Positions 1-64,000 of a stretch of DNA of 64,000 nucleotides are shown one piece after another; positions within the stretch are counted from its first letter, which is position 1, and every line of letters begins with the position of its first letter. Origin of the DNA: Deinococcaceae bacterium. Lineage in GTDB: Bacteria > Deinococcota > Deinococci > Deinococcales > Deinococcaceae. The notes under the pieces were generated by a model. That model ran no database searches and had not been told where the DNA came from. It was given only the letters and a program-made list of their open reading frames with translations. The translations under genes and the position numbers were made by a program. Where the stretch lies: NCBI GenBank assembly GCA_046327935.1, contig JAXLXL010000001.1, positions 1,152,386-1,216,385 on the forward strand. Direction: 5' to 3'.

Positions 1-126
1 AAACATTGACGGTATGAGCCTGAAAGACCTGTTTTCAAGTTCAAAACAATCATCCATTCGTGAATACATTAGAAAAACATGGGACTATGCTCAGAAATCC
101 AGGATTCCTTTACCCTAAAAAACCCG

Positions 127-933
127 CTAAGCACCTCTCGATTGGTGTGGTTTGACCGGGTTTTTTGTATCGTTGTCTGCAATGGATTCCTCGAGAGCTT
201 CGAAAAACCCCTCTTCAAAAAGCTTGACCTTGGGTCCAAAATCTGTTTCTACGGCCCAACGGACAGCGTAAAAGGCGAGTCCATAGCCGATAAAGGTGAG
301 TGCAAGGCTGGGCAGTCGCATCATGGCATTGACTTCGGCCACTTGGTTGTTGAACGTTTTGCTGCCAAAGTTTTCAGTGACGTGCTGGAGGTTGATCCAA
401 AAGTTGAGTGTGCCGTTGATCAGTGCTTCGATTAAAATGATAAAAGTAGACCAGAACAGCATTTTTCGCACTGTTGGTGCCAACAAAAGCTGGCGCATGG
501 CCTCTTCTTGCTCGCGGTTTTCGGTTGCGGCCACCTTCAGAATGAATCCGAAAAAAGGCTGTCTGAGCAGGAGAGAAACGCCCATGACCAAAACGACCAC
601 AATTGATCCGTAGGAGTCTTTGAGGGCAAATTTCCATCCGTCGATTTGCAAGAAGGCCAAGACGCCGCCAGTCAGTGCAGAAACAGCGGCCAAAGCGGTC
701 ACTGGATTGAATTTTTGTGTTTTCCAGGTGTCCCACAAGATGTAAGCGGCTGGAATGATGCCGGCCAGGACAAAGGTCGGTCGTGTTCCCAATGTGTCAG
801 AGAAATTGAAGTCCGTGAAGGGAAGTTTGGATGCCAAAAGCGTGATTGGTATGGCCAATGTGAAGAAGAGATCAATGACAATTTTGGGAACCTTAAAACC
901 AGAAGAGGGTTGGGATGTCGAAATAGGACTCAC
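127..933 (-). CDS. Polytopic integral membrane protein of unknown function
   Basis: 268-aa ORF with several hydrophobic helices. Stop TAG at 127-129. No family motif recognised with certainty. Confidence 0.5.
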   Translation of the reverse strand: MSPISTSQPSSGFKVPKIVIDLFFTLAIPITLLASKLPFTDFNFSDTLGTRPTFVLAGIIPAAYILWDTWKTQKFNPVTALAAVSALTGGVLAFLQIDGWKFALKDSYGSIVVVLVMGVSLLLRQPFFGFILKVAATENREQEEAMRQLLLAPTVRKMLFWSTFIILIEALINGTLNFWINLQHVTENFGSKTFNNQVAEVNAMMRLPSLALTFIGYGLAFYAVRWAVETDFGPKVKLFEEGFFEALEESIADNDTKNPVKPHQSRGA

Positions 934-976
934 CTGATCAGGGTACCCGAAAACGCCATGAGAGTGCCAATTTTGA

Positions 977-1696
977 CTAGAGGCGGATTAGAATTCGATT
1001 GCAGGAAGGGCATTTCGAGGCGGGTACTTTTCGAGAGGCCACTTTCTGAAGAATCAGTGTTGGAAGTTGCATGTTGCAGCCAGTGCAGCGTTCTTGTTGC
1101 ACAGTGACCATTGCGTCTCGCTTGCCTCGGCGAATCATTTCGTATTCGTTGATTTGACGGCGGTCTCGGGCAGAGAGTTCTGCAATCCATCCATCCCGGA
1201 TTTGCTTTTTTTCGAGGTATTCTGTCCGCAACACCAAACGTCTCTGTTCGTCGATGGACTCGAGTTCATCCAGTTGAGGTCGGAGGTTTTTGTGCGCTGT
1301 CGTGAAATCTGATTTCGTCTGTGAAACAGCATCTCGCTCTTCGTAAAGAGGCGTCAGGGTGTCCATGATGTCGGCAATGCGATCTTGAAGTTGTTGAATG
1401 AGGTTTTCGTATTGGGTTTGTGTTCGGACATCAAAGGCATTTTTGTGCTGCTCTTCCTTGGCCCGTTCCAATTTGGTCTCATAATCTGTGAGCTCTTGTT
1501 CATTTTTCGAAATTTGCTTCTTGAGTGAGTCGAGCTGTTCGAGTGCATCGCTGATTAAATTGTTCAAACGCTCGAATTCGGCCCTCAATTCGGAGAGTTC
1601 AACAGGGATTTGGGTCTCACTGCTTTTCAGGAGGTCCAAATCCAAATCCATGCACTGAACCCGGTAAAGCTGAGTTAGAAAATCCATTGTCGTCAT
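977..1696 (-). CDS. Coiled-coil protein with C-terminal C4 zinc ribbon (COG1579-like)
   Basis: 239 aa. Long heptad-rich coiled coil ending in CTGC...19 aa...CPSC, typical of the zinc-ribbon coiled-coil family. Confidence 0.6.
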   Translation of the reverse strand: MTTMDFLTQLYRVQCMDLDLDLLKSSETQIPVELSELRAEFERLNNLISDALEQLDSLKKQISKNEQELTDYETKLERAKEEQHKNAFDVRTQTQYENLIQQLQDRIADIMDTLTPLYEERDAVSQTKSDFTTAHKNLRPQLDELESIDEQRRLVLRTEYLEKKQIRDGWIAELSARDRRQINEYEMIRRGKRDAMVTVQQERCTGCNMQLPTLILQKVASRKVPASKCPSCNRILIRL

Positions 1697-1725
1697 GCCC
1701 TTACTTTAAACCATTTGTGTGGCCA

Positions 1726-2370
1726 TTAACTTTTTGTATTTACCGGATTCAGCTTAATGCCCTTTTGGGGGCACAGAAACCCAAGGATACATTCGGGGCA
1801 CCGTGGGTTTTGGGACTTACACACCCTTCGACCGTGCAAAATCAGCGCGTTGTGAACAAAAATCCACTGCGACTGCGGGAAGAATGCTTCCAAGTCTGTT
1901 TCGATCTTGTCCGGGTTTGTGTGCACGCTCAAGCCCAGTCGTCTCGCAAGCCTGCCCACGTGCGTGTCGACGGCGATCGCCGGCCTTCCGAAGGCATTGG
2001 CCATGACGACATTTGCAGTTTTGCGTCCCACACCTTGTAACTCCGTCAATTGTTCAAAGTTTTCGGGGACGTGGCCATCATGGTGCTCCACCAGTCGCTG
2101 GGCCAGTGCGACAATGTACCTTGATTTTGTCCGGTGAAAGCCGATGCTTTGGATCAATTGTTCGATGTGCTCCACAGGGGCTTGAGCCATAGCGTGTGCG
2201 TCTGGGTAGTGGAAGAACAGTTTAGGTGTGGTGCTGTTGACCCTGACGTCGGTTGTCTGTGCGGACAACACAGTGGCGACCAAAAGTTGAAACGGGGTTT
2301 GGTAGGCCAATTCCGTCTGCGCATCCGGGTAAAGGGCGTGCAAAACTTCGAGCACATCGGTGGCATTCAC
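1726..2370 (-). CDS. nth: Endonuclease III (DNA glycosylase/AP lyase)
   Basis: HhH-GPD motif LQGVGRKTANVV. C-terminal 4Fe-4S cluster loop C-x6-C-x2-C-x5-C. Confidence 0.85.
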   Translation of the reverse strand: MNATDVLEVLHALYPDAQTELAYQTPFQLLVATVLSAQTTDVRVNSTTPKLFFHYPDAHAMAQAPVEHIEQLIQSIGFHRTKSRYIVALAQRLVEHHDGHVPENFEQLTELQGVGRKTANVVMANAFGRPAIAVDTHVGRLARRLGLSVHTNPDKIETDLEAFFPQSQWIFVHNALILHGRRVCKSQNPRCPECILGFLCPQKGIKLNPVNTKS

Positions 2371-3605
2371 GCGTTTGCCCAGCCCAATGTCCAGACGTTG
2401 CGAATGTCGATGCCCAAATTGATGATCATGCCGCGGTCTCCCATACTGAAACCGCCGTGAAGCATTCCGATTACCTGTCCAGAAATTCGGTTGAAAATGG
2501 GACCTCCACTGGATCCAGGTGCAGCACCCGTGTCAATTTGCAAAAAGGAAATGCCTTCTCGGCTTCGAATACCGTTGATGATGCCCTGAGAGTAGCTGAC
2601 CCCATCGCCAAGTGTGCCCGTCAAGGGATAACCGAGCAACCCCAGTTCGTCGCCCAATTCCGGTGCGTCGTTTTGGTTCAGCGGCAACCAATGGGGATGT
2701 CCCATACTGTCTTCGAGCCAGAGCAGCGCCAGATCATGGTGTTCGTTGCTTTCGATCAGACGGGCTTTTCGGAAGTTGTTCGTCCCCTCAAAGCGAAAGA
2801 GGATCTCTTGGGCCTCTTCAATCACGTGATGGCAGGTGAGCAGGTGTCCACCTGGAGTGACACAAAAACCTGTGCCCATGGCATTTTTTTCTTCGGGCAA
2901 CCGGACGACAACCGTGCCAACAGCCGAAAGTAAACCACTCGGAACGCGGGGTTGTACATTCCCAGGCCATGTTTGCGGCAGATGCAGGGGTGAAAATACA
3001 GTCTCCTTTTGATCTGGGAGATCTGAACTGGAAGGTCGATGTGCCTCTGTTGGGGTTGCAAGTGAAGGCAAGGTTTCGAGTGGCAGTTGAAGGCGTTTGA
3101 AATAGCCCTCTATCCCTTCGGTGAAACCGTGGCCATTGATGGACAGGCGCCACTGTCCGTCTTTGAGGTAGAGCTCTGCCAAGATGAGCGTTTTTTCGAG
3201 CCCAAAATCGCTGTGTGAAAAGTCAAAACGTGCGCGCTCAGTTTGAGCATCAGATAGGGACAGGTACCCACTGTGCAGGGTTCGGGCATTTTCGGCATAC
3301 TGCAGGTTTCGGTCTTCGAATGCCAAAGCGATGGTCAATTTTTGTCCATCTGTTGGACGTTTCTCAAGGTCGACCTCTAGGCGCGTGGTGTGGTTTTTGC
3401 TGTTTTTCCAGGCGATCGAGGCCGAGGATGCATGCGTTGGGTAAAATGCCATCGATTCTCTCAGGGGTTGGTCGCTCGCGTTTGCCCATATGGCCAGTAA
3501 GAATGGACGTTTTGAGGGACCTTGTAGGTTGATGTCGAGGTTGAGGGACGTTTGAAGGTCTATGTCGGACAGTTTGATGCGTTGGCCTTTCACGAGAGTG
3601 CGCAT
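2367..3605 (-). CDS. TerD-like N-terminal domain fused to trypsin-like (S1) serine protease
   Basis: N-terminus LVKGQRIKLSDIDL resembles the TerD stress-domain start. C-terminal half has GTGFCV...TCHHV (His), a conserved Asp, and the GSSGGPIF catalytic Ser motif of chymotrypsin-fold peptidases. Confidence 0.6.
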   Translation of the reverse strand: MRTLVKGQRIKLSDIDLQTSLNLDINLQGPSKRPFLLAIWANASDQPLRESMAFYPTHASSASIAWKNSKNHTTRLEVDLEKRPTDGQKLTIALAFEDRNLQYAENARTLHSGYLSLSDAQTERARFDFSHSDFGLEKTLILAELYLKDGQWRLSINGHGFTEGIEGYFKRLQLPLETLPSLATPTEAHRPSSSDLPDQKETVFSPLHLPQTWPGNVQPRVPSGLLSAVGTVVVRLPEEKNAMGTGFCVTPGGHLLTCHHVIEEAQEILFRFEGTNNFRKARLIESNEHHDLALLWLEDSMGHPHWLPLNQNDAPELGDELGLLGYPLTGTLGDGVSYSQGIINGIRSREGISFLQIDTGAAPGSSGGPIFNRISGQVIGMLHGGFSMGDRGMIINLGIDIRNVWTLGWANA

Positions 3606-3941
3606 GTTCCAATTCTAGTGGCCAAAGCCAAAAATTGGGGATGTCGCGAGGGTGAAAGTTGTTCGGTTCACTAGGATTGAAGCTTTAGGGTAAAGTTAAA
3701 AAACACGCTTCTGTGTTGAAGCGATCACTTCAATGCCTGGCAAACGTAATGCCCTGATTCTACCCATACCCGTTGGTAGCTGTAAGTACTGAGACTCCTT
3801 ACGCGGTCAAGCTGCACGGTATGTTGTTCTGGCCAAGATGGCGAAAAAACAAAATCTGTCGTTCTGGATGCTATTTACGAAAAAATAAGTTTCCGCGCTG
3901 CTGAGCGTGTTTTCAATATCTATCGTCATACCATTTATGGC

Positions 3942-4604
3942 TCATCCCAAACTCTGTTTAAAGTGCTCAAGAAGCCAATTGGAATCGTATGTGTGACTTT
4001 GGGTCAATTGAGATAGCGTGGAGACCATTTGGTCAAAGCGCTTGAGGAGGCGGGTGTAGCCTAGAGATCCCTGTGTCTGTCGGTAGTGGTTGTTGAGCGA
4101 GCGGTAGTACCATAGCGTTCCCCACTTCCCTCCGGTAAACCTTTCCCAAAGGCCATCACCGACCTCTTGCCAATCCTCGACAATGGATTGGGCGTTGTAC
4201 AGTTTGTCGGCCAATGAGACCAACCGTGATGCCTCGGGTTTTTGGATGAGGTGTTCCAGATAGCGTGTTTTGCGGTCCAACCAATCGAGGGCCTTCAGTC
4301 GAGCATCGTGACAGGATTGTGTTTTGTCTTCTTTTGTGGCGTCTGAGCAATCTTTGACAATATCCAGCACTTGGGGACCGAACAGTCTGGAGATTTCAAT
4401 ATGCACTTCAAGGCCAATGTCTTCGAGGGAATCGTGTAGGAGTGCGCCGATGGCCTCGGTTTCCGTGCCACCATGCTCCAGAACCAGGCTGCACACACCC
4501 ATGAGGTGCGCAATATAAGGGGCTGCACTGGGGCCTTTTCGAAATTGCCGTGCATGCAGTCTGTGCGCATAAACCAAGGCCTGGTCAAAGCGTTCTGTTA
4601 ACAT
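3942..4604 (-). CDS. HD-domain hydrolase, (p)ppGpp-hydrolase-like (RelA/SpoT N-terminal homolog)
   Basis: YAHRLHARQFRKGPSAAPYIAHLMGV...ALLHDSLED matches the HD metal-binding pattern of SpoT-type hydrolase domains. No synthetase domain is present. Confidence 0.6.
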   Translation of the reverse strand: MLTERFDQALVYAHRLHARQFRKGPSAAPYIAHLMGVCSLVLEHGGTETEAIGALLHDSLEDIGLEVHIEISRLFGPQVLDIVKDCSDATKEDKTQSCHDARLKALDWLDRKTRYLEHLIQKPEASRLVSLADKLYNAQSIVEDWQEVGDGLWERFTGGKWGTLWYYRSLNNHYRQTQGSLGYTRLLKRFDQMVSTLSQLTQSHTYDSNWLLEHFKQSLG

Positions 4605-4693
4605 GCTTTATTGTAGCGGTTTACCTCAAAAAAGTTGGAAAAACAAAAGGCATGTGCAAAAGACATGCCTTCACCGTTTCTTAAATGGGGTTT

Positions 4694-5146
4694 TTACCGG
4701 TGGGGATGCTTGGGCATATTTTGATGGTTTTTAGGATGGTGCTTGTTCATTTTGTTGTTGCGGGCATGCATTTTCAGCTGAGGGTACTTTTTGAAGAAGG
4801 CCTGGGCCCGCTCCGTCATCTTTATCTTCGAAGCCTTGAGTGTATTTTTCTCTGTCTGGACGGATTTTTCAGCTTCGAGTTGCGCCATTTGTTTAGACAT
4901 TCCCTTTTCGAGTGCGGCAACATAGGCTTTGAGTTGAGCCATTTGAATTTCTTTGGCTTTCGTTTGGAATTGTGTTCTCTCGGCTTTTAACGCTTCCCAT
5001 TCACTCTGGTCTTCGGGCTTTACGGTGTTTTTGATCGTCAATTCGTGGGCCTTTTGACGCAAGGCTTTCATTTCTTCATTTCCACCTTTTTGTGCAAAAG
5101 CCATGCTGCTCAGGACGAGGGCGCCAATCAAGAATAGGTGTTTCAT
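4694..5146 (-). CDS. Secreted coiled-coil protein with His-rich C-terminus
   Basis: The internal start MKHLFLIGALVLSSMAFA is a signal peptide preceded by a GGAGG RBS. The ORF track extends 77 codons upstream without support. C-terminal HHPKNHQNMPKHPH tail. Confidence 0.5.
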   Translation of the reverse strand: MKHLFLIGALVLSSMAFAQKGGNEEMKALRQKAHELTIKNTVKPEDQSEWEALKAERTQFQTKAKEIQMAQLKAYVAALEKGMSKQMAQLEAEKSVQTEKNTLKASKIKMTERAQAFFKKYPQLKMHARNNKMNKHHPKNHQNMPKHPHR

Positions 5147-5270
5147 CGTAACCTCCAGAAGGCCCGCTGTGTCTCGGGCTTTCAATGGATTAGAGTGTCG
5201 AATTTTGGAAAAGTTCCCGGAACCCGATTTCATAGGGGAACGTATAATAAAACCGAGCGGGGGATGCCTT

Positions 5271-7004
5271 TTGATCTGTCCTTTTTGTGGAACGTTGAAC
5301 GAATCGAGTGCTTCGGTGTGTCGGGTTTGCGGTGGGCGTTTTGGCTCAGAAAGCCAATACCTCCCACAAGGCCACAAGTTGGGACGCTATGAACTGGGCA
5401 AAGTGCTCGGCCAAGGTGGTTTCGGGGTCACCTATGCAGGTCGGGATACACTTTTGGGCCGGGGTGTCGCCATCAAGGAATTTTTTCCCCAAGGATCTGT
5501 GCGACAGGTGATGACCGTCATTCCGCCCAGAAACATCGATTTTACACACGAAAAAACCCGATTTTTGGAAGAAGCCCGCCTGCTGGCGCAGTTTGACCAT
5601 CCGGGTATTGTGCGTGTTTGGGACACCTTTGAGGCCTTCGATACCGTCTATTTGGTGATGGAGTTTTTGAAGGGCGAAACGCTCGGCAAGCGCATGGAGA
5701 AGCCGATTTCGGAGTCAGAAGTTGTTGATATTGCACGTCAGATTTTGGCAGCCTTGGATGTCGTTCACAGCTGTGGAATGCTACACCGTGATATCAAGCC
5801 GGACAATATTTTCCTGGCGCAAGAAGGTCGTGCTGTTCTGATCGATTTCGGTTCTGCGCGCACATTTGCCCAAGGTGAAGCCAAGTCGCACACACGTTTG
5901 GTCACACCCGGATACGCCCCACCCGAGCAATATGCCAGCCAAGCCAAATTCGGTCCGTACACCGATCTGTACGCTCTCGGAGCGACCCTTTACCATGCCC
6001 TTTTGGGTGAAATGCCGCCGGCGGCCACGGACCGCCTGCTCGGTGTCGCCTTAAAACCTTTGCCCGCACACGTGTCTTTTTCGCTGCGCGCCCTGCTTGA
6101 GCGGTGCCTCGCCCTTGAGGTTGCGAAGCGTCCACAGGCTGTTCAAGACGTGTTGACGCTGTTTGAAGAGGGGGCTCGATCCCCTCGGCGGAACACCCCT
6201 CAAAACACCCCCTCACCAAAACCTGAAACCACAGCCATTTCGCTAGACGAGCCGATTTCGCCTTCGGGCGACCAGCTGGTCAAGGCCATCCGATTTTCTC
6301 CGGAAGGGGGAACGCTGCGCTTAACTGCGGGAAGGTTTGTACTTCCGCAAGCCCTTGAAATCAAAAAAAGTTTGAAACTCATCGGCCTCGGCCCGGACAA
6401 AACCACCATTGTGGGTTCAGACGAAGGGTTTGTGCTGTATTCGAGTTCTGGAACACTGCATTTGGAAGGGCTCACATTGGAACACACCGGCAAAAAACCA
6501 TCCGATGTTTTGGTCGTCGGTCAACGGCTCAATGTTGAAAAGTGTGTGATTCGGGGTGGAGTTGTCGATGCCTCTGGGGATGGTGGAAATGGCATTGTTC
6601 TGCTCGGCAGTGCCGATGCAACCATCAAGCAATCGGCCTGTGAGCGCAATGGTTCGAGTGGCGTGTTCTTGTCGGATTCCTCGCGAGCATATCTGGAGGG
6701 AAATCGATTCAGTCACAATGGAAGCTGTGGGGTCGCTTACTTTGGTCGCTCGAGTGGTGTGGCGCGCAAAAACGTCTGTTCCGGAAATGACTTGCACGGC
6801 GTCGTCGTCACCGATGACGCGCAGCCCATATTGGAGGAAAATGTCCTTGAACGGAACAGGGAATGTGGCGTGGCATTTTTGGGGCATTCCCGTGGACGGG
6901 CTTTTGACAATGCCCTGAGTGGAAATGTGTTGCATCCCATTTTTGTCGCTCGGGAAGCCCGGCCCAGCCTGCAAGGAAATAGTGGTCATGTTGTCAGAAG
7001 ATAA
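5271..7004 (+). CDS. Hanks-type Ser/Thr protein kinase with N-terminal zinc ribbon and C-terminal right-handed beta-helix repeats
   Basis: Kinase motifs: G-loop GQGGFGVTY, VAIK, HRDIKPDN, DFGSAR, PPEQ. N-terminal CPFC...CRVC ribbon. C-terminal ~230 aa of Gly/Asn/Ser-rich parallel beta-helix repeats. Start reassigned to TTG at 5271 (TATAAT at 5243-5248, GGGGGA RBS), because the ORF-track start at 5103 overlaps the upstream convergent gene. Confidence 0.8.
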   Translation: MICPFCGTLNESSASVCRVCGGRFGSESQYLPQGHKLGRYELGKVLGQGGFGVTYAGRDTLLGRGVAIKEFFPQGSVRQVMTVIPPRNIDFTHEKTRFLEEARLLAQFDHPGIVRVWDTFEAFDTVYLVMEFLKGETLGKRMEKPISESEVVDIARQILAALDVVHSCGMLHRDIKPDNIFLAQEGRAVLIDFGSARTFAQGEAKSHTRLVTPGYAPPEQYASQAKFGPYTDLYALGATLYHALLGEMPPAATDRLLGVALKPLPAHVSFSLRALLERCLALEVAKRPQAVQDVLTLFEEGARSPRRNTPQNTPSPKPETTAISLDEPISPSGDQLVKAIRFSPEGGTLRLTAGRFVLPQALEIKKSLKLIGLGPDKTTIVGSDEGFVLYSSSGTLHLEGLTLEHTGKKPSDVLVVGQRLNVEKCVIRGGVVDASGDGGNGIVLLGSADATIKQSACERNGSSGVFLSDSSRAYLEGNRFSHNGSCGVAYFGRSSGVARKNVCSGNDLHGVVVTDDAQPILEENVLERNRECGVAFLGHSRGRAFDNALSGNVLHPIFVAREARPSLQGNSGHVVRR

Positions 7005-7035
7005 ATATCCGGTCAAGTGTAGGTTGGTACAGATA

Positions 7036-8280
7036 ATGGGTATGAGAAGAAAATTGGGATTTGCTCTTGGCGTGCTTTTTTTGAGCCATGGATCCGTACA
7101 GGGTGTATCGATCGAGGCAAAAACCTATCTTGACCAGGTGATATTGACGATTCAGAATAATGCCTTGGTCTCTGATCAACTCGATTGGACAAAACTGCGC
7201 AGGGAAGTTTTAAGCAAAGCGAGTAACGCCAAGAATCCCGAGGACACCTATCCAGCCATAGAATACCTTTTTGAACAGCTTAGGACCAAAGATCATCACA
7301 GCACTTTTCATACACCTCAAGACGCAAAAAAGATGCAGGCGAAAACGAGAGGCACTTTTGGTTTCCGCTGGTCCGCTTACCCGCAGGAAAATGTGGTCAC
7401 GTGGGTCATTCCTGGAAGTTCTGCAGAGAGAGCCGGGATGCGCGGAGGGGACCGAATTGAGAAGATAGGTGGACAGCCACCCAAAGCGACTTCTTTAATG
7501 GGAATCAATGAGGTAACGTTGCAATTGCGTCGCAAAGGCATTCCTTCCTCCTTTCAAGTGAAGCTGAAACGGTCTGAAATCAATATCAACGAAGCACCCA
7601 AAGCCTGGCTTTTGGGGGAACGCGTTGGCGTTCTGGAGCTACCTGGCACAACGGGTCAGGGAATGACTCCGCAAGGAAGTTATAGCGAGCTAGGCCAAGA
7701 GGCCCTCCGTATGTTGGATATGGCCAACCCTCTGTGTGGATGGGTGGTTGATCTGCGCAAAAACGATGGGGGAAACATGTGGCCCATGTTGGCTGCTGTG
7801 AGTCCTGTCCTGGGCGAAGGAAAGGTGGGATCTTTTGTAGGAGGCGGTGGACTTTCTTTTCTCAAAGACTGGAAATACAGTGAAGGGAAAGCCATCTTGG
7901 GGTTTTCCGTTCGTTCGAGTGTCAAAAAACCGTATACGTTGAAGCATCTCTTTCCTCCTGTCGCTGTGTTAACCAGTTCGCAAACAGCGAGTTCGGGAGA
8001 AGCCTTGGCTGTAGCGTTCAAAGGCCGAGATAAAACACGCTTCTTTGGAGAAGCCACCCTAGGCATCCCCACATCCAATGATGTCTATACACTTTCGGAT
8101 GGGGCTGTTTTGGTCGTCACAACGATGTTGGATGCGGATCGGACGGGTCAGACCTATTTCACTTCAATGGCTCCAGATGAATCGGTCAAAGTGGATTGGT
8201 CTCTCGTGAACCTTCCCAGCGACCCTGTGCTTCTTCAAGCCCAAAACTGGCTCAAAATTCAATCAGAATGTAAGGAATAG
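7036..8280 (+). CDS. S41 family C-terminal processing peptidase with PDZ domain
   Basis: Signal peptide MGMRRKLGFALGVLFLSHGSVQG. PDZ region GMRGGDRIEKIGGQP. S41 motifs WVVDLRKNDGG and LTSSQTASSGEALA. Confidence 0.75.
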   Translation: MGMRRKLGFALGVLFLSHGSVQGVSIEAKTYLDQVILTIQNNALVSDQLDWTKLRREVLSKASNAKNPEDTYPAIEYLFEQLRTKDHHSTFHTPQDAKKMQAKTRGTFGFRWSAYPQENVVTWVIPGSSAERAGMRGGDRIEKIGGQPPKATSLMGINEVTLQLRRKGIPSSFQVKLKRSEININEAPKAWLLGERVGVLELPGTTGQGMTPQGSYSELGQEALRMLDMANPLCGWVVDLRKNDGGNMWPMLAAVSPVLGEGKVGSFVGGGGLSFLKDWKYSEGKAILGFSVRSSVKKPYTLKHLFPPVAVLTSSQTASSGEALAVAFKGRDKTRFFGEATLGIPTSNDVYTLSDGAVLVVTTMLDADRTGQTYFTSMAPDESVKVDWSLVNLPSDPVLLQAQNWLKIQSECKE

Positions 8281-8293
8281 TCAAAGGAGTCTT

Positions 8294-9670
8294 ATGCTCA
8301 ATGCAACCTTAAAAACCCATCGGGAATTTCTCTTGGCCCATCAAGAAGGTCAAAAACTGTTTTTGGCGCTCACCTTAAAACCGAGTGCGGATGCCGCAAA
8401 GGCACGCCCGGATCTGAGCATTGCCTTTGTCGTGGACACCTCGGGCAGCATGCGGGAAGTGGTCACCCAACCGACCGAAATCACCAAGGAGAAAGTTCGC
8501 ATTGATGGGCAAAACTACAATGTGGTCAAAGGCGCAAAGAGCAAAATCGATCTGGTGGTCGAATCGCTCCGCGCCGTCATTGGTTCAGAGCTCTTGGCAA
8601 GCACCGACCGACTGGCTTTGGTCAAATTTGACGACAATGCCGAGGTTTTGGTTCCCTTTACACCGGCCACCGAGAGGGCGCGGTTGCTCGCTGCCGCTGA
8701 ACGTTTAACCCATTACTCGGGCGGAACGATGATGGGTGCGGGCATGAAACATGGCATCCGCCTGCTGGAATCGGAAACCGGAAGCCGCCGGATGGTGCTT
8801 TTGACGGACGGTGAGACCTTTGACGAAGCTGTTGTGCGCGAACAAATTGCCTTGATCGCAGCGGGTCACATTCCGGTCAGTGTGGTCGGTGTCGGAGATT
8901 TCAAGGCAGACCTGTTGCTCGAAACGGCCGACAAAACCCAGGGTCAACTCTTTGACGTCAAGCCAGATACCGAAAACCCAAAACCACCCGCCATTTGCGC
9001 GACCGACCTGCCCAAAGCCCTTTTGGGAGATCTGCAAAAAGCGGCTCTGGAGGTCGTCACCGGTGTGGGCCTGTCAATTCGATCCATCAAGGACGTCGTG
9101 CTGGACCGGATCACTCGGGTTATGCCCACCCAGACGGAGGTTGATCTCGGCGCTCAACCCCATGCGCTGGGCAACGTTGAAGTGGGTTCGGGTTCCACCT
9201 ATATTCTGGAATTTACCCTGCCTGCGCGCCCACCTGCCCGAATGCGGTTGGCGCAAATTGGCCTGACCTATGAGGTTCCTGGAGCGAACTACCGCGGTGA
9301 AATTCCACCTTTAGACGTCATCGTGGAGTTTACCCAAGACGAAGCCCGGGCCGCTTCTGTACACGCCGATGTCATGCAGTGGGTTCAACAGCGAAACATT
9401 GAAATGCTGGTGATGCAGGCGACCAAAGAAGCCGCTCGCAATCCGGAACAGGCAGCCAAAACCTTGGAACAAGCGCGCAACATGACCGTTCGCTTGGGCA
9501 ACAGCGCCATGACGCAAGCCCTTGACCAAGCGATCGGGGAATTGTCGGGATCCAAAACTATTTCGCTTGGCACAACAAAAACGCTGCGATTGGGCGCGAA
9601 AACCCAAACATTGCAAGGGGATTCAGATATTCCCAGCGACGAGGAAATTCGCCGAATTACGGGTGCTTGA
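8294..9670 (+). CDS. von Willebrand factor A domain protein
   Basis: MIDAS motif DLSIAFVVDTSGSM, plus downstream LLTDGE. No signal peptide. Confidence 0.7.
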   Translation: MLNATLKTHREFLLAHQEGQKLFLALTLKPSADAAKARPDLSIAFVVDTSGSMREVVTQPTEITKEKVRIDGQNYNVVKGAKSKIDLVVESLRAVIGSELLASTDRLALVKFDDNAEVLVPFTPATERARLLAAAERLTHYSGGTMMGAGMKHGIRLLESETGSRRMVLLTDGETFDEAVVREQIALIAAGHIPVSVVGVGDFKADLLLETADKTQGQLFDVKPDTENPKPPAICATDLPKALLGDLQKAALEVVTGVGLSIRSIKDVVLDRITRVMPTQTEVDLGAQPHALGNVEVGSGSTYILEFTLPARPPARMRLAQIGLTYEVPGANYRGEIPPLDVIVEFTQDEARAASVHADVMQWVQQRNIEMLVMQATKEAARNPEQAAKTLEQARNMTVRLGNSAMTQALDQAIGELSGSKTISLGTTKTLRLGAKTQTLQGDSDIPSDEEIRRITGA

Positions 9671-9760
9671 GGGCAGCAGTGCTCGGTCGCGATTTGCCAT
9701 CGTGCAGGTTATGATGGAAGAACGGTAACAGGCTCGTATAGCTAGCCAGGGGAGAGGTTC

Positions 9761-10366
9761 ATGAAAGTTGTGATTGCCAGCTCAAACGAAGGCAAAATTG
9801 CAGAGATTCAGGCCGCACTAGCGGGTTTGGGTTGGGAGTTTCTCAGTCTGAGAGATATTCGGGTCGGCCTTCCTCCAGAAGATGCTGCAACCTATGAGGA
9901 GAACGCTGCCCTAAAAGCGTGCTCTGTCGCTTTGCAAACGCGAATACCTGCCCTAGCAGACGACTCCGGTCTGGAAGTCTTGGCGCTCAAAGGGGCTCCA
10001 GGGGTTCACAGTGCACGCTACGGAGCCAAAAAAGACGACCTCGAGAGAAATATTTATCTGTTGGAACAGCTTCGGGGTGTTTCCGACCGACGTGCTAAGT
10101 TTGTCGCTTGCATGGTTTTGGCTTACCCGGATGGCCATTTGGAGGTGTATAAAGGCGAAATTGACGGTCAAATTGTCCTCGGTCCCCGCGGTGAAGGTGG
10201 GTTTGGATACGATCCCCTCTTTATGCCCACAGGACTCAATCACACCTTTGGAGAAATTTCCGCTCAAGATAAACTCTCCATTTCGCATCGGGGTCGGGCC
10301 CTGGCTGCACTCAAAGAGGCACATAAAGACGGTCCACCCAAACGGCAGACCATTCCCTTGACTTGA
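9761..10366 (+). CDS. rdgB: dITP/XTP pyrophosphatase (Ham1/RdgB family)
   Basis: MKVVIASSNEGKIAEI N-terminus. FGYDPLF and SHRG motifs of non-canonical purine NTP pyrophosphatases. Confidence 0.85.
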   Translation: MKVVIASSNEGKIAEIQAALAGLGWEFLSLRDIRVGLPPEDAATYEENAALKACSVALQTRIPALADDSGLEVLALKGAPGVHSARYGAKKDDLERNIYLLEQLRGVSDRRAKFVACMVLAYPDGHLEVYKGEIDGQIVLGPRGEGGFGYDPLFMPTGLNHTFGEISAQDKLSISHRGRALAALKEAHKDGPPKRQTIPLT

Positions 10367-10626
10367 ATCATCCAGTTCGCTTTGCCCCTTCTTGGATGCA
10401 GCGGTTGTGCATGCATGCGGGGTCAAAGGTGGGTCTGTATGCATTCTGCATCCAATGTGTCATTTTTGCTTTTGCGAATGCATGGAAGAACTGACCGTTA
10501 TCAAATATCAAAAAGCAGTCTTGGCCAAAGTAGCACCAACCCGTTTCAGAGCAATGGGGTCTTTGTGCCTGAAAACTGCGGACAATGGATGCTCAAGGCG
10601 GTGTTACATGTTACCTTGGGTGATGT

Positions 10627-11937
10627 ATGTTTGAAACTCTTGGCGAAAAGCTGCAAGGTATTTTGGATCGACTGCGCTCGGAAAGCAAACTCACCGAATC
10701 ACATGTCAAGACCGCCATGCGAGAAATCCGTATGGCCTTTCTGGAAGCAGATGTCAATTTTGATGTTGCAAAAGAATTTGTGGCCAAGGTCTCAGACAAG
10801 GTTCTGGGACAAGAGATTATTGCGGGTGTTGGGGCTGGGCACATGGTGGTCAAGCTCGTTCACGACGAATTGATCGAAACACTTGGTGGAAAAACAATCC
10901 AACCCGAGCTTCATGCCCAGCGGAATGTTTGGTTTATGGTCGGGCTTCAGGGTGCGGGAAAGACAACCAGTACAGGAAAACTGGCCAATCTCTACAAGTC
11001 CAAGGGACGCCGCGTGCTGTTGGTCGCAGCCGACACACAGAGGCCCGCGGCCCGAGATCAGTTGGAGGTTTTGGGAAAACAGGTGGGCGTGCCCGTCCTC
11101 AAGGTCGAAGACGGCGAGACACCTGCGACCACCCGGGCCCGTTTGCAAGCGTATTTGCAGAACGATTACCGAGATTTGGTGATCGTCGACACAGCAGGAC
11201 GTCTGCAGATAGATGTTCAACTGATGGATCAATTGGCCGACCTCAAAGGGGAACTCGAGCCGACGGAGACGCTGCTCGTGGTCGATGCGATGACTGGACA
11301 AGAGGCCTTGAGCGTGGCAAGGACCTTTGAAGGGCGCATCGGTTTGACCGGTTTGGTCATGACAAAAATGGATGGCGATGCACGCGGTGGGGCGTCGTTG
11401 AGTGCGCGTTACATCACGCAGAAGCCGATTTACTTTGCCGGGGTTTCCGAAAAACTTTCAGGCCTCGAGCCGTTTCATCCCGATCGCATTGCCGGACGTA
11501 TCTTGGGAATGGGGGATATTCTCAGTTTGGTTGAACGTGCAGAACAGGCGGAACTCGCTTCTGCCATGCCCAAGAAACTGAACGAATTCAATTTGGATGA
11601 CCTGTTGGTTCAGCTTAGGAATTTGCGCAAATTGGGACCGATGACCGATATCATGCGTATGATTCCTGGCGTTTCAAAGGCCATACCAGCTGACTTCCAG
11701 ATCGATGAAAAACAATTGCAGCGCATTGATGCGATTTTGAGCTCCATGACGCGCCAAGAGCGTGAGAATCCCAGTGTGATCAATGGATCTCGGAGGAAAC
11801 GCATTGCCCGAGGTTCTGGTGTTGCGGTTCAAGAGGTCAATCGGCTTTTGAAAATGTACGATCAGATGAAAGATATGATGAAAATGTTTGGATCCAAGAA
11901 CATGCGCAAAATGATGGGCGCATTTGGACGAAAATAA
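10627..11937 (+). CDS. ffh: Signal recognition particle protein Ffh (copy 1)
   Basis: N domain, GTPase P-loop [30 protein letters not shown], and Met-rich M domain. Confidence 0.9.
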
Positions 11938-11965
11938 ACCCACAACCCACAGGAGATCCGCTGTG

Positions 11966-12214
11966 ATGAAAATGTATACGACCACCTGGTGCACGGATTG
12001 CATGGCCGTCAAACGTATTTTGATCAAAAAAGGCATTTTATTTGAAGAAATTGACATTGAAAAGGATGAGACAGCGGCGGATCACGTGATGCGTATCAAT
12101 GGTGGGAAACGCAGTGTTCCGACCATTGTGTGTGGAGATGAAGTTGTCGGTTTATCGCCTGTTTCCAGGGAACGTTTGGAAGGTTTTTTATCGAGGTGTG
12201 GGTTCACACCGTAA
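11966..12214 (+). CDS. Glutaredoxin-like / NrdH-mycoredoxin-like thioredoxin-fold protein (copy 1)
   Basis: MKMYTTTWCTDCMAVKR has a CxxC motif. SVPTIV cis-Pro region. AGGAGA RBS 9 nt upstream of ATG 11966. The ORF-track start at 11924 lies inside the ffh 3' end. Confidence 0.65.
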   Translation: MKMYTTTWCTDCMAVKRILIKKGILFEEIDIEKDETAADHVMRINGGKRSVPTIVCGDEVVGLSPVSRERLEGFLSRCGFTP

Positions 12215-12220
12215 CACAAC

Positions 12221-12259
12221 AAAAGCCAATCGGCAGACAGGATTGGCTTTTGGGTTTAT
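12221..12259 (+). terminator. Rho-independent terminator downstream of the glutaredoxin-like gene
   Basis: Perfect 11-bp inverted repeat AAAAGCCAATC / GATTGGCTTTT around a 9-nt loop, followed by a T-rich tract. Confidence 0.6.
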
Positions 12260-13045
12260 CCAATGCCGTGTGCCTTCTTCGATGCCGCTGCTGATGGGTT
12301 TTGGTGTTGGGTCGCTCTGTTCCGGATTCTGTGATGGACCGAGTGCTATTCCCTATAGCTCAACAAGGACGATGAATGACAACCTCCCAGAAGTGATTGT
12401 TGTTCTGGATCTGTTTAAGTTTGAGGAAGGAAGTGTCTTTTGGCTGAACCGAGGGTATTTACCTTGAGGCCCTGTGTATATACAAACCCTTATGGATTTC
12501 AGAAATTCCCCGTGGTGGAGTGGATAATTACAGCGAGTTTCTTTAATATCGGGAATGTCTTGAGAGGTTAAAACACATCCAGGTCACGCTTTATCCATGT
12601 TTCAGTGTTTTAAAAATGATGAAAACTGCTGTAGACTTCTTGCATATACATTCATCATGCCAAAATGAAATCCACACTCATACAAAGTGATGATCTTGAT
12701 TGGTTATGCTCTATGGGACAGCGTTTTTTGCGAGTCCATCCGAGTGTTTGAACGCGTTTGTATGCTACAGGAACGGAACCAGAAGTATGCGTCTGAGATC
12801 AGCGTTGGGCATGTTGAGTAAGGGGAAAGTTAGGGTGGGTTGGGCGAGATATTCTGGAAACTGATCATCGGTGATACAGCCTTTGGGAAGGCCGGGAACC
12901 CCGCCGGATTCCCGGGTTTGATTTTGGCGATGTAGCTTCCAGTAGCATCTTGGACAAAACGGCATCTAAAATGGAGTTCCAGTTTCCGAAAACCGCCTTT
13001 TCGCTTATATTCGTGGCATCAAAGCGGGTATGGACGTCTTACCCG

Positions 13046-13705
13046 TTATTCCAGTCGGCCGTCGCGCAGTGACAGGACATTTTGTGTCTGTCTTGCCACG
13101 TCGAGGTCATGGGTGATCAAAATCACAATGCGCTTGCTTTGGGACGACGATAAGAGCGACTCGAGAATCACATGTCCTGTTTTTGTGTCCAGGTTTCCCG
13201 TCGGTTCGTCTGCCAAAACAATGCTGGGTTCGGTCACAAGGGCGCGGCAAATGGCCACCCGCTGCTGTTCTCCTCCGGAGAGTTGGTTGGGATAGTGGTG
13301 CAACCGGTGGGATAGGCCGACCTGTGTCAGAAGGGCTTGGGCCCTGCGTGCGCGTTCTTTGGGGGGCACACCCATGAGGCTCAAGGGAAATTCGACATTT
13401 TCCTGCGCTGACAAGATGCCCATCAGGTTGTAATTCTGAAAAATAAAACCAAAGTGTTTCAGTCGATACAGGGCGCGCGCCGATTCTGTGAGTGCGGTGA
13501 TGTCGGTTCCATTGTGGATGACGGTTCCCTCGGAGGGCTGATCAAATCCCGCCAGAAGGTTGAGCAGGGTGGATTTTCCGGAGCCCGAAGGTCCGACAAT
13601 GGCGGTTGAGCGTCCCGGTTCGAACACATGGGAAAAGTCGCTCAGTGCAGTGACGGTTGATTCGCCACTGGGGTATATTTTGGTGACGTGACTCGCGATG
13701 AGCAT
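13046..13705 (-). CDS. ABC transporter ATP-binding protein (LolD/MacB/FtsE-like)
   Basis: Walker [10 protein letters not shown], signature LSGGEQQRV, Walker [12 protein letters not shown]. Confidence 0.85.
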
Positions 13706-14895
13706 CAGCTTCTCCCCAATGCCTCGGTGATGGCAATTCTTCCAGCACTTCTGGAGGGGAACAGACCCGCAAGAACCCCAAGCAACAGAGAAACACCGAG
13801 GGCGATCAGCATCAGCCGTGGGGTCAAGGCGGCAACACTGATGCTGGCCAGATTCTGTGTGTAAATGTTGATTCCCACAATGCCAAGATAGCCAACCACC
13901 ACGCCGCCCAGACCGCCGATGACCGAGAGAATCAGGCTTTCGAGTAAAACCAACTTGCGGATAAACCCAGGGTTTGCACCGATCGCGCGCATGGTGCCAA
14001 ATTCGCGGGTTCGTTCGTAAACGCCCATCATAACGGTGTTGGTTACGGCCAGCCCGCCCACAATCAGGGCAATGAGGGAAATACCAAAGCGGATGGCGTC
14101 CGAAATGCTCACCGCTCGATCCAAAATTTTGAGGAAGTCAGATTGGGTTTGGGCTTCCACGTCAAAGTCTTTTTTCAGGCTTGCGGCCACCGTTTTGGCC
14201 TGGCTGGGATCGTTCAATTTGAGTGCAATGTAAGACACTTTTCCGCGGATGTCCTGCGCTTTTTGCATCGTCAGAAGTGGAACGAGAATGAAGGCATCGG
14301 CCAGTCCCCCTGTTTCTTTGAGAATGCCGACGACCTTGAAAAAATTTTTTCGGTTGTATCGGACGTCACTTCCCAGTTTGAAACCCCCATTTTGGGCCGC
14401 TTTGTGACCCACCACGGCCACTTTTTGCCCTTCGTCTTGCGCGCTCAGCATGCGTCCTGTGGCAATCTCTGCATTGGGCAGGATATCTTGGGTGCCTTGG
14501 CTGCTGGGATAGGTGTAAAAAAAGTAGTTTTGTTTGACGTCAAATCCGCCACTTCGAACAGATAAAATCACGGGTGTTACACTTTTGATACCGTAAAGGA
14601 CGCGTTTTTCTGAGATCTGTGCCGCCAGTGTTTCGGGAACATTGATGGGTGGAGGTCCACCCTGGGTGATGCCATCCACTGACACTTGAATGTCCGGACC
14701 GATCGCACCCAACTCATTGCGAAAGACCTTGCGTATACCTTCTCCCAAAGAGAGAAAAACCACCATACTGGCCACGGCCACAACAATGCCTACCGACGTC
14801 AGGGCCGTTCGTGTCGAACGCCGCATCAATCCTCGGAGCGCGAGGCGGAACAGGTCTACAGGTTGCATGAGACGGAACAGGTCTACAGGTTGCAT
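13705..14895 (-). CDS. ABC transporter permease, FtsX/MacB/LolCE family
   Basis: N-terminal TM helix, large periplasmic domain, then C-terminal 3-TM FtsX-like domain. Directly upstream of and overlapping the ATPase gene. Confidence 0.8.
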
Positions 14896-14899
14896 GAGA
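14846..14899. repeat. Perfect 27-bp tandem duplication spanning the permease start codon
   Basis: CGGAACAGGTCTACAGGTTGCATGAGA occurs twice, producing [18 protein letters not shown] at the protein N-terminus. Confidence 0.7.
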
Positions 14900-14909
14900 C
14901 CATCTTAGG

Positions 14910-15686
14910 TCATTTGGGTTCTTCGATGGCAACGCGCAAACAACCGATGCCTTCGATTTCGACCTCCACTTTGTCTCGAGCGGCCAAAGGACCGACGCCC
15001 GAGGGTGTTCCTGTGAGGATCACATCTCCGCGTTCTAGGGTCATAAATTCACTGATATAGGAGACCAAGGTGGGTATATCAAAGATCATTTGGTCGGTCC
15101 AAGCGTGCTGCTTGCGAATTCCGTTGACGCGCGTTTGGATTTCCAGGCGTTCAAGATCGAGATCGGTTTCCAGCCACGGCCCAAGTGGGCAAAACTGGTC
15201 GCTGCCTTTGGCTCGGGTCCACTGTAAATCGCTGCGTTGTCGGTCTCTGGCGGTCAAATCCAGGGCACAGGTGTAGCCCAAAATGTGATCGAGCGCGTCA
15301 CGGGTCCGGATGTGTTTACCCGGCGTTCCAATAACCAAGGCCAGTTCCCCTTCAAAATGCAGGTCTTGTGTCCACGTTGGGTACAAGATGGTGTCTTCAT
15401 GCGCAGCCAGTGTGTTTGGGCCTTTGAGGAACACCCCCGGTTCTTTGGGAAGTTCGCCGGTCGCGTGCCCCATCTCCTTGATGTGATCCAGGTAATTTCG
15501 TCCCACACAAATAATTTTCGTGGGTTCTGCGGGAGGCAGCCTTACAATTTCCGAAAGTGGAATGGCGGTGTGCTCGGTATCCCGTTTTCCATCTGGGCCT
15601 TTTGTTGGAAAAACCCGATGCGGATTTGTTTCATCCACCTGTCCCCAGAGGATTTGATCTTGCCATTTAAACCGTAGAATTTTCAT
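14910..15686 (-). CDS. Fumarylacetoacetate hydrolase (FAH) family protein
   Basis: FAH-fold motifs: IICVGRNY, FLKGPNT, GELALVIG and GTPSGVG. Confidence 0.8.
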   Translation of the reverse strand: MKILRFKWQDQILWGQVDETNPHRVFPTKGPDGKRDTEHTAIPLSEIVRLPPAEPTKIICVGRNYLDHIKEMGHATGELPKEPGVFLKGPNTLAAHEDTILYPTWTQDLHFEGELALVIGTPGKHIRTRDALDHILGYTCALDLTARDRQRSDLQWTRAKGSDQFCPLGPWLETDLDLERLEIQTRVNGIRKQHAWTDQMIFDIPTLVSYISEFMTLERGDVILTGTPSGVGPLAARDKVEVEIEGIGCLRVAIEEPK

Positions 15687-15772
15687 GCTGTATGACAGAT
15701 TAGCAGAGTTCTGTCGGTCAAGCTCTTGACCAAACGGCCAAAGTCTTATAGGCTAAGTTCCGCTGTTGTCGG

Positions 15773-15862
15773 GGAGAGGTGTCCGAGCGGTTTAAGGAGC
15801 ACGCCTGGAAAGCGTGTATAGGGTAACACCTATCGCGGGTTCGAATCCCGCCTTCTCCGCCA
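15773..15862 (+). tRNA. tRNA-Ser (anticodon GGA), type II with long variable arm, CCA encoded
   Basis: GGAGAGGTGTCCGAGCGGTTTAAGGAGCACGCCTGGAAAGCGTG...GGTTCGAATCCCGCCTTCTCCGCCA. Acceptor stem pairs (one GU). Anticodon loop CTGGAAA. Confidence 0.85.
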
Positions 15863-15881
15863 ATAGATGTTGTGAAAGCAG

Positions 15882-15925
15882 GCGTCCCAAGGGTTCAAAA
15901 AGGCTCTTGGGACGTTTTCTTTTTC
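15882..15925 (+). terminator. Rho-independent terminator after tRNA-Ser
   Basis: 9-bp stem CGTCCCAAG / CTTGGGACG followed by TTTTCTTTTTCT. Confidence 0.65.
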
Positions 15926-15965
15926 TCGAGAATCGGTTGAAATTCACGCGTGATACACTCAAAAC

Positions 15966-16508
15966 ATGCGCGCGTGCGACAGAGCCCTTGAAGACCTGTA
16001 TGTGGCCTTTCATGTGGAAAACCCTGTTGTCTCAGTGATGCTGACCGTGGGTGACCCAACCGACTTTCGTTATTTCTTGCCCAGAATTCTGGAAATACAG
16101 CGCGATTCTGGTGTGTTCGGCTGGCCGAGCATAGAGGTCATTTTTGGACATTTGCGCAGGGCGGATTGGCAGTCATGGCCCAGCCGTGAGGTTGCTGCCC
16201 TAATTTGTTTTTCACACGCTGTGTTTGAAGGGCTTCTCAATTCCGAGGAACACAATGGCGATGCAATCGACAGTTGGATGTGTGCTTTCGGTCGGGCCGG
16301 AATGGACGTCCAGCCCTTTTTGAAACGCCTGTTCGAGCCGCAATACCGAACAAAGTTCATCCAATACTATGAAAAAAACAGCTCAAAATTGATTCGTGGC
16401 AGGTTATCCAATGCTTTTTGGGACAACCGTGTGCCAATGCAAGAGATCGTTTCTTGGTTTCAATCTGAAGAGGTTCAAAACGCCATCTTTGAGGCCTATG
16501 GCTTATAA
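15966..16508 (+). CDS. Hypothetical protein
   Basis: 180-aa ORF with genome-typical GC. No recognisable motif. Confidence 0.4.
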   Translation: MRACDRALEDLYVAFHVENPVVSVMLTVGDPTDFRYFLPRILEIQRDSGVFGWPSIEVIFGHLRRADWQSWPSREVAALICFSHAVFEGLLNSEEHNGDAIDSWMCAFGRAGMDVQPFLKRLFEPQYRTKFIQYYEKNSSKLIRGRLSNAFWDNRVPMQEIVSWFQSEEVQNAIFEAYGL

Positions 16509-17083
16509 GTCGCGTGTTCTGTTGATCACACTGTTTCGAAATTCCTGAAGAATCCGAATTCCTTCCTCTCGGGCCACCGCTTCTTCGACCTGGACGCCCC
16601 GTTCATGCAGTTGCGCGCGCCAATCGCCCGATGGAAATGGGGTGTTGGGTAAATCCAACTGGGCCAGGAGGTCACTGTGGCTGATGGCACAAACAAAACG
16701 ACTCGGAACCTCTGAGTAAATGTTGCCCAAACAGAACAGGGAGGAGCCAAGGAAAACATTTCCCAGTCAGAGCGTTGGCGGAGTTCTTTGGATCCCCAAA
16801 GGTTGCTCGCAAGCATGAGCGCATTGGTCATCTCATGGCCTCCGATGCCGGGAGCGTCGACCCCAACAGAAATGAGCAGTCCATTTGCGTCAAAAACAGC
16901 GGCAGCCAAAGGCGCACCCGAACCCGACTGGATATTGAGGCGGGCACACTCAAAAACCAGAGCCATTTTGGATGGATCATCCGGGTAGGGCTGAGACCGC
17001 AACCGCGCCTCGTATTCAAGCAACCACAATGGTACGGTGATTTCACGCGCATGGTTCCAGTTGGCATACGTTGTATCTGACAT
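16503..17083 (-). pseudogene. Decayed CDA-fold nucleotide deaminase (guanine deaminase/TadA-like)
   Basis: The 185-aa ORF aligns to CDA-fold deaminases: ...GIGGHEMTNAL (H-x-E zinc site) and APPCSVW, where the second zinc-ligand Cys is Trp. The conserved C-terminus (CAISHSD...LQEFRNSV) continues in another frame (ORF 16503-16730), so there is at least one frameshift. Confidence 0.45.
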
Positions 17084-17235
17084 CTCAGCATTTTATCTCA
17101 GCCGTGGGCTTTGACCGTGGGCGGATCCAATGGCGCCCTTCTTTTCAACCCGTTTCAGAGCAATGGGGTCTTTGTGCCTGAAAACTGCGGACAATGGATG
17201 CTCAAGGCGATGTTACATGTTACCTTGGGTGATGT

Positions 17236-18546
17236 ATGTTTGAAACTCTTGGCGAAAAGCTGCAAGGTATTTTGGATCGACTGCGCTCGGAAAGCAAACT
17301 CACCGAATCACATGTCAAGACCGCCATGCGAGAAATCCGTATGGCCCTTCTGGAAGCAGATGTCAATTTTGATGTTGCAAAAGAATTTGTGGCCAAGGTC
17401 TCAGACAAGGTTCTGGGACAAGAGATTATTGCGGGTGTTGGGGCTGGGCACATGGTGGTCAAACTCGTTCACGACGAATTGATCGAAACACTTGGTGGAA
17501 AAACAATCCAACCCGAGCTTCATGCCCAGCGGAATGTCTGGTTTATGGTTGGGCTTCAGGGTGCGGGAAAGACAACCAGCACAGGAAAACTGGCCAATCT
17601 CTACAAGTCCAAGGGACGCCGCGTGCTGTTGGTCGCAGCCGACACACAGAGGCCTGCGGCCCGTGACCAATTGGAGGTTTTGGGAAAACAGGTGGGCGTG
17701 CCCGTCCTCAAGGTCGAAGACGGCGAGACACCTGCGACCACCCGGGCCCGTTTGCAAGCGTATTTGCAGAACGATTACCGAGATTTGGTGATCGTTGACA
17801 CAGCAGGACGTCTGCAGATAGATGTTCAACTGATGGATCAATTGGCCGACCTCAAAGGGGAACTCGAGCCGACGGAGACGCTGCTCGTGGTCGATGCGAT
17901 GACTGGACAAGAGGCCTTGAGCGTGGCAAGGACCTTTGAAGGGCGCATCGGTTTGACCGGTTTGGTCATGACAAAAATGGATGGCGATGCACGCGGTGGG
18001 GCGTCGTTGAGTGCGCGTTACATCACGCAGAAGCCGATTTACTTTGCCGGGGTTTCCGAAAAACTTTCAGGCCTCGAGCCGTTTCATCCCGATCGCATTG
18101 CCGGACGTATCTTGGGAATGGGGGATATTCTCAGTTTGGTTGAACGTGCAGAACAGGCGGAACTCGCTTCTGCCATGCCCAAGAAACTGAACGAATTCAA
18201 TTTGGATGACCTGTTGGTTCAGCTTAGGAATTTGCGCAAATTGGGACCGATGACCGATATCATGCGTATGATTCCTGGCGTTTCAAAGGCCATACCAGCT
18301 GACTTCCAGATCGATGAAAAACAATTGCAGCGCATTGATGCGATTTTGAGCTCCATGACGCGCCAAGAGCGTGAGAATCCCAGTGTGATCAATGGATCTC
18401 GGAGGAAACGCATTGCCCGAGGTTCTGGTGTTGCGGTTCAAGAGGTCAATCGGCTTTTGAAAATGTACGATCAGATGAAAGATATGATGAAAATGTTTGG
18501 ATCCAAGAACATGCGCAAAATGATGGGCGCATTTGGACGAAAATAA
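17236..18546 (+). CDS. ffh: Signal recognition particle protein Ffh (copy 2)
   Basis: Full-length and in frame. Differs from copy 1 by one residue (F to L) plus about ten synonymous substitutions. Confidence 0.85.
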
Positions 18547-18574
18547 ACCCACAACCCACAGGAGATCCGCTGTG

Positions 18575-18823
18575 ATGAAAATGTATACGACCACCTGGTG
18601 CACGGATTGCATGGCCGTCAAACGTATTTTGATCAAAAAAGGCATTTTATTTGAAGAAATTGACATTGAAAAGGATGAGACAGCTGCGGATCATGTGATG
18701 CGTATCAATGGTGGGAAACGCAGTGTTCCGACCATTGTGTGTGGAGATGAAGTTGTCGGTTTATCGCCTGTTTCCAGGGAACGTTTGGAAGGTTTTTTAT
18801 CGAGGTGTGGGTTCACACCGTAA
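18575..18823 (+). CDS. Glutaredoxin-like protein (copy 2)
   Basis: Protein identical to copy 1. Same RBS. Confidence 0.6.
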   Translation: MKMYTTTWCTDCMAVKRILIKKGILFEEIDIEKDETAADHVMRINGGKRSVPTIVCGDEVVGLSPVSRERLEGFLSRCGFTP

Positions 18824-19696
18824 CACAACAAAAGCCAATCGGCAGACAGGATCAGCTTTTGGGTTTATCCAATGCCGTGTGCCTTCTTTGATGCCACTGC
18901 TGATGGGTTTTGGTGTTGGGTCACTCTGTTCCGTGTTTTGTGATGGACCGAGTGCGATGCATACCCACAGAAAAGCTGGCAATACTGCTGTGATTTGCAT
19001 TGCCAAAATGTACCCAGAGCGTAATTTTAGAGCAATCTATATTATTTTTAGATATCTTAGAGAGTGTATGAACCTGTCTGAAATCTAAGATGCTTAGACT
19101 GGATATTGCGTCTCTTTCGAGGCCCTTTTGGGTCTTTTTAACTAGAGAAATACCAGTGAGGGAAATCATGGGGCATACTGTTTCATTTAGAACCATTATC
19201 AAGTATATGGAAGATGGCATTGATCATTTCTTCTAGGGATACGAGAATCAATGGTCAGTCAAGCAGGTGTAAAGATGGCGTACAAGTTATACTACGGCAT
19301 ATTTTATAATTATTGGGAATTTTTGAGAGCTTAATAAAAGTAGTTTCAAAAAGTTTCTTTTTCTATGAATATCGCTTTCTAAATTTCAAGGAAATTAGGG
19401 AATTTCCCGTAAGGTATTGTTGTTTCTAAGTTGTATGTGTTTACACAAAATGAAGAAAAGAAGTACCATGCATTCCTGCGGCCTCTTTTATGAAAATACC
19501 ATTCGTTATATTTTTAAACTCTTCTTTTTCTGGGATCTAGGCTGTGATTTACTGTCATATACAAGGCTGATCACACTGCATTTAAAAATAAAATATCCTA
19601 AAAGTAGATGAACTTGCCGTAAAACGCAGTCTGTTATATGTCCTTATTATATTTCCTCCCTGGATAAATTTATACAGACTCTAATTGATGTGAATT

Positions 19697-20248
19697 TCAT
19701 TGCTCTATTTGCTCAAATCGTTCACTTCTATTGAGTTTTTCAAGTGCTTCTTTGCAAGAATCTGCAACGAAATTAAGTTTTCTATCGACACTTGCGAATA
19801 CCCTACCCATATCATCAATCAAAAGCACAACCATTCCACACTCGTCGACACCAACTGGACACAGACGGCGTTGAATCATACACTCATCTTCTTCTAATCT
19901 AAATTCAACATAGTGATCTGCCGCGTGTAGAACGTCGAATTTGTATCTCTTCTGGGTATTGACGTTTTTACCTGGAAAATCAACAGTTAAATAATTGTAA
20001 GAACATGCAAATTTTATCGCAAATTCATTAAAATAAACACCGAGCGAAGATAATTTATGGGCAATTTCTGAAACATCAACACATCGATTGGCAGTCCATC
20101 CTGATTTATAAAGTGTCTCATCCAATGATGGCCAGACTTCTCTCCTATTCGCAATTTTTTGTCCCTTTAGTAAAAATTGAATTTCAGCCAGCTCTTGCTC
20201 AATTTCCTGTTGAAGCTGTGCTATCAAACGATTCCCTTCTGTATCCAT
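19697..20248 (-). CDS. Hypothetical protein encoded in a low-GC islet
   Basis: 183-aa ORF with much lower GC than its surroundings. No motif recognised. Confidence 0.4.
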   Translation of the reverse strand: MDTEGNRLIAQLQQEIEQELAEIQFLLKGQKIANRREVWPSLDETLYKSGWTANRCVDVSEIAHKLSSLGVYFNEFAIKFACSYNYLTVDFPGKNVNTQKRYKFDVLHAADHYVEFRLEEDECMIQRRLCPVGVDECGMVVLLIDDMGRVFASVDRKLNFVADSCKEALEKLNRSERFEQIEQ

Positions 20249-20811
20249 GGTGATCAGCTCCTTATGTATTCACGGGTTGTTCTGTTTTTAGTCTCTATAC
20301 AAAAAATTAGAGGTAGAAAAAGCTTTATTCATAGAATAGACTTCTTTCGAAACCGAATATTGAAGAACCCAAAGCGATGAGAGGCATGTTCTCTACGTAA
20401 ATTGAACAGTCGTTGAGCCATTGTTGAACCGGTGGATGGGTTGACTTTCACACGCACAGCAATTTCCTTTGTTTTTTGGATCTGCAGTCAACGAAAACTC
20501 AGATCTGAGGGTGTCTTCAGCACAAAAATACGTGATGGATGGAGAGATTTCGTCATTTTTTCGATATTCTAGGGATCAAAAATAGCATGTGGATCTACAT
20601 TATCGGTGCTCAAAATTCTTCATTCTTCGTCGTTTAAAAATTTTCTTTATGGTTCTGTTTGAGGTTCGAAAGAAGTCTATTGAAATCAGGGGGATGAACC
20701 ATTACGTCGTTTCCCCTCAGAGATAGTCTAAAGAACTTATAACCGTCTTGCAATCCTTCTTCAACGTCTTGCTCACAAGATATAGCACATACTTGGTCAG
20801 AGCGGCACCTC

Positions 20812-21936
20812 CTAGGGCGTCGGGTGATCCATACCAACGGTGACTTGGGTTTGTTTGGGGAGAACCAAGGTGACCCACTGATCCGGATAATTGGGGTATT
20901 GGACGAGCAGGACGTAGTCGCCCGGTTGTGCGTCGGGCAGATCGAGTGTACCCGGAATGGTGCCCAGAATATCGCCAGTCTTGAGGCTGCTCAACTTCGG
21001 GGATTGGGCCACCAGGACGCGGGCGGGTCCAGGTAATGGACGCCCATTTTTTTCCAGAGTGAATGCGACTGTGCAGCATTTTGGGGTCGACTTCGAAATG
21101 GGTTCACCTCTAGGTATTTGGGTAACCGCGAACCACAGCGCCAGAGACGCGATTCCGGATAGGATGGATATGTATGCCCAATGGTACAGTGTTTTTGGTT
21201 TTGGGGATGGGGTGGAAGGCTGGATTTTTGGGGGGATTTGCCACATGCGATCCCGTTGCTCCGGTAAATCTTCAGCGGGTTCTGAAAGCATGCGAAGGCC
21301 TTCGCCCAATTCACCAACGGGTTCTTGTTCTGGGTTTTGGGTCTCTGCATCTTGGGTTTCGGTGTCTTCAAGATGGGAATCCACGGGCACACGATCGGAT
21401 TCTGCGAAATGGGGCGTTTCCGAATGGCGCTCAAGGGGTTGCCACAATGGGTTTAGGCTTTGGGCCGATTTCGAGGCCAGTTCCTCTAACCGGTCACACA
21501 GTTGGGAAAACACATACTCGTCGGTTTCGTGGGAGGGAATGGCGACCCAAGGCAAACCGGTCCCACTGATCAGAAGGGAGGTTCCATTCCACCAGATGTG
21601 ATGTGCGGCCAATCCGCCGTGTGGATGCCCATGTGCCCGAAGGTAATTCAGTGCCTGTCGTCCCTGTGCGCGCACTTCGGCCACAATGCTCTCGTGTGGG
21701 TGATGGAGCGAGAAAAACCCCATCGGAAGGTCTTCGATAAGGTAATGCTGCGCCCCTTGATATCCCGCTTCGAGAGGGGAGGCCAGGTTGGGATGGTTCA
21801 ATTCGAGTTTTCGCAGTGGACGTGCTGACGTGTAGATCAAGACGGGCATGCCTGTGATCCGATCGATCCCATAGGTCATCGAAATCTCCCCAGAGAAAAT
21901 CTCTTTGTCTGCGACGTACTGGCCAAAAAACCTCAC
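20812..21936 (-). CDS. Membrane-anchored protein with degenerate kinase-like N-terminal domain
   Basis: N-terminus resembles protein-kinase subdomains (PVLIYTS, HPNL, YLIEDL) but lacks the HRD/DFG catalytic motifs. Acidic linker, one TM helix (ISILSGIASLALWFAV), then a C-terminal extracytoplasmic domain. Confidence 0.5.
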   Translation of the reverse strand: MRFFGQYVADKEIFSGEISMTYGIDRITGMPVLIYTSARPLRKLELNHPNLASPLEAGYQGAQHYLIEDLPMGFFSLHHPHESIVAEVRAQGRQALNYLRAHGHPHGGLAAHHIWWNGTSLLISGTGLPWVAIPSHETDEYVFSQLCDRLEELASKSAQSLNPLWQPLERHSETPHFAESDRVPVDSHLEDTETQDAETQNPEQEPVGELGEGLRMLSEPAEDLPEQRDRMWQIPPKIQPSTPSPKPKTLYHWAYISILSGIASLALWFAVTQIPRGEPISKSTPKCCTVAFTLEKNGRPLPGPARVLVAQSPKLSSLKTGDILGTIPGTLDLPDAQPGDYVLLVQYPNYPDQWVTLVLPKQTQVTVGMDHPTP

Positions 21937-22028
21937 ATTCTAAAGTATAGACATTGCCGCGCAGCAATGGTTGTTTTGTGACGCGTGTTCCAACGTTGGC
22001 TGGCCTGAAGTGTTAACTTGAACATTAT

Positions 22029-23087
22029 ATGCCCAATGCTGTCAGTATCGAAAACATTCGCAATGCACTGTCTACGGTCCAAGACCCTGAGCTTCACCGC
22101 GATTTGGTGTCTTTGGGTATGGTTGAAACCATTGATTTACAGGATAACCACGTTCACATCAAGATCAATTTGACGACACCCGCTTGTCCCATGAAGGCAA
22201 CCATCGAAAAAGACATTCAGAACGCAGTTATGGCGCTTGGTGTTTCATCTGTCCGGGTTGCATTTGGGAGCACCGTTCGGGCGGTCGGTCAACCTGCACT
22301 CGAGGGTATCCAGCACATTGTGGTCGTGGGTTCTGGCAAAGGTGGCGTTGGAAAATCCTCTGTGGCCGTCAACTTGGCAGCGTCTTTGGCCGCGAGTGGG
22401 GCAAAAGTGGGGCTCATGGACGGGGACATCTACGGTCCAAGTGTGGCCCACATGTTGGGTGAATCAGACGCCCGAATTCGTGCCACAGCGGACCGAAAAA
22501 TGATCCCTTTGGAAAAACACGGCTTCAAATTTGTCAGTATGGCCAATTTGGTTGCTCCCGGACAGGCGCTGGTGTGGCGAGGTCCCATGTTGCATTCGGC
22601 CATCCAGCAATTCCTCCGGGATGTGGCGTGGGGAGAATTGGACTACCTGATCGTCGATTTGCCTCCAGGAACCGGCGACGTTCAACTTTCCCTTTCGACC
22701 AGTGCGCGTATTTCCGGTGCCGTCATCGTCACGACCCCTCAGGATGTCGCCCTCATCGATGCCAGTCGGGCCGTCGATATGTTTCGCAAAAACAACGTGC
22801 CTATCTTGGGCATGGTCGAAAATATGAGCTATTTTGTCGCGCCAGATACGGGCGTTCGGTACGATATCTTCGGCCAAGGTGGAGCCAAAGCAGAGGCTGA
22901 ACGCTTGGGTCTGTTTTTCTTGGGGCAGATTCCACTCGACATTCCAGCCCGAGAAGCGGGTGATGCGGGCATTCCGGTTGTGTTGTCCAGTCCGCAAGGT
23001 TTTGCAGCGCAGGCCCTTTTGGGAATTGCGGGCAGTTTGGCTGGACAAATCAGTGTCCAAAGTCTCGCTGTTTTGCCGATGGTTTGA
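22029..23087 (+). CDS. apbC: Mrp/NBP35 family Fe-S cluster carrier ATPase
   Basis: N-terminal DUF59-like region and a deviant Walker A GKGGVGKSS. Conserved CxxC absent or atypical, not checked. Confidence 0.85.
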   Translation: MPNAVSIENIRNALSTVQDPELHRDLVSLGMVETIDLQDNHVHIKINLTTPACPMKATIEKDIQNAVMALGVSSVRVAFGSTVRAVGQPALEGIQHIVVVGSGKGGVGKSSVAVNLAASLAASGAKVGLMDGDIYGPSVAHMLGESDARIRATADRKMIPLEKHGFKFVSMANLVAPGQALVWRGPMLHSAIQQFLRDVAWGELDYLIVDLPPGTGDVQLSLSTSARISGAVIVTTPQDVALIDASRAVDMFRKNNVPILGMVENMSYFVAPDTGVRYDIFGQGGAKAEAERLGLFFLGQIPLDIPAREAGDAGIPVVLSSPQGFAAQALLGIAGSLAGQISVQSLAVLPMV

Positions 23088-23731
23088 CGATGGTGATCGA
23101 AGGGGAAAACAGCAAAGCCCGGTTGCTCGGTTTGCTCAAGTCTTGCAATGGCTCAACCGCACAGGACTTGGCACAGGATTTGTCTGTCAGTGTACCGGCC
23201 GTTCGTCGACATTTGGTGGATCTGTCGCAGGCCGGCTGGGTTACCGTTCATGTCGAGAAACGCTGTGGTCGGGGACGTCCACAACAGGTGTACCGCCTCT
23301 CCCAAAAAGGAGAAGGGTTGTTTCCCAAGCGGTATGCACACCTCTGTTTGGATATTTTGGCCCATTTGGAAAGCCTGTTTGGCTCAGATGCCTTGCTCAA
23401 AACAATGGACGCGCGGGAAGACAAGCTGTTTCAAGAGTGGCTTCCTCGGTTCGAGAACTGCACAACCCTGGAAGCCAAATTATATGTCCTGGTCGAGGTT
23501 TTGTGCGAGGCGGGGTACCAGGCACGTCTGGTTTTTGAAGGGTCGCAGGCCTATCTCGAACAGGGAAACTGCCCCAACCTCGAGGTCGCATGCACGTACA
23601 AACAGCTGTGTGTTGCTGAGCAGCGGCTCTATGAACGGCTTCTGGAAACCTCTGTTGTCCGTGAGAGCCAGATTTCTTCTGGTGCAGGGTTCTGTCGGTA
23701 CCGTGTAAAAACGCAGTTGCTTTTGCAGTGA
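23084..23731 (+). CDS. Winged-helix transcriptional regulator (COG2345-like)
   Basis: N-terminal wHTH LLGLLKSCNGSTAQDLAQDLSVSVPAVRRHLVDL. Start overlaps the mrp stop (ATGA). Confidence 0.55.
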   Translation: MTMVIEGENSKARLLGLLKSCNGSTAQDLAQDLSVSVPAVRRHLVDLSQAGWVTVHVEKRCGRGRPQQVYRLSQKGEGLFPKRYAHLCLDILAHLESLFGSDALLKTMDAREDKLFQEWLPRFENCTTLEAKLYVLVEVLCEAGYQARLVFEGSQAYLEQGNCPNLEVACTYKQLCVAEQRLYERLLETSVVRESQISSGAGFCRYRVKTQLLLQ

Positions 23732-23952
23732 ATTGGGCAAGGGTATTACCCTTATCTACGTACATCAAAAACAAGCATCGGATCATTTTTCAATTCGCAC
23801 CAAAATGATAAAATTTAGCAAACGCGTCTTGGGCGCGTATTTTTTGTTATTTTTGTGAAGTTGGTTGGCTTCTCTGTGACATTTGCTTTGGAATTTCGCA
23901 TACAATGGGGGAACATATTCCCGTGCGTCCTCGGGTTTGGGGAGAAGAACAG

Positions 23953-24621
23953 ATGCCTGAATTTTTTGCAGCTTTATCGGGTGAAGCGCGCGCCGATTTG
24001 CGGTCTGCCTTGCGTCCTCAGCAATTTGAACGCGGTGCGTTGCTCTTTCACACCGAGGATCGTGCTGAGACACTCTATTTTCTGCATGCGGGTCACGTGC
24101 GCTTGTACCGTTTGGGCAGTGCTGCGCGTGAGGTCACTGTGGGTGTGCTTGACCCTGGATACGTCCTGGGAGAAATGGCCCTTTTGGGTGGGGATTACGG
24201 TCTCTATGCTGAGGCTTTGGATGGGGTTCAGGCTTCGGCCATTGGTGTGGAAACCTGGAAACAGCTTCTCAAAAAACATCCCACACTGAATTTTGCCTTC
24301 AGTCGCCAGATCGTTCGGCAGGCTCAGGGGCAACAGACCCGACTCATCCATCTCGTCTTTATGGAGGTTTCGCAGCGGTTGGCCTTGGTGCTTTTGCGAT
24401 TGGCCAATCAAAAGTGTGACATTGTCGCGGGCAAGCGCAGGCTGAGTGGACGCGTGTCCCATCAGGATCTTGCGCATTTGGCGGGCTCTACGCGGGAGAC
24501 CATTACCAAACTCCTTGGAGAATTCAAAGAACAGGGCATCATCGAACTGGGTTACCGTAGAATCATTCTTGTGGATGAAGAGAGACTCCAAGAAATGACG
24601 GTGACACCGCTACCTCTATGA
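23953..24621 (+). CDS. Crp/Fnr family transcriptional regulator
   Basis: cNMP-binding beta-roll followed by C-terminal HTH RETITKLLGEFKEQGII. GGAGAAG RBS before ATG 23953. The ORF-track start at 23905 is upstream. Confidence 0.75.
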   Translation: MPEFFAALSGEARADLRSALRPQQFERGALLFHTEDRAETLYFLHAGHVRLYRLGSAAREVTVGVLDPGYVLGEMALLGGDYGLYAEALDGVQASAIGVETWKQLLKKHPTLNFAFSRQIVRQAQGQQTRLIHLVFMEVSQRLALVLLRLANQKCDIVAGKRRLSGRVSHQDLAHLAGSTRETITKLLGEFKEQGIIELGYRRIILVDEERLQEMTVTPLPL

Positions 24622-26168
24622 ACCGAAATGCCAGTGTTGCAAGTGGATTTTTAACCGGAGATTTACAAGATTTGTACAGACATTCCCCCAGGAATTTTTC
24701 GCAAACACAGGCGCCTCCTCCCATTGATCGCGCTCGGTTGGCGGGTGCATTGGAAAAATACCACCGCGCCCTTGGGTTGTGGACGCCCGGGGTCTCAAAA
24801 TCGCTCGAACGCCTGAGGCATCCAGCGTCCCGTGTGGTCATCGCCGGACAGCAGGCGGGACTTTTGGGTGGACCTGCCCTGACCGTACACAAAGCCGTCG
24901 ATGCGGTGTTGCTCGCCCGACAGTTGAGCACCGAGGATCGTCCTGTGATTCCTGTATTTTGGGTTGCCAGCCAAGACCATGACACGCAAGAGATCGCTCA
25001 AACGACCCTTATGGACAGCGAAGAGCGTTTTTTCGATTTGAGTTTGCCTTTTGCCGCCGAACATCCCGTCGGACGGATTCTGCACCAAAAGCAGTGGGTC
25101 ACGCGCATTTTGTCTGCACTGGAAGACTTTCAGGCGCCACAGGCGTTTAAGCGTCAAGTCTTTGATTGGATTCTCGAAAGCCACAGTGGAATTGACCGTT
25201 ACGTCGATGGCTTTGTTCGCCTCATTGCGTCACAGCTCAGCGCCTTAGAGTTGCTTTACGTTGACCCACTGCATCCGGAATTGGTCACACTGTTTGACGA
25301 AGCCTTACTGGACGAGCTCGAGGATCCACTCACTGGTCCACGTCACATCGAAGAGGCCGCGCAAATTTTGGTTCAGCGTGGTTATAAACCCCAATTGCGT
25401 CGTCCAAAAGGCTCGACCAATCTCTTTTTGGAAGGCCAGGACGGACGTCGCCGCCTTCTCAAATACGAGGCAAAAACCTTTTATGCCGATCGAAGTTACA
25501 CCCAGCAACAGCTCCGACAAACACTTGTGGAACGCCCAGGATGCTTGACTCCCGCGGCCGGACTTCGTCCCATTCTTCAAGACAAGGTTTTTCCAACTTT
25601 GGCCGTTGTGCTCGGACCCGGTGAAACTGGATACTTTGCCCAACTCAAGGATGTCTATCCCCTGCATGGTTTGGAACAGCCTGTGATTTGGCCCCGGTTG
25701 ACGGTGACTTGGCTGGAACCGCCTGTCGTTCGCATGCTGCAAAAGTACGGGTTTACGGCCCATGCGTTCCAGTCCAATCCCAATGGCGTGTTCGAGCGCA
25801 CCCTCATGGAACAGTCCGGTTGGGAAGACCGCTTTGACCGCCATCAGCGCAATCTGGCGGATCTCCTTTGCGAAATGACAGAAGATGTGAACTGTTTTGA
25901 TGTTTCGTTGCTCAGGCCACTCGAGCGTGCACGCAAACACAGCGAGGAAACGTTGCGGCGTCTCGAACGCAGTATCACCCAATCCCTTATGCGCAAGGAC
26001 GCCGATGCGCAAATCCATTTTTCCCGCCTCAAACGCCATTTGCTTCCACATGGTGTTCCACAGGAGCGCCAAATCAATTTTCTCAGCTTTACGCTCAAAC
26101 ATGGAACTGTTCCACTTGAACGTTTGCTTCAGCAACATCCCGGCCAATCCCTCGAGATGGCCTTGTGA
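24618..26168 (+). CDS. bshC: Bacillithiol biosynthesis cysteine-adding enzyme BshC (YllA family)
   Basis: 516 aa, the length and architecture of BshC. Conserved GPGE-x-YW-type segment VLGPGETGYFAQ. ATGA overlap with the upstream gene. Confidence 0.6.
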   Translation: MNRNASVASGFLTGDLQDLYRHSPRNFSQTQAPPPIDRARLAGALEKYHRALGLWTPGVSKSLERLRHPASRVVIAGQQAGLLGGPALTVHKAVDAVLLARQLSTEDRPVIPVFWVASQDHDTQEIAQTTLMDSEERFFDLSLPFAAEHPVGRILHQKQWVTRILSALEDFQAPQAFKRQVFDWILESHSGIDRYVDGFVRLIASQLSALELLYVDPLHPELVTLFDEALLDELEDPLTGPRHIEEAAQILVQRGYKPQLRRPKGSTNLFLEGQDGRRRLLKYEAKTFYADRSYTQQQLRQTLVERPGCLTPAAGLRPILQDKVFPTLAVVLGPGETGYFAQLKDVYPLHGLEQPVIWPRLTVTWLEPPVVRMLQKYGFTAHAFQSNPNGVFERTLMEQSGWEDRFDRHQRNLADLLCEMTEDVNCFDVSLLRPLERARKHSEETLRRLERSITQSLMRKDADAQIHFSRLKRHLLPHGVPQERQINFLSFTLKHGTVPLERLLQQHPGQSLEMAL

Positions 26169-26221
26169 GAAGGTCAGGTCAGGGTCACGCCAAACCCTTA
26201 TACTGAATCAGAGGTGGCATC

Positions 26222-26782
26222 ATGAAATACTTGCTGTTCATGCTTGTGTGGATCTCCAGTTTGGGGGGTGCGTCGGCACTCACCTTCGAGGGGTTTGCAT
26301 CAGAGGTTCCTCAAGATGCCCGTTTGGGTTTGTTTTACGTACAGGGAAATGGAAAAATAGGTGCTGAATTGACGAGCACCGCCTTTGTGGGAAAATCCTT
26401 TGTCCTTGAGATGCCCAAGGGTGTGCCCGAGCAGGTTCCGGTTTCGCCCATCACAAGCGACAACATCGCGTGGGTCGGCATTGTCGGAAAGATCAATCTA
26501 TCGGCTGCGGTTAAGGGCACTGAACTGAAACTGCTGCTGTACCAAGACACCAACAAAAACCAAAAATACGATGTTACAGAAGTGAATTTTGATGTTCGCG
26601 CGCACAAAGGGCGGGTTACCCTGACATTTTTGTACCTCAGTGACGCGCTTCAGGTGACCGCCGACAAGGGGTTTTCGGTGGATTTGCCCAAAGGCTATGT
26701 TGTGCTCGGTATCGAAGCGGGTCGGACCATCAAAGGCAACGTCTTTTCACAAAAGGTTGAAGCCGATCTGGACATCTACTGA
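26222..26782 (+). CDS. Secreted hypothetical protein
   Basis: Signal peptide MKYLLFMLVWISSLGGASA. Confidence 0.5.
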   Translation: MKYLLFMLVWISSLGGASALTFEGFASEVPQDARLGLFYVQGNGKIGAELTSTAFVGKSFVLEMPKGVPEQVPVSPITSDNIAWVGIVGKINLSAAVKGTELKLLLYQDTNKNQKYDVTEVNFDVRAHKGRVTLTFLYLSDALQVTADKGFSVDLPKGYVVLGIEAGRTIKGNVFSQKVEADLDIY

Positions 26783-27159
26783 TTGCTGTTCAGAAGCGTC
26801 TGACGCTTTTTCCAAGACCGCCTTCGCCACATGACGTAGCTGGCCCAAGTTGAGATCAAGAGGAGGGCGGAGGCGGATTTTGGAGACAAGAGATCAAAAG
26901 CCCGTTCAACGATGTCAAGATTCACGGAAATTCCCGTTAGGCCCGACCACAGGCTCACCACCAAAATGATGGGAAGGGCCAGGGAAAGAAGGCCGACACC
27001 CACAAAAAGCACAAAGGGAATAAACAAAAAGGGTGTCAGAAGAAGGCCCTCCACGATGAAGCGAGCCAAGGGCATTTTTGGAGCAGTGAAGGTTCGAACA
27101 GAAAGTTGCGCTGAATTCTTAGAGAGCAGAGAGGTTTTTTCAGGGGGCTTTTCAGTCAT
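26776..27159 (-). CDS. Small membrane protein
   Basis: 127 aa with two hydrophobic helices. Convergent with the previous gene. Confidence 0.45.
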   Translation of the reverse strand: MTEKPPEKTSLLSKNSAQLSVRTFTAPKMPLARFIVEGLLLTPFLFIPFVLFVGVGLLSLALPIILVVSLWSGLTGISVNLDIVERAFDLLSPKSASALLLISTWASYVMWRRRSWKKRQTLLNSNQ

Positions 27160-27223
27160 GGTGACCTCGGGTTCTCTTTTTATTTTAGCTCGGCGTGTCG
27201 CAAAAGGCTAAATCATTTCATAC

Positions 27224-27256
27224 CAAAAAACCACGCGTCCAAAGACGGTGGTTTTT
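27224..27256 (-). terminator. Rho-independent terminator of rpsT
   Basis: AAAAACCAC / GTGGTTTTT 9-bp stem with a T-run on the minus strand. Confidence 0.55.
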
Positions 27257-27278
27257 AAACGTTCAAAGCGCTTTGGAT

Positions 27279-27557
27279 TCAGACTGCCAAAGCGGCTTTT
27301 TCTTTGTTGATGCGTTTTGCCAAACGGCTCTTTTTGCGGGCAGCTGTCCGCTTGTGGAGTGTCGATCCCTTGGCGGCTTTGTCAATCAGACTTTCGGCTT
27401 TGCTGTGCAATACGGTTGCATCTTCTGCACCTGTGCGCACGGCGTCCACTGCTTTTTTGGTGAAGGTCTTGATGGTGGATTTCTTCGAACGGTTGCGGAG
27501 CCTGCGCTTGAGGCTTTGGCGGTGACGTTTTTGAGCGGATTTGTGACGAAGTGCCAT
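27279..27557 (-). CDS. rpsT: 30S ribosomal protein S20
   Basis: [22 protein letters not shown]... is the bS20 signature. GGAGA RBS. The ORF-track N-terminal extension is rejected. Confidence 0.85.
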
Positions 27558-27714
27558 GATTGTTTCTCCTTCTTTCGTGGTTACACGAAGCGGTCTCCGT
27601 TGGGAAACGCGAGCGTCGGCATAAAGCAAAGCAAAAGTGCCGCGCAAAAGCTTGGCAAACCAAGCCTTTAAACTCTAGCCCACCTGATGCCGAAATTGCA
27701 AATACACTGGTGGT

Positions 27715-29307
27715 GTGTCTGTGATTTTAGATTCCTTAGGGCCCTATACAAACCGGCGGGTGCTGCTTGCCCTTTCCGGCGGTTCAGACTCGGTGGGATT
27801 GCTCCGAGGTCTTTTGGCTGTCGGTGCAGATGTGAGGGCCGCCCACTTTGAGCACCGAAATATCGTTTCCAAATCGGGTGCTGTGGCCGACGACCCGACG
27901 TTTGTCGCTCAGATCTGCGCTGAACTGGGTGTTCCTCTGGCGGTTCAGGGTGCAGATGTTCCAGAGATTGCAGCCGTCCGAAAATGGTCGTTGGAAGAGG
28001 CCGGCAGAAGGCTTCGCTACTCTTTTCTGACCCGGGTGGCCAAAGCGGAGCGGATCGACGTGATTTTGACCGCTCACACCCTCCAAGACCAGGCAGAGAC
28101 GGTGTTGCTTCAGTTGTTTCGAGGAACGGCAAAAGCGACGGGGATTCCGCCAAAACGGGGTCATATTGAGCGGCCTTGGCTCGGCGTCGACAAAGGGGAC
28201 ATTCAGGATTATTTGCGCAGCCTCGGGCAGTCCTGGCGGGAAGACCAAACCAACCTCGAAGACCGACAGACGCGCACATGGCTCAGACTTCACGTTCTGC
28301 CAGAAATCAGAAGCCGGTTTCCTCGGGCCGATCACGCCCTCGCACGCTACGCCAGGTTCGCAACACAGGACGAACAGGTCTTTGAAAGGTTGTTCCCAAT
28401 GACGCCCTACACGGATTGGAGGAGCGAGCCACCGGCCATCCAAAGGCGCTTGATTGTCCAGTCTCTTTTGCATCAGAAGGTGCCGTTTGACGCCCAAACA
28501 GTGGATCAACTGGCGGGGTTTCTACACAGCCCCAAGGCAGAACACCTTTTGCTCAAAAAACCGCTCACCGTTCAGATGGGGCAACTCTGGTGGGATGTTC
28601 CAGACTGTCCCAAACCCGATTTTGAATATCCGGAACGTTGGATGTTGCGCCATCGCGAACCGGGTGACACGATTGCGCTTTCGGGCGGGCGGAAAAAACT
28701 GAAAGATGTGCTCATCGACAAAAAAATCCCCCGAACCTGGCGCGATCACCTCTGGGTTCTGGCAGAGGGCCACGACATAAAATGGGTCGGGATTCCCAAA
28801 GGGTATGCCGTGGGGTCATTTGGGAATATAGAATTAAAATCACGTCCTGGACGTTGGTATCCCGAAATGCAGAGGGCACTGGGTTGGGCGCGGCAGGCCA
28901 TGTTGGAGGGCGAGGTGCCTGTGGGTGCAATTGTGACTGCGCAGGATGGCACTGTGGTGGGTGAAGGCTACAACCGATCCAGGGTCCTGGGGGACATGAC
29001 GGAACATGCCGAACTTTGGGCCATCAGGGAAGCGAGCCGGAAAATCGGTCCCTATCTCAAAGGGTGCACACTTGTGGTTTCTTTGGAGCCTTGTCCAATG
29101 TGCTACGGAGCGGCACTCGAGGCGCGCATTGACCGAATTGTGTACGGCGCCGTAAACCCCAAAATGGGCGCTTTGGGTGGCGTGGTAGACCTGGGTAGAT
29201 GTGCTTTTGGACACAAAATGGATGTCGTTCCCCGGGTGTGTGAACGGGAATCGGAGGCTTTGCTCAAAGGGTTTTTCGGTGATCTCAGGTCGCGTTCCAA
29301 GCTGTAA
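27715..29307 (+). CDS. tilS: Fusion protein: tRNA(Ile)-lysidine synthetase TilS plus tRNA adenosine(34) deaminase TadA
   Basis: N-terminal PP-loop LALSGGSDS and TilS C-domain (GDTIALSGGRKKLKDVLIDKKIP). The C-terminal 150 aa is a full CDA domain with HAE (TEHAELWAIR) and SLEPCPMCYGA. One continuous 530-aa ORF. Confidence 0.8.
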   Translation: MSVILDSLGPYTNRRVLLALSGGSDSVGLLRGLLAVGADVRAAHFEHRNIVSKSGAVADDPTFVAQICAELGVPLAVQGADVPEIAAVRKWSLEEAGRRLRYSFLTRVAKAERIDVILTAHTLQDQAETVLLQLFRGTAKATGIPPKRGHIERPWLGVDKGDIQDYLRSLGQSWREDQTNLEDRQTRTWLRLHVLPEIRSRFPRADHALARYARFATQDEQVFERLFPMTPYTDWRSEPPAIQRRLIVQSLLHQKVPFDAQTVDQLAGFLHSPKAEHLLLKKPLTVQMGQLWWDVPDCPKPDFEYPERWMLRHREPGDTIALSGGRKKLKDVLIDKKIPRTWRDHLWVLAEGHDIKWVGIPKGYAVGSFGNIELKSRPGRWYPEMQRALGWARQAMLEGEVPVGAIVTAQDGTVVGEGYNRSRVLGDMTEHAELWAIREASRKIGPYLKGCTLVVSLEPCPMCYGAALEARIDRIVYGAVNPKMGALGGVVDLGRCAFGHKMDVVPRVCERESEALLKGFFGDLRSRSKL

Positions 29308-29326
29308 AAAGGCTAAACTGAAGTTC

Positions 29327-31246
29327 ATGGCCAATGCACATAAGCCAGAGGTTTTCGAACCTCTACTGAATGACCGTTACCGTCTCGAAGATGCCATTGG
29401 AGAAGGGGGCAGCGCTTGTGTGTACCGTGCCTTCGACGTTCACTTGGGTCGCTATGTGGCACTCAAGGTGTTGCATCCCCATGTTGTTGCGACCGACCAA
29501 TTGCGTTTTGAACGTGAAATTCGAGCCCTTGCCCAAATCTCTCACCCGGGTATCGTTTCCATTTTGGATTTTGGTCGGGATGTACAAGGTCGGCTGTTTT
29601 TGGTCATGCCGCTCTTGATGGGGGGATCATTTCACGATCTCGGGCCCGTCGAAAATTCCCCCGAACACATCGAGGCTTTTTTGTCTGCTTCGTTCAGGGT
29701 CTTGGACGCACTTTCCTACCTTCACGGGCAGGCCATGGTTCACCGAGACCTCACTCCCCGAAATATTTTGTTTGGGTTGGATGGCTGTCCCCGGCTGATG
29801 GACTTCGGACTCATTCATTTCACAGATGAACTGCAGGAACTGACTCGGACAGGCTACACGTTGGGAACGCCAGAGTACATGGCACCAGAGCAGGCCAAAG
29901 GGGGAGAGGTCAGTTCTGCGAGTGACATGTACGCCTTCGGTGCGGTGATGTACCGTGTTCTTGTTGGTCGGGTGCCTTTTGAAGGGGACAACGATCAGAG
30001 CGTGCTTTACCAACACGTCTACGAAACCCCAATTGCGCCCATAGAGAGAAACCCAGCGCTGCCCGGTGCCCTGTCGGATGCGATTTTGAGTTTCTTGGAA
30101 AAAGATCCCACCCGGCGTCCTGCGAGTGGAGTAGAAGCATGCAACATCTTGCGTCACGCCCAGCAGCAAATGAAATCTGAACATTTTTGTGGGCAGTACC
30201 GTGGGGGCAGGTCGCGAACGGGCGTCCACTCAGGGGGAATCAAAAACCCCGTTTCTCTTTCATTGGATTGGACGCTCTCTCTCGGCACCGAACTCGCTTG
30301 GCCGGGTGCCTTGGTCGCCAATCCAGACCTCTTGGTCTTGGGTGGCAGAAACCGAAAATTGCACTTGATTTCTCCGTCCGGGTGTTCTTTTAAAACCATA
30401 GAGGCTGACGATGAAATTACAGCCCCAGCACTCCTTTCTCCGAATCGGGTTACCTTTGGAACGTGGAAGGGTACAGTGTATCACTGCGACCTTTTGGGAA
30501 ATACCTTGTGGAAATGCGCTGTGGGTGACGAAATACATTCGACCCCATTGGACTGGAAAGGTGCCCTCATTGTCCCGTCTCGACGTGGGGAAATCCATTC
30601 ACTGGACGTTGAAACAGGCCAAAGCCGGTGGGTGTATGCAGCCGAAGGTCCGGTGGTGTCTTCGCCGCTCGTTTGGAAAAACACGCTCATTGTGGCCGAC
30701 GAACAGGGATGGATCCATGGCATTGAGGCACACACAGGTCAGTTTTTGTGGAAAATCGAGGTCGGATCTGTCAATGCAACACCAGCAATGGCTTTCTGGA
30801 AAGGCATTCCGGTTCTCGTCGTGCCCTGTTGGTCTGGCGAAGTGCATGCCCTTGCGTGTGACACCCGAGGACACGTCCTCATGCCCAAGGAAGATCCCCT
30901 GTTGTGGACTTTCGATTTGGGTGGGGCGGTGTGGGGAAGTCCTGCCCTTTACAACGGCCATGTGTACATCGGTTCTTGGTCTGGTTGTATCCACGCCCTG
31001 TCTTTGGACAGCGGAGACGAACTCTGGAATGCCAATCTGGACAGCTGTTTGACCTCCAGTCCTATTTTTTCTGAAGGTGTCGTGTATCAGGCGAGTGAAG
31101 GGGGAAAAGTGTGTGCCTTTCGTGCACAAGATGGACGCATGTTGTGGTCCCATTCGAGCGAAACTGGAATACAAACCACACCACTGATCGCACACCAAAA
31201 GCTCTACGTGGCGTCAATGGACGGTGTGGTTCATGCATTTAAGTGA
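29327..31246 (+). CDS. Hanks-type Ser/Thr protein kinase with C-terminal PQQ-like beta-propeller repeats
   Basis: GEGGSACVYRA, VALKVL, HRDLTPRN, DFGL and PEYMAPEQ. C-terminal repeated W-x-hydrophobic blades typical of BamB/PQQ propellers. Confidence 0.8.
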   Translation: MANAHKPEVFEPLLNDRYRLEDAIGEGGSACVYRAFDVHLGRYVALKVLHPHVVATDQLRFEREIRALAQISHPGIVSILDFGRDVQGRLFLVMPLLMGGSFHDLGPVENSPEHIEAFLSASFRVLDALSYLHGQAMVHRDLTPRNILFGLDGCPRLMDFGLIHFTDELQELTRTGYTLGTPEYMAPEQAKGGEVSSASDMYAFGAVMYRVLVGRVPFEGDNDQSVLYQHVYETPIAPIERNPALPGALSDAILSFLEKDPTRRPASGVEACNILRHAQQQMKSEHFCGQYRGGRSRTGVHSGGIKNPVSLSLDWTLSLGTELAWPGALVANPDLLVLGGRNRKLHLISPSGCSFKTIEADDEITAPALLSPNRVTFGTWKGTVYHCDLLGNTLWKCAVGDEIHSTPLDWKGALIVPSRRGEIHSLDVETGQSRWVYAAEGPVVSSPLVWKNTLIVADEQGWIHGIEAHTGQFLWKIEVGSVNATPAMAFWKGIPVLVVPCWSGEVHALACDTRGHVLMPKEDPLLWTFDLGGAVWGSPALYNGHVYIGSWSGCIHALSLDSGDELWNANLDSCLTSSPIFSEGVVYQASEGGKVCAFRAQDGRMLWSHSSETGIQTTPLIAHQKLYVASMDGVVHAFK

Positions 31247-32762
31247 TCTTCTTGGAATCAATTTTGATGAGGTCGCTCAAGATGCCTTCGAGGCCACCGT
31301 GAACGGTAATGGAGTCGATCTTCTCTGTGACGCGCTCGAGTGTTTCCAATTCCTTGAGCCGAAGCGCAACAGGGTTGTCTTCCATCACCCGGGCGGTGTT
31401 GAGCAAGCTGCGTGTGGCAGCGGTTTCTTCGCGGCGACGGATGACGTTGGCTTGGGCGGATTTTTCTGCTTCCACGACCCGAGACAAGATGGTTTTCATT
31501 TCACCGGGCAAAATGATGTCTTTTACGCCAACCGATTCCAGGGCGATCCCAAGGCCAATCGCCTTTTCGGAGACAAACTCAAAAATAAACGGATCCAAAA
31601 ACCCCTTGTTGTCCAGAATCTCATCCAATGTGCGGGTTCCAACGGCAGCCCTGAGGGCAAATTGCAGTTCTTTGTACAGGTACGCTTCGATGTCGACCAA
31701 CTTGGACGTGACCAGCAGAGGATCAACAATGCGGTACCCAGCTGTCAGGTTGAGCCGGACCGAGATCTTGTCTTTGGTCAGAATCTCTTGGCCACTGACC
31801 TCCAGGATTTGCAACCTCAAATCGATTACCCGACTGCGCAAATGGCGGCCCACCTTCCAAAATGCGTGTCCCCCGACTGCCAGGGATTCGTGCAATTTTC
31901 CATCACAGTATAACAATCCGATATGGTTTTCGGAAACTTCAACATATTCCATAAAAGTAGCAAGTGGATGGCCCTTGAGGGTGACGGCGATCTCGTGGGG
32001 AACTCGAAAATGCTCAGATATATCGATGGTTTCAAGGCGTGTCACATTGTCTTTGAGGTACATTCCACTTTGGGTCGGTGCCACAATGCTGGCAAAGGCT
32101 GTGCCTCGGTAAACCAGCGTCAGTTCATGGGCTTTCATTTCGACGTAAACAAAATGCTCGAGCCACTCAGGGTAGAGAGACAAAATGACAATTTGTGTTT
32201 CTTTTGGAATGGACACAGTGGTATGTAGTGTCTGGACTCCGATCGCTTCCAAGTCCTTCCAGTAGAGCTTTCGCTCACCGGGACGAACAATATCTCGCAG
32301 TGTTTTGTCCGCATCAACCAGTGCAAATGCACTTTGGCCAGGATGAACATCCACGAAGGATAACAGCCAATGTGTATTTTGGTTGTTGTATAGGTCGTGT
32401 CTCGCAGGAAGGGTCAGACCACCCTGGATGCTGAGCCGTTCAAAGGTGAGTGGGGCTGTTCCTTTCCAAAAAATGGCCTGCGTTTGTGGGCCAATAATAT
32501 CGATAATCTGGCCTTTTCGACGCACAATGGTGATTTCAAGGGCCTGCGTTTCAACTTTTTCGTAGTATTGTGACACTTTTGTCTTATTCTGATTCCACAA
32601 AATGTCGACCAAATCGCCTTCAACCCTGGGTTTTCTCGTGTCAAAAATCTGGACTGTTCCCCGAACGGACTGGCGTCCTTCTGGCAGAATGGATAAAAGA
32701 CGTTTGTTTTCAAAAACCAGCGCCAGTTCATAGGGCTGTACAGTTATTTTCTTCATGAACAT
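31239..32762 (-). CDS. SPFH/band-7 domain protein with large N-terminal domain
   Basis: C-terminal ILTKDKISVRLNLTAGYRIVDP...RAAVGTRTLDEIL...GIALESVGVKDIILPGE stomatin/prohibitin-like core. Start MFMKKI at 32762 with an AAGG RBS. Confidence 0.7.
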   Translation of the reverse strand: MFMKKITVQPYELALVFENKRLLSILPEGRQSVRGTVQIFDTRKPRVEGDLVDILWNQNKTKVSQYYEKVETQALEITIVRRKGQIIDIIGPQTQAIFWKGTAPLTFERLSIQGGLTLPARHDLYNNQNTHWLLSFVDVHPGQSAFALVDADKTLRDIVRPGERKLYWKDLEAIGVQTLHTTVSIPKETQIVILSLYPEWLEHFVYVEMKAHELTLVYRGTAFASIVAPTQSGMYLKDNVTRLETIDISEHFRVPHEIAVTLKGHPLATFMEYVEVSENHIGLLYCDGKLHESLAVGGHAFWKVGRHLRSRVIDLRLQILEVSGQEILTKDKISVRLNLTAGYRIVDPLLVTSKLVDIEAYLYKELQFALRAAVGTRTLDEILDNKGFLDPFIFEFVSEKAIGLGIALESVGVKDIILPGEMKTILSRVVEAEKSAQANVIRRREETAATRSLLNTARVMEDNPVALRLKELETLERVTEKIDSITVHGGLEGILSDLIKIDSKKIT

Positions 32763-33004
32763 TGCTGTTAACCTTTCTTTTCTCAATAGAGAATGGACTG
32801 CCTTGACCGACCCCAAAGTGATGTGGGAGAAAACGTGCACTGACGATATGCCAAATACCAAAGTACCCAAACTGCACGGCCTTTTTGGCTCAGGCAGGCA
32901 CGAAAGCGGACCCAATCTCGCAGACAAAACCCCGAAGGCAAACGGTGCAGAAAACGCTGTGGTTTGCAGGTCTTGACAGCCCATTCCAAAAAACGGTGGC
33001 CTTT

Positions 33005-33210
33005 CGACCAAGAGGATTCGAACCTCACAACAAACATGCTGTTGTTTAACCAAAGTGACCAAAGTGAAATGCTCTCACCGCTGAGCTAGCCTCGCTTTTA
33101 CGCAAGACAAAGGATTCGAACCTTTGACCCCTTCATTTTCCAAGCGTTCAAAGCTTGTTGGTTGAAACCCTCACTACGGAGGATTTCCAGTTTGAACTTT
33201 CCAAGCGTTC
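33005..33210 (-). other. Cluster of tRNA-derived fragments and short direct repeats (probable integration scar)
   Basis: Two GGTTCGAATCC T-loop/3'-half motifs on the minus strand, one with a GGGTC variable region like tRNA-Pro. Also a tRNA 5'-half-like segment (GCGAGGCTAGCTCAGCGGTGAGAGC) with a 9-nt internal tandem duplication. No acceptor-stem complementarity, so no intact tRNA. 13-bp direct repeat TTTCCAAGCGTTC at about 33136-33150 and 33198-33210. Confidence 0.3.
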
Positions 33211-33631
33211 TCGGTATACCCCAGGGAAACCAAAGTCCCAGGGCACCAGTGAGGCATACAGAACCTCAACCGCTGTTACTGGCCTCGAAGGTTCTTTGAA
33301 ATTCTAGGGGAAACATGTGATGTGTGTATGTGAGAAATGGCCTAGAGAGTGTCCTGCAAATATTTGTTGGGTTTATTTTGAATTGGAGATGGTGTTGAGG
33401 GAGGTGACAGCTGAGGATACCTGCGGTTGGTTCAAACATTCCTTTTGGAAAAGATCATGGACCACTGGATTGGGCGTGGCTGGTTTTCTAAAGGGTCTAA
33501 TTTGAGATGAAAAAACGTTGCTGTATGATGTGCAGAACGAAATTGAGATGAATTTGAAAGATGCGATTTCCGCCTTCAGTCTTTGAGGTTTCATCCATTG
33601 AAATGGCATTTTACAGCGGGTTTCATAATTA

Positions 33632-34165
33632 TTAGGAATTAACAAAGGACATAAAATGCTTTTTATATCCTTCTATATTTTCAGGAGTTACAGCCTCTAC
33701 GCATTCTTGAATGATATTTTCTATGTTATCTATTGTTTTACTTGGATATCTTCTTATTCCATTCTTTATTTTCGAAATCGATTCTTCTATTGGATTCAAT
33801 TCTGGACTATAGGGAGGTATATATAGTATTTCTATTCCATTCTCTTCAAATAAATCTTTTACAGATTTCGTTTTATGTACGCTTAAATTATCCATTACTA
33901 TTTTTCTAATACCAATCTTTTTGATTTCTTCGCAAAATATCTCTATATATTTTAAAAATACGTCAGTATTCATTGTTCCATCAATTATAAACGTGCACAC
34001 CATTTTCATATGTAGAATGAGTATTACATTTCTCTTTTTCCTTCTTTTTGATCTATTTATTTTGCAATATAGTCTTTTTTTATGACTCCATCCATAGAGG
34101 GTTTCACAATCTATATGTACGCCAAATTCATCTAAAAATCCAATTTCATTTAAATCACTTTTCAA
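33632..34165 (-). CDS. IS630 transposase DDE catalytic part (OrfB)
   Basis: DNLSVHKT...YIPPYSPELNPIEE DDE motif region. The frame is open upstream to the A8 tract, +1 relative to OrfA. Confidence 0.8.
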   Translation of the reverse strand: MKSDLNEIGFLDEFGVHIDCETLYGWSHKKRLYCKINRSKRRKKRNVILILHMKMVCTFIIDGTMNTDVFLKYIEIFCEEIKKIGIRKIVMDNLSVHKTKSVKDLFEENGIEILYIPPYSPELNPIEESISKIKNGIRRYPSKTIDNIENIIQECVEAVTPENIEGYKKHFMSFVNS

Positions 34166-34217
34166 AATCTCTTCAATAAATGCCTCTCTTTTTATTATAT
34201 TTGATGGTGTTTCTTTT

Positions 34218-34580
34218 TCAAGTGCGATATAAGTTTTTTTTATACTTTATCCCCGCACGTTGAAACGCTCTATACATTGTCGCTTTTTTCACGGTCACAC
34301 CATACATTTTCTCCCATTCTTGACACGCTTTTTCTAAGGTAATATCCGGCATACTTTGTACCATTGCTCTTAGATTTTCAAAGTCTGCAATATCTATACG
34401 GGGTGGCTTTTTAGTTCCTCTTTTTTTAGGTTCCAATACATTGTTGTCATCAAGCTGCAAGTATCGTCCAACAGCCGAGGAAGAAACATTATATATTTCT
34501 GCAACCTCTTTTATTGTGTATCCTTCATAGTATTTTTCAACTATTCTTTTTCTAAGATCTAAACTATAAGTTACTGGCAT
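34218..34580 (-). CDS. IS630 transposase N-terminal HTH part (OrfA)
   Basis: HTH of the IS630/Tc1 family. Ends at a T8/A8 tract. Confidence 0.8.
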   Translation of the reverse strand: MPVTYSLDLRKRIVEKYYEGYTIKEVAEIYNVSSSAVGRYLQLDDNNVLEPKKRGTKKPPRIDIADFENLRAMVQSMPDITLEKACQEWEKMYGVTVKKATMYRAFQRAGIKYKKNLYRT

Positions 34581-34727
34581 ACATAGATTTTACCACATTA
34601 CATTCAAAAATAAAATATCCCCAAAATTAATAAACTTGCTGTAACGGCCAAAATAATGTACCTTTTTAATTCTTCATCTTGCAAACTGGTGTATCGATCT
34701 TACTTTGATCCGAAATTTGATTTACGG

Positions 34728-35405
34728 CTAAAGATCGGTCATATAGGGGAATGCAAAGCTTGCGACCAGTCCGTAAACGATGTCGAAAACGAGCAAAAGA
34801 GCCATCCAAGACAGAAAGGCTTGGGGTTCTGAGTGTCCACTGATCAGTGAAATGGCATTCACAGCACCCAAAACCACGGGAACCACAACCGGAAACATCA
34901 AAATGGGGAGCAGCGCCTCTTTGGCACGCAGCGTCACTGTCAATGCCGCGTAAAAGGTTGAGACGATTGAAAACCCGAGAACGCCGAGCAAGACGGTCAG
35001 GAAAAAGTACACAATGTCCAGCGGCCCAGCCGGCGAAAAAAATGGATAGATGATCCAGGAAATGGGTGAGGCAATGGCGGCCAAAATGGACATCAAGATG
35101 AAATTGGCCAGCATTTTCCCGAGATAAACGTGACTTCTGTGTGTGGGATAAAGCATCAATTGTTCGAGGGCTTCACTTTCCGCTTCCCGATTCCAAGAAC
35201 GCCCGGCTGCCAAAACAGAGGAAAAGGCAATCGCCGTCCACAGAATCCCGGGACCGGCCAAACTGAGGACACTGGAGTGGTTTCCCAAAGCAAAGCCGAG
35301 GATGAGCATCACAAGTGCTGAAAAAAACGATACATTCGAGAAAATATCCTTGGAACGCCCTTCCAGATGCAGATCCTTAAGTGCCACTTTCCAAAGGGTG
35401 TTCAT
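34728..35405 (-). CDS. ccmB: Heme exporter protein CcmB
   Basis: About 225 aa, 6-TM CcmB-like. ATGA overlap with ccmA. Confidence 0.7.
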   Translation of the reverse strand: MNTLWKVALKDLHLEGRSKDIFSNVSFFSALVMLILGFALGNHSSVLSLAGPGILWTAIAFSSVLAAGRSWNREAESEALEQLMLYPTHRSHVYLGKMLANFILMSILAAIASPISWIIYPFFSPAGPLDIVYFFLTVLLGVLGFSIVSTFYAALTVTLRAKEALLPILMFPVVVPVVLGAVNAISLISGHSEPQAFLSWMALLLVFDIVYGLVASFAFPYMTDL

Positions 35406-36025
35406 GTGAGCCGTCCATTGTTTAGCGTGACAAAATGCGTTCCCAAGGCAGATGCCCACTGCGGTTCGTGACTGGAAATGACCAAAGTTCGCCCTTTCTC
35501 GCGTTCTCCGATGAGCAAATCCTGGGCCAGTTGCTTTCCATCTGTATCCAAATTGGCGAAAGGCTCGTCCAGCAGGAGCAATGGACTGGGAACAAGAAGC
35601 ATCCGGCCAAGAACCGCCCGTTTGCGCATGCCGGCACTGAGTTCTCGGACCCTTTTGTGTCGGGCATGAGAGAGCCCTACTTTATCGAGGCACTGCGGAA
35701 TGCCTGTCGTGCCGACGTTGTACATGGACGTGGCAAATTTGAGGTTTTCTTCGACGGTGAGATCCGCGTACAGGCCCTGTTGGTGACCGATGAAGTGTGC
35801 GTGTTCTCGAACGGCCCCCCCATCAAAGAGATCGTATCCAAAGATTCGACCCTCTCCAGAATTGGCCTTGAGGCTGCCGGCCAGGATGCGCAGGAGTGTG
35901 GTTTTTCCGCTGCCGTTGCTTCCGTACAAAACCAGGCTGTCACCACGCCGCAAGTCAAAATTGACGGAGGTGAGCACCCAATGGCGGCCGAACCGTTTGG
36001 CAATGTCGCGAAGCTCCAAGGCCAT
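35402..36025 (-). CDS. ccmA: Heme ABC exporter ATP-binding protein CcmA
   Basis: Walker A GSNGSGKTT, signature LSAGMRKR, Walker B LLLDEPFANLD. The internal start MALELRD is preferred. Confidence 0.8.
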   Translation of the reverse strand: MALELRDIAKRFGRHWVLTSVNFDLRRGDSLVLYGSNGSGKTTLLRILAGSLKANSGEGRIFGYDLFDGGAVREHAHFIGHQQGLYADLTVEENLKFATSMYNVGTTGIPQCLDKVGLSHARHKRVRELSAGMRKRAVLGRMLLVPSPLLLLDEPFANLDTDGKQLAQDLLIGEREKGRTLVISSHEPQWASALGTHFVTLNNGRLT

Positions 36026-36035
36026 GCCAGACAAT

Positions 36036-36713
36036 TTAGAGTCCAAAGCGCGTCCAACCTTCGGGCAACAGGCCCAGAAAAAATCGGGAGAGTTCCACAA
36101 ATTGACCCGTTGCGATCAAGATGCCCACAACCACGAGAAGAACACCGCCGCATTTTTCAATGGTTCCCGTGTAGCGCGACATCCACCTCAGGTTCATATT
36201 GCGCCACAACAGTGCCGTCAGCAAAAAGGGAATGCCCAAACCCAGAGCGTACAGGGTGAGTAGAAGAACGCCTTGTTTGAGTTGGCCTTGTGTCGTGGCG
36301 AGACTCAAAATACTGCCCAGCATGGGGCCAATGCACGGTGTCCATCCCAAGGCAAACGCCGCGCCCAGGGCAATGGGACCGTAGTCGGAGGCTTTTTGGA
36401 GGCTCATTCGGTGGTCTTGTGTGAGAAAAGGAATGCGCAAAATGCCCAACAGGTTGAGGCCGAAGCACACGATCAGAATGCCGCTCATCGGGGTGAGCCA
36501 ATACAGTTGAGACGTCAGGAAATGGCCCAATGCACTGGCGCTGGCGCCCAGAGCAATGAAAACCAAACTGAATCCCAGGACAAACCCGAGCGCGCGAAGG
36601 CCGGTTTTTTGTCCTCCCAAAACACCCAAGTACGAAGGCACGAGGGGCAACACACAGGGAGACAAAAAAGAGAGCACACCGGCAAATAGAGCGACACTGA
36701 AAGAGGCATCCAC
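36036..36713 (-). CDS. ccdA: Cytochrome c-type biogenesis thiol-disulfide transporter CcdA (DsbD-core family)
   Basis: LSPCVLPLVP and WTPCIGP paired-cysteine TM motifs. GTG start. Confidence 0.8.
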   Translation of the reverse strand: MDASFSVALFAGVLSFLSPCVLPLVPSYLGVLGGQKTGLRALGFVLGFSLVFIALGASASALGHFLTSQLYWLTPMSGILIVCFGLNLLGILRIPFLTQDHRMSLQKASDYGPIALGAAFALGWTPCIGPMLGSILSLATTQGQLKQGVLLLTLYALGLGIPFLLTALLWRNMNLRWMSRYTGTIEKCGGVLLVVVGILIATGQFVELSRFFLGLLPEGWTRFGL

Positions 36714-38136
36714 AACACTTCATTCTAACGCCAGTTGGACGTCTTTTTTGAGAGCGAAAAAGCGACTCACCCAACAGGGCCAACAGCGTGGCAAGGGATC
36801 CCAAGCCGAACATATCTCCAAAAGCCACAAAGGGTGTCCAGATTTTTTGTCCACTGATTGCCATAAGCGAGGCATTTTGGCCCGGTAGCATTTCTGTTAG
36901 GGGATTGCCCAAAGGGTCGTAAGCTGCACTGGGTCCCGACTGGGACGCGTGAATGACGTAGCGTCCCGTTGATACCGCCCGAAACCGACTGACATCGCGG
37001 TGCAGTTTGGGTATCGGCGTTCCCTGGGCAAACGTGGTGTTGGTGAGCATGACCAATAGGTCGCTTTGGGGGGCCAATTCTCGAGACAGCTGTTCCGAGA
37101 GCGTATCCCAGCAAATTTGGATGCCCAGTAAGAATCCAGCCACCTTGGGAAGACCTTGTGCTTTTGCGGCCAGGATATCCGACTCAAAAAAAGGCGCAGG
37201 AACCCTCTTGTTGTATGCGACGCTCAAACTGTGTGTGTCCCACAAAAAAGCGCTGTTGTACAGACGTTTTGACAGCGCTGTACGGTGATATCCACCCGCC
37301 AATACGGGTGGCAGATGCTCAAATCCCGCGAGGATATCTGCATACACCTGTGGGTCCGACGCATCTGCCGGTATGGACGATTCGGGCCATAAAATCAATT
37401 GGGCGTGCATCTGGGCTGCATATTTGGAGAGTTTTCGGTAGCGTTTGATCAGGTTTCTGCGCGTTTCGGGCCACAAATAGGCTTTTCGGTGTTCTTCTGG
37501 TGCGATTGCCCCTTGGACAACCGCAAGTCTGAGCTGTTTCTGGATTGGGGCTTTCTTTGTCTGTGAGATTGCTTGTGGCAAACATGTGGCCACCACCAGA
37601 AGACCCAATCCCAACAGCATAGGTTGAATTTTTCGGGTACGCACACCCTGGTACACGCAACCATTGAACACCAGAACGAGCCATGCGACACCGTGAACGC
37701 CACTCCAAAAGGCCGCTTTGAGCAGTGGAGAATCGGCTTGTGCATAGCCAATCGAAATGGGATTGGACCACGATCCGAAGTTGCCGAGTGCGTTTAGGGT
37801 TTCACATGCCAGCCAAAGCAGCGCAAACGCCCAAGCCGTCTGCATTTTTTCCCGAAAGAAGACGACACCCAATCCAACCAGGCCGTAGCCCAAACCGAGG
37901 GCCAAAATCAACAGGGCCATGAGGGTGGGTTGCAGGTGAAATGCCCCACCGTAAGCCATCACCCAGATGGGTAAGGACGCGCAGTAGGTGAGGTAAAATC
38001 CCATTCTGAGGCTTTGCGTTTTTTCCAGTGCCCAGAGCAGCGGAAGAAAGGCGATCCAGGCAAGATAGGGACATGTGACAGATCCTGCAAGCAGTGTCCC
38101 AGAAAGCCATGGTGCAATCCACTGACTTGGTTTCAT
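36157..38136 (-). CDS. lnt: Apolipoprotein N-acyltransferase Lnt, with 3' end apparently frameshifted
   Basis: N-terminal polytopic domain plus CN-hydrolase domain with catalytic E (LILWPESS), K (YNKRVPAPF) and C (IQICWDTL). The genuine C-terminus (hydrophobic helix then RSQKRR) lies at about 36700. The ORF runs a further 180 aa out of frame across ccdA. Confidence 0.7.
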   Translation of the reverse strand: MKPSQWIAPWLSGTLLAGSVTCPYLAWIAFLPLLWALEKTQSLRMGFYLTYCASLPIWVMAYGGAFHLQPTLMALLILALGLGYGLVGLGVVFFREKMQTAWAFALLWLACETLNALGNFGSWSNPISIGYAQADSPLLKAAFWSGVHGVAWLVLVFNGCVYQGVRTRKIQPMLLGLGLLVVATCLPQAISQTKKAPIQKQLRLAVVQGAIAPEEHRKAYLWPETRRNLIKRYRKLSKYAAQMHAQLILWPESSIPADASDPQVYADILAGFEHLPPVLAGGYHRTALSKRLYNSAFLWDTHSLSVAYNKRVPAPFFESDILAAKAQGLPKVAGFLLGIQICWDTLSEQLSRELAPQSDLLVMLTNTTFAQGTPIPKLHRDVSRFRAVSTGRYVIHASQSGPSAAYDPLGNPLTEMLPGQNASLMAISGQKIWTPFVAFGDMFGLGSLATLLALLGESLFRSQKRRPTGVRMKCCGCLFQCRSICRCALFFVSLCVAPRAFVLGCFGRTKNRPSRARVCPGIQFGFHCSGRQRQCIGPFPDVSTVLAHPDERHSDRVLRPQPVGHFAHSFSHTRPPNEPPKSLRLRSHCPGRGVCLGMDTVHWPHAGQYFESRHDTRPTQTRRSSTHPVRSGFGHSLFADGTVVAQYEPEVDVALHGNH

Positions 38137-39137
38137 AGGGATTCAAGGCCATCCATGCTCTGCGCGGCTTTGATGGTTTTTTTGGAACCGGTTTTGAGGT
38201 TAAGTATCGTTAGGTCCTGACCACCCACTTGGCTTCCGACGTAGATTTGGTCTTTATGCACGACAATCTGATCGGAAGAACTGATCGTCTGTGAAAAAGA
38301 AAACAGCTTCTTTGGACTGAATGTTTTAAGGTCGGCGAAAAAGACTGTTTTTCCATCTTCCGATAAAAAATACAATCCTTTTTCATTCATGTGAAATATT
38401 TCGTACCCGTAAATACCCTTTGGTAGAAGTTTCTTACTTTTTTCTTCTAAATTCAAGTCCATTCTGGAAAGATAAAAATTTTTATCTTTTTGAATTTCTC
38501 TATTCACAGCATACAAATCACCTTTAAATTCATATATGCTTCCTATTGACCTACCTGGAAATACTTTCAATTTTGTCGGCTTATTTGACCTTTCATCGAT
38601 CTTGATGATCCCTATTGATCCATCCTCCATGTTTATTGTTTGGTAATAGCTCCCCTTTATTGAAAGATATGATCGAGTCCTCTTTAAGCCACTGTCAATT
38701 TGAGGGAAATACTGTTTAAGGTTGATTACAGTTGCTTTCCCATTCTGGATGACTGCAACTTTGGGACCTGTGGCACAGCCGACAAAGACTTTGCCCGTTG
38801 TTGGACTGACACTCGGGTGAACACCTTGAAATCCTGGAATAAAGTAATCTTTGACGGCATTGCTCTTGAGATCAATGCAAGAAATTGTCTCTGTTTCTTG
38901 CGTACTTTTTGGGCGTGCGTAGGGATTGTAGGCCACACCGGTGATCCAAAGGCAATGGGAATCGACTGCAGCGCCTTGGGTGAGTTTGATTCTGGAATGG
39001 CGAATGGTACGAATGAGACGGCCTTGTGCGTCAAACCACTTGAAGGCAGACTGATCCATTGCAGCGTCGTCTTGCCAATTCACCACATCCCGAACCAAGA
39101 CAGTTGGAGTTCTGTGAGAATCTGTATGGACATTCAT
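38133..39137 (-). CDS. Beta-propeller-like protein, paralog 2 (no signal peptide)
   Basis: Shares a near-identical roughly 165-aa N-terminal block and a 45-aa C-terminal block with the upstream paralog. The central part is divergent and AT-rich. YVTN/PQQ-like blade motifs (GKVFVGCATGPKVAVI). Confidence 0.6.
   Translation of the reverse strand: MNVHTDSHRTPTVLVRDVVNWQDDAAMDQSAFKWFDAQGRLIRTIRHSRIKLTQGAAVDSHCLWITGVAYNPYARPKSTQETETISCIDLKSNAVKDYFIPGFQGVHPSVSPTTGKVFVGCATGPKVAVIQNGKATVINLKQYFPQIDSGLKRTRSYLSIKGSYYQTINMEDGSIGIIKIDERSNKPTKLKVFPGRSIGSIYEFKGDLYAVNREIQKDKNFYLSRMDLNLEEKSKKLLPKGIYGYEIFHMNEKGLYFLSEDGKTVFFADLKTFSPKKLFSFSQTISSSDQIVVHKDQIYVGSQVGGQDLTILNLKTGSKKTIKAAQSMDGLESL
38612..39110. repeat. 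Conserved 5' block of the paralog pair (copy in paralog 2). Its partner is at about 39607-40102.
   Basis: About 0.5 kb at roughly 97% identity between the two genes, GC-normal. Antisense ORFs 38700-39221 and 39695-40156 are mirror images of this repeat. Confidence 0.7.
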
Positions 39138-40192
39138 AGGGATTCAAGGCCATCCATGCTCTGCGCAGCTTTGATGGTTTTTTTGGAACCGGTTTTGAGG
39201 TCAAGTATCGTTAGGTCCTGACCACCCACTTGGCTTCCCACATAAAGCTTGTCTTCCTTGATGAATGTTTTGTAGTACTCTGCATTTTGTTTTTCAAAGA
39301 TAATCCTTTTGAATTTAAAACCATTCAAACTCACCTCAATAAAATACCGCTCATCTTTTAGAAATACAATTTTTTCTTTGTTCAAGAAAATGATGCTTCT
39401 TGGATCTATTGAGTTCGGAATTTTGATCTTCCTTATTGGTTTTATACGGCTGTCTAGAATACCTATCCATGCATCTGATGGATTTTTTATAGATTGAACA
39501 ATTTCATAAAGTTGATCGGTGTTGTGGATGCTTCGTACAGAGTACCCATTTATTGATTGTATTGCTATGGGTTTCTCTGTTTTTTCGTCTATCTGTACAA
39601 GACCTATCCCTCCATTTTTCATATCCACGGTCTGTATATAGTAATGAGAGGACATGTGAATAAATCCGTGCGTGGATTTTAAGCCACTGTCAATTTGATG
39701 GAAATACTGTTTAAGGTTGATTACAGTTGCTTTCCCATTCTGGATGACTGCAACTTTGGGACCTGTGGCACAGCCGACAAAGACTTTGCCCGTTGTTGGA
39801 CTGACACTCGGGTGAACACCTTGAAATCCTGGAATAAAGTAATCTTTGACGGCAGTGCTCTTGAGATCAATGCAAGAAATTGTCTCTGTTTCTTGCGTAC
39901 TTTTGGGGCGTGCGTATGGATTGTAGGCCACACCGGTGATCCAAAGGCAATGGGAATCGACTGCAGCGCCTTGGGTGAGTTTGATTCTGGGATGGCGAAT
40001 GGTACGAATGAGACGGCCTTGTGCGTCAAACCACTTGAAGGAAGACTGATCCATTGCAGCGTCGTCTTGCCAATTCACCACATCCCGAACCAAGACGGTG
40101 GCTGTTTGTGGCATTGGCGGGACTTGACCCGCCGATGTGGGTGTAAGGGCACTTAGGGTGAGACAGAGTGAAAAAACATTTTTGTTGGGCAT
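39134..40192 (-). CDS. Beta-propeller-like secreted protein, paralog 1 (signal peptide)
   Basis: MPNKNVFSLCLTLSALTPTSAG signal peptide. Start ATG 40192. Confidence 0.6.
   Translation of the reverse strand: MPNKNVFSLCLTLSALTPTSAGQVPPMPQTATVLVRDVVNWQDDAAMDQSSFKWFDAQGRLIRTIRHPRIKLTQGAAVDSHCLWITGVAYNPYARPKSTQETETISCIDLKSTAVKDYFIPGFQGVHPSVSPTTGKVFVGCATGPKVAVIQNGKATVINLKQYFHQIDSGLKSTHGFIHMSSHYYIQTVDMKNGGIGLVQIDEKTEKPIAIQSINGYSVRSIHNTDQLYEIVQSIKNPSDAWIGILDSRIKPIRKIKIPNSIDPRSIIFLNKEKIVFLKDERYFIEVSLNGFKFKRIIFEKQNAEYYKTFIKEDKLYVGSQVGGQDLTILDLKTGSKKTIKAAQSMDGLESL
39607..40102. repeat. Conserved 5' block of the paralog pair (copy in paralog 1)
   Basis: See partner block at 38612-39110. Confidence 0.7.
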
Positions 40193-40199
40193 GTTGTCC

Positions 40200-41540
40200 T
40201 CAGGTGCGTTTGAAATCGGCACGCAGAATCAGTTTTCCCTCTTTGTATCCGTTCCAGAGGTGATTGGGCAAAATCGTGCCAAACCACCGAATGGCGTTGG
40301 TTTCCATGATGTTTTTTCCAGCACCGTGGTACCAAGCACCCCACACCAACAAAGAGCAGTAAAACCCTTCGTATTCAGCGTCTTCGTTGTATTTATCCTC
40401 TTGTGGAGACACCAGTAGGCTGTACGGTTTGCCAATTTGTTTTCTCGCCCACTGGACTGCCCAACGTCCCGAGGTTGAATAGACGTCCAAGTAGGCTTGG
40501 CGTTTATGGTAATAGCCTGTGACTATGGCTGTTCTTTCCTCCCTCACTTTTTTTCCCATTCTGGGTGCTTCTGTGAATCGATTGTCTCCCGTTTTTATGG
40601 CTGCGTGTTGCCACCAATCTAGAAGCGATGCCGAGTAGCTCCACACCGTGTCGTAATCTTGAAATCCCAAAAAGATGCCACCCTCTTGAATGCAAGAGCC
40701 TTCTGGGCAACTGGTTGCCGCCTGGCTGTTCATCAGGCTTTTGGGCACGACGTCTTGTGGATTGGATGCAATGGCCACCCAAGGTGGTGGACTTCCGGGA
40801 GGTTGCGCCACGATGGTTTTGTAGTACGAGTTTATGGCTCCGTACGGATCAAAGATGAGAACATCGTTGAGTGGAAGAAAGCCGTCTTTGTACCATTGGT
40901 ATTCTGGAGATCCGTATTCTGAGACGTATTTGAATTGATCGGAAAAAGGGTAGAGCCAAGGGTTTTTCTGGATTTGCTCTAGGAAGTACCAAAAAGGCAT
41001 GGCGTCTGTCCGACTGGTGTTCGGATTTTTGAGCTCCACAAGGGCGTGTCTGGGATCTTTACCGGGTTTGACATCATCTCCAATGATTTTGATGGTGTCT
41101 CTGCGGTCGCGGATACTGGCCGTGATGTGGTAATAGCCTTGAGAAGATGAACGTCTGGGAGACATCCAAATGCTGTAGGGACTCAAGGTCGCCACCGCAT
41201 ATTCTGAATTGAGATCCTCAGAACCCTGAGAAACCGGCTGTGGAACACCTGTGCGTGCCTCACCATAGCCATCGTAGTATGTGGCTTGCCAAGAAACCTC
41301 GCTGGCATAACAACCTTCACCGCTGACCCTTGCGACAAATCTGAAATCTTCGGCGCCTGGATAGAGGACCTGATTGCCGTCGACGATTTTGATCGTGCAG
41401 GCTGGAGAAGACGGTGAAGGTGATGGAGAAGGGCTGGGTGTACGGTGGGGTGAACATCCAAAGCAGGCAAGGCTGTTTGATGTGATCGAAAAAGCCAGGA
41501 AAATACCCCAGAATGCAAAACAACGGCGATCAGATTTCAT
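40200..41540 (-). CDS. Secreted protein with Pro/Ser-rich linker and Cys-containing C-terminal hydrolase-like domain
   Basis: Signal peptide MKSDRRCFAFWGIFLAFSITSNSLA, (SP)n linker, and a Trp/Tyr-rich C-terminal domain with FYCSLLVWGAWYHG. AGGAG RBS. Confidence 0.55.
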   Translation of the reverse strand: MKSDRRCFAFWGIFLAFSITSNSLACFGCSPHRTPSPSPSPSPSSPACTIKIVDGNQVLYPGAEDFRFVARVSGEGCYASEVSWQATYYDGYGEARTGVPQPVSQGSEDLNSEYAVATLSPYSIWMSPRRSSSQGYYHITASIRDRRDTIKIIGDDVKPGKDPRHALVELKNPNTSRTDAMPFWYFLEQIQKNPWLYPFSDQFKYVSEYGSPEYQWYKDGFLPLNDVLIFDPYGAINSYYKTIVAQPPGSPPPWVAIASNPQDVVPKSLMNSQAATSCPEGSCIQEGGIFLGFQDYDTVWSYSASLLDWWQHAAIKTGDNRFTEAPRMGKKVREERTAIVTGYYHKRQAYLDVYSTSGRWAVQWARKQIGKPYSLLVSPQEDKYNEDAEYEGFYCSLLVWGAWYHGAGKNIMETNAIRWFGTILPNHLWNGYKEGKLILRADFKRT

Positions 41541-42322
41541 CTCAAGGCTCCTACTTTGATCCATGAACCCAACGGCTGGCTTTGGGCAGAAAGTTTTTGT
41601 GAAGAAAGTGCATAGACATCCAATTGTGTGTCCAGAACATACTGCTTTTGTGGATCCTCGTTTGGTAGATACATCCAGAGGGTCTTGTCTGGATGTTTGA
41701 GAGAGAGGGCTTCTCCATCTGTTTGAGGAACAAACACCCGCTTCCAGAGGTATCGACTGGCAAAATCTCCACGGTTGGATGCCCGGTCAAAACGGGCCCT
41801 CATGTCGTTCATCAGCAAAAAGGATCCGCTGTCTGGGTTGCGATTCCTCGGTTTTTGGCCAAATTGGGTATTGACGGAGACATCCAGAAGTTCCCAGCGA
41901 TCGAGGTCGACCAAGAACATAAGCGTCCAATCGAAGGTTTTGTGCGACAATGGCGCACCGAGAATGAGGAGGCCTTTCATCGTCCCACTTTTGGACGTTC
42001 CAATGTCATCCAGACGAACCACTTCAGAGTTTTCCAGGACAAACATTTTGTCCATGCTGGGAAACGCTTCCCCCAAAGGTTTTCCAAAAGTTGCAGCCTC
42101 CAAAGTGCGCTCGGTTTCATCCAACAGCGCCTGTGGAATGGGTCCTGGTGTGCCCCTCAGAAGCTGTTCTATGGCCGCTTCCGTCAGTTTCGCAAAGGTG
42201 TTTGACCGCTCTGTCATCCCTGTTTGTCCTGTGATGTCGGTTGGCTTCTCGGAAACCAACTGACAGGCTCCCGTCATCGAGAGCAAACTTAGGGCAATGC
42301 CATACTTGAGAATGTTCTGCAT
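41537..42322 (-). CDS. Lipoprotein of unknown function
   Basis: Lipobox LSMTGAC. First gene of a four-gene minus-strand operon (ATGA overlap with the next gene). Confidence 0.55.
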   Translation of the reverse strand: MQNILKYGIALSLLSMTGACQLVSEKPTDITGQTGMTERSNTFAKLTEAAIEQLLRGTPGPIPQALLDETERTLEAATFGKPLGEAFPSMDKMFVLENSEVVRLDDIGTSKSGTMKGLLILGAPLSHKTFDWTLMFLVDLDRWELLDVSVNTQFGQKPRNRNPDSGSFLLMNDMRARFDRASNRGDFASRYLWKRVFVPQTDGEALSLKHPDKTLWMYLPNEDPQKQYVLDTQLDVYALSSQKLSAQSQPLGSWIKVGALR

Positions 42323-42412
42323 TTCTTCTCCTAAATCAAGAATTTTCTAAGAAAAGAATAGTAGATGGTTTTTGGTTTGACAAATCTCGTAAAGTTAGCA
42401 TAAGTTAGCAAT

Positions 42413-43675
42413 ATGGAAAACCCGTCCCGGTTGGGGTATTTCGTGGTCGATCTCGCGCAGGGGAAAGCCACTTTGGACGGAACACCTGTGCCTTGCGGCA
42501 AAAAATGGTTGGAGGTGTGTGCGCTTTTGGCAGATCACTGGAATGCAGATCGGTGGGTGACACGCGAGGACATTGCCCACCTGCCGGGTTGGCGGGGCAC
42601 GTCAATGGCCAGTTTGGGTGCGGCGCTGTATCGGAAGAGCCGAGAACTTTCCATACAGGGTTTTCCGCTTTTTGTTCATCCACAAAGGGGCCAAACACGC
42701 GCCTTGAAGTTGAATGCCGAGTGTGTTTGCGAGGTGTCGGTGGTGAGGGTCCCGATTGTGCAGATCCGTGAACCGGTCGGTCCGTTTTTTCCAGAGCACT
42801 GTGAATTGATTTTGGCAGAGTGTCTTTTTGAAAGGGGTGATTATCAGCGTGTGTTGGCTTTGGTGGCGCCCTTTTTGGAGTCGGCTTCTGTTGTTGACCG
42901 TGTCAGGGCCCATCTGTTCGACGTTTGGGTGAGGGCTTTGACCCTTCCAGAAGAATTGTCGGTTGCTCGGTTTCGAAAGCTGCTGACTGAGTTGGATGCT
43001 GAACCTGTGGCGTGTGCAGCCATCTTGAAAGCCAGAATCTGGATTCAACTGGGACGCTTGGCCCTGCTCAGAGGTGACCTGTTGGAAATGCAAAGAACCT
43101 ACAGTCAGGCCGAGTTTTTCTTGGAACCTGGTGATTTGCGAGAGTGGGTGTCGATTTGGGCGGGTCAAGCCTTGGTGCTCGAGAAAAAGGGTGAGTGGTC
43201 GTCCGCCATGGCCCGGCAGCAACAGGCACTCGATTTGGCGATCAAGGCCAAATGGACTTGGGGAATTCACGTCCAGTACGCAAACATGGGCCGAATTCTG
43301 TTGGGGGCACACCTTCAGGGGCAAGGTGATTTTTTGGATGCCGCCAAGACCGCATTGGTTCAGGGCTTGGAGTTGGCTCTTGCCTTTGGATTTGGTGGGC
43401 AAACCAACCTTTTGGACAGCCTCTTTCGTGTATGGGTGACCGAGCAGGCCTTCGATGGGGCGTGGGATTTTCTCGATCAAATAGAGGCGTTGGTGGAGAC
43501 CTGGTCGTACACGCCGGGTCGAATCCATTTGGCTGAAATGCGCGCAGATATGCATCGGGCTCGTGGAGAGAGCGAACATGCGCGTTCTCAACTCAGGCTT
43601 GCGCTGCAGTGGGCCAGGCATATTGGAGATTCTTCTTCTGCACAGCGAATTCGTGAACAGTTGGCACAATATTAG
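42413..43675 (+). CDS. Transcriptional regulator, OmpR-type winged helix plus TPR-like helical domain (SARP/AfsR-like architecture)
   Basis: N-terminal wHTH resembling trans_reg_C (WVTREDIAHLPGW...LGAALYRKSRELS). C-terminal helical repeats. Confidence 0.5.
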   Translation: MENPSRLGYFVVDLAQGKATLDGTPVPCGKKWLEVCALLADHWNADRWVTREDIAHLPGWRGTSMASLGAALYRKSRELSIQGFPLFVHPQRGQTRALKLNAECVCEVSVVRVPIVQIREPVGPFFPEHCELILAECLFERGDYQRVLALVAPFLESASVVDRVRAHLFDVWVRALTLPEELSVARFRKLLTELDAEPVACAAILKARIWIQLGRLALLRGDLLEMQRTYSQAEFFLEPGDLREWVSIWAGQALVLEKKGEWSSAMARQQQALDLAIKAKWTWGIHVQYANMGRILLGAHLQGQGDFLDAAKTALVQGLELALAFGFGGQTNLLDSLFRVWVTEQAFDGAWDFLDQIEALVETWSYTPGRIHLAEMRADMHRARGESEHARSQLRLALQWARHIGDSSSAQRIREQLAQY

Positions 43676-44034
43676 GGCAAGGCGTCTTTTGCGAGCCAGG
43701 TTCGCCACTGTGTCTCGGCGTCCCCAATACTCAAGTGTTTTCCGAAGCGTACCAACGGCAATATCAGCAAGTCGGGGTGTTCCTGAATGTGCTCAATCAG
43801 GCGTTCCTCGCTCAGGCGCATGTATTCTAGGCCCAGTTTCGAGTAGCTTTTGCTCGAGGTGTCGAGGAGGTTTTGCAGGCTCTTTTCCTTTTGTACAAAG
43901 CGACCGAGTTCCCCTTTGGCAATGGGTCGGTCGAGCAGATCGACAAAGTGAACAAAAATACGGCGTTCCTTGAAAAATCGCTCTGCCTTGCGGGTAACCG
44001 AGGATTTCTTGAGGCCAAAAATTTGAACGTCCAT
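43672..44034 (-). CDS. ArsC/Spx/YffB-family thioredoxin-fold protein lacking the catalytic Cys
   Basis: MDVQIFGLKKSSVTRKAERFFKERRI matches the family fold, but the CxxC/Cys position is Ser. Confidence 0.5.
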   Translation of the reverse strand: MDVQIFGLKKSSVTRKAERFFKERRIFVHFVDLLDRPIAKGELGRFVQKEKSLQNLLDTSSKSYSKLGLEYMRLSEERLIEHIQEHPDLLILPLVRFGKHLSIGDAETQWRTWLAKDALP

Positions 44035-44064
44035 GGTCTTTCCAGAATACGTCACAATGGATGG

Positions 44065-44763
44065 GTGCGTGTTCCTTTGCTCATTTTTATGGTTTCAATG
44101 CTCGCCCAGCCCGTTGAGGACAACAACCGAGACGGCTACCCCGATGTTGCACAGCTGCACAGTTTCAGTGAGCGTCAGAACTTTTTGCGTTGGTTTGCGG
44201 CCATTGCCGAGAGTCAGTACAGTGCGCCAAATGCGGATTGGACAGAGCGGGATTGTTCTGGATTGCTACGGTATGCCTACGTGGAAGCGCTCAAGCCAAA
44301 AATACCCTCTTGGTGGAAAAAATTCAAGTATTTTCCAGATCAAAACATCCCACCACTGTCTTTGAGTTTCCCTCTACCTGTTCTGGGCGATCAGGTGTTT
44401 CGGATCACAGGGGGTGCCTTTGCCAAAGAAGACATTGCCAAGAAACACTTTGTCAAAGAGGCCAGTGCCGGATACCTCATGCGCTATGCCACCGTTTTCC
44501 TGGGAAAAGACCCAAAGAAGGCACAGCGCGGTGATTTGCTTTTTTTCCTTCATCCACTCGCGGAGGGTCCGGCCTACCACAGCATGGTGTATTTGGGAAA
44601 TGGCCGTGTCGTTTACCACACAGGTGCGTCTGTGGAATCGGGCGGTCAAGTTCGGCTGCTGTCCCTTCAGGCACTTGGGCGACATCCCGATCCCAGTTGG
44701 CACCCCAATGTCAATAACCCCCGATTTCTGGGTTTTTTCCGTTGGAAAATGGCTGCCGATTGA
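44065..44763 (+). CDS. Secreted DUF1175-like protein
   Basis: GTG start gives signal peptide MRVPLLIFMVSMLAQP. Conserved DCSGLLRYAY motif. Confidence 0.45.
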   Translation: MRVPLLIFMVSMLAQPVEDNNRDGYPDVAQLHSFSERQNFLRWFAAIAESQYSAPNADWTERDCSGLLRYAYVEALKPKIPSWWKKFKYFPDQNIPPLSLSFPLPVLGDQVFRITGGAFAKEDIAKKHFVKEASAGYLMRYATVFLGKDPKKAQRGDLLFFLHPLAEGPAYHSMVYLGNGRVVYHTGASVESGGQVRLLSLQALGRHPDPSWHPNVNNPRFLGFFRWKMAAD

Positions 44764-44769
44764 GGGGTC

Positions 44770-45705
44770 TTATTCCAAAATCCGGTCAATTTCTTGGAGG
44801 GTCTCGGCATCGAGTGTGACGCGTTTGCCCAGCGACGCTTCGAGCTGTTCAACCCGTGTGGCTCCGACAATGGCACTTGACACACCCGGCTGGCGCAACA
44901 CCCAAGACAGTGCCAATTGCGTGCGGGAAATACCCAATCCATCGGCAATGTCCTTGAGTTTTTGGACCTTGAGACGGTTTTCTTCCGTCGCCAATTCCCG
45001 TCCAATTTGTGTGTCGGTCAGTCGACTTCCGGGCTTGAACCCTTCATCGAATTTGCCAGTGAGCATGCCCATCGCAAGCGGACTCCAAACCACCAAGCCG
45101 ATGCCTTGATCGAATGTACATGGCAGTATTTCCTGTTCCACACGCTTTCTGTAGAGCATTGAATATTGGGGTTGTTCCACCACAGGCGGGTAAAGTCCAT
45201 TGCTTTTGGCAAAATCAACCGCCTGCGTGATCTGAGATGCAGACCATTCACTCGTTCCCCAGTACAAAATCCGCCCCGTGCGAACCAGGTGATCGAATGC
45301 CATGACTGTTTCCTCGATGGGTGTTTCTGTGTCAAATCGGTGTGCAAAGTAGAGGTCCAGGTAATCGAGCCCCAGACGCTTGAGGCTGCCGTCAATGCTT
45401 TCGAGAATGTGTTTTCTCGAAAGCCCTTTGCCATTTGGGTGGTCCCACATCGTCCAGTACACCTTGCTGGAAATCACATAGCTGTGTCTGGGAAACTCCC
45501 TGAGGACCGAACCCATCAGTTCTTCGCTTTTGCCTTTTGCGTAAATATCAGCCTGATCGAAAAAATTAACACCACTGTCGTAAGCCTTGAGGATAATGTT
45601 GCGCACACTTGTTTCATCGTTTACCGAAAAACCGAATGTGGCCCACCCACCCAAACTGACTTCACTGACTTTGAGTCCACTTTTGCCCAATCTTCTGTAT
45701 TCCAT
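44770..45705 (-). CDS. Aldo/keto reductase
   Basis: AKR signatures: GxW...FDTA-like, IGVSN-like, catalytic tetrad context. Confidence 0.85.
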   Translation of the reverse strand: MEYRRLGKSGLKVSEVSLGGWATFGFSVNDETSVRNIILKAYDSGVNFFDQADIYAKGKSEELMGSVLREFPRHSYVISSKVYWTMWDHPNGKGLSRKHILESIDGSLKRLGLDYLDLYFAHRFDTETPIEETVMAFDHLVRTGRILYWGTSEWSASQITQAVDFAKSNGLYPPVVEQPQYSMLYRKRVEQEILPCTFDQGIGLVVWSPLAMGMLTGKFDEGFKPGSRLTDTQIGRELATEENRLKVQKLKDIADGLGISRTQLALSWVLRQPGVSSAIVGATRVEQLEASLGKRVTLDAETLQEIDRILE

Positions 45706-45742
45706 GGGAGTATCGTAGCATCAACCTCTGACCTTCTGGGAT

Positions 45743-47122
45743 TTACGTTTTTGCGATCGTGCTTGGCGCAATGCCCCATTTCGACATCATTTCCGCTGCA
45801 ATATCTCGGAAAATCGGAGCCGCAACTTGGGATCCGTGGTGCAGTTTTTTGGCACCGTACACCATCACAACCATGGTGACCCTTGGGCGTTCGAGTGGAA
45901 ATATACCGGCAAATACACTGCTGTAGATGTCATTGCTGTAGCGCCCGCCAACAGCGACCTGGGCCGTTCCGGTTTTTCCACCGAGATCGTATCCATTGAT
46001 TCCCGCTTGATGGGGAAGGCCTTCTTCGACGATATGGCGCAAAAGATCGCGGCTGAGCTCCGTCGTTTTCTCGTCAAGGACGCGGCGGGGTTCGGATGTC
46101 TGCTCGTGTAGGACCAGTTGGGGTGGAACGAACTCACCGTCGCTGGCGATCACGTTGTAGGCAGATGCAATTTGAAGCGTTGTTGCGGACATACCTTGGC
46201 CGAAAGAGTTGGTCGCGCGTCCGATCAGTCCCCAACTGCGCCAATCGTTGAGTTTGCCGTCGGCCACGTAGACATTGCCCAGTGTCGGACGGTTGCCGAA
46301 TCCATACTGATCAAAGTAGTCGTGGAGACGCTCTGGCGGAAAGTTCTCGACCAAATGGCTCATCCCAACGTTGCTGGAGTAGCGCAAAATGCCGTAAAGG
46401 TTGAGGTTGTATTTTCCCTTGGGCCTGGCCACCACATCGTGAATGGTTTTGCGGCCCACTTTTCGGGTCATGGGACAGGGGTATTCACGGTTCATGTCGG
46501 TTGCACCATCGTTGAGCAGTGCGGCGACTGTCAGGGCTTTGACGACACTTCCCGGTTCAAATTCATCGAGGAGTGCGTGGTTTCGGGTTGCGACGGGGTT
46601 GTAGTGCTCGCGAACGGGTTTGAGTTCTCCCCATTTGTTGGTTTCCCAGCGGTCCGGATTGGGGTCGAATGCCGGGTAATTCGCAACCGCAAGGATTTTT
46701 CCAGTGTGTACATCCAGGGCGACAATGGAGCCAAATTCGGCGTCTTGTTCGACCACCTTTTGGGCCAAAACCGATTCGGCCACAGATTGGAACGTGGTGT
46801 CGAGTGTTATCACAACGTCTTTTCCGGCTTCGAGGCGGTCGTTGTAGGCTTTTTCGAGCCCTTCAAGGCCGGAATCGCGTCCCATGTAACCGACCACTTG
46901 GCCTGCGAGTGTTTTTTGGGGATAAACGCGTTTTCCTTCAACTGTTTCTGCGAGGACGGTGCCACTTTCGGTCAAAATCCGACCGCGCTCGACGGTTGCC
47001 AAGTGGACTTTGGGTTTGGGCAAACTGAGTTCGATTTGAGCGTAGGCGTACACCATGCCCACGAACACCAACAGAAAGAAGGCCAGCAACATCTTGGAAC
47101 GAATTCTCAGTTTGACTTCCAT
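45743..47122 (-). CDS. ftsI: Peptidoglycan D,D-transpeptidase (class B PBP, FtsI-like)
   Basis: SxxK (S-VVK), SSN (YSSNVGM) and KTG (GKTGTAQV) motifs. dcw-cluster position. Confidence 0.8.
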   Translation of the reverse strand: MEVKLRIRSKMLLAFFLLVFVGMVYAYAQIELSLPKPKVHLATVERGRILTESGTVLAETVEGKRVYPQKTLAGQVVGYMGRDSGLEGLEKAYNDRLEAGKDVVITLDTTFQSVAESVLAQKVVEQDAEFGSIVALDVHTGKILAVANYPAFDPNPDRWETNKWGELKPVREHYNPVATRNHALLDEFEPGSVVKALTVAALLNDGATDMNREYPCPMTRKVGRKTIHDVVARPKGKYNLNLYGILRYSSNVGMSHLVENFPPERLHDYFDQYGFGNRPTLGNVYVADGKLNDWRSWGLIGRATNSFGQGMSATTLQIASAYNVIASDGEFVPPQLVLHEQTSEPRRVLDEKTTELSRDLLRHIVEEGLPHQAGINGYDLGGKTGTAQVAVGGRYSNDIYSSVFAGIFPLERPRVTMVVMVYGAKKLHHGSQVAAPIFRDIAAEMMSKWGIAPSTIAKT

Positions 47123-47478
47123 TGTGTGATCATCTCCAGTTTGGGTAAGAGAGAGGTTTGGGGTGTGGGTCGGTTCACGGACGCAAAGGTTGCGGTGCGT
47201 TTCGGTGCTTTGCTGAAGGGAACCATGCCGTGACTCAGCGCGAACGCACGCAAAAACCTCGGTGAAATGAGCGTTTCAACCTCTTGGCGCAGCGCTTTTT
47301 TCTGATCTTCCAGGTTTTGCCGTTCTGTTTGAAGTTGACTCAGGTTGGGGTACAGTGGCGCCGTAACATACCGAATGCCGACCAAAACCATGGCCAGTGT
47401 TGCATAGGCCAATGTGTAGGCAATGGCACGGGTTCTCCATTTTTTCCAGTCCCCGCCCAGGAGCGTCGGATGGGTCAT
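47107..47478 (-). CDS. ftsL: Cell division protein FtsL-like
   Basis: Short bitopic protein with a TM helix then coiled coil, located between rsmH and ftsI. Confidence 0.6.
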   Translation of the reverse strand: MTHPTLLGGDWKKWRTRAIAYTLAYATLAMVLVGIRYVTAPLYPNLSQLQTERQNLEDQKKALRQEVETLISPRFLRAFALSHGMVPFSKAPKRTATFASVNRPTPQTSLLPKLEMITQWKSN

Positions 47479-48380
47479 GTTCGCACCCCCACCCTGAGTT
47501 TTGCACTTCTGGACCTGGGGTTTTCGGCCTGTTCCTCTAACGATGCTTGCAGAGGGCGTTTGTGCATGGACGTCATTTCCAAGTGGTCTCTGAAATAGTG
47601 CTTGACAATCCGGTCTTCCAAGCTGTGAAAGCTGATGACCGCGAGTTTGCCCCCGGGTTTGAGCAGGCGGGTTGCCGCATTTAAGCCATCTTTGAGTGCA
47701 CCCAATTCGTCGTTGACGTAAATTCTGAGCGCCTGAAAGCTACGTCTGGCAGGATGAATTCCTCGAGCGTGACCACCGGGATAAGCCGATTTGATGATCG
47801 CTGCCAATTCGACAGTTGTCTCGATGGGTTGTTTCGTTCGCGCTTCGACAATGGCCCGGGCGATCCTGCGAGAGTGGCGTTCCTCGCCAAATTCAAACAG
47901 AATGGCGGCCAATTCGTCCGCTTCGAGTTCGTTGATCACATTGTGCGCAGACTCGCCTGAACGGGACATGCGCATGTCGAGGGGGGCCGATTCGTGGTAC
48001 GAAAAACCACGCTGAGCATCGTCGAGTTGGAAACTGGAAACGCCAATATCCAACAAAACACCGTCTATGTTGCCCACATGTTCGGGGAGCAAGGCATCCA
48101 TGTCGCGAAAGTTTCCTTCCACAAGGGTTAATCCGGAAAGGTTTTCGGCGCGAACGCGGCCCAGCGCATAGGGATCTTGGTCGATTCCAATCACGGAAAC
48201 GCCTCGCTCGAGCAGCAGTCGGGTATGTCCAGCGCCACCCAGCGTGCCGTCGACAAATTGCTGTTTGGGCTGCGGATCAAAGGCTTCAATAATTTCCTTT
48301 GAGAGCACGGGTTGGTGAATCAGGGTGTCCAAATGGGCCTCGATGGATATGTAGATGGTAGAATACAGGTCCACTGTCAC
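47475..48380 (-). CDS. rsmH: 16S rRNA (cytosine1402-N4)-methyltransferase RsmH (MraW)
   Basis: HQPVL, DGTLGGAGH and SFHSLEDR motifs. Confidence 0.85.
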   Translation of the reverse strand: MTVDLYSTIYISIEAHLDTLIHQPVLSKEIIEAFDPQPKQQFVDGTLGGAGHTRLLLERGVSVIGIDQDPYALGRVRAENLSGLTLVEGNFRDMDALLPEHVGNIDGVLLDIGVSSFQLDDAQRGFSYHESAPLDMRMSRSGESAHNVINELEADELAAILFEFGEERHSRRIARAIVEARTKQPIETTVELAAIIKSAYPGGHARGIHPARRSFQALRIYVNDELGALKDGLNAATRLLKPGGKLAVISFHSLEDRIVKHYFRDHLEMTSMHKRPLQASLEEQAENPRSRSAKLRVGVRT

Positions 48381-48512
48381 CTCGCAATACCCGATCGAAC
48401 AAGCGTCGATGGGGGAAGCCGCGTGGCATGTAAAAATGTACCCTTTAAGATGCTAACACATTTCCATAAGGTTTTGTGAGTGGCACAAGTCTCAAATTTG
48501 CTATAAGATCAC

Positions 48513-51500
48513 TTGTTTGCCACAATAGCCAGGGTGATTGTTCGAGATTTGCACACGTTTTTGCCTGCGGTACCCGTGGGCCATGTGATGGGTTTGCCAC
48601 AAATTGCCCGTCACATGCTGTTTTCTGGTTTTCCAGGAAAGGCCATTTTGCTCACGACACCGGAACGCCTACCGCTTTACAGCCGCACCCACTTGGGTGT
48701 TCAGGTGGGTGTCAATCCCGGATTGGAACAGTGGCCAGACCTTTCAGACAAAGTTGTTTTGGACATTCGGGAAGCCATCGATCTGTTCCCGAAACGCCCG
48801 CAAGATGCCTGTATGGTGCTCGATTTGGGCCAGTCTTACGGTCGACCCTTTCTGAGAGAGCGCCTTGAATCTCTCGGCTACACAGAGACCGACGGATCCG
48901 GTGGGCCAAATGAATTTCATTTCCAAGGCGACACACTGTGGGTTTCACTGCCGGGTTCCACGGTCAGGGCGGAATTTTTTGGCGACGTTTTGGATGCACT
49001 GCGTCAGGAAGGCACCGATCTCTCACGCAAGATCGATCGGGCTGTGATCGTGCCTGCCGAAGGGTATTTGGCTGCCGAACCTTGGAATTCCACTCGGCTA
49101 GAACAACTTTCTGGACGTGTTTTTCTGGATGTCCCCGAGCTCTATTCAGACACCCTGGGTGCGGCCACAGAACTGCTTTGGGCACACTTGAGGGACCGCG
49201 AGGTGACAGCATTTGGAAGGACGCCACTGGGTCTTGGCGATCAAACGGTTGCGATCCAACCTCTGCCTTTTTATCGGGCGCGGCTGAGTGCCTTTGCAAA
49301 AGATGTTTGCGATTGGACCGAACAGGGAAAACACATTCTCTTTTTGGTCCGCCATGCCAAAACCGGCCAGTATCTTGAGGACTATTTTAAATCGCTTGGG
49401 GGTGCACCCAACATCCGGTGGGTCAACCAAGCCCTTGTGGCGTCCCACCAGTTGGGTTTTTTGCTCGGTTGGGGTGAAGGTGGATTTGAGGTTCCCGAAA
49501 CCAAATTGATCGTTTTGACCGAGGACCTGCTGTACGGCTTTCAGGGAGGTTCTGCACTGCGTTCCAAACGCCTGATGGGCCGTCCCGTTACCGACGCTTT
49601 GGGTCTTCAAGTGGGCGACTTTTTGATCCATCCAGAGTACGGCATCGGACAGTTTTTGGGAGTGGAAACCTTGGAGGTTTTGGGCGTTTTTCGAGATTAT
49701 TTGTCACTGCAGTACAAGGGCGACGCGAAAATTCGTTTACCAATAGAGCTCCTTCCGACACTCCGAAGGCACAGTGGCACGACGGACAATCCACCTGCAC
49801 TCTCCGGTTTGGGAAAACAGGAGTGGATCCGGGCCAAGGAAAAAGCCCAACTCAGTGCGGAGTGGTTGGCACAAAAACTCTTGGTTCAGTATGCTGCGCG
49901 AAAAATCACACCCGGTTACAGTTTTTCGCAGCGTTCAGACTGGGACGCCTTGATTGAAAAGCACTTTCCCCACAATCTCACCCGCGACCAAGTGTCGGCA
50001 CTCGCTGAGGTGCAAAAAGACCTCGAGGCCGACTGCCCTATGGATCGGCTCATCGCGGGAGATGTCGGATTCGGGAAAACCGAAGTCGCCGTTCGGGCAG
50101 CCCACCGTGTGGTTGGACACGGAAAACAGGTGGCGGTGCTTGTCCCAACCACACTTTTGGCTGAACAGCATGCCAGCACATTCATGTCTCGATTCAAGGA
50201 CTTGCCTGTTCGCATCGAGAGCTTGTCGAGGTTCACGCCCAGTTCCCAGGAGCCCAAAATCTTAAAGGGCCTCCAAGACGGCACCATTGACATCGTCATT
50301 GGGACGCACCGATTGCTCTCCAAAGATATCCGTTTCAAAGATTTGGGATTGATTGTCGTCGATGAAGAGCACCGCTTTGGGGTTATTCAAAAAGAGCGCT
50401 TGAAGGTTCTCAAGGGTTTTGGCGATTTGGACGTTCCGACACCTGAAGAAACAGACCCGCAAGACACGGTTGTTGCACGCAAACGCACCTCTCAAAAATC
50501 AAAACCGCCGGAAATGGTCAAGCTCAAAGACCAACTCGAGGCCATGCAAAAACAGGCCGTGGATGTGCTTTCGCTCTCTGCGACACCCATTCCAAGGACG
50601 CTTTACATGAGCATGGTGGGGCTGCGAGACATGAGCCAAATTCAGACGCCACCCAGGGGAAGAAAGCCCATTCAGACGGTCTTATCTCCGTTTGATCCTT
50701 CGACTGTCCGAAATGCCATTGTCAGTGAGCTTGAACGCGGCGGAAAGGTGTTTTACATTCACGATCGGATTGCATCGATTGGAAGCCGAAGCATCTATCT
50801 CAGAAGCCTCGTCCCAGAAGCGCGTGTGGGTGTTGTTCACGGCCAAATGGGCGAAGAGGAGATCGAGGAAATCATGCTCGGGTTCGAGGGAGGTGCGTTC
50901 GATGTGCTTTTGTCGACCACCATTGTCGAAACGGGTCTCGACATTCCGGAGGCCAACACCATTTTGATTGAACGTGCGGACCGTCTGGGATTGGCCCAGT
51001 TGTATCAACTTCGGGGTCGTGTGGGTCGAAGAGATGCCGAGGCATATGCCTATTTGTTTTACCCTTCCCGACTCACCGCCAATGCCGCTCGAAGGCTTTG
51101 GGCGATCGCCGATTTGCAAGATTTGGGCAGCGGTCACCGTTTGGCCGAAAAAGACATGGAAATTCGGGGCGTTGGAAACCTTTTGGGCAATGAACAGCAC
51201 GGACAAATCCAAGCGGTGTCGGTCGAGATTTACACCGAACTGTTGGCGGAAGCGGTGATGAAACTGAAAGGGGAGACGCCCACGCGTCCCATTTTGGTCA
51301 GCATCGATTTGCCTGTGAGTGCGCGCTTGAGCACCGACTATTTTGGCGACGAATCGGAGCGCATTGCCGCGTATGGCGCACTTTCTGAAGTGGTCAGCCT
51401 TTCAGCGCTCAGCCGTTTTGAACGCGACATGCGAAAGCGTTATGGAACACCTCCAACCGAGGTTCAGAATTTCATCGATTTGGCCAAACTGCGCATTGTG

Positions 51501-51719
51501 GCAGCCAGCAAACGTGTCGTGTCCATCAAAGACGGCCTCACGGAAATCGAAGTGGCGTTTGCCTACACGGCTTTGGATTACGATGCCGCGACCCTCAAGC
51601 AGTTTCCCCACAAGGTCACGCTGCAGCAGTTTCCACCGTCGTTTCGGTTGAGCAAAAAAGGACTTCAACCCGAAGCGTATCCACAGGTGTTGATGGACGT
51701 TCTTCGTGCGTTTGGGTGA
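48513..51719 (+). CDS. mfd: Transcription-repair coupling factor Mfd
   Basis: Superfamily-2 helicase motifs: [16 protein letters not shown] and [15 protein letters not shown] motif region. 1068 aa. Confidence 0.85.
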
Positions 51720-51726
51720 TGGTTTC

Positions 51727-52260
51727 TCAGGTTTCGATGGAGGTGATAAACGAGAGGTTTCGGTCAAACTGAGACCGGTCGAGGCCATATCCGTAGACAA
51801 AGGCATCTGGAATGGTAAACCCAAGGTAATCGATTGGCACTTCAATTTTCCTTCGGCTGGGCTTGCTGAGCAGTGCGGCAACCTTGAGTGAGGCGGGCAT
51901 GCGGCCCTGCAAATAACCCAAGAGGTAGTGCATGGTGATGCCCGTGTCCACGATGTCTTCAACCAAGATGATGTGCCGGTCGGCCAAGGGGTAACTCAGG
52001 TCCTTGGTCAATCGGACTTCGCCACTGGACGTCTTGCTGCTTCCGTAGCTGGAAACGGCCAAAAAGTCAACGCTGACAGGAAGGTCGAGTGCCCGAACCA
52101 AATCGGCGTGAAAAAGCCAAGCGCCGTTTAAAACGCAAATCAAGTGTGGGGAAAGACCTGCATAATCTCGATTGATCTGTTCGCCCAGTTCGGCAATTCT
52201 GTTTTGAACGTGTTCTTTGGTGATCTGGATACTGCCATTTCCAGGGAGATGAATGGTCAT
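51727..52260 (-). CDS. hpt: Hypoxanthine phosphoribosyltransferase
   Basis: PRPP-binding motif IILVEDIVDTGITM. The internal ATG at 52260 is preferred. Confidence 0.85.
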   Translation of the reverse strand: MTIHLPGNGSIQITKEHVQNRIAELGEQINRDYAGLSPHLICVLNGAWLFHADLVRALDLPVSVDFLAVSSYGSSKTSSGEVRLTKDLSYPLADRHIILVEDIVDTGITMHYLLGYLQGRMPASLKVAALLSKPSRRKIEVPIDYLGFTIPDAFVYGYGLDRSQFDRNLSFITSIET

Positions 52261-52280
52261 GGGTCCAAGATTAGCACGTC

Positions 52281-52994
52281 TCAACCCGAGGCGCACACCT
52301 CAAAGGGAAGCAAAAACGGCTTAAAATTCAGGGCATCTGCAGCCACAAAGTACAGGGGAATGCCTTCCCAGTGACTGATGAGACGCTCACCTGAAACCCC
52401 GTGCAAATGGCCATAAACGACACACTTCGGCTCAAACTCTTCGATCAGGTCTGTGAATCCAGTCCGTCGACCATTCATGGCTGTGGGCGGGTAATGGAGC
52501 AGCAGGACGTCTTGAGGTGCGCCCAGACGTTTCGCAGCCTCTAGGCTCAACCGAAGGCGTTGGATCTCACGTTTGTAGATTTTGTCATCCTCGAGACTGA
52601 ACCCTTCGGAATCTGGACAACTCCAACCCCTTGAGCCGCAAAAGGTCGTGTCGTGGAATCGGAGGGCGTCATTTTGCAGCGCGAACATGTTGGGTGGCAG
52701 TGCTTGCCTCAATTTTCCGATGCTGGACCACCAATAATCGTGGTTTCCCCGCAAGATGATCTTTTGTCCTGGAAGGGCTGCAATATCGAGAAGATCCGGC
52801 AGCGCCTCTTCCAAGTGGGTTGCCCAGGAAATGTCTCCAGGAATGAGCACAATGTCATCTGAAGCAATATCTGCCTCCAGCCACCGGTCAAAGAACACCT
52901 GTGGGTGTCCGAGCCAATTTCTCCCAAAAATATCCATAGGTTTTGGGTTGACACGGGACAGGTGGGCATCGGCGATGGCAAAGATTCTTGACAT
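52281..52994 (-). CDS. Metallophosphoesterase (calcineurin-like)
   Basis: IADAH, GDIS and GNHD motifs. Confidence 0.7.
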
Positions 52995-53049
52995 GAGGTT
53001 TAACCAAAGAAAATCTGAGGAGCGGTATCCTCAGTTGCAAAGTGAAGTT

Positions 53050-53126
<77 letters not shown>

Positions 53127-53152
53127 AGCTGGCCTTCCAGCCGGGATTTATG

Positions 53153-53632
53153 TTACTGATCTTCTGCGTCAGAGTCAAGGTTCATCCACCGCTGAAGTGC
53201 TGTGCGAATATCGCGAGCAGAAAAGCCTCGGCGTGCCAAAAATCCGTAGGCGCGGTTGTAACCTTTGGGTCCTGCAGAGGACCAACGGTGCCCGTATTTT
53301 TGAATCAGTTCCTGCAGTTCCAGGAGCTCTTGTTCTCGGTCCCACTGCGTCCAAGCCTGCTGTTGTGCGTCCACCGAAAGTCCGCGCTGTTCGAGGGTCA
53401 ACTGTTTGCGGTGGTGTCCGATGCCACGGCGGGTGACGATCTGTTCTGCGACAGAGGTGTCGTCAAGCCATTTTTTGCTCAGGAGATCGTTCAAGATGGC
53501 ATTTACAGACGTTGCGTCACAGCCGTCTTTTTTCGCTTTTTGCTCTAGTTTGGATCTCAACTCAGATTCCGTATAGGCGCGTGCAGCCAAGAGCCGATAG
53601 GCGTACAGCCGGAGTGTTTGTGTGGAATCCAT
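53153..53632 (-). CDS. recX: Regulatory protein RecX
   Basis: Three-helix-repeat RecX family: [23 protein letters not shown]... Confidence 0.7.
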
Positions 53633-53635
53633 GTG

Positions 53636-53830
53636 TCAACCGACAAAATTCCACAGTGGGAGCTGTGGATTGATGGGGGTTCGGTTCATCTTGAGCAAGG
53701 TGTCAAACGACGACGTTCCAGGGAGCCATCCCCGTTCGCATGTGGGACACCACAGGGCTGGATCGCCCCAATGGGTCCACTCTCGCATCAACGGCAGATC
53801 TCTACAATTCAGGCATTTCAGGTGTTCCAT
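53636..53830 (-). CDS. Small zinc-ribbon protein
   Basis: 64 aa with CLNC...CPTC. Confidence 0.35.
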   Translation of the reverse strand: MEHLKCLNCRDLPLMREWTHWGDPALWCPTCERGWLPGTSSFDTLLKMNRTPINPQLPLWNFVG

Positions 53831-54030
53831 AACAGCTGCACACTAGCAAATCCAGCGTCTGAAGGTGTCGGCTTGATGGGAATGAGCGGCAAGAGGTAGG
53901 GAATGAGGATGAGGAGGATCAAAAGGTAAGCTATAAAAACAACAGTCCAGTCGATGTGCTTCTCGGGAATGGGTTTGTCCAGCCACGGTTCGTCTTCATG
54001 TTCATGGAAATGTTGAGGAATCGCTTTCAT
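53818..54030 (-). CDS. Small single-pass membrane protein
   Basis: 70 aa with one strong TM helix. Confidence 0.35.
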   Translation of the reverse strand: MKAIPQHFHEHEDEPWLDKPIPEKHIDWTVVFIAYLLILLILIPYLLPLIPIKPTPSDAGFASVQLLWNT

Positions 54031-54106
54031 GATCTATATAATACACCAATATAAAAAATTTACCACTAGCTGCCTGCGCGACCGGTGGTAAACAAGGCGT
54101 GTCGTT

Positions 54107-55165
54107 TTACTTGGACTTTTTGCCTGTTGCCATTTCCCAGACGCTGTAATCCACCGCAGAAGGGCTTGGGTTGGATTTCAGAATGCCCAGGTCTTTAAGC
54201 AATTTGACGGAGTCTTGGTACGCTTTTGGATCGAGCAGTCCGGCTTTGCCCTTCAGTGTGGATCCAGCATTGTAGAGTTTGGCCACCTCATTCATTTGCC
54301 ACGTTTGGTGGGCTTTTGCGTCTGATCGGTTTCCTGAGCCTTTGCAGGTGTTTCCGCAAACCGGAAGAACCATTTGGACGGCCTCAGCCTGGTGTTTGAC
54401 GGCATAATCCCAGCCTTTAATGGAGGCCCGGATCAGCTTGGCAGCGACTTCTTTTCCGGTCAGTCCGGACCCGCCAAAGTTTTTGTCACTCAGAACTTTT
54501 TCGGATGTAAACATGAGATCTTCGAGCAAATTGACGCCATAATCGGCGGCCTTGAACACCTTGAGCTTGTCTGCGCTGTAGCCCAACCCCATGATCTGGT
54601 CCAACTCGTTGTAGGTCATGGCCGAGACCAGATCGACCTTGTCGGGGAAGACCAAAGCAGGGTCGAATGGGTAGGTGATGGCTTGCACATCGGGCTTGCT
54701 GGCGGTTGCGTCCAGTGAACTGGAATAACCGTATTTTTTGAGCATGGCCACAGCGGGATACTCGTTTCCGGAGGGCCAAACGCCAATGCGTTTGCCTTTG
54801 AAATCTTTGGGTGTCTTGAGTGAGCTGGATTTGAGGCTCACCAACGTAAAGCCGCTTTTTTGGAAAATCTGGGCAATGTGCACAACAGGCAAACCATTTT
54901 GCCGGGCGGTCAAGAGATCGGTGATCCAAGTCGTCCCAAAATCTGCGGCTCCAGTGACCACCGTTTGGATGGGACTTTGGTCGCCGATGGGCAACAGCGT
55001 GACATCCAAACCCTCTTCCTTAAAGAAGCCTTTTTCTTTCGCGACAAAAAACCCTGCAAACTGGGCTTGGGGAAACCATTTCAGCTGCAGTTTCACGGGA
55101 ATGGATTTTTGGGCTTGAGCTCCAGAAAAAGCAAGTGCAAGTACAACCAGGACAGTTTTTTTCAT
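54107..55165 (-). CDS. ABC transporter substrate-binding protein, NMT1/THI5-like (SsuA/TauA family)
   Basis: Signal peptide MKKTVLVVLALAFSGAQA and AGGAGA RBS. KLQLKWFPQAQFAGF motif. Confidence 0.7.
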   Translation of the reverse strand: MKKTVLVVLALAFSGAQAQKSIPVKLQLKWFPQAQFAGFFVAKEKGFFKEEGLDVTLLPIGDQSPIQTVVTGAADFGTTWITDLLTARQNGLPVVHIAQIFQKSGFTLVSLKSSSLKTPKDFKGKRIGVWPSGNEYPAVAMLKKYGYSSSLDATASKPDVQAITYPFDPALVFPDKVDLVSAMTYNELDQIMGLGYSADKLKVFKAADYGVNLLEDLMFTSEKVLSDKNFGGSGLTGKEVAAKLIRASIKGWDYAVKHQAEAVQMVLPVCGNTCKGSGNRSDAKAHQTWQMNEVAKLYNAGSTLKGKAGLLDPKAYQDSVKLLKDLGILKSNPSPSAVDYSVWEMATGKKSK

Positions 55166-55365
55166 GTGTTCTCCTATGGAATCCCAGTGGGTGGGATGCA
55201 TAACGGCAAGTATACGTGATCTCTTGTTAAATTCAGCTGAGGTGTCCCTATATACAGGCCTCATGTTTGGCCGCTAAACTGGAGGCGCGTCCATACCTCA
55301 AAGCTTTTTTGGCTTTCGTTTGGACCTTTTTGCGTTTACAAAACAAATAGGGCGCACGAAAGGAC

Positions 55366-56688
55366 ATGATTTTGAACCCTGATCCAAACCTCTCTTTGGG
55401 AGAATACCACGCTCCTCTGACCGATCACGAAGCTCGGATTGAATCCAATCGCTGTCTGTATTGCTATGACGCACCGTGCATTCAGGCCTGTCCCACGCAT
55501 ATCGACATTCCCAGTTTTATCAAGAAGATCTCGACTGGAAATGTACGTGGCAGTGCCCGCGTGATCCTGGAAAGCAACTTTTTGGGTGGAACCTGTGCCC
55601 GCGTCTGTCCTGTACAGGAGTTGTGTGAAGGTGCTTGCGTTTTGGGCAGTGAGCACAAACCGATCGAGATCGGTCGTCTGCAGCGGTACGCAACAGACCA
55701 CGTCGCTCAAAAGGGAATAGATCTGTTTGAAGCGGCGTCTCCCACGGGTTTTAAAGTCGCTGTCGTGGGTTCGGGTCCAGCGGGACTCTCTTGTGCGGCA
55801 GAGTTGGCCAAGCTGGGTCACGCGGTCACCCTATTTGAGAAGCGGGCCTTGGCTGGTGGACTCTCTACGTACGGAATCATTGTGCTGCGCGAGCCCGTAG
55901 AGGTTGCGCTCGAAGAAGTGCGTGCGGTTGAGCGCTTGGGCGTAGCGGTCAAAACCAATGTGGAAGTCGGCCGCGACATCGCATTCAAAGACCTTCAAGA
56001 CGGATACGACGCCATTTTCCTGGCTGTTGGCTTGGGGGGCGTGCCCAGTATGGACATTCCCAATGAGGCACACATCTTGAGTGGTCTTGAGTACATCGAA
56101 ACCAGCAAATTGGATCCGGCCGCTCTACCCAAAGGCAAAAATGTTGTGGTGATCGGTGCGGGCAACACGGCCATCGATGCCGCAACCGTGGCCAAACGGT
56201 GGGGCGCTGAGCGCGTCGTGATGGTGTACAGAAGGACAGAGGCCGAAATGACGGCCTATCCCTTTGAGTACCAATTCGCCAAGCAGGAAGGCATTGAATA
56301 CCGTTTCCTGACCCAACCGGTCGGTGTGGTGGTCGAGCAGGGGAATGTCACAGGACTCGAGTGTGTGCGCATGGCCTTGGGATCCCCGGATGCCAGCGGG
56401 CGCCCTTCGCCAATACCTGTGGAAAACAGCGAGTTTGTTATTGCCGCAGACCTCGTCATCAAGGCCATTGGTCAAGAAAAACCTTCTTTGGCTGCGCATT
56501 TGGGACTCAAAACAGACAAGGGCTACATTGCCGTCGACGGTGATTTCAAGACCAGTCTCGAAAATGTGTATGCAGGTGGAGATTGTATCCGCGCCCGTGG
56601 TGATGCCTCAACGGTGATGGGCGTCCAAGATGGAAAGTTGGCAGCCCGTGCGATCCACAAGCGGCTGTTGGCGATAATTAAGAATTGA
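55366..56688 (+). CDS. preT: NAD-dependent dihydropyrimidine dehydrogenase subunit PreT (GltD-like)
   Basis: N-terminal Cys cluster CLYCYDAPCIQACP. Dinucleotide folds VAVVGSGPAG and VVVIGAGNTA. Confidence 0.8.
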   Translation: MILNPDPNLSLGEYHAPLTDHEARIESNRCLYCYDAPCIQACPTHIDIPSFIKKISTGNVRGSARVILESNFLGGTCARVCPVQELCEGACVLGSEHKPIEIGRLQRYATDHVAQKGIDLFEAASPTGFKVAVVGSGPAGLSCAAELAKLGHAVTLFEKRALAGGLSTYGIIVLREPVEVALEEVRAVERLGVAVKTNVEVGRDIAFKDLQDGYDAIFLAVGLGGVPSMDIPNEAHILSGLEYIETSKLDPAALPKGKNVVVIGAGNTAIDAATVAKRWGAERVVMVYRRTEAEMTAYPFEYQFAKQEGIEYRFLTQPVGVVVEQGNVTGLECVRMALGSPDASGRPSPIPVENSEFVIAADLVIKAIGQEKPSLAAHLGLKTDKGYIAVDGDFKTSLENVYAGGDCIRARGDASTVMGVQDGKLAARAIHKRLLAIIKN

Positions 56689-56713
56689 CAACTATCAGAA
56701 AATGGAGTGAACC

Positions 56714-58090
56714 ATGGCAGATTTAAGCATTGATTTTGCAGGGATTCGATCCCCCAATCCTTTTTGGTTGGCGTCAGCGCCTCCGACCAACAGCGCAAAG
56801 CAGATTCACCGGGCCTTTGAGTACGGCTGGGGTGGGGCCGTTTGGAAAACCATTGGCGCGCCAGTTTTGAACGTGTCCAATCGATATGGCGGGTACAGCT
56901 ATGCTGGACAGCGTTTGGTTGCCATCAACAATGTCGAATTGATTTCGGATCGACCGCTCGAGGTCAACCTCAGGGAAATCGCTGAAGTGAAAAAAATGTG
57001 GCCTGATCGGGCTGTGATTGTCTCAGCGATGGTTGAATCCAAACGGGAAGCCTGGCATGAGATCATTTCCAGAATCCATGACACGGGCGCCGATGGAATC
57101 GAACTCAACTACGGCTGTCCACACGGGATGTCCGAGCGAGGCATGGGAAGCGCGGTGGGTCAAGTTCCCGAATATTGCCAAATGATCACCGAATGGGTGA
57201 TGGAAGTCGCCCAATTGCCCGTCATTGTCAAACTGACGCCAAATGTGGCCGATGTTTCTCCCAGTGCGAGGGCGGCAGCACTTGCCAACGCCGACGCAAT
57301 CAGTTTGATCAACACCATCAATTCGATCATGGGTGTCGATTTGGACAATTTGCACACCGTACCCAGCATTGGCGGAAAGGGAAGCCACGGCGGTTACGCA
57401 GGTCCAGCTGTAAAGCCCATCGCGCTCAACATGCTCTCGGCGGCTGCTTCGGTTCCCGAAATCCAGGGCCGCAACATGCCCATTTCTGGGATGGGCGGCA
57501 TTTCGACTTGGCGTGATGCCGCGGAGTTTCTCCTTTTGGGTGCGACCAGTCTTCAGGTTTGCACGGCCGTGATGCACTACGGCTACCGGATCATTGAGGA
57601 TCTCTGCGACGGCTTATCCAATTGGCTTGATGACAAAGGTTATGCCTCGGTCATGGACGTTGTGGGACTGAGCTTGCCTCGGATCAGCCGCTACGAAGAT
57701 TTTGATTTGGGTTTCAAAGCCGTGGCCAAAATCAATGCGGATAAATGCATTCAATGTAATTTGTGTTATGTGGCCTGCAATGACACCACCCATCAATGCA
57801 TTGATTTGCACGCCCCAGATGGATCGATTGTGCTCCCAGGCTACGATGAGCGCATCAACGGTCGCGGGGTTGCAGACACACGGGCCACACCTCAAGTTCG
57901 AGAAGAAGATTGTGTCGGTTGTGCCCTCTGCTACAACGTTTGTCCTGTAGACGGTTGCATCGAAATGGTTGAAATCCCGTCCGGACAGGACCACACCACA
58001 TGGAAGCAGCTCACCCAACAGCGGCCCGAAATTATGGATTGGGACGGCATGGAAAAGTATAGAGAAGAAAAGGGTATTGTCATTCACTGA
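56714..58090 (+). CDS. preA: NAD-dependent dihydropyrimidine dehydrogenase subunit PreA (DHOD-like plus 2x[4Fe-4S])
   Basis: TIM-barrel DHOD-like domain (NYGCPHGM) plus C-terminal CIQCNLCYVAC and CVGCALCYNVCP ferredoxin motifs. Confidence 0.85.
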   Translation: MADLSIDFAGIRSPNPFWLASAPPTNSAKQIHRAFEYGWGGAVWKTIGAPVLNVSNRYGGYSYAGQRLVAINNVELISDRPLEVNLREIAEVKKMWPDRAVIVSAMVESKREAWHEIISRIHDTGADGIELNYGCPHGMSERGMGSAVGQVPEYCQMITEWVMEVAQLPVIVKLTPNVADVSPSARAAALANADAISLINTINSIMGVDLDNLHTVPSIGGKGSHGGYAGPAVKPIALNMLSAAASVPEIQGRNMPISGMGGISTWRDAAEFLLLGATSLQVCTAVMHYGYRIIEDLCDGLSNWLDDKGYASVMDVVGLSLPRISRYEDFDLGFKAVAKINADKCIQCNLCYVACNDTTHQCIDLHAPDGSIVLPGYDERINGRGVADTRATPQVREEDCVGCALCYNVCPVDGCIEMVEIPSGQDHTTWKQLTQQRPEIMDWDGMEKYREEKGIVIH

Positions 58091-58554
58091 TCCACACAAG
58101 AAAAACGGTTTTACCGGAGATTTGACAAGGGGCACAGGAGCATCTAAACGCGGCATCGGTTTTGTGGGTTGAAACCGTCGCTTTGGGTTCTCCTGTTTTA
58201 AATGGCGTTCGGATTGCTGGATTGGTGCACAACACTTCATCTTTTTACCCCACTTACGCATCTTTTAAGAATGCATTTCTGTTGCCTTTCATAGATCAAT
58301 CCTCAATGGCTGGGTGATCCCAAAGATACATTAAACTCAGAATGGATCTTCATTTTTCACGAGATTGAGGGTTGATTTACATTCTTCAGGCAAAAAAAGT
58401 AGAAAGGTGTTATGCGTGGCGTCTGTCCAACCCACCACATGGAACTTTTGTGTACAGAAAGCAGTCTATTTTCACAACCCCCCAAAGGGTGGTATTTTCC
58501 AATGAAGCCTTGATGAATAATTAATTGTAGGTCTCCCTTGACCTAGAGGTCCAT

Positions 58555-59304
58555 ATGATACAGAAACTCTCCTTCGCAGTCGTTTCGGCTTGTCTGTTCT
58601 TGACCTCCTGTGGAGATTTGTCGTCCGCCAAGCAGGAGGCTCCTTTCACATTTGAGGAAATCAAAGGCATGACACCGGAACAAATAGCACAAAGCCCTTT
58701 GATTACAGAACGCAATATTTTTACCTATATGAGCTTGGATCAGATGAAAATGTTAAGTTTTGAGCAACTGAGAGCCGTCGTTCAGACCATACAGAAACCC
58801 GCTGAGGCTGAATTGGACAAAGTCAGTAATCAACTCCGTGCCCAAGTCTTTGACGAGATCATTCATGGCCAGGGCAGCACCGATCTGTGGCCCAATTACA
58901 CACTGACGGCCTATATTGCCATAGCCATTCCGTACACCACCTATTTGAGCGATTACCTGAATAAATTCAATGGCCCAGACTGGAGCGACGATGGCTGTTC
59001 TGGACCGACTGCACCTTCCTCGTTTGACGGTACCGCATGCAAACACCACGATTTTGGTTACCGGAATGTGGCCCTCTATCAGCGTTCCCGTTTATACCAA
59101 GAATATACGGATCCATGGACATTGGACGACTACTACATGCGCCGTCTGATTGACCAACGTTTTTCTAGAAACATGACCGACTATTGCAACAGTGGTCAGC
59201 CGTATTCTGGAGGCGTTTGCACTGCGGATGCAGATATTTTCTGGGCGGGTGTGCGTGTTGGCGGACAAGGCCCTTTTGAAGAAAAACCGATCAAATTCAG
59301 GTGA
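58555..59304 (+). CDS. Lipoprotein with C-terminal prokaryotic phospholipase A2 domain
   Basis: Lipobox LFLTSC. C-terminal DGCSGPTAPSSFDGTACKHHDFGYRN closely parallels the secreted bacterial/fungal PLA2 active-site region (C...ACxRHDFGYRN). Confidence 0.6.
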   Translation: MIQKLSFAVVSACLFLTSCGDLSSAKQEAPFTFEEIKGMTPEQIAQSPLITERNIFTYMSLDQMKMLSFEQLRAVVQTIQKPAEAELDKVSNQLRAQVFDEIIHGQGSTDLWPNYTLTAYIAIAIPYTTYLSDYLNKFNGPDWSDDGCSGPTAPSSFDGTACKHHDFGYRNVALYQRSRLYQEYTDPWTLDDYYMRRLIDQRFSRNMTDYCNSGQPYSGGVCTADADIFWAGVRVGGQGPFEEKPIKFR

Positions 59305-59330
59305 ACTGTTTTGCAACTGGAGGGCATTTT

Positions 59331-59573
59331 ATGCTTAAGATGTGTGGTTGGATTGTTTTGTCAGCGCTTCTGTTGTCTTCCTGTAATTTGTCTTCTCCTA
59401 CTTTTACAGAATCCAAAGCGGAAAACCTAGGAAATTATAAAGATTCTGAGGCCCTCGGGTCTTTCAGGCTTTCTCTAGGAGAGTCAGATGAAACACTTTC
59501 TATTCAAGATACAACCTCCATTTCGGGGGCGTCTCTTTCTTATACAGCGGGTTTCATAATTATTAGGAATTAA
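59331..59573 (+). pseudogene. Lipoprotein gene truncated by an IS630 insertion
   Basis: MLKMCGWIVLSALLLSSC (lipobox). The ORF runs into the IS left end at 59545 and terminates inside the IS. Confidence 0.45.
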
Positions 59574-60096
59574 CAAAGGACATAAAATGCTTTTTATATC
59601 CTTCTATATTTTCAGGAGTTACAGCCTCTACGCATTCTTGAATGATATTTTCTATGTTATCTATTGTTTTACTTGGATATCTTCTTATTCCATTCTTTAT
59701 TTTCGAAATCGATTCTTCTATTGGATTCAATTCTGGACTATAGGGAGGTATATATAGTATTTCTATTCCATTCTCTTTAAATAAATCTTTTACAGATTTC
59801 GTTTTATGTACGCTTAAATTATCCATTACTATTTTTCTAATACCAATCTTTTTGATTTCTTCGCAAAATATCTCTATATATTTTAAAAATACGTCAGTAT
59901 TCATTGTTCCATCAATTATAAACGTGCACACCATTTTCATATGTAGAATGAGTATTACATTTCTCTTTTTCCTTCTTTTTGATCTATTTATTTTGCAATA
60001 TAGTCTTTTTTTATGACTCCATCCATAGAGGGTTTCACAATCTATATGTACGCCAAATTCATCTAAAAATCCAATTTCATTTAAATCACTTTTCAA
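59563..60096 (-). CDS. IS630 transposase OrfB (copy 2)
   Basis: DDE domain with one substitution relative to copy 1. Confidence 0.8.
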   Translation of the reverse strand: MKSDLNEIGFLDEFGVHIDCETLYGWSHKKRLYCKINRSKRRKKRNVILILHMKMVCTFIIDGTMNTDVFLKYIEIFCEEIKKIGIRKIVMDNLSVHKTKSVKDLFKENGIEILYIPPYSPELNPIEESISKIKNGIRRYPSKTIDNIENIIQECVEAVTPENIEGYKKHFMSFVNS

Positions 60097-60148
60097 AATC
60101 TCTTCAATAAATGCCTCTCTTTTTATTATATTTGATGGTGTTTCTTTT

Positions 60149-60511
60149 TCAAGTGCGATATAAGTTTTTTTTATACTTTATCCCCGCACGTTGAAACGCT
60201 CTATACATTGTCGCTTTTTTCACGGTCACACCATACATTTTCTCCCATTCTTGACACGCTTTTTCTAAGGTAATATCCGGCATACTTTGTACCATTGCTC
60301 TTAGATTTTCAAAGTCTGCAATATCTATACGGGGTGGCTTTTTAGTTCCTCTTTTTTTAGGTTCCAATACATTGTTGTCATCAAGCTGCAAGTATCGTCC
60401 AACAGCCGAGGAAGAAACATTATATATTTCTGCAACCTCTTTTATTGTGTATCCTTCATAGTATTTTTCAACTATTCTTTTTCTAAGATCTAAACTATAA
60501 GTTACTGGCAT
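60149..60511 (-). CDS. IS630 transposase OrfA (copy 2)
   Basis: Identical to copy 1. Confidence 0.8.
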   Translation of the reverse strand: MPVTYSLDLRKRIVEKYYEGYTIKEVAEIYNVSSSAVGRYLQLDDNNVLEPKKRGTKKPPRIDIADFENLRAMVQSMPDITLEKACQEWEKMYGVTVKKATMYRAFQRAGIKYKKNLYRT

Positions 60512-60603
60512 ACATAGATTTTACCACATTACATTCAAAAATAAAATATCCCCAAAATTAATAAACTTGCTGTATCTCATCATCTTCCTTCGATGTAGGT
60601 GGG

Positions 60604-63024
60604 ATGCGCTACCTCTCATCGACATATCGGGTCAACCTCCCAAGCAGTCGCCTTCTCGATGGAATGACCTTTATTCCGACAGTAACCCCCAACACGCTTG
60701 GAAATACCTCTGTGTCTGGGCTGTTCTTGTGGAGTGCTTCCCAAAAAAGCATGTATCCCGTCTCGAATGCGACACTGCGTTCACAAATGGCACGCTCGGT
60801 CATGCCTACAGGCGGCCCAATGCGGCTTTATGGAGGAAGGGCACAGCTCGATCCCCAGTTTGGACCGAATTTTCAGGCCTTTTCCAGTGCAGATTTTAAC
60901 CTTCTGACTCAAAAAGGTGTGGTCAAGCCGGGTGCGCTGCCATTTGGATTCACAACCCATTATGTGGCATCCAGCTCAACGACGAACAGCATCCCGCCCC
61001 GCACGGTTTCCAAAGGCCATTATTTAACCGTCAGTGTTAAGTTTCCCCTACAAAGAACGCTCGATATCACGCCTTCGCGTATTGATTTAGAGGGAATTCT
61101 TGTTACCGGTATGGTCAAAACAGTCACAGAATCTCTGGAGGATCAGGCCAGAGGTGATCTAGGTGCGGCTGTTTTGAAACGCATCTCTGATCAAAAGGCG
61201 CAGATCCTCAACATTTTGCCAGGAAGCACGATCACATCAGCCCCTCCTGGGGTTGTGATGAACAAAATATGCCAAATTCCACTGACGTATGGCGGCAGTT
61301 CTGTCAGAAACAACACAACGGTATACCTGGTCAATCAAGCAGGAAAGGGCTTTCTGGGGATGCTTCCTGGATTCGCAGAGATCAAGGGAAACACCTCCAT
61401 CTCTGTCCGATTTGCCAGTGTTGAACCCGGATGCAATATCCTGGATCCACAAAACCCACAAAACCAATTTGCCATTTATGGTTCCCAAACGGGTCTTAGG
61501 TTGGCGAATTTCAATCCTGCCAACAGAGGGACTTTTTCTCAGAAGCCCCAAACATGGAATTATGTGCCTGCTCCAGGAGCGGAGTTTAAGCCTGGAGAAG
61601 AACTTGTGGTTACGGCCCTCGATCCCCATTATCCGCGTTCCTATGTGGCAAAATTTCGGGTTGAGAGTGCTCCAGAAAGCCAAATTGGTTTTGTGGCCAA
61701 TCCACTCATTGACATGGGATCTGGACCCAGCGATTTGAGATTGATTGACCTTAACCGAGATGGCGCAAAAGATATGGTCACCCTCCACAAGTCCGCTGGT
61801 TTGCTTGTGACACAACTTATTTCAAATGGAACACTTCAGTCTGCTCAGAAACTGTTGCTCCAAGGCACCCCAAACGCCCTGGATTTTGGTTTCATCAATG
61901 GCGACCTCAGTCCAGACATGGTTGTTGCCAACGATGGGCTTTCGTTTCCAGGTGTTCAGGTCTTGTTGGGTCAGGGCAATGGCAGCTTTAAGTACGATCA
62001 AGATGTCGATTTGGGAGGAATCAAACCCACCCGGGTCAAACTGGATGAATTCAACTTGAGCGAAGACGACCACCTGGATACCGACAACGTTCCCGTACAC
62101 AGCAAGTTTTTGCCTGACATTGCTTTTTTGAGCCCGGGTTCTGCCTCCATTGGCATTTCACCTCGGAGCCAAGACAATGCAGCTTTCGAAGTTGCTCCGC
62201 TGCTCACAGTTCCAGTCTCCAATCAACCCGACACCACAACTTTTGGCTATGGCGATTTCAACTCAGATGGCCGTTACGATCTGGTGACCGGACATCCCAA
62301 TGGTTCTGTACGCATCACGTGGGGGAAATTGGACGGTTCTTTTGCGCCGTTAAATGAGCAGGCCCTTTTGACGGTCGGTGGAAGTGATGTTCGAGACATA
62401 GAAGTGGCTGACCTCAATGGCGATTGCCTTGAAGAGATTTTGGTCGCCCACAACAACCCTCCTGGACTGACGGTATTTTGGCAACAACAGACGGAAGTGC
62501 CCATGGGCAGCAATTCCTGTCACAAGGGTGTCGGAGAATTCAATGCCCATACCTATACACTGAGTGGTTTGGTTCCAGACCGCATTCAATTCGTCGACAT
62601 TGACCAAAACGAAGGCGTGGACCTGGCTTTGGTTGACTCCTCAAATGGACGTGTGGGACTGTTGAAAAACACAACGATGTTTGATCTGTCTCACCCTGAA
62701 AACCAGCTGACTTCTCTTGGCGTCATTTCTGCAGGACCATCGTTGAGTGCGGTCGCCATCACAGACGTTACAGCTGATACTGTTCCAGACCTTCTTCTGG
62801 CCTATTCGGCCTCGGATGGATTGGGCCTTTTGAAGGGAAATGCTGTCGGATCGTTTGGTGTACAGGTGCCGGCCTATCCTGCTGGGTCGATGACCCAATC
62901 GTTGGCCTTGGGTGACCTCAATGGCGATGGTTACTTAGATTCAGTCTCTTCCGGTACCTCTGGCGGTCAAAATCAACTGGTTCTGTTGAAAGGTTCCACT
63001 GCGGGATTACAGCAAGTTTATTAA
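60604..63024 (+). CDS. FG-GAP/VCBS-repeat protein (integrin-alpha-like beta-propeller), bounded on both sides by IS copies
   Basis: Repeated D-x-[ND]-x-DG-x-x-D-hydrophobic motifs (DLNRDGAKDMVT, GDFNSDGRYDLVTG, DLNGDGYLDSVS). No signal peptide. The last 5 codons and the stop lie inside IS copy 3. Confidence 0.6.
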   Translation: MRYLSSTYRVNLPSSRLLDGMTFIPTVTPNTLGNTSVSGLFLWSASQKSMYPVSNATLRSQMARSVMPTGGPMRLYGGRAQLDPQFGPNFQAFSSADFNLLTQKGVVKPGALPFGFTTHYVASSSTTNSIPPRTVSKGHYLTVSVKFPLQRTLDITPSRIDLEGILVTGMVKTVTESLEDQARGDLGAAVLKRISDQKAQILNILPGSTITSAPPGVVMNKICQIPLTYGGSSVRNNTTVYLVNQAGKGFLGMLPGFAEIKGNTSISVRFASVEPGCNILDPQNPQNQFAIYGSQTGLRLANFNPANRGTFSQKPQTWNYVPAPGAEFKPGEELVVTALDPHYPRSYVAKFRVESAPESQIGFVANPLIDMGSGPSDLRLIDLNRDGAKDMVTLHKSAGLLVTQLISNGTLQSAQKLLLQGTPNALDFGFINGDLSPDMVVANDGLSFPGVQVLLGQGNGSFKYDQDVDLGGIKPTRVKLDEFNLSEDDHLDTDNVPVHSKFLPDIAFLSPGSASIGISPRSQDNAAFEVAPLLTVPVSNQPDTTTFGYGDFNSDGRYDLVTGHPNGSVRITWGKLDGSFAPLNEQALLTVGGSDVRDIEVADLNGDCLEEILVAHNNPPGLTVFWQQQTEVPMGSNSCHKGVGEFNAHTYTLSGLVPDRIQFVDIDQNEGVDLALVDSSNGRVGLLKNTTMFDLSHPENQLTSLGVISAGPSLSAVAITDVTADTVPDLLLAYSASDGLGLLKGNAVGSFGVQVPAYPAGSMTQSLALGDLNGDGYLDSVSSGTSGGQNQLVLLKGSTAGLQQVY

Positions 63025-63070
63025 TTTTGGGGATATTCTATTTTTGAATGTAATGTGGTAAAATCTATGT

Positions 63071-63433
63071 ATGCCAGTAACTTATAGTTTAGATCTTAGA
63101 AAAAGAATAGTTGAAAAATACTATGAAGGATACACAATAAAAGAGGTTGCAGAAATATATAATGTTTCTTCCTCGGCTGTTGGACGATACTTGCAGCTTG
63201 ATGACAACAATGTATTGGAACCTAAAAAAAGAGGAACTAAAAAGCCACCCCGTATAGATATTGCAGACTTTGAAAATCTAAGAGCAATGGTACAAAGTAT
63301 GCCGGATATTACCTTAGAAAAAGCGTGTCAAGAATGGGAGAAAATGTATGGTGTGACCGTGAAAAAAGCGACAATGTATAGAGCGTTTCAACGTGCGGGG
63401 ATAAAGTATAAAAAAAACTTATATCGCACTTGA
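63071..63433 (+). CDS. IS630 transposase OrfA (copy 3)
   Basis: Identical to the other copies. A8 tract at 63428-63435. Confidence 0.8.
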   Translation: MPVTYSLDLRKRIVEKYYEGYTIKEVAEIYNVSSSAVGRYLQLDDNNVLEPKKRGTKKPPRIDIADFENLRAMVQSMPDITLEKACQEWEKMYGVTVKKATMYRAFQRAGIKYKKNLYRT

Positions 63434-63485
63434 AAAAGAAACACCATCAAATATAATAAAAAGAGAGGCATTTATTGAAGAGATT

Positions 63486-64000
63486 TTGAAAAGTGATTTA
63501 AATGAAATTGGATTTTTAGATGAATTTGGCGTACATATAGATTGTGAAACCCTCTATGGATGGAGTCATAAAAAAAGACTATATTGCAAAATAAATAGAT
63601 CAAAAAGAAGGAAAAAGAGAAATGTAATACTCATTCTACATATGAAAATGGTGTGCACGTTTATAATTGATGGAACAATGAATACTGACGTATTTTTAAA
63701 ATATATAGAGATATTTTGCGAAGAAATCAAAAAGATTGGTATTAGAAAAATAGTAATGGATAATTTAAGCGTACATAAAACGAAATCTGTAAAAGATTTA
63801 TTTGAAGAGAATGGAATAGAAATACTATATATACCTCCCTATAGTCCAGAATTGAATCCAATAGAAGAATCGATTTCGAAAATAAAGAATGGAATAAGAA
63901 GATATCCAAGTAAAACAATAGATAACATAGAAAATATCATTCAAGAATGCGTAGAGGCTGTAACTCCTGAAAATATAGAAGGATATAAAAAGCATTTTAT
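63486..64000 (+). CDS. IS630 transposase OrfB (copy 3, truncated by window end)
   Basis: MKSDLNEIGF... identical to copy 1 as far as visible. Confidence 0.7.
   Translation, partial: MKSDLNEIGFLDEFGVHIDCETLYGWSHKKRLYCKINRSKRRKKRNVILILHMKMVCTFIIDGTMNTDVFLKYIEIFCEEIKKIGIRKIVMDNLSVHKTKSVKDLFEENGIEILYIPPYSPELNPIEESISKIKNGIRRYPSKTIDNIENIIQECVEAVTPENIEGYKKHF

Follow-up and report, generated by a model that had tools for sequence, protein, structure and literature searches.

How does a bacterial chromosome come to carry two full-length copies of ffh, and are both copies real? The question is raised by a locus within a 64,000-nucleotide stretch of DNA (the window), part of a 1,463,913-bp contig deposited at NCBI as a MAG of the Deinococcaceae, in which the protein accessions MFN8509996-MFN8510007 run consecutively across the locus. 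We put at roughly three in four the probability that the duplication of the 1.81 kb ffh-grx cassette in this uncultured Deinococcaceae genome is genuine, recent, ectopic (non-tandem) and specific to the lineage. Along the window, the segments discussed below follow each other in the order W, n1, X, copy A, s', B, copy A' and Y.

The duplicated ffh-grx cassette

A repeat search and position-by-position comparison placed copy A at 10537-12347 and copy A' at 17146-18956, in direct orientation and at an offset of 6609. Over 1811 nt the copies show 22 mismatches (98.8% identity) and no indels, which confirms the 1.81 kb direct repeat of about 99% identity originally predicted at 10538-12347 and 17147-18956. 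Self-BLAST bounded the repeat at 10537-12349 and 17146-18958, while alignment with relatives shifts its left edge one base outward, to 10536/17145, where copy A' has a derived C>T change. Outside the block the identity falls to about 25%; the boundaries are therefore sharp. The plus-strand cassette (copy A, 10536-12347) extends beyond the two genes, by 90 bp ahead of ffh and by ∼130 bp past grx.

Both ffh genes, at 10627-11937 in copy A (MFN8509997.1) and 17236-18546 in copy A' (MFN8510005.1), lie on the plus strand, are intact and encode 436 aa, so they are full-length, as had been claimed. The copy A protein scored 556.5 bits against the NCBIfam equivalog TIGR00959, above the cut-off of 473.2, and has the N-G-M domain order in Pfam (SRP54_N, PF02881, residues 5-82; SRP54, PF00448, 100-294; SRP_SPB, PF02978, 320-418). 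The copy A' protein differs from it by a single residue, F38L; the genes are separated by this one nonsynonymous and nine synonymous differences, all within codons 38-187. The glutaredoxin-like genes (plus strand, 11966-12214 and 18575-18823; PF00462) encode identical 82-aa proteins with CTDC as the CxxC motif, and differ at two synonymous sites. Their nearest NCBIfam models, the YruB-family and mycoredoxin, were each matched below the cut-off. The expectation that the differences would be mostly synonymous was borne out: 11 of the 12 coding changes are silent, the exception being F38L, and the proposed calculation of dS between the ffh copies gave 0.030 (dN = 0.001). Neither SRP RNA nor ftsY was found within the window (Rfam).

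Each cassette ends with an intrinsic-terminator hairpin on the plus strand. In copy A (12220-12252) it is intact and followed by a U tract (-18.3 kcal/mol, z = -4.6), and its stem has the same state at 12244/5 as in relatives. In copy A' (18829-18861) the hairpin is weakened to -10.5 kcal/mol (z = -2.0) by two stem mismatches, TG>CA at the positions equivalent to 12244/5; the two stem mutations noticed earlier are thus present and represent the derived state. A consensus scan of the 90 bp that precede ffh in both copies detected no promoter.

The arrangement corresponds neither to a tandem duplication nor to a composite transposon. The copies are 4.8 kb apart over single-copy DNA, with s' and B each present once. 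No IS630-like terminal inverted repeats occur at 10536 or 12347; the nearest are those of a 105-bp MITE located ∼180 bp past the right end of copy A.

Independent assemblies and the ancestral locus

All four repeat junctions were recovered outside the source record. The X/A junction is present in a contig (L086) that is 100% identical and ends 30 nt into the repeat, at 10566; the A/s' junction was found in L002, the B/A' junction in both L003 and L001, and the A'/Y junction in L001, a contig obtained in another study (ENA ERZ650265). The W/n1/X junction was recovered in two further data sets (L186 and L187). Recovery of these five junctions in independent assemblies makes an assembly ghost unlikely, as the original prediction had held. 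Within this lineage, Logan contigs are interrupted exactly at the repeat edge: 10537 is the first position of L002 and L004, and 10566 the last of L086, as expected of a true two-copy repeat in a k = 31 graph.

An artefact would take the form of an X-R-Y chromosome (R denoting the repeat) accompanied by a separate circular or tandem 6.6 kb unit (R-s'-B), or of a chimeric contig that joins two differently arranged strains. In favour of an artefact stand the MAG origin of the source and a graph whose links, X>R, B>R, R>s' and R>Y, are compatible with both resolutions; moreover, the short-read contigs L001-L004 are mosaics of A and A' alleles, unphased across an 888-bp identical core that short reads cannot bridge. 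However, the 1.46 Mb contig crosses this core twice, which is beyond short-read assemblers. Reads spanning the repeat were probably used, since the Logan contigs of the same samples break at the repeat edges. The alleles at the right end of the repeat are also linked to their own flanks, A-type with s' in L002 and A'-type with Y in L001, and 22 fixed differences without a single indel are unlike consensus error. A separate unit formed by A × A' excision would itself derive from the duplication. We therefore regard an artefact as improbable.

The two copies can be polarised by comparison with relatives. In two of them (L170 and L175; 93-95% identity), the deaminase-like gene, ffh-grx and Y follow one another without interruption across both repeat edges, which points to a single copy. 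A third (L174) crosses the left edge with the same left flank and ends at 18920, inside the repeat. At the other position, homology with L085 and L177 is lost after rdgB, at 10524, and unrelated genes follow, with no ffh among them. The proposed examination of rdgB-ffh-grx synteny thus found rdgB followed by unrelated DNA, and ffh as a single gene in the B-ffh-grx-Y context. A genome scan of 31 Deinococcales species representatives revealed no second ffh locus. Since B on the left and Y on the right are the native neighbours of the single ffh in relatives, while rdgB adjoins unrelated DNA there, synteny shows copy A' (17145-18956, plus strand) to be the ancestral ffh-grx locus and copy A (10536-12347) the derived one. 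This polarity is drawn from the relatives of 93-97% identity; more distant ones, at 65-85% Ffh identity, have no neighbouring genes in common with the locus and offer no outgroup with matching gene order.

Block B (12995-17144) contains the genes foreseen between the copies. On the minus strand are those for an ABC protein (13046-13705), an FtsX/MacB permease (13705-14895) and FAH (14910-15686); tRNA-Ser(GGA) lies on the plus strand (15773-15862; ARAGORN and Rfam) and is followed by a 16-bp hairpin (15880-15917), and a 180-aa ORF is also present. In the window lineage, ftsX carries a 27-bp tandem duplication. The remaining gene (16526-17083, minus strand), divergent from ffh of copy A', is a frameshifted pseudogene of a 193-aa protein. 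Its description as a decayed deaminase holds for the decay, caused by a 4-bp deletion relative to the intact gene of L170 and L174 and also seen in an independent assembly (L003 aligns gap-free), but the deaminase identity is weak: the intact orthologue matches Pfam dCMP_cyt_deam_1 at E = 0.098, under the cut-off. Beyond copy A' lies Y (18957-20700), the low-GC islet noted previously, with 35% GC in 19001-20000, an IS630-like MITE relic at about 19293-19626 (73% match to an IS end) and a gene for a SUKH-3 immunity-type protein (19697-20248, minus strand; SUKH-3 match).

The original prediction treated the 4.8 kb between the copies as an insert, left either by Campbell-type recombination of an ffh-bearing circle (B plus one repeat) or by capture of a tRNA-Ser-associated island. 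The direct A-B-A' layout is indeed what Campbell integration leaves, a tRNA gene lies within B, and copy A' is followed by a low-GC islet that contains an IS relic. Nevertheless, in all recovered relatives (at least six samples; 93-97% identity) B occupies the same position and orientation beside a single ffh-grx-Y, and the order and orientation of its genes are kept in L085, L170, L178-L181 and L185. The GC content of 13-17 kb (0.52-0.55) is like that of the rest of the window, and no att repeat was found. No integrase or recombinase was detected among the B genes (Pfam), the 26-mer of the tRNA-Ser 3' end occurs only once in the window even with up to three mismatches allowed, and the plasmid and phage similarity of B is confined to generic ABC and tRNA matches. 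What newly arose in this lineage is copy A, n1, s' and the flipped X; B is not among the new parts. These results show that block B is native chromosome and no insert, which makes integration of a circle or island very improbable.

Block X and the position of copy A

Block X (3935-10524) contains genes for HD_4, a 125-aa ORF, a Ser/Thr kinase, an S41 peptidase, VWA and rdgB, and its orientation relative to B is reversed in the window lineage alone. In six contigs, each from a different sample (L085, L178-L181 and L185), position 12995, the 3' flank of the ABC gene, is connected to position 3935, the 3' end of the HD_4 gene, through a spacer of ∼365-390 bp. In the window lineage, X has new neighbours, W and n1 at its left end and copy A and s' at its right; in a relative (L176), W adjoins other neighbours. 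The segment n1 (3676-3934; 259 bp) has no match in relatives and forms the W/X junction, which is also present in L186 and the ENA contig L187. At the other end of X, a filler of ∼11 nt (10525-10535) separates the end of homology with relatives from the start of copy A. The lineage-specific spacer s' (12348-12994; 647 bp) connects copy A to B. It has ∼45% GC, no convincing ORF and no match in any relative contig, and within it lies the 105-bp MITE (12529-12633, plus strand), which has an IS630-like terminal inverted repeat at either end; ∼30 nt inside each end of the MITE, at 12557 and 12604, Logan contigs are interrupted. No partners for n1, s' or the Z and U flanks of relatives could be traced in the 64 kb window. 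Taken together, these junctions show that copy A occupies one junction of a multi-breakpoint rearrangement that inverted the 6.6 kb block X.

Copy A would have been made by copying the resident cassette, ∼4.8 kb away in the present layout, into the breakpoint, and we infer that this copying and the inversion of X were a single event. The copying may have occurred by a replication or repair template switch, or through tandem duplication of 6.6 kb followed by internal deletion.

The second of these routes can be formulated as two separate steps, in which, on a chromosome with X already inverted, the 6.6 kb s'-B-A' unit underwent tandem duplication and the first s'-B was subsequently lost, so that copy A remained. 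Dispersed direct repeats in bacteria arise most often by tandem duplication with later loss of part of the unit, the copies are in direct orientation exactly one unit (6609 bp) apart, and the 27-bp duplication in ftsX provides a small example of tandem duplication in the same lineage. On the other hand, an X/s' intermediate is required and was seen in no data set, the left end of the deletion must coincide with the inversion breakpoint within ∼11 nt, and self-BLAST revealed no leftover sequence from another s' or B. Such a succession of steps appears rather unlikely.

Copying into the breakpoint during the rearrangement would recall known processes. FoSTeS/MMBIR-type events and the synthesis-dependent strand annealing of Deinococcus generate complex rearrangements with templated insertions at breakpoints. 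The present locus resembles these in that a 1.8 kb nearby segment was apparently copied into a breakpoint beside an inverted block, accompanied by untraceable fillers of ∼11 nt, 259 and 647 bp. It differs in that neither microhomology nor a template source for the fillers was found here, and in that its single-event origin is deduced. The likeness to Campbell integration and tRNA islands is confined to the direct A-B-A' layout and the tRNA gene in B; it ends at the native character of B, which lacks an integrase, an att repeat, compositional deviation and plasmid or phage homology.

Divergence between the copies and its consequences

The divergence between A and A' is a mosaic, with no differences in the core and 1.8-6.8% at the edges. 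In the 888-bp core (11188-12075 in copy A, plus strand), the copies are identical (0/888), whereas they differ from relatives at 27-28 of the 888 positions (3%); permutation gave P = 0.0016 to 5e-6. In the 5' 561 bp of ffh there are 10 sites at which A and A' differ, compared with 10-13/561 between each copy and the 95% relatives. The other edge segments have 2/139 and 9/133 differences between the copies, and 13-15/139 and 25-36/133 to relatives. Where the differences could be polarised, derived changes are present in A as well as in A'. Five A-derived sites cluster within 324 bp, and four of these also occur in contig L001, from another sample.

This pattern, read from the alignments, indicates gene conversion or recombination between strains. 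After the duplication, the copies would have exchanged sequence, with gene conversion wiping out the differences over the 888-bp core, while the edges may have kept or imported their divergence of 1.8-6.8%. The original prediction had taken the synonymous bias as a sign that both ffh copies are selected, and here it fares less well than in its dismissal of an assembly ghost: the argument is weakened because the differences form a recombination mosaic, and the bias may have been inherited from alleles selected elsewhere.

The same data bear on a different source for copy A, namely uptake and ectopic insertion of the ffh-grx allele carried by a very close sister strain, relatives in Deinococcus being naturally transformable. 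The 10 differences in the 5' 561 bp of ffh about equal the distance of each copy to the 95% relatives, and the five clustered sites, four of them shared with L001, would also fit a foreign allele. Over the rest of the block, however, the distance of A from A' (0/888, 2/139 and 9/133) is far smaller than its distance from any relative, patchy import of alleles into an existing paralogue fits the same pattern, and L001 may be a collapsed consensus of both copies. We consider insertion of a sister allele quite unlikely, and retain duplication of the resident cassette.

Enterobacteria provide a known parallel in their duplicated tuf genes, dispersed paralogues between which gene conversion takes place. 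As in tuf, two near-identical intact copies of an essential translation/targeting GTPase gene reside on one chromosome, and their centre is homogenised while the edges have diverged, the signature of RecA-dependent conversion. In contrast to tuf, the ffh duplication is young and found in one lineage (ffh being single-copy in the 93-97% relatives), extends to a second gene and a terminator, and has its copies in direct orientation with no more than 4.8 kb between them, the newer at an inversion breakpoint. A strain with a second ffh, whose relatives have one, also appears in the retrieved passage of a published draft-genome comparison; that passage contains no analysis of junctions, age or origin.

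The second ffh-grx copy is a product of ordinary genome evolution, and a captured mobile element is rejected as its source. As both ffh and grx pairs are intact, both are probably expressed, judging from their sequences, and the cell would thus have two working Ffh genes. Copy A retains a strong terminator and the 90 bp upstream of ffh, and readthrough from rdgB may add to its transcription; copy A' has its native upstream region, but its terminator is weakened. Recombination between the direct repeats could loop out B together with tRNA-Ser(GGA). This is the only such tRNA gene in the window, and its loss on loop-out of B may explain why the duplication persists.

Two copies of the ffh-grx block

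The original prediction described a block of about 1.81 kb, carrying ffh, a glutaredoxin-like gene and a terminator, present twice in direct orientation at about 99% identity. This was borne out by a self-match of 10537-12347 at an offset of 6609 bp, with 22 mismatches and no indels; outside the repeat, identity drops at once to chance (∼25%). Alignment with relatives showed that the shared block begins one base earlier, at 10536 in copy A (10536-12347) and at 17145 in copy A' (17145-18956), where A' carries a derived C>T. In each copy ffh is intact and encodes a 436-aa protein that has the N, G and M domains (TIGR00959 score of 556 bits vs a cut-off of 473); a gene for an 82-aa glutaredoxin-like protein (grx; PF00462) and a hairpin terminator follow. 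The differences were mostly synonymous, as anticipated: 10 of the 22 fall inside codons 38-187 of ffh (F38L and nine synonymous changes), two, both synonymous, in grx, one in the leader and nine in the final 105 bp of the repeat, so that F38L is the sole replacement among 12 coding changes (dS = 0.030, dN = 0.001). Folding also confirmed two stem mismatches in the A' terminator, with a change in energy from -18.3 to -10.5 kcal/mol. Two ORFs across the right repeat edge (12099-12467 and 18708-19088) were treated as spurious, having no family hits and overlapping grx out of frame, and P0004, a 56-aa eukaryotic DUF1350 fragment clustered with Ffh, was set aside as mis-clustered.

Both Ffh proteins are NCBI products of one "Deinococcaceae bacterium" MAG contig of 1,463,913 bp, with consecutive protein accessions from rdgB (MFN8509996) to a SUKH-3 gene (MFN8510007). 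Every junction was recovered in independent assemblies, in agreement with the view that the duplication is not an assembly ghost. The junction of A with X, the segment on its left (3935-10524; HD_4 gene, 125-aa ORF, kinase, S41 peptidase, VWA gene, rdgB), was found in contig L086 (100% identical, stopping 30 nt inside the repeat), and that of A with s', the spacer on its right (12348-12994), in L002, both from sample SRR26348423. The join of s' to B, the gene block 12995-17144, was present in L087-L089 (SRR26348420/22/23), that of B to A' in L003 (SRR26348422), and B-A'-Y, where Y is the right flank (18957-20700), in L001 from a different study (ENA ERZ650265). L186 and L187, which come from independent data sets, both contain the junction of 3675 and 3935 across n1 (3676-3934). 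L187, an ENA contig, matches at 99.7% from the left flank of n1 into X; its first 291 nt, beyond window position 4933 near the 125-aa ORF, are unaligned and point to strain-level variation.

Contigs of the window lineage built at k = 31 end or begin exactly at the repeat edge, as a true two-copy repeat would behave, and those of relatives run through the same edges unbroken. The short-read contigs L001-L004 are A/A' mosaics without phasing information. The same assembly graph could also be read as X joined through a single repeat to Y, plus a circle of repeat, s' and B. However, the source contig twice traverses a perfectly identical core of 888 bp, which makes this arrangement unlikely. Since short reads alone could not cross that core twice, we infer that repeat-spanning reads were used for the source contig.

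Gene order in relatives and the status of block B

The distant comparison consisted of Ffh scans of genome and metagenome contigs followed by tblastn/tblastx of window genes. It was uninformative: each of 31 Deinococcales genomes (Ffh 65-85% identical) shows a single ffh locus, and none shares a neighbouring gene with the window. The informative relatives were metagenomic contigs, 93-97% identical to the window at the DNA level, drawn from seven further samples that include SRR13208899, SRR29782974 and the SRR261927xx series. In L170 and L175 a deaminase-like gene is followed by ffh-grx and Y, with both repeat edges crossed (window 16446-18993); L174 has the same left flank and ends at 18920, inside the repeat. 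L170 and L085, from one sample, overlap by 30 nt within tRNA-Ser, and L179 covers the interval from the 180-aa ORF to the ABC gene, which together identify B as the native left neighbour of ffh in the relatives. In all six contigs spanning the region (L085, L178-L181 and L185, from six samples) the 3' flank of the ABC gene (12995) is joined to the 3' end of the HD_4 gene (3935) by a spacer of ∼365-390 bp; L182 reaches 12995 but not 3935. Thus, in the relatives X adjoins B in the orientation opposite to that of the window. It had been proposed to look for the order rdgB-ffh-grx in related genomes. No ffh was found 3' of rdgB in L085 or L177, where homology ends at 10524, ∼11 nt short of copy A, and gives way to unrelated genes, none of them present in the window. 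Genes from the left of n1 (window 173-3675) occur in L176 with different neighbours.

Three junctions are private to the window lineage: 3675 to 3935 across n1 (259 bp), 10524 to A across ∼11 nt, and A to 12995 across s' (647 bp). Searches with word sizes of 7-9 found no source for n1, s' or the relatives' own flanking segments in all near-relative contigs or the rest of the window, and an Rfam scan of the whole window returned only two tRNAs, with no SRP RNA and no other element in s' or n1. From the synteny of the 93-97% relatives we conclude that A' is the ancestral copy and A a derived one at a rearrangement breakpoint, and that B is native chromosome and no insert.

This bears on the earlier proposal that B arrived by Campbell-type integration of a circular element or by capture of a tRNA-Ser island. 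Gene calls agreed with the content listed between the copies. B, whose GC content is genome-typical, proved to be core in the relatives, and on this point the proposal fails the refuting condition set for it; the layout of the relatives, however, is not A-B-A'. There is no integrase among the B genes, a second copy of the tRNA-Ser 3' end was not found, and no plasmid or phage relatives of B were detected. Neither version of the proposal is supported by these results. The gene divergent from ffh A' (16526-17083, -) is indeed decayed: it is frameshifted by a 4-bp deletion when compared with the intact orthologues of 193 aa, and the deletion is also present in an independent assembly; its identity as a deaminase is only weakly hinted at (E = 0.098). 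L170 (193 aa) and L174 have intact orthologues, and in the ERZ650265 strain an extra 24-bp deletion (L001 ∼131-175) removes the start codon of the pseudogene, which indicates progressive decay.

Further indels were noted in and around these segments. The window has a 453-aa ORF with PDZ and Peptidase_S41 domains (7005-8284) between the Ser/Thr kinase and VWA genes, which directly adjoin each other in L085; X thus contains a second indel specific to the lineage. Just downstream of tRNA-Ser, between window positions 16174 and 16446, L170 (SRR13208899) carries a 3.6-kb cluster missing from the window (L170 498-4085; PARG-like, NADAR, 2OG-Fe(II) oxygenase and NUDIX/NrtR genes). The window instead has the full 180-aa ORF at this variable spot adjoining the tRNA. 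In the FtsX/MacB-type permease gene, a 27-bp tandem duplication in perfect register at the 5' end (14842-14895) doubles the N-terminal MQPVDLFRL, the product being 396 aa in the window vs 387 aa in relatives.

A recombination mosaic between the copies

Differences between A and A' were polarised with the relatives as outgroups, and derived changes were found in both copies. In A these include F38 plus four at synonymous sites, all in one stretch of 324 bp; A' carries the altered terminator stem, the majority of the changes near the 3' end and two derived synonymous sites. Three sites were homoplasic. Over the 5' part of ffh, A and A' differ at 10/561 positions, about the distance of each from the 95% relatives (10-13/561; L174, L175). 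In the core (11188-12075) they differ at 0/888 positions vs 27-28/888 from the relatives, and in the 3' non-coding part at 9/133 (6.8%) vs 25-36/133. The 888-bp gap had a permutation P of 0.0016 with mutation allowed only at sites variable among relatives, and of 5e-6 under a uniform model. Judged from these patterns, the A/A' differences form a recombination mosaic, produced by gene conversion of the core and/or import of a strain allele into one copy. A dS had been suggested as a check; in such a mosaic the value obtained (0.030) does not date the duplication. The excess of synonymous changes is real (P ~1e-6 for ≤1/12 nonsynonymous under neutrality) and shows that purifying selection acted in the lineages from which the variants came. 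It does not necessarily show selection on both paralogues inside the source genome, as had been suggested, since in a mosaic the selection may belong to lineages other than the two residents.

Origin, retention and significance of the second ffh

An IS630 family element of ∼1035 bp and low GC content is present in three copies, 99.8% identical (33609-34643, 59540-60574 and, inverted, 63007-64000), with HTH_Tnp_IS630 and DDE_3 ORFs and the TIR TACAGCGGGTTTCAT, and is flanked by TA. The element is evidently active in the source genome, and its copies account for several low-GC dips of the window. In another lower-GC stretch (38132-40099), sequence recurs locally in direct orientation ∼1000 bp further on (38683-39104 vs 39678-40099, 98.3%; 38132-38254 vs 39133-39255, 93.5%). 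Within s' lies a 105-bp MITE (12529-12633) with both IS630-like terminal inverted repeats and TA flanks. It causes Logan contigs to break at 12557 and 12604, ∼30 nt into each end, and from these breaks it is probably multi-copy. The low-GC islet of Y contains a degenerate MITE-like relic of the same family (∼19293-19626), which matches the right end of the IS at 73% and lies just upstream of the immunity-type SUKH-3 gene (19697-20248, -), and a solo IS630-type TIR occurs in the relatives' ABC-HD_4 spacer. When the s' MITE, the Y relic and the solo TIR were inspected, no IS630-related TIR relic was found at a repeat edge or breakpoint; an apparent left TIR at the relatives' 12995 breakpoint was dropped because of 8/15 mismatches. 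An IS-mediated origin was therefore rejected as a demonstrated cause.

Most simply stated, the resident ffh-grx cassette would have been copied into the breakpoint beside rdgB, where the flipped X ends. This could have happened by a template switch during replication or repair, or by a 6.6-kb tandem duplication of s'-B-A' followed by loss of the first s'-B. The template switch is favoured by the coincidence of breakpoint and copy within ∼11 nt and by the filler at the three junctions, none of it traceable. Both genes are intact in each copy. Copy A, which follows rdgB on the same strand at a distance of 260 bp, has the same 90-bp leader and an intact terminator; A' keeps its native divergent upstream region and has the weakened terminator. 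The duplicated leader contains no match to a promoter consensus, the region-wide count being no better than in shuffles. Recombination between the 1.8-kb direct repeats would delete B together with tRNA-Ser(GGA), the only one in the window, and such loop-out is thus plausibly selected against. Deinococcus relatives are known for fragment-reassembly repair, and an error of this process is a plausible source of a single event with multiple template switches that would have inverted X, inserted n1, s' and the 11-nt filler, and copied ffh-grx, the result being kept by the trapped tRNA-Ser(GGA). We consider this combined scenario unlikely, at roughly one chance in seven; it would be a bacterial analogue of chromoanasynthesis.

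The duplication itself is real yet ordinary: an essential gene that is normally single-copy was duplicated ectopically, recently and in one lineage, and its copies have undergone conversion. Ectopic duplication, conversion of paralogues and stabilisation by a tRNA are none of them new in kind, and at least one earlier strain-level report, on Mycoplasma hyosynoviae NPL7, gives two ffh genes (PMC4398514). As a small and clean case, the locus illustrates ectopic duplication where a rearrangement has its junction, patchy conversion between young paralogues and the possible stabilisation of a duplication by a tRNA gene trapped between the repeats. The ffh gene is treated as a universal single-copy marker, and TIGR00959 is included in marker sets for estimates of MAG completeness and contamination and for phylogenomics. 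With a real two-copy ffh, a "duplicate marker" may be biology and not contamination, and short-read contigs of the locus become allele mosaics that could mislead strain or phylogenetic analyses. The main practical value of the finding is this caution for marker-gene quality control of MAGs and for short-read strain analysis. If the single-event scenario were true, error-prone genome reassembly would have left a natural and datable footprint here, with a universal single-copy gene locked in two copies.

Follow-up and report, generated by a model that had tools for sequence, protein, structure and literature searches.

The plus strand of the window, the 64-kb stretch of Deinococcaceae DNA analysed here, carries a gene whose product joins a TilS-type lysidine synthetase to a TadA-type tRNA adenosine deaminase (Table 1). 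The sequence-only reading of this DNA had described one uninterrupted 530-aa ORF, and both the ORF call and direct translation confirm it, with no stop codon or change of frame anywhere along the gene. Direct translation places the three motif landmarks at 27775-27792 (SGGSDS), 29005-29013 (HAE), and 29089-29103 (PCPMC). The ORF call opens on a GTG codon. A second in-frame GTG, two codons later at 27721, is probably the true start because a GGTGG (27709-27713) lies 7 nt upstream of it.

Upstream of the gene is a divergently oriented rpsT, and a gene for a Ser/Thr kinase with a PQQ-type propeller begins 19 nt downstream. A scan for promoters and terminators around the gene returned nothing above chance. 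The neighbours of the fusion gene are wholly different in the window, in Deinococcus radiodurans, and in Thermus; gene context thus gives no functional clue. No second tilS- or tadA-like sequence is found in the 64-kb window, and the ORF previously named hpt, identified by a domain match, is unlinked. The tRNA genes of the window are those for Ser(GGA) and Pro(CGG) only, with no tRNA-Arg gene within it. Per 1000 codons in the window, CGU is used 11.3 times, CGC 16.7 times, CGA 9.3 times, and AUA 5.1 times.

Table 1. Coordinates of the tilS-tadA gene, its predicted domains, and the unlinked phosphoribosyltransferase-domain ORF, counted from the first letter of the window.
Feature	Position	Strand	Description
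Whole tilS-tadA fusion ORF	27715..29307	+	530 aa; GTG start; stop included at 29305-29307
TilS catalytic N-terminal domain (PP-loop ATP pyrophosphatase)	27760..28287	+	aa 16-191; PF01171, TIGR02432
Connecting helix and compact middle domain, at the position of TilS CTD1	28327..28614	+	aa ~205-300; AlphaFold2 secondary structure
TilS C-terminal (CTD2-type) tRNA-binding domain, predicted	28642..28791	+	aa 310-359; TIGR02433, PF11734
Inter-domain linker AVGSFGNIELKSR	28807..28845	+	aa 365-377, 13 residues; sole stretch with pLDDT <50
TadA-type tRNA adenosine deaminase domain, predicted	28867..29301	+	aa 385-529; PF00383, PF14437
Asn481 codon	29155-29157	+	position of E. coli TadA D108
Phosphoribosyltransferase-domain ORF	51727..52296	-	domain match; unlinked to tilS-tadA, at 51.7 kb

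On the basis of profile and structure matches, residues 1 to ~362 are a TilS in compact form. In the Pfam scan, the PP-loop family PF01171 scores 134 bits against a cutoff of 27 (residues 16-191), and the TilS N-domain equivalog TIGR02432 of NCBIfam is passed with 130.3 bits (cutoff 93.6). The C-domain is recognized by TIGR02433 with 46.2 bits (cutoff 20.2), covering profile positions 2-46 of 47, and by PF11734 (TilS_C) with 28.6 bits (cutoff 22, residues 311-359), covering only profile positions 3-53 of 74. On NF007942, which models the full-length proteobacterial TilS, the protein scores only 86.9 bits (cutoff 606), in line with expectation for a lineage this distant. The PP-loop motif SGGSDS occupies aa 21-26.

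Between these two domains, the Pfam CTD1 family PF09179 has no match at E<=0.01 in the window protein; a compact folded domain fills the position. In the AlphaFold2 model, this middle region is formed by helices at residues 205-226, 240-253, and 260-269 and a strand segment at 276-292, with pLDDT values of about 88-96. PF09179 is present in a few Thermaceae homologues.

The solved structures that match the TilS half by sequence are 3a2k (2e-30), 1wy5, and 1ni5, and the C-terminal TilS domain aligns with residues 383-437 of the Geobacillus kaustophilus TilS (3a2k). Foldseek superposes the N part on the Aquifex aeolicus TilS (1wy5/2e21) with a TMt of 0.75-0.79 and aligns it with the G. kaustophilus TilS–tRNA complex (3a2k) over 445 columns. 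In all 98 non-redundant homologues, the PP-loop residues S21, G22, G23, D25, and S26 are invariant, as are H121, D125, E128, T129, R153, P154, D177, N180, and R187. These residues fall in the PP-loop and in the HxxDxxET, RP, and DxxN...R stretches. The earlier assignment to TilS, with a PP-loop SGGSDS and a TilS C-domain, is borne out, as both parts score above their cutoffs and solved TilS structures match.

The C-terminal part has the motifs and the fold of a TadA deaminase. HAE occupies aa 431-433, PCPMC aa 459-463, and the C-terminal helix aa 510-529. The Pfam families PF00383 (CDA; 79.4 bits, cutoff 25, residues 385-478) and PF14437 (85.6 bits, cutoff 27, residues 385-525) are both well above threshold, and the best deaminase model in NCBIfam is by far the TadA model NF008113, yet the score is below its cutoff. 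The closest PDB sequences to the C-terminal half are all TadA (7cph, 2e-26; 2b3j, 6e-26; 1z3a, 1e-24). E-values for TadA chains range from 2e-26 to 6e-19, compared with 1e-13 or weaker for guanine and cytosine deaminases. With the Staphylococcus aureus TadA–RNA complex (2b3j), Foldseek gives a TMt of 0.92, an rmsd of 1.0 Å, and 40% identity.

Five TadA residues (N420, H431, E433, C460, and C463) are the same in all 98 homologues; N420 is the equivalent of N46 in the E. coli TadA. Of the 98 fused proteins, 97 retain F521 of the C-terminal helix and 96 retain R525. The invariance of both active sites points to strong purifying selection and speaks against a domain that is degenerate or has only a structural role. 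A complete CDA-fold TadA (HAE...PCPMC), the other half of the original domain assignment, agrees with the CDA profile scores and with the solved TadA structures.

The two halves are connected by a short linker. An AlphaFold2 model of the whole chain, computed from the 98-sequence alignment, has a mean pLDDT of 93.2 and a pTM of 0.85. Its only low-confidence stretch is the linker, and the junction that had been placed near 28830 falls within it. Across homologues, the linker between the equivalents of G359 and M385 ranges in length from 7 to 39 residues and shows no sequence conservation; on the model, it is probably flexible. A Foldseek search found no solved PDB chain covering both halves.

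The TilS-TadA architecture is present in 285 full-length proteins, of which 98 are left after removal of sequences >72% identical. The 120 best database matches, which have 503-600 aa, all carry a PP-loop and a deaminase domain. When 1.84 billion representative proteins are searched exhaustively, both halves occur together in ~43 clusters (50% identity), beyond which scores drop to standalone TilS of 430-480 aa.

All named carriers belong to the phylum Deinococcota. They comprise many Deinococcus species, Deinobacterium chartae, Calidithermus, Meiothermus, Allomeiothermus silvanus, Marinithermus hydrothermalis, Oceanithermus, and many Thermus species. Carriers also include metagenome-assembled genomes labelled "Deinococcales" and "Deinococcota", marine ones among them, and a Tara Oceans lineage is annotated with COG0037 and COG0590. 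Complete genomes of isolates also encode the fusion as a single ORF, both in D. radiodurans (CP150840.1 and CP031500.1) and in Thermus (AP025593.1), and the D. radiodurans protein is indexed in 301 blocks of an assembly collection.

A few matches cover one half only. P0173 (174 aa), the sole TadA-only match, was rejected as an unfused TadA since it is a fragment on a 606-bp contig and its cluster-mate has 534 aa. P0432 (441 aa, Thermaceae) was rejected as a TilS-only protein since the gene is frameshifted and the TadA half follows in another frame on the same contig. Another TilS-only Thermaceae match, P0431 (450 aa), lies on a contig of 2,527 bp.

The window derives from a metagenome-assembled genome, and one related metagenomic contig carries a frameshift in this very gene, so that one might suspect two neighbouring genes joined in assembly or sequencing through an indel or the loss of a stop codon. 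Against such an artefact stand the same unbroken architecture in 285 proteins, including those from the complete isolate genomes of D. radiodurans and Thermus, and a homologue alignment that is continuous across the TilS-TadA junction. Because the junction is continuous in the 285 homologues, a frameshift or merged-gene artefact is excluded even without recourse to raw reads, and the chance that the single ORF is spurious is vanishingly small.

Judged by the proteins retrieved, the fusion is the standard form in both orders of Deinococcota and apparently universal among the relatives of the window protein. The simplest reading is that it arose once, before the split of Deinococcales and Thermales, and was then kept. 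A neighbour-joining tree built on the 143 columns of the short TadA domain gives the fused proteins as one clade in 2 of 100 bootstraps. This result is uninformative and is not evidence for several origins. As the fused proteins do not group as one clade in that tree, the argument for a single origin is drawn entirely from shared architecture and taxonomy. The architecture had been called unusual in the sequence-only reading, a description that holds against bacteria in general but not within Deinococcota, where the fusion is standard and already present in databases.

The protein identical to that of the window (P0001) is named [quoted passage not shown] in NCBI, and many orthologues carry the UniRef label "Multifunctional fusion protein". 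Both the sequence and the two-domain nature of the fusion are therefore already recorded in public databases, and the architecture is not new. No paper describing or testing a TilS-TadA fusion was found among TilS domain studies, TadA surveys, and a deaminase-fold review, nor is the fusion described in a comparative-genomics paper on Thermus and Deinococcus or in the tRNA-modification reviews consulted. Likewise, the searchable literature yielded no enzymatic or genetic data on any fused member. DR1207 was considered as the locus tag of the D. radiodurans fusion gene and dropped; it denotes a gene "of unknown function" in PMC4401554.

The omission of TadA from the NCBI name is probably explained by the divergence of this domain, and it has a practical consequence: for an entire phylum, the TadA function goes under the gene name "TilS" and is thereby hidden, and a survey by the gene name tadA would score Deinococcota as lacking tadA. 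The fusion occurs in the model organisms D. radiodurans and Thermus thermophilus. It would represent a clean, ancient "Rosetta-stone" fusion, stably retained, in which two wobble-modifying enzymes that are normally essential and have different tRNA substrates are joined. As a finding, the fusion is real but largely ordinary.

TilS adenylates C34 of tRNA-Ile2(CAU) and substitutes lysine, while TadA converts A34 of tRNA-Arg(ACG) to inosine. TadA is an obligate homodimer, and the TilS family is also homodimeric. The fused protein is, with good confidence, read as a bifunctional housekeeping enzyme that would form k2C34 on tRNA-Ile(CAU) and I34 on tRNA-Arg(ACG), with domains that probably work independently. 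In this scheme, the N-terminal ~360 residues would bind ATP at the PP-loop and adenylate C34 of tRNA-Ile2(CAU); the activated group on C34 would then be replaced by lysine to give lysidine, with AUA read as Ile. The C-terminal ~145 residues would use zinc for the hydrolytic deamination of A34 in tRNA-Arg(ACG) to inosine, and I34 would let one tRNA-Arg read CGU, CGC, and CGA. Because the fused TadA lies below the NCBI equivalog cutoff, its A34 deaminase activity is putative.

The two catalytic modules would thus share one chain, each acting on its own and joined by a short tether, and the fusion would fix a 1:1 co-expression of TilS and TadA. Since the two substrates are different tRNAs, there is no intermediate to channel, and the domains are most likely independent. 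The suggestion that covalent linkage "would couple" the formation of C34-lysidine and A34-inosine is for the same reason speculation. As TadA is an obligate dimer, its dimerisation in the fused protein may pair two TilS units.

The fused TadA differs from standalone TadA in both profile score and one substrate-contact position. On NF008113, whose equivalog cutoff is 150, it scores 107.3 bits as part of the full protein and 111.5 bits as the domain alone. Standalone TadAs from Bacillota, Pseudomonadota, and Chloroflexota score 155-191 bits in five of six cases, which pass, and 135 bits in the sixth. On a cross-validated generic TadA profile, the fused domains score 157±20 bits versus 209±15 bits for held-out standalone TadAs. 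At the position of E. coli D108, Asn is found in 97 of 98 fused proteins. The same position in the 51 standalone TadAs of the outgroup (taken from among the matches listed in a genome-contig scan with the family alignment, which were mostly standalone TilS or TadA from other phyla) holds Asp in 42, Glu in six, and Asn in three. By these scores and residues, the fused domains are a divergent TadA clade, which is a mildly new point.

In the E. coli TadA, D108 contacts the ribose on the 5′ side of A34, in the neighbouring nucleotide; the substrate contacts of the fused TadA may differ, given the Asn at this position. D108N is reportedly the first mutation selected for DNA adenine base editors, and Asn is presumably also found at the equivalent position of the eukaryotic ADAT2. 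The presence of Asn in three of the 51 standalone TadAs indicates that this residue is compatible with tRNA A34 deamination. Asn481 is accordingly best regarded as a lineage signature that deserves biochemical study and is no evidence for a new activity. Together with the divergence of the domain, the Asp-to-Asn change offers small testable leads on substrate recognition and, through Thermus, on thermostable deaminase scaffolds.

The lowered scores on both profiles (about 111 bits versus 135-191 bits for standalone TadAs on NF008113) and the near-universal Asn in place of the usual Asp could also be read as signs that the deaminase has drifted to another or broader substrate, or that its main role is now to give TilS an additional module for tRNA binding or dimerisation. 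A drifted enzyme might act on A34 of other tRNAs, at a different position, or on a nucleobase or nucleoside, or it might accept a 2′-deoxy or 2′-modified neighbour. However, an inactive scaffold would not be expected to retain the catalytic His, Glu, and both Cys without exception and N420, F521, and R525 invariantly or nearly so. The nearest matches in sequence and structure are all tRNA A34 deaminases, with guanine and cytosine deaminases at least 12 orders of magnitude weaker in E-value, and the Asn is shared with the few standalone TadAs noted above. A change of substrate or a purely supporting role is therefore held to be distinctly improbable.

A related question is whether the link has a mechanistic role beyond co-expression, such as a fixed TilS-TadA interface that forms a dimeric "wobble-modification" complex, or regulation of one activity through tRNA binding by the other. 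Retention of the fusion in two orders, apparently without any unfused member, would fit such a role, and the pTM of the full-chain model suggests a defined overall arrangement. The linker argues otherwise, being short, low in confidence, variable in length and sequence, and hence typical of a passive tether, and the substrates are different tRNAs without a shared intermediate. A mechanistic link is on balance unlikely. The boldest combination, in which Deinococcota have no TilS and no TadA other than the fusion, the Asn relaxes or alters recognition beside A34, and the tether is functionally required, is a long shot. If true, the fused enzymes could have a wider substrate range than the canonical TadA, with naturally thermostable versions in Thermus, and the TilS tether would be needed for shared dimerisation or tRNA handling instead of being a neutral accident. 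The bifunctional enzyme with two probably independent domains is the reading preferred here.

Compared with the TilS-TadA proteins of other Deinococcota (D. radiodurans, D. maricopensis, Marinithermus hydrothermalis, Allomeiothermus silvanus, and Thermus), the window protein has the same domain order and boundaries, shares all catalytic residues and Asn481, and is 35-57% identical over its full length. Its distinguishing feature, shared with its closest relative, P0002, is an insertion of 4 residues after H47; both proteins lack the Leu-Arg pair found there in >90% of the family. The nearest named species are only ~51% identical, which makes the source of the window a deep-branching lineage of the Deinococcaceae, with ~51% GC.

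Standalone TilS of type I (G. kaustophilus 3a2k and E. coli 1ni5) and of type II (A. aeolicus 1wy5/2e21) share with the TilS half the PP-loop N-domain, including all the family-conserved residues noted above, and a long connecting helix; the C-terminal TilS_C domain is of the kind found in type I. The TilS part is ~362 aa long here, in contrast to 430-470 aa in standalone TilS. The middle domain is compact, shorter than in type I TilS, and PF09179-negative, the Pfam TilS_C model is covered only to position 53 of 74, and a TadA follows.

The TadA half shares with standalone TadA (S. aureus 2b3j, B. subtilis 7cph, E. coli 1z3a, and A. aeolicus 1wwr) the CDA fold, the HAE and PCxxC motifs, Asn420, and the C-terminal helix with FF..LR, at 36-40% identity and an rmsd of about 1 Å. 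It differs from them in being tethered to TilS, in falling below the NCBI equivalog cutoff, and in having Asn and not Asp at the D108 position. Other long TilS fusions are mentioned in passing in the literature, and in these, too, TilS is the N-terminal module of a housekeeping fusion. TilS-HPRT fusions exist; in contrast to fusions of TilS with a purine-salvage enzyme, the partner here is a second tRNA wobble-modifying enzyme.

The TadA domain of the fused TilS-TadA protein is markedly more diverged than standalone TadAs. The NCBIfam TadA model NF008113 scores it at 111.5 bits, compared with 135-191 bits for standalone TadAs, and in a cross-validated TadA HMM it falls approximately 50 bits below them. 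This divergence is probably the reason that the fused protein is named "TilS" alone at NCBI, a name that conceals the TadA of a whole phylum.

The Thermus-like metagenomic contig L085 harbors the same tilS-tadA gene at positions 3001-4526, with a frameshift near 3921-4044; the gene caller therefore yielded a 441-aa "TilS-only" protein. Thus, an unfused form can be mimicked by assembly errors.

In the aa 48-60 stretch of the TilS half (window 27856-27894), a 4-residue insertion following the invariant H47 is common to the window protein and its closest relative, P0002. Both lack the Leu-Arg pair that more than 90% of the family carry at this location.

A gene whose product combines a Ser/Thr protein kinase with a PQQ/BamB-like beta-propeller in a single fused chain begins 19 nt past the tilS-tadA stop codon, and on the basis of this short gap, the two genes are probably co-transcribed. 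The pairing is not kept in the D. radiodurans or Thermus neighborhoods compared.

Elsewhere in the window, bshC together with its neighbors is consistent with a Deinococcota genome that uses bacillithiol. The ORF taken for hpt in the sequence-only reading encodes a phosphoribosyltransferase domain (PF00156, 77.9 bits) and lies immediately downstream of mfd on the opposite strand. Blocks 18001-20000, 32001-36000, 38001-40000, and 58001-64000 have a GC content of 41-45% against a background of ~50-55% and may represent horizontally acquired islands.

Features of the window and their coordinates
Feature	Position	Strand	Remark
Mrp/ApbC Fe-S carrier ATPase	22029-23087		near bshC
Crp-family regulator	23905-24621		adjoins bshC
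bshC	24618-26168	+	bacillithiol biosynthesis
Fused TadA domain	28846-29304		
Asn481 of fused protein	29155-29157		equivalent of E. coli TadA D108
Kinase-propeller gene	29327-31246	+	
mfd	48513-51719	+	
Phosphoribosyltransferase-domain ORF	51727-52296	-	putative hpt

The position equivalent to D108 of E. coli TadA is occupied by Asn in 97 of the 98 fused proteins (alignment A3). Among 51 standalone TadAs from other phyla, the corresponding residue is Asp in 42, Glu in six, and Asn in three. D108N is the founding mutation of the adenine base editors.

Follow-up and report, generated by a model that had tools for sequence, protein, structure and literature searches.

Two adjacent genes in a Deinococcaceae genome are nearly identical at both ends and share little in between, which raises the question of how such a pair arose and whether its second member is a silent store of variation for the first. 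We examined the locus within a window of 64,000 nucleotides, the whole stretch of DNA that was analyzed, which comes from a metagenome-assembled genome (MAG).

Two Tandem Genes with Shared Ends and Divergent Cores

Both open reading frames lie on the minus strand where the first-pass annotation had placed them. Gene A (Z-A; 39134–40192, minus strand) encodes a predicted exported seven-bladed β-propeller of 352 aa; as annotated by NCBI it starts with the ATG at 40192, in a frame open from a GTG at 40222 (39134–40222), with a GAGGA ribosome-binding site 4 nt 5′ of the start and gene Y directly upstream. The signal-peptide part (40130–40192, minus strand) forms an N-terminal hydrophobic leader, MPNKNVFSLCLTLSALTPTSA, and by eye we read the cleavage site as falling between MPNKNVFSLCLTLSALTPTSA and GQ. 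This part has no counterpart in gene B (Z-B; 38133–39137, minus strand; 334 aa), so that a signal peptide is found in the first gene only, as had been noted. The N terminus of B, MNVHTDSHRTPTVLV, falls at about the start of mature A, although the earlier wording had put it exactly at that boundary. Gene B has no upstream region of its own: its ATG is a duplicate of the lnt start codon and forms an ATGA overlap with the stop of gene A (39134–39137). That overlap was already on record, and a further one joins the stop of gene B to the start of lnt (38133–38136).

Alignment of A against B gave a mosaic rather than uniform divergence, with a dS of 0.04 in the flanks and saturation in the cores. 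The 5′ block (copy A, 39678–40099; copy B, 38683–39104; both minus strand), first described as ~0.5 kb at ~97%, measures 422 bp at 98.3% identity by blastn and in A encodes aa 42–182, roughly blades 1–3, with the family-invariant C92, W94, C117, and D127. The 3′ block (copy A, 39133–39255; copy B, 38132–38254; both minus strand) is likewise real, at 123 bp and 93.5% identity by blastn instead of the ~140 bp first given. In A it comprises blade 7, the stop, and one base, ending CTATGAA, and in B the stop codon shares an ATGA with the start of lnt. Six of its eight mismatches fall in the first 17 nt, and the other 106 bp carry two (98%). With dS values of 0.043 (5′ block) and 0.042 (3′ block), the two flanks are of the same age.

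The ~430-bp cores between these blocks, core A (39256–39677, minus strand; roughly the last strand of blade 3 and blades 4–6) and core B (38255–38682, minus strand), differ in length by 6 bp and mismatch at 56% of aligned positions. In a codon alignment the DNA is 44.4% identical and the protein 24%, with a dN of 0.83 and saturated dS; the contrast in identity between flanks and cores has a Fisher p of 6e-86. The cores had been said to differ completely, which overstates the case, as homology persists in the 24% amino acid identity, the same strand pattern, and the retained family-conserved residues. The distance between them is about that to homologues of distant lineages (16–22%), in which the 5′ block is merely 21–35% identical to that of A. 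The coding sequence is intact in each core; when shuffled, the cores were free of stops in ≤5e-5 of trials. We considered and rejected an origin of the cores by DGR or hypermutation, given that 56% of positions differ and that the window holds no further core repeat; no Pfam match to a reverse transcriptase was found among the named cluster ORFs and a few neighbors. We found no third copy within the window by blastn, nor another family member among the proteins of the genome.

The cores are also AT-rich, as first described, with a GC of 0.34 (0.338 in each copy) against 0.48 in both blocks. The drop occurs at all three codon positions, and with GC1, GC2, and GC3 all low and nearly flat, the AT-richness is a nucleotide-level and lineage-specific property. 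The equal low GC of two cores so unlike each other is left unaccounted for by a recombination reading and is a point against it.

The Z Family and Its Operon

Pfam-A contains no family matching A or B at E ≤ 0.1, and their sole NCBIfam match, to BamB, has an E of 0.048 and scores 12 bits where the cut-off is 423. The products of genes X and Y are likewise without a Pfam or NCBIfam family, and PDB sequence searches with Y and Z profiles gave no significant match. A single-sequence AF2 prediction was unusable (pLDDT 38.5). The model and the fold searches nevertheless give the Z proteins seven four-stranded blades in a ring (YncE/MADH-like), which supports the prediction that A and B are seven-bladed β-propellers and backs the initial call of that fold. 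The propellers of YncE, BtuG, and the amine-dehydrogenase heavy chain share 8–13% sequence identity with Z and no Pfam or NCBIfam match; Z further differs from them in giving no sign of B12 binding or a cofactor and in its X-Y-Z-lnt context.

An exhaustive HMMER search of 1.84 billion proteins found 10 representatives of the Z family, 7 of them full-length, at E values of 6e-33 to 5e-6. A family member is an exported protein of ~345 aa with conserved C92, W94, C117, D127, and Y194, a description that Z at this locus fits, and each full-length homologue retrieved has an N-terminal hydrophobic leader. From 5.8 billion protein clusters a word-indexed search returned only the window proteins (P0001 and P0002), to which a profile added P0009. 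Profile scans of genome and metagenome contig collections that do not include the window MAG and its relatives found no Z relatives, and the Lnt profile had only remote matches there, in Clostridia MAGs.

The cluster opens with gene X (41537–42322, minus strand), which encodes a 261-aa lipoprotein with an invariant Cys-20 in a lipobox-like context. Gene Y (40200–41540, minus strand), found upstream of Z in other lineages too, encodes a secreted protein of ~446 aa with His-320 and Cys-403 (FYCSLL) invariant in six homologues. Downstream, lnt (36700–38136, minus strand) encodes an apolipoprotein N-acyltransferase (LNT_N, E 1.4e-13; CN_hydrolase, E 5.4e-12; both above cut-off) and is translationally coupled to Z by the ATGA; an exact look-up of the 659-aa lnt ORF returned no record. 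The operon with a lipoprotein and a secreted, Cys-containing protein that the first-pass annotation described is therefore borne out in X and Y, whereas its label "hydrolase-like" for Y leans on a weak, sub-threshold match to the permuted papain-like Peptidase_C92 (PF05708; E 0.24, 11.9 bits against a cut-off of 27, residues 360–414). Its "SARP-like regulator" was not supported. The divergently transcribed neighbor (42413–43675, plus strand) is a 420-aa TPR-containing protein in which no Trans_reg_C or BTAD domain was detected; its own TPR matches are weak, and of its homologues at the same position in L002 and L016, that of L002 matches TPR_12 at 6e-9. Promoter and terminator scans stayed at chance level.

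Z stands between Y and lnt in the X-Y-Z-lnt cluster in L002, L003/L004, L011, and L016, and the ATGA coupling of Z to lnt is kept in four other loci. In L001 the coupling to an lnt homologue is present and the locus is cut upstream; the arrangement was not seen in L008 and L009. Every other locus with a Z family member has one Z.

Comparison with Related Strains

The sister strain L016 is colinear with the window, at 94.9% identity over 14 kb, and carries a single Z gene composed of the signal peptide of A, the 5′ block, a B-type core, and the 3′ block, followed by an ATGA-coupled lnt. The signal-peptide region is 97.6% conserved in L016, and the sole core that it precedes there is the orthologue of core B (92.3% nt identity; dN/dS of 0.21). 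The locus does vary among strains, as the proposal of exchange had supposed: the exported position behind the signal peptide holds core B in L016 and core A in the window strain, where B is leaderless.

Between the window and L016, dS rises from 0.117 (lnt) through 0.138 (5′ block) and 0.219 (core) to 0.258 (ccmA). Given that the dS of 0.04 between the flanks of A and B is below this range (0.12–0.26), these flanks are younger than the split of the strains. Consistently, 13 of the 20 variable sites in the 5′ block are the same in A and B but unlike L016. At the seven informative sites L016 is A-like at the five up to position 195 and B-like at 245 and 401; we did not accept this switch as proof of a deletion crossover and kept it as a hint only (p ∼0.05, no polarizing outgroup).

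Immediately next to Z, a third strain, L017, matches the window at 99.6% identity; further off the identity is 92–97%, and this local near-identity points to a recently shared recombination tract at the locus. A single-copy donor of the A-type core was not found, core A having been seen in the window strain only in protein-database searches.

The A/B Junction

Between the duplicated ATGAA and the 5′ block of B lies a filler of 28 nt (39105–39132, minus strand), which has no similarity to the leader of gene A, lnt, the rest of the window, or L016. The idea that this leader of B is a diverged copy of the sequence preceding the block in A was rejected, as its alignment did no better than shuffled controls (p 0.73–0.87).

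An independent view of the junction comes from Logan contigs (k = 31), which hold each 31-mer once (PMC12424806). The contig of a 100%-identical strain (L020) ends at window position 40067, the last 31-mer with the sole A/B difference near the block start (block position 3), and the contig of L016 continues through this point without a break. The L020 contig end implies a second left-hand context of the 5′ block that differs at position 3, as in copy B; because an independent assembly breaks at the last A-specific 31-mer, the duplication does not appear to be an assembly artefact. The contig of L017 breaks at the same base, and from this contig end the tandem seems to be present in L017 as well. 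Contigs retrieved by a ccmA look-up stop short of the 3′ block, so that the independent check applies to the left-hand end of the 5′ block.

Origin of the Tandem

The recombination mosaic that had been proposed is real, with saturated dS in the cores and a dS of 0.04 in the flanks. We think it probable that two ancient core alleles were brought, or maintained, in tandem by recombination within the conserved flanks and that B lost its export signal. In the window strain an event after the split from L016 would have set both alleles in tandem, one end of the event being the illegitimate junction with its 28-nt filler. The A-type copy behind the promoter-proximal signal peptide would be the exported protein; the B-type copy, the orthologue of the sole copy in L016, would have been displaced downstream, leaderless and starting at the duplicated lnt ATG, and may serve as a reservoir or be a relic. 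Homologous recombination could act on the direct repeats of 422 bp and ∼106 bp: crossing over in the 5′ blocks would delete core A and leave exactly the gene form of L016, crossing over in the 3′ blocks would delete core B, and conversion spanning both flanks would swap the cores. The recombination mechanism and its direction are inferred from the pattern, and blades 4–6 would presumably be the selected variable surface. Against this account stand the lack of an outgroup for the flanks, the failure of the searches to find a single-copy donor of core A, and the fact that an older tandem would also yield the L016 form through a deletion in its 5′ blocks.

The last is what one would expect if A and B were old tandem paralogues, a less likely history that we nonetheless take seriously. 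The duplication would be as old as the cores, both copies functional and specialized, with the outer blades homogenized repeatedly by gene conversion and L016 derived secondarily by a crossover deletion in the 5′ block. The structure of L016 is the predicted deletion product, its informative sites change from A-like to B-like a single time, both ORFs are intact, and the tandem is apparently present in two of the three sampled strain lineages. However, direct repeats of 422 bp that are 98% identical and 573 bp apart are unstable, yet they would have had to last as long as the divergence between lineages, and a single Z is found in every other locus with a family member. Homogenizing the two flanks would take separate conversion tracts, yet their dS is the same (0.043 and 0.042). 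Gene B also lacks the export signal of the full-length family members retrieved, and the near-identity of L017 beside Z points to recent spread and not to deep ancestry.

It is improbable that variation is programmed here, with B a silent cassette whose frequent copying or transfer into the expression site switches the surface of the exported propeller in the manner of Neisseria pilE/pilS or Borrelia vlsE. Those systems have many cassettes and frequent, measured non-reciprocal conversion. The Z locus resembles them in combining one expression site with a 5′-truncated, leaderless copy, in the conserved sequence around a variable segment, and in an expressed position that holds either core, depending on the strain. 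It differs in having a single extra copy, with no further family member in the genome and no switching within a strain seen at the assembly level; moreover, deletion-type switching is irreversible, and no recombinase, DGR, or repeat machinery was found at the locus. Gene B also carries the translation-coupling signal of lnt, so that it would be translated and hence not silent; judged in this way, it is not obviously silent. Of the cassette exchange first suggested, the recombination mosaic and the strain-variable core stand, whereas the silent cassettes do not fit one extra copy that is a full ORF with lnt coupling. Least credible of all is that the MAG assembler joined the Z alleles of two co-existing strains in tandem, for although the source is a MAG and allelic cores do occur among strains, the 28 nt of the A-to-B junction are found nowhere else and cannot be made by an allelic bubble, and the independent k = 31 assembly of the 100%-identical strain stops exactly at the last A-specific 31-mer.

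Relation to Known Systems

The locus is a real recombination mosaic of an already known general kind and presents no new mechanism of variation. The outer-membrane paralogues babA/babB/babC of Helicobacter pylori have near-identical N- and C-terminal parts and a divergent middle, chimeras are made by intragenomic homologous recombination or gene conversion, and different middles reach the expressed locus in different strains (PMC4552749). A and B share with them the near-identical ends, the divergent middle, and a strain-dependent expressed core. The bab genes, however, lie at separate loci, each with a start, an export signal, and phase-variable repeats, whereas A and B are in tandem and B, leaderless and borrowing the start of the next gene, is not a complete independent gene; the adhesin/β-barrel fold of the bab products also contrasts with a propeller of unassigned role.

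Another comparison is with the displaced "orphan" modules of loci of the Rhs, CDI, and T6SS effector-immunity types. In the published model, homology anchors one side of an incoming allele while the other side is joined illegitimately; the resident copy ends up downstream, stripped of its 5′ part, but still has homology through which it can recombine later (PMC5361080). Gene B is similarly the mature part only, downstream and behind a 28-nt filler. The orphan modules, however, vary a C-terminal toxin tip and carry immunity genes, whereas Z varies internally (blades 4–6) with both ends conserved, and the gene next to Z is lnt, with no toxin or immunity gene beside it.

Implications

A more far-reaching proposal, which we regard as doubtful, is that X-Y-Z-lnt is an unrecognized envelope module in which propeller blades 4–6 are under diversifying selection, and that the tandem is a two-state device with B as a reservoir recombined into and out of the exported position. 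If this is true, Deinococcota would gain its first described case of cassette-type surface variation, and internal β-propeller blades would be seen to vary in this way for the first time. On the account that we favor, the locus would be a natural example of how two ancient alleles of an exported protein can come to stand in tandem through homologous recombination and a single illegitimate join, with translational coupling of the displaced copy retained by reuse of the start codon of the next gene. Blades 4–6 would then be the variable part of an lnt-linked propeller and presumably its contact site for a ligand, partner, or enemy. The analysis also defines a small, conserved, unannotated operon of lipoprotein X, putative permuted-papain enzyme Y, propeller Z, and Lnt, which could be a lead for lipoprotein and envelope biology in poorly sampled lineages.

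Adjacent Propeller Genes with Shared Ends and Divergent Cores

The window, which derives from a 1.46-Mb contig of a metagenome-assembled genome labelled "Deinococcaceae bacterium," carries two adjacent ORFs on the minus strand (locus tags U0Z75_05635 and U0Z75_05640), gene A (39134-40222, annotated start ATG 40192, 352 aa) with a signal peptide and gene B (38133-39137, 334 aa) without one. Comparison of this region with the window by blastn gave two direct repeats, one of 422 bp at 98.3% identity (39678-40099 matching 38683-39104) and one of 123 bp at 93.5% identity (39133-39255 matching 38132-38254). The second repeat has eight mismatches, six of them within its first 17 nt, so that the last 106 bp contain only 2 differences. 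Between these conserved ends, the 5' and 3' blocks, lie cores of 422 and 428 bp that are 44.4% identical in a protein-guided codon alignment, with a dN of 0.83 and dS beyond saturation, and the contrast in identity between flanks and cores is highly significant (p = 6e-86). A tandem pair with conserved flanks and divergent, AT-rich cores had been proposed in the first-pass annotation, and the blastn repeats, codon alignment and GC content bear this out with slightly different sizes. The cores were also said to differ completely; the divergence is indeed strong, but at the protein level they are still homologous (24% identity), retaining the family-conserved residues and the same strand pattern. 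Neither is open by chance, as shuffled cores were free of stops in ≤5e-5 of trials.

The GC content is 0.338 in both cores, below the 0.48 of the blocks and the roughly 0.50-0.53 of the neighboring genes, and is low and nearly equal at all three codon positions (GC1 0.36-0.38, GC2 0.28-0.31, GC3 0.35). This drop is particular to the window lineage; in other homologues the GC of the core equivalent is just 1-6 points below that of the 5' block, and in one (P0008) there is no drop at all. The homologue P0007 (L008 1009-2076, NCBI assembly GCA_025359705.1) is an exception of a different kind, with a GC of 0.34 across the whole gene in a locus of 0.48. It is not followed by lnt, the apolipoprotein N-acyltransferase gene, and appears to be a whole-gene compositional outlier. 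Core B also contains a perfect 22-nt palindrome, AAAGATAAAAATTTTTATCTTT (38468-38489), which could have arisen by chance in sequence so rich in AT. Another low-GC island (0.35-0.42) lies at 19000-21000 and includes a 183-aa ORF (19697-20248; GC 0.38, GC3 0.28).

Family and Predicted Fold

Scans of A and B against Pfam and NCBIfam gave no family match. When 1.84 billion representatives were searched exhaustively with HMMER, 10 hits were returned, 7 of them full-length homologues (343-383 aa), each of which has an N-terminal hydrophobic leader and all of which share Cys-92, Trp-94, Cys-117, Asp-127 and Tyr-194. The AlphaFold2 model, built with a 9-sequence alignment (pLDDT 80.6, pTM 0.78), consists of seven four-strand groups, and Foldseek matched it to the 7-bladed propellers BtuG, YVTN, BamB and methylamine dehydrogenase heavy chain (E down to 4e-11, TM 0.55-0.6), with a sequence identity of 8-13% that allows assignment of the fold only. 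Judged from the DSSP string and strand list of the model, the 5' block would span blades 1 and 2 and the first three strands of blade 3, the core would take in the remaining strand of that blade together with blades 4-6, and the 3' block would form blade 7.

A Sister Strain Carries a Single Gene with a B-type Core

The 90% cluster of gene B includes P0012, a 354-aa protein from Logan run SRR13208899, and the contig that encodes it (L016, from a sister strain) aligns colinearly with some 14 kb of the window at an identity of 94.9%. In L016 there is one propeller gene, composed of the signal peptide of A (97.6% nucleotide identity), a 5' block, a B-type core (92.3% nucleotide identity) and a 3' block, ending in an ATGA overlap with lnt. 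The extra segment in the window relative to L016 comprises core A, a 3' block, a 28-nt filler and a 5' block.

A three-way comparison of the 5' block gave 20 variable sites, with A and B agreeing against L016 at 13, A and L016 agreeing at 5 (all at or before position 195) and B and L016 agreeing at 2 (positions 245 and 401). The 5' and 3' blocks of A and B gave dS values of 0.043 and 0.042, respectively. Comparison of B with L016 gave 0.138 for the 5' block and 0.219 for the core, and between the two strains dS is 0.117 at lnt and 0.258 at ccmA. These values indicate that, in both flanks, A and B last shared an ancestor after the strains had separated, and that the two flanks are equally old. 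The two cores, in turn, share 24% amino acid identity, which puts them at roughly the distance that separates each of them from homologues of remote lineages (16-22%); the 5' block of those homologues is just 21-35% identical to that of A. The B core is under purifying selection between strains (dN/dS 0.21). To account for these observations, recombination must have taken place within the conserved flanks of two ancient core alleles.

The sequence GAGGA precedes gene A, whose product starts with the hydrophobic leader MPNKNVFSLCLTLSALTPTSA, whereas the N terminus of B, MNVHTDSHRTPTVLV, lies at about the start of mature A, and its ATG is overlapped by the stop codon of A (ATGA). An identical CTATGAA is found at the end of B, where it overlaps the lnt start, and the duplicated unit runs from just past the signal peptide to one base beyond the stop. 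The start codon of B is therefore a duplicated copy of the lnt start codon, and the upstream translation-coupling context of B is consequently the same as that of lnt. From this arrangement we infer that gene B is probably translated. The filler, which separates the duplicated ATGAA from the 5' block of B, matched neither the leader of A, lnt, the window nor the sister strain.

We favor the capture or displacement of an allele as the probable origin of the tandem. Once the L016 lineage had branched off, an A-type allele donated by a close relative with near-identical flanks would have been joined ahead of the resident B-type gene, homologously at one end and illegitimately, through the filler, at the other, and the resident copy would thereby have lost its signal peptide and gained a duplicated lnt start. 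Such an event would resemble homology-facilitated illegitimate recombination and the module "displacement" of Rhs, CDI and T6SS loci (PMC5361080). The main alternative is an older tandem with flanks homogenized by gene conversion, from which L016 is a deletion derivative. The single switch from A to B among the informative sites of L016 agrees with this history, though with a p of only about 0.05, but such repeats are unstable, the gene is single copy everywhere else, both flanks are of equal age and B has no leader, and we regard this history as unlikely. Programmed switching of a silent cassette is improbable, as there is one extra copy only and no machinery at the locus. Because an event this young (dS about 0.04) is expected to have left few mutations, the intact ORF of B is no proof of selection; the copy may serve as a reservoir or as a cytoplasmic paralogue, or it may be a young relic.

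Independent Contigs Support the Tandem

The sequence cluster of gene Y, the secreted-protein gene next to the propeller gene, was used to reach more Logan contigs. One of these (L020, SRR26348422) is 100.000% identical to the window across 9,934 bp and ends at window position 40067, which is position 33 of the 5' block. Logan contigs are built with k = 31, each 31-mer being held once (PMC12424806). Since A and B differ at position 3 of the block and are then identical up to position 57, position 33 is the last base of the last A-specific 31-mer, and a contig end at that base is expected if the block has a second left-hand context differing at position 3. The L016 contig continues straight through, as expected for a single copy. 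Given this end point and the unique 28 nt at the A/B junction, it is very unlikely that the tandem is an artefact of assembly.

A third strain, L017 (also represented by L018 and L019; runs SRR29782974 and SRR26192755/42), which is 96.0% identical to the window and 96.4% to L016, yields a contig that ends at the same base as L020. Its identity to the window is 99.6% and 98.9% in two stretches beside the propeller gene, compared with 92-97% further upstream, and over those two stretches L016 reaches 95.7% and 97.7%. These local identities suggest recent exchange of the locus, probably including the tandem, between the window and L017 lineages by recombination.

The Gene Cluster and Its Surroundings

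The propeller gene (Z) lies between Y and lnt, and the order X, Y, Z, lnt is kept on the contigs of homologues. X is a ∼260-aa lipoprotein with an invariant lipobox Cys, and Y is a ∼440-aa secreted protein with an invariant His-320 and Cys-403, the latter in FYCSLL, for which Peptidase_C92 gave a sub-threshold match only (E 0.24). None of X, Y and Z matched a Pfam or NCBIfam family at its cut-off. From the window (40200-42322) and loci L002, L003/4, L011 and L016, the cluster is conserved across distant lineages, with X and Y 35-43% identical. The neighbor described earlier as a SARP-like regulator has TPR repeats only; SARP domains were not found in it.

The lnt frame has no normal stop in either the window or L016. 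In the window (36157-36713, minus strand) it passes the end of homology at about residue 480 and continues for 180 codons to give a 659-aa ORF, and this tail overlaps a genuine ccdA/DsbD_TM gene (36036-36713) in a different frame, as it does in L016. Between the two strains dN/dS is 5.2 in the tail frame and 0.12 in the ccdA frame, which indicates that the lnt tail is not a selected coding frame. In three JGI contigs with an identical Z protein (P0004), lnt is called in two pieces, of 118 and 353 aa in L003 (7288-8748) and L005, with only the 118-aa piece reached before L006 ends; a fourth contig (L004 4927-6387) has lnt intact at 486 aa. There may be an lnt frameshift polymorphism in the P0004-bearing population.

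Between the TPR-protein gene and a DUF1175/NlpC_P60 gene, the window and L020 have an ArsC-family gene (43672-44055) that is absent from L016 and L017. Three copies of an AT-rich IS630-family element of ∼1.04 kb (GC 0.27-0.36) lie at 33609-34643, 59540-60574 and 63007-64000. They are 99.8-99.9% identical, and one, which is inverted, is truncated where the window ends; each of the two complete copies encodes its transposase as separate HTH (120 aa) and DDE_3 (177 aa) ORFs. At the position of the copy adjoining ccmB, L016 has different sequence.

Relation to Known Systems

In Helicobacter pylori, babA and babB have near-identical ends and a divergent middle, and chimeras arise via gene conversion (PMC4552749). 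The architecture described here is closest to this pair, and is also near the displaced orphan modules of polymorphic-toxin loci. It departs from both in having tandem copies, a variable part formed by internal propeller blades, and a second copy that is leaderless yet translationally coupled. The A/B tandem lacks features by which silent-cassette systems, DGRs and toxin/immunity displacement are defined. The observation in the first-pass annotation is thus confirmed, and its interpretation as cassette exchange by homologous recombination is partly supported. Genes A and B are recombination-mosaic paralogues or alleles, of a known kind, in an uncharacterized family and operon. Whether the tandem arose by allele capture or is an older one, its 422-bp and 106-bp repeats permit collapse to B only, the form seen in L016, collapse to A only, or conversion of the core.

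What the first reader, a model, noticed from the sequence alone, without database searches (positions are those of the whole stretch)
59545..64000. Composite-transposon-like unit: inverted IS630 copies flank an FG-GAP repeat gene and truncate a lipoprotein gene
IS copies 2 (minus) and 3 (plus) sit in inverted orientation 2.4 kb apart. Between them is an 806-aa FG-GAP/VCBS beta-propeller ORF that begins 31 bp after one IS and takes its last five codons and stop from the other. The preceding lipoprotein ORF (start 59331) runs into IS copy 2 and is truncated. Either a surface or adhesin-like gene has been captured as a mobilisable composite element, or a larger gene was cut at both ends.
Basis: seen in the sequence. 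Interest (0 to 1): 0.6.

Follow-up and report, generated by a model that had tools for sequence, protein, structure and literature searches.

The report
One lipoprotein gene, two IS630 insertions
Two copies of a small jumping-gene element landed separately inside one large surface-lipoprotein gene and cut it into three pieces, so this is ordinary gene inactivation and not a mobile unit that captured a gene.

Summary
The sequence features are real. Two 99.8%-identical copies of a 1,028-bp IS630-family element (59545-60572 on the minus strand; 63010 to beyond 64000 on the plus strand) lie inverted, 2,437 bp apart, around an 806-aa FG-GAP ORF.

The "truncated lipoprotein ORF" and the "FG-GAP gene" are one gene. 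Removing copy 2 plus one TA fuses them in frame. An IS-free relative (Logan contig L005, 89-96% nucleotide identity, same gene order) carries an uninterrupted 1,178-aa lipoprotein gene. It has a single TA at the copy 2 site and continuous gene sequence across the copy 3 site, where its codon reads TTG rather than TTA.

The missing 291 C-terminal codons sit just beyond copy 3. A contig from the same sample (L006) starts with the IS outer end, then TA, then the next codon. NCBI accession order on the source contig agrees.

The three pieces rebuild a 1,174-codon ORF with no internal stop. The segment between the IS copies is therefore native DNA and was not brought in as cargo. Only the geometry resembles a composite transposon, and no evidence of joint movement was found.

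Sister strains have deleted this gene and the neighbouring phospholipase A2 gene. This is ordinary, recent pseudogenisation in an IS-rich Deinococcaceae MAG.

The parts
58555..59304 (+). Phospholipase A2 lipoprotein gene. It is the upstream neighbour, given here as context, and is co-deleted with the FG-GAP gene in sister strains.
   Evidence: Pfam PF09056, E 2.3e-12. NCBI name 'phospholipase A2', MFN8510045. Deleted in L008-L010.
59331..59544 (+). 5' fragment of the disrupted lipoprotein gene: codons 1-71 plus the first base of codon 72. It carries the signal peptide and the lipobox Cys18.
   Evidence: In frame with 60575 onward after IS excision. Matches residues 1-71 of the intact ortholog P0007. 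Cys18 is invariant in remote homologs.
59543..59544 (.). TA target-site copy on the left of IS copy 2. The partner copy is at 60573-60574.
   Evidence: The IS-free L005 has a single TA here, at L005 6485-6486.
59545..60572 (-). IS630-family element, copy 2 (1,028 bp).
   Evidence: Alignment of the three copies. Exact ends. One substitution (position 795) relative to copy 1.
60149..60511 (-). IS copy 2 orfA: the helix-turn-helix N-terminal part of the transposase, 120 aa.
   Evidence: Pfam HTH_Tnp_IS630, E 8e-10. NCBI 'IS630 transposase-related protein'.
59563..60096 (-). IS copy 2 orfB: the DDE catalytic part of the transposase, 177 aa. It is separated from orfA by a one-base frame change at an A8 run.
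   Evidence: Pfam DDE_3, E 3.8e-27. The frame-corrected 315-aa fusion scores 167 bits against NF033545 (cut-off 100) over profile positions 2-298 of 299.
60575..63009 (+). Middle fragment of the disrupted lipoprotein gene (codons 72-883): an N-terminal domain of unknown fold plus FG-GAP repeats.
   Evidence: Aligns with L005 6487-8933 at 89% nucleotide identity. The reconstructed protein is 91% identical to P0007 residues 1-887.
60604..63024 (+). The 806-aa ORF as annotated (NCBI MFN8510048, 'VCBS repeat-containing protein'). It is an artefactual reading of the middle fragment, from an internal Met to a stop inside IS copy 3.
   Evidence: Its Met lies inside the conserved GxRY motif of homologs, which have W, Y or V at that position.
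63008..63009 (.). TA target-site copy on the inner side of IS copy 3.
   Evidence: The outer TA is seen in L006.
63010..64000 (+). IS630-family element, copy 3: the first 991 of 1,028 bp. The rest lies beyond the window.
   Evidence: Its last 26 nt, then TA, then the continuation of the gene are in L006.
33614..34641 (-). IS630-family element, copy 1, flanked by TA. No long ORF spans the site after excision.

Best explanation
A resident chromosomal gene of about 1,174 codons, encoding a secreted lipoprotein with an N-terminal domain of unknown fold and a long run of FG-GAP/VCBS repeats, was hit twice by a multicopy 1,028-bp IS630-family insertion sequence. Each hit was an ordinary insertion at a TA dinucleotide that duplicated the TA. 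One lies after codon 71 (copy 2, minus strand) and one after codon 883 (copy 3, plus strand).

The gene is now in three pieces:
- a signal-peptide stub;
- an 812-codon middle piece, which gene callers read as an '806-aa VCBS protein' from an internal ATG to a stop inside the IS;
- a 291-codon tail beyond the window.

The gene is a recent pseudogene. The inverted IS pair is a by-product of two separate insertions, and the DNA between the copies is native.

Shown directly: IS boundaries, TA duplications, frame continuity, colinearity with an IS-free ortholog, and the position of the tail.

Inferred: that the two insertions were independent events from different donor copies, that they are recent, and that the fragments are non-functional.
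For: 1. Removing 59545-60574 (IS plus one TA) joins ORF 59331.. to ORF 60604.. in frame with no stop.

2. P0007 (1,178 aa) sits in the same 90% cluster as the 806-aa ORF. Its contig L005 has the same neighbours (PreT-like oxidoreductase, PreA, PLA2, gene, YIP1...), no IS, a single TA at site A and uninterrupted sequence at site B.

3. L006 comes from the same run as contigs that are exact substrings of the window. It begins with the last 26 nt of the IS, then TA, then AATCCATGG..., which is the codon that follows site B in L005.

4. NCBI accessions on the 1.46-Mb contig run PLA2 045, [046-047], VCBS 048, [049-051], YIP1 052, 053.... The order is therefore colinear.

5. The three pieces give 3,525 nt, or 1,174 codons, with only the native stop. 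The product is 90% identical to P0007. A crude pN/pS of 0.20 over the whole gene indicates a long functional history and recent disruption.

6. Five remote homologs (28-32% identity) align from Met1 and the lipobox Cys18 straight across the junction. Invariant residues lie on both sides (L42, G43, Q59 | G81, R83, Y84).

7. The middle segment has about 50% GC, like the host. The IS has 30% GC.

8. The IS is multicopy in the MAG: at least 9 orfB accessions on at least 3 contigs. The position-795 variant of copy 2 and that of copy 3 are each shared with other copies elsewhere.
Against: - The source contig beyond 64000 could not be read directly. Linkage of the tail to copy 3 rests on a separate short-read contig from the same sample plus accession order.
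- If the MAG was built from short reads, the orientation of a 2.4-kb segment between 1-kb inverted repeats is not resolved by the assembly itself. The orientation in the window is, however, the ancestral one.
- Nothing here shows that the unit cannot move in future.
- Independence of the two insertions is inferred from 1-2 substitutions only.
Confidence: 0.93

Rival explanations
1. Captured cargo: a composite transposon (IS - FG-GAP gene - IS) transposed into this locus as a unit, truncating an unrelated lipoprotein gene on arrival.
For: Geometry only. Two near-identical inverted IS copies 2.4 kb apart have identical outer ends and outward-reading transposase genes. This is the layout reported for Tn630-NC1 (PMC11544213).
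Against: - A unit insertion predicts that the two outer flanks are continuous with each other. Here each outer flank is instead continuous with the adjacent inner sequence.
- The IS-free ortholog has the same DNA at the same place.
- The segment is an internal fragment with host-like GC.
- No second copy was found in the window, in GTDB representative genomes or in JGI metagenomes.
Confidence: 0.02
2. Nascent composite or invertible element: although it formed in place, the IS - fragment - IS unit is now active as a Tn630-type composite transposon, or flips by recombination between the inverted IS copies.
For: - The outer ends are two identical right-end repeats.
- The IS has clearly been active recently: copies are 99.8-99.9% identical, with at least 9 copies in the MAG.
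- Inverted 1-kb repeats are good substrates for homologous inversion. This is general knowledge and was not tested here.
Against: - There is no observation of movement or of the inverted isomer.
- The passenger is a gene fragment with no selectable value.
- Every copy seen has the transposase split at an A8 run.
- De Bruijn contigs break inside the IS, so they cannot show either isomer.
Confidence: 0.05
3. Assembly artefact: the IS copies or their positions result from repeat mis-assembly in the MAG.
For: The MAG comes from a metagenome, and 1-kb repeats are hard for short-read assemblers.
Against: Independent Logan assemblies of three runs give contigs that are exact substrings of the window and stop about 26 nt inside the IS at the same junctions. 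The outer junction of copy 3 is recovered in L006. No IS-free branch appears at site A in those runs.
Confidence: 0.02

Closest known systems
IS630-family insertion sequences (IS630/Tc1/mariner superfamily; for example IS630 of Shigella sonnei and ISY100 of Synechocystis, PMC2170065)
   Same: - About 1 kb long with terminal inverted repeats.
- One transposase with an N-terminal HTH and a DDE_3 catalytic domain.
- Strict TA target, duplicated on insertion. Here this was verified against empty sites.
- The frame-corrected transposase passes NCBIfam NF033545 (167 bits against a cut-off of 100).
   Different: - It is a distinct element: the nearest non-self transposase is 43% identical over the DDE part, and full-length relatives are 29-33% identical.
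- An exact 32-nt IS-end pattern found no match in 185,579 GTDB representative genomes.
- In all three copies in the window the transposase is split by one base at an A8 run. Whether this is programmed slippage or a shared defect is unknown.
Tn630-NC1 of Nitrosomonas communis, reported as the first composite transposon built from IS630 copies (PMC11544213)
   Same: Two inverted IS630-family copies bracket a few kb. The transposase genes read from the interior outward. The outer ends match each other perfectly, while the outer and inner ends of each IS differ.
   Different: Tn630-NC1 carries whole passenger genes (VapE, AntA/B, BrnT/A). Here the 'passenger' is the middle of a resident gene whose two ends lie immediately outside the IS copies, so the structure arose in place by two insertions.
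Classical composite transposons (Tn5, Tn10, Tn9)
   Same: A pair of IS copies flanks a DNA segment.
   Different: The classical elements carry complete selectable genes, occur at many loci and have target duplications at the outer ends only. None of this holds here.
IS-mediated pseudogenisation in IS-expanded genomes (for example Shigella, Yersinia pestis, Burkholderia mallei; from general knowledge)
   Same: A recently expanded multicopy IS interrupts a non-essential surface-protein gene. Gene callers then report the fragments as proteins.
   Different: Nothing of substance. The only unusual detail is two hits in one gene.

Membership tests
IS630 family insertion sequence | Transposase with an N-terminal HTH and a DDE_3 (DD[34-35]E-type) catalytic domain that passes the family model | tested here: met
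   Pfam HTH_Tnp_IS630 and DDE_3. The frame-corrected 315-aa protein scores 167 bits against NF033545 (cut-off 100) over profile positions 2-298 of 299.
IS630 family insertion sequence | Insertion at TA with duplication of the TA | tested here: met
   TA lies on both sides of copies 1 and 2. It also lies on both sides of copy 3, with the inner TA in the window and the outer TA in L006. The empty site A in L005 has a single TA.
IS630 family insertion sequence | Terminal inverted repeats and a size of about 1-1.4 kb | tested here: met
   1,028 bp. Ends are CAGCAAGTTTATTAATT... and CAGCGGGTTTCATAATT..., and the inverted repeats are imperfect.
IS630 family insertion sequence | Single uninterrupted transposase ORF, or a documented programmed frameshift | tested here: inconclusive
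   All three copies have two ORFs separated by one base at an A8 run. Relatives include both single-ORF proteins of 312-320 aa and split forms. No expression data are available.
Composite transposon | Two copies of one IS flank a DNA segment | tested here: met
   Copies 2 and 3 are inverted and 2,437 bp apart.
Composite transposon | The flanked segment is foreign to the site: the outer flanks are continuous with each other and not with the inner DNA | tested here: not met
   Each outer flank continues in frame into the inner segment. The IS-free L005 carries the same DNA at the same place.
Composite transposon | The unit occurs at more than one locus or genome, which would show joint mobility | tested here: not met
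   No second copy in the window. No relatives were found in GTDB representative genomes or JGI metagenomes. The protein cluster has only this locus and the IS-free ortholog. The search reach is limited: peptide-word scans find close relatives only.
Composite transposon | Carries complete passenger gene(s) | tested here: not met
   The content is codons 72-883 of a 1,174-codon gene.
FG-GAP / VCBS repeat protein | Repeated FG-GAP-like units with Ca-binding DxNxDG-type motifs | tested here: met
   PF13517 E 6.5e-23 and PF01839 E 1.4e-7. Thousands of FG-GAP hits to residues 440-883. The propeller fold was not confirmed, because the model has pLDDT 51.
Bacterial lipoprotein | Signal peptide ending in a lipobox with an invariant Cys | tested here: met
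   MLKMCGWIVLSALLLSS-C18. The Cys is invariant in seven aligned family members. Lipidation itself cannot be tested here.

The most novel reading that the evidence does not exclude
The PLA2 / FG-GAP surface-lipoprotein pair may be under selection for loss in this Deinococcaceae clade. It is knocked out by two IS hits in one lineage, removed by a 4.6-kb deletion between 15-nt direct repeats in another (contigs from three runs), and intact in a third. That pattern would fit a costly surface structure such as a phage receptor. As a side possibility, the in-place IS - fragment - IS arrangement may be an early stage of a Tn630-type composite or invertible element.
Probability: 0.12. Interest if true: 0.35.

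Novelty: new member of a known kind. Interest (0 to 1): 0.12.

Why it matters
The main value is corrective.

- The 806-aa 'VCBS repeat-containing protein' in GenBank (MFN8510048) is the middle of a broken gene, yet it serves as the representative of its protein cluster. The true full-length form is the 1,178-aa P0007.
- For IS630/TA elements, target duplications cannot distinguish a composite insertion from two single insertions. Flank continuity against an IS-free relative can.
- Biologically this is a routine snapshot of an IS expansion eroding an accessory surface-protein gene. The same gene is independently deleted in sister strains, which is a mildly interesting sign that it is dispensable or costly.

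Tried and rejected
- Scanned genome contigs with the 806-aa protein and with a 32-nt IS-end pattern, hoping to reach the source contig beyond the window. Both gave no hits.
- Scanned metagenome contigs with the protein and with a degenerate empty-site pattern for site A. Both gave no hits.
- Looked up the IS orfA in the gene-position index. It is not on record.
- Searched the clustered protein database with the 291-aa tail of P0007, to find the MAG's C-terminal fragment as an annotated protein. Only FG-GAP proteins of 37% identity or less came back, so the fragment is not present as a cluster representative. The tail was found instead through the downstream YIP1 gene.
- Predicted the structure of the reconstructed 883-aa protein with a 7-sequence alignment. 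Mean pLDDT was 51, too low for a fold search or for counting propeller blades, so I make no claim about the N-terminal domain.
- Scanned for an outward promoter in the IS end that might drive the 806-aa ORF. There is one weak match (60520-60547, 9 of 12), and the total number of matches is no higher than in shuffled sequence, so this is not evidence.
- My first excision attempt used boundaries from the repeat finder (59540/60575), which include chance-matching flank bases, and it gave a false out-of-frame result.

Full report
**Observation.** A self-comparison of the window finds three copies of one repeat. Alignment and end-mapping define it:
- It is 1,028 bp long, with imperfect terminal inverted repeats (CAGCAAGTTTATTAATT... 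at the transposase 5' end, CAGCGGGTTTCATAATT... at the other end).
- It is always flanked by TA.
- Copy 1 is 33614-34641 (-), copy 2 is 59545-60572 (-), and copy 3 starts at 63010 (+) and leaves the window after 991 bp.
- Copies differ at one or two positions: position 795 is A in copy 2 only, and position 29 is C in copy 3 only.

The element encodes a 120-aa HTH_Tnp_IS630 ORF and a 177-aa DDE_3 ORF. Deleting one A from an A8 run at IS positions 401-408 fuses them into a 315-aa protein. That protein scores 167 bits against NCBIfam NF033545, 'IS630 family transposase' (cut-off 100), over profile positions 2-298 of 299.

Copies 2 and 3 are inverted with 2,437 bp between them, and both transposase genes read outward. 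The 806-aa ORF (60604-63024) begins 31 nt after copy 2. It ends LQQVY*, with the stop inside copy 3, and it carries FG-GAP_3 and FG-GAP repeats. The upstream ORF (ATG at 59331) has a lipoprotein signal and runs into copy 2.

**What it is.** Removing copy 2 together with one TA (59545-60574) places the upstream ORF and the 806-aa ORF in the same frame with no stop between them (...SISGASLSY|ISSSSFDVGGMRYLSS...). On its own, chance would give this about one time in five, so I looked for an uninterrupted allele.

The 806-aa ORF is 100% identical to NCBI MFN8510048, 'MAG: VCBS repeat-containing protein [Deinococcaceae bacterium]', on a 1.46-Mb contig. It has no other close relative among cluster representatives. 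Its 90% cluster does hold a second member, P0007, of 1,178 aa.

P0007 is encoded on an 18-kb contig from a different sequencing run (L005). Its gene order is PreT-like oxidoreductase, PreA, phospholipase A2, P0007, YIP1, and so on. L005 aligns to the window as follows:

| L005 | Window | Nucleotide identity |
|---|---|---|
| 1-5439 | 53080-58534 | 96% |
| 5488-6486 | 58546-59544 | 93% |
| 6485-8932 | 60573-63008 | 89% |

L005 contains no IS sequence. Where the window has TA - copy 2 - TA, L005 has one TA. Where the window has TTA followed by copy 3, L005 reads TTG AAT CCA TGG and simply continues.

The reconstructed 883-aa window protein aligns end to end with P0007 residues 1-887 at 91% identity. 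P0007 then has 291 further residues.

**The missing tail.** The clusters of the genes downstream in L005 include the MAG's orthologs. Their accession numbers run PLA2 MFN8510045, [046-047], VCBS 048, [049-051], YIP1 052, 053, 055-060, so the MAG is colinear with L005.

A contig carrying the MAG's exact YIP1 protein, from run SRR26348422, is L006. The same run yields contigs that are exact substrings of the window. L006 starts ATTCCTAATAATTATGAAACCCGCTG|TA|AATCCATGGATG... This is the last 26 nt of the IS, then a TA, then exactly the codon that follows site B in L005. It then reads 291 codons to a native stop.

Joining 59331-59544, 60575-63009 and L006 29-904 gives 3,525 nt, or 1,174 codons, with no internal stop. 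The product is 90% identical to P0007. Both insertions are therefore simple, TA-duplicating, single-IS events inside one gene.

**Independent support.**
- An exhaustive HMMER search found five remote homologs (28-32% identity). They align from Met1 and the lipobox Cys straight across the copy 2 site. Invariant residues lie on both sides: M1, C18, L42, G43 and Q59 before it, and G81, R83 and Y84 after it. The Met that starts the 806-aa ORF sits inside the conserved GxRY motif and is W, Y or V in the relatives.
- The segment between the IS copies has about 50% GC, like the host. The IS has 30%.
- A crude pN/pS between the window lineage and L005 is 0.20 for the whole gene, against 0.02-0.13 for its neighbours. 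The gene was under purifying selection for most of that divergence. Together with the absence of any other lesion and the near-identity of the IS copies, this indicates recent disruption.

**Composite-transposon reading.** A unit that arrived as IS - cargo - IS would leave its two outer flanks continuous with each other. Here each outer flank is continuous with the adjacent inner DNA, and an IS-free relative has that DNA in the same place. The cargo-capture model is therefore refuted.

The geometry does match what was recently described as the first IS630 composite, Tn630-NC1: outward-reading transposases, and outer ends that match each other better than the two ends of one IS do (PMC11544213). 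That element carries whole passenger genes. This one carries codons 72-883 of a broken gene.

No second copy of the unit was found in the window, in GTDB representative genomes or in JGI metagenomes. Future joint movement, or inversion by recombination between the 1-kb inverted repeats, cannot be excluded. De Bruijn contigs break inside the IS and cannot reveal either event.

**Context.**
- The IS is multicopy in the MAG. At least nine orfB accessions on at least three contigs are listed, and the listing is truncated at four per variant. The position-795 variant of copy 2 and that of copy 3 are each shared with other copies elsewhere, which favours two independent donors.
- Contigs L008, L009 and L010, from three other runs, lack L005 5111-9707. 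They have lost PLA2 and all but the last 34 or so codons of the FG-GAP gene, between 15-nt direct repeats (ACCGTCGCTTTGGGT). The surviving 3' remnant shows this is a deletion.
- The gene pair is therefore dispensable and has been lost in two different ways in related lineages.

**Limits.**
- The MAG contig beyond base 64000 was not read directly.
- The structure model of the protein was too poor to use (pLDDT 51).
- Whether the split transposase is expressed by slippage is unknown.

**Verdict.** The 'larger gene cut at both ends' alternative is correct, and the lipoprotein stub belongs to that same gene. The 'captured, mobilisable composite' reading is not supported. This is an ordinary, well-resolved case of double IS insertion producing a pseudogene, involving a previously uncatalogued IS630-family member.

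Noticed in passing
window 12529-12633: A 101-bp element (12531-12631) has IS630-type ends like the IS (TA|CAGCGAGTTT ... AAAACTGCTG|TA) and is flanked by TA. It is probably a MITE derived from this or a related IS630 element. The end motif TACAGCRRGTTT occurs 10 times in the window, against 0.8 expected by chance.
   Followed up: partly
window 10537-12346 and 17146-18955: A 1,810-bp direct segmental duplication (98.8% identity, 6.6 kb apart) gives two full copies of a 436-aa SRP54/Ffh-like ORF (10627-11937 and 17236-18546) plus the start of a glutaredoxin-like ORF. The MITE-like element and an IS remnant lie just downstream of the two copies. This could be a real duplication or an assembly issue.
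   Followed up: no
window 19497-19622: A 126-nt stretch is 74% identical to the transposase-5' end region of the IS. It is a remnant of a related IS630-family element.
   Followed up: no
window 38132-40222: Two adjacent minus-strand ORFs (334 and 362 aa) share a 419-nt block at 98.6% identity and a 106-nt block at 98%, spaced about 1 kb apart. They look like tandem paralogues with recent gene conversion or duplication.
   Followed up: no
L008 11378-11918, L009 5393-5933, L010 (sister-strain contigs); corresponds to window ~58190-63009 plus the tail: Contigs from three other runs carry a clean 4.6-kb deletion (L005 5111-9707) between 15-nt direct repeats (ACCGTCGCTTTGGGT). It removes the PLA2 gene and all but the last 34 or so codons of the FG-GAP lipoprotein gene. 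The same gene pair has thus been lost by a different route.
   Followed up: yes
IS positions 401-408 (window 60165-60172 in copy 2; also copies 1 and 3): In all three copies in the window the transposase is split into orfA and orfB by one base at an A8 run. Removing one A restores a full-length IS630 transposase. This could be transcriptional slippage, a programmed +1 frameshift, or a shared defect that is mobilised in trans.
   Followed up: partly
window 60604-63024 (NCBI MFN8510048.1): The public annotation calls the middle fragment an intact 806-aa 'VCBS repeat-containing protein', and it is the representative of its 90% cluster. The full-length form (P0007, 1,178 aa) is hidden as a member. 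Searches of cluster representatives therefore miss the C-terminal 291 aa.
   Followed up: yes
window 33614-34641: No ORF of 100 aa or more spans the insertion site of IS copy 1 after excision. The longest is a 98-aa stop-to-stop stretch on the minus strand. Copy 1 lies in direct orientation with copy 2, 25.9 kb away, so the pair is a potential substrate for deletion of the intervening region.
   Followed up: partly
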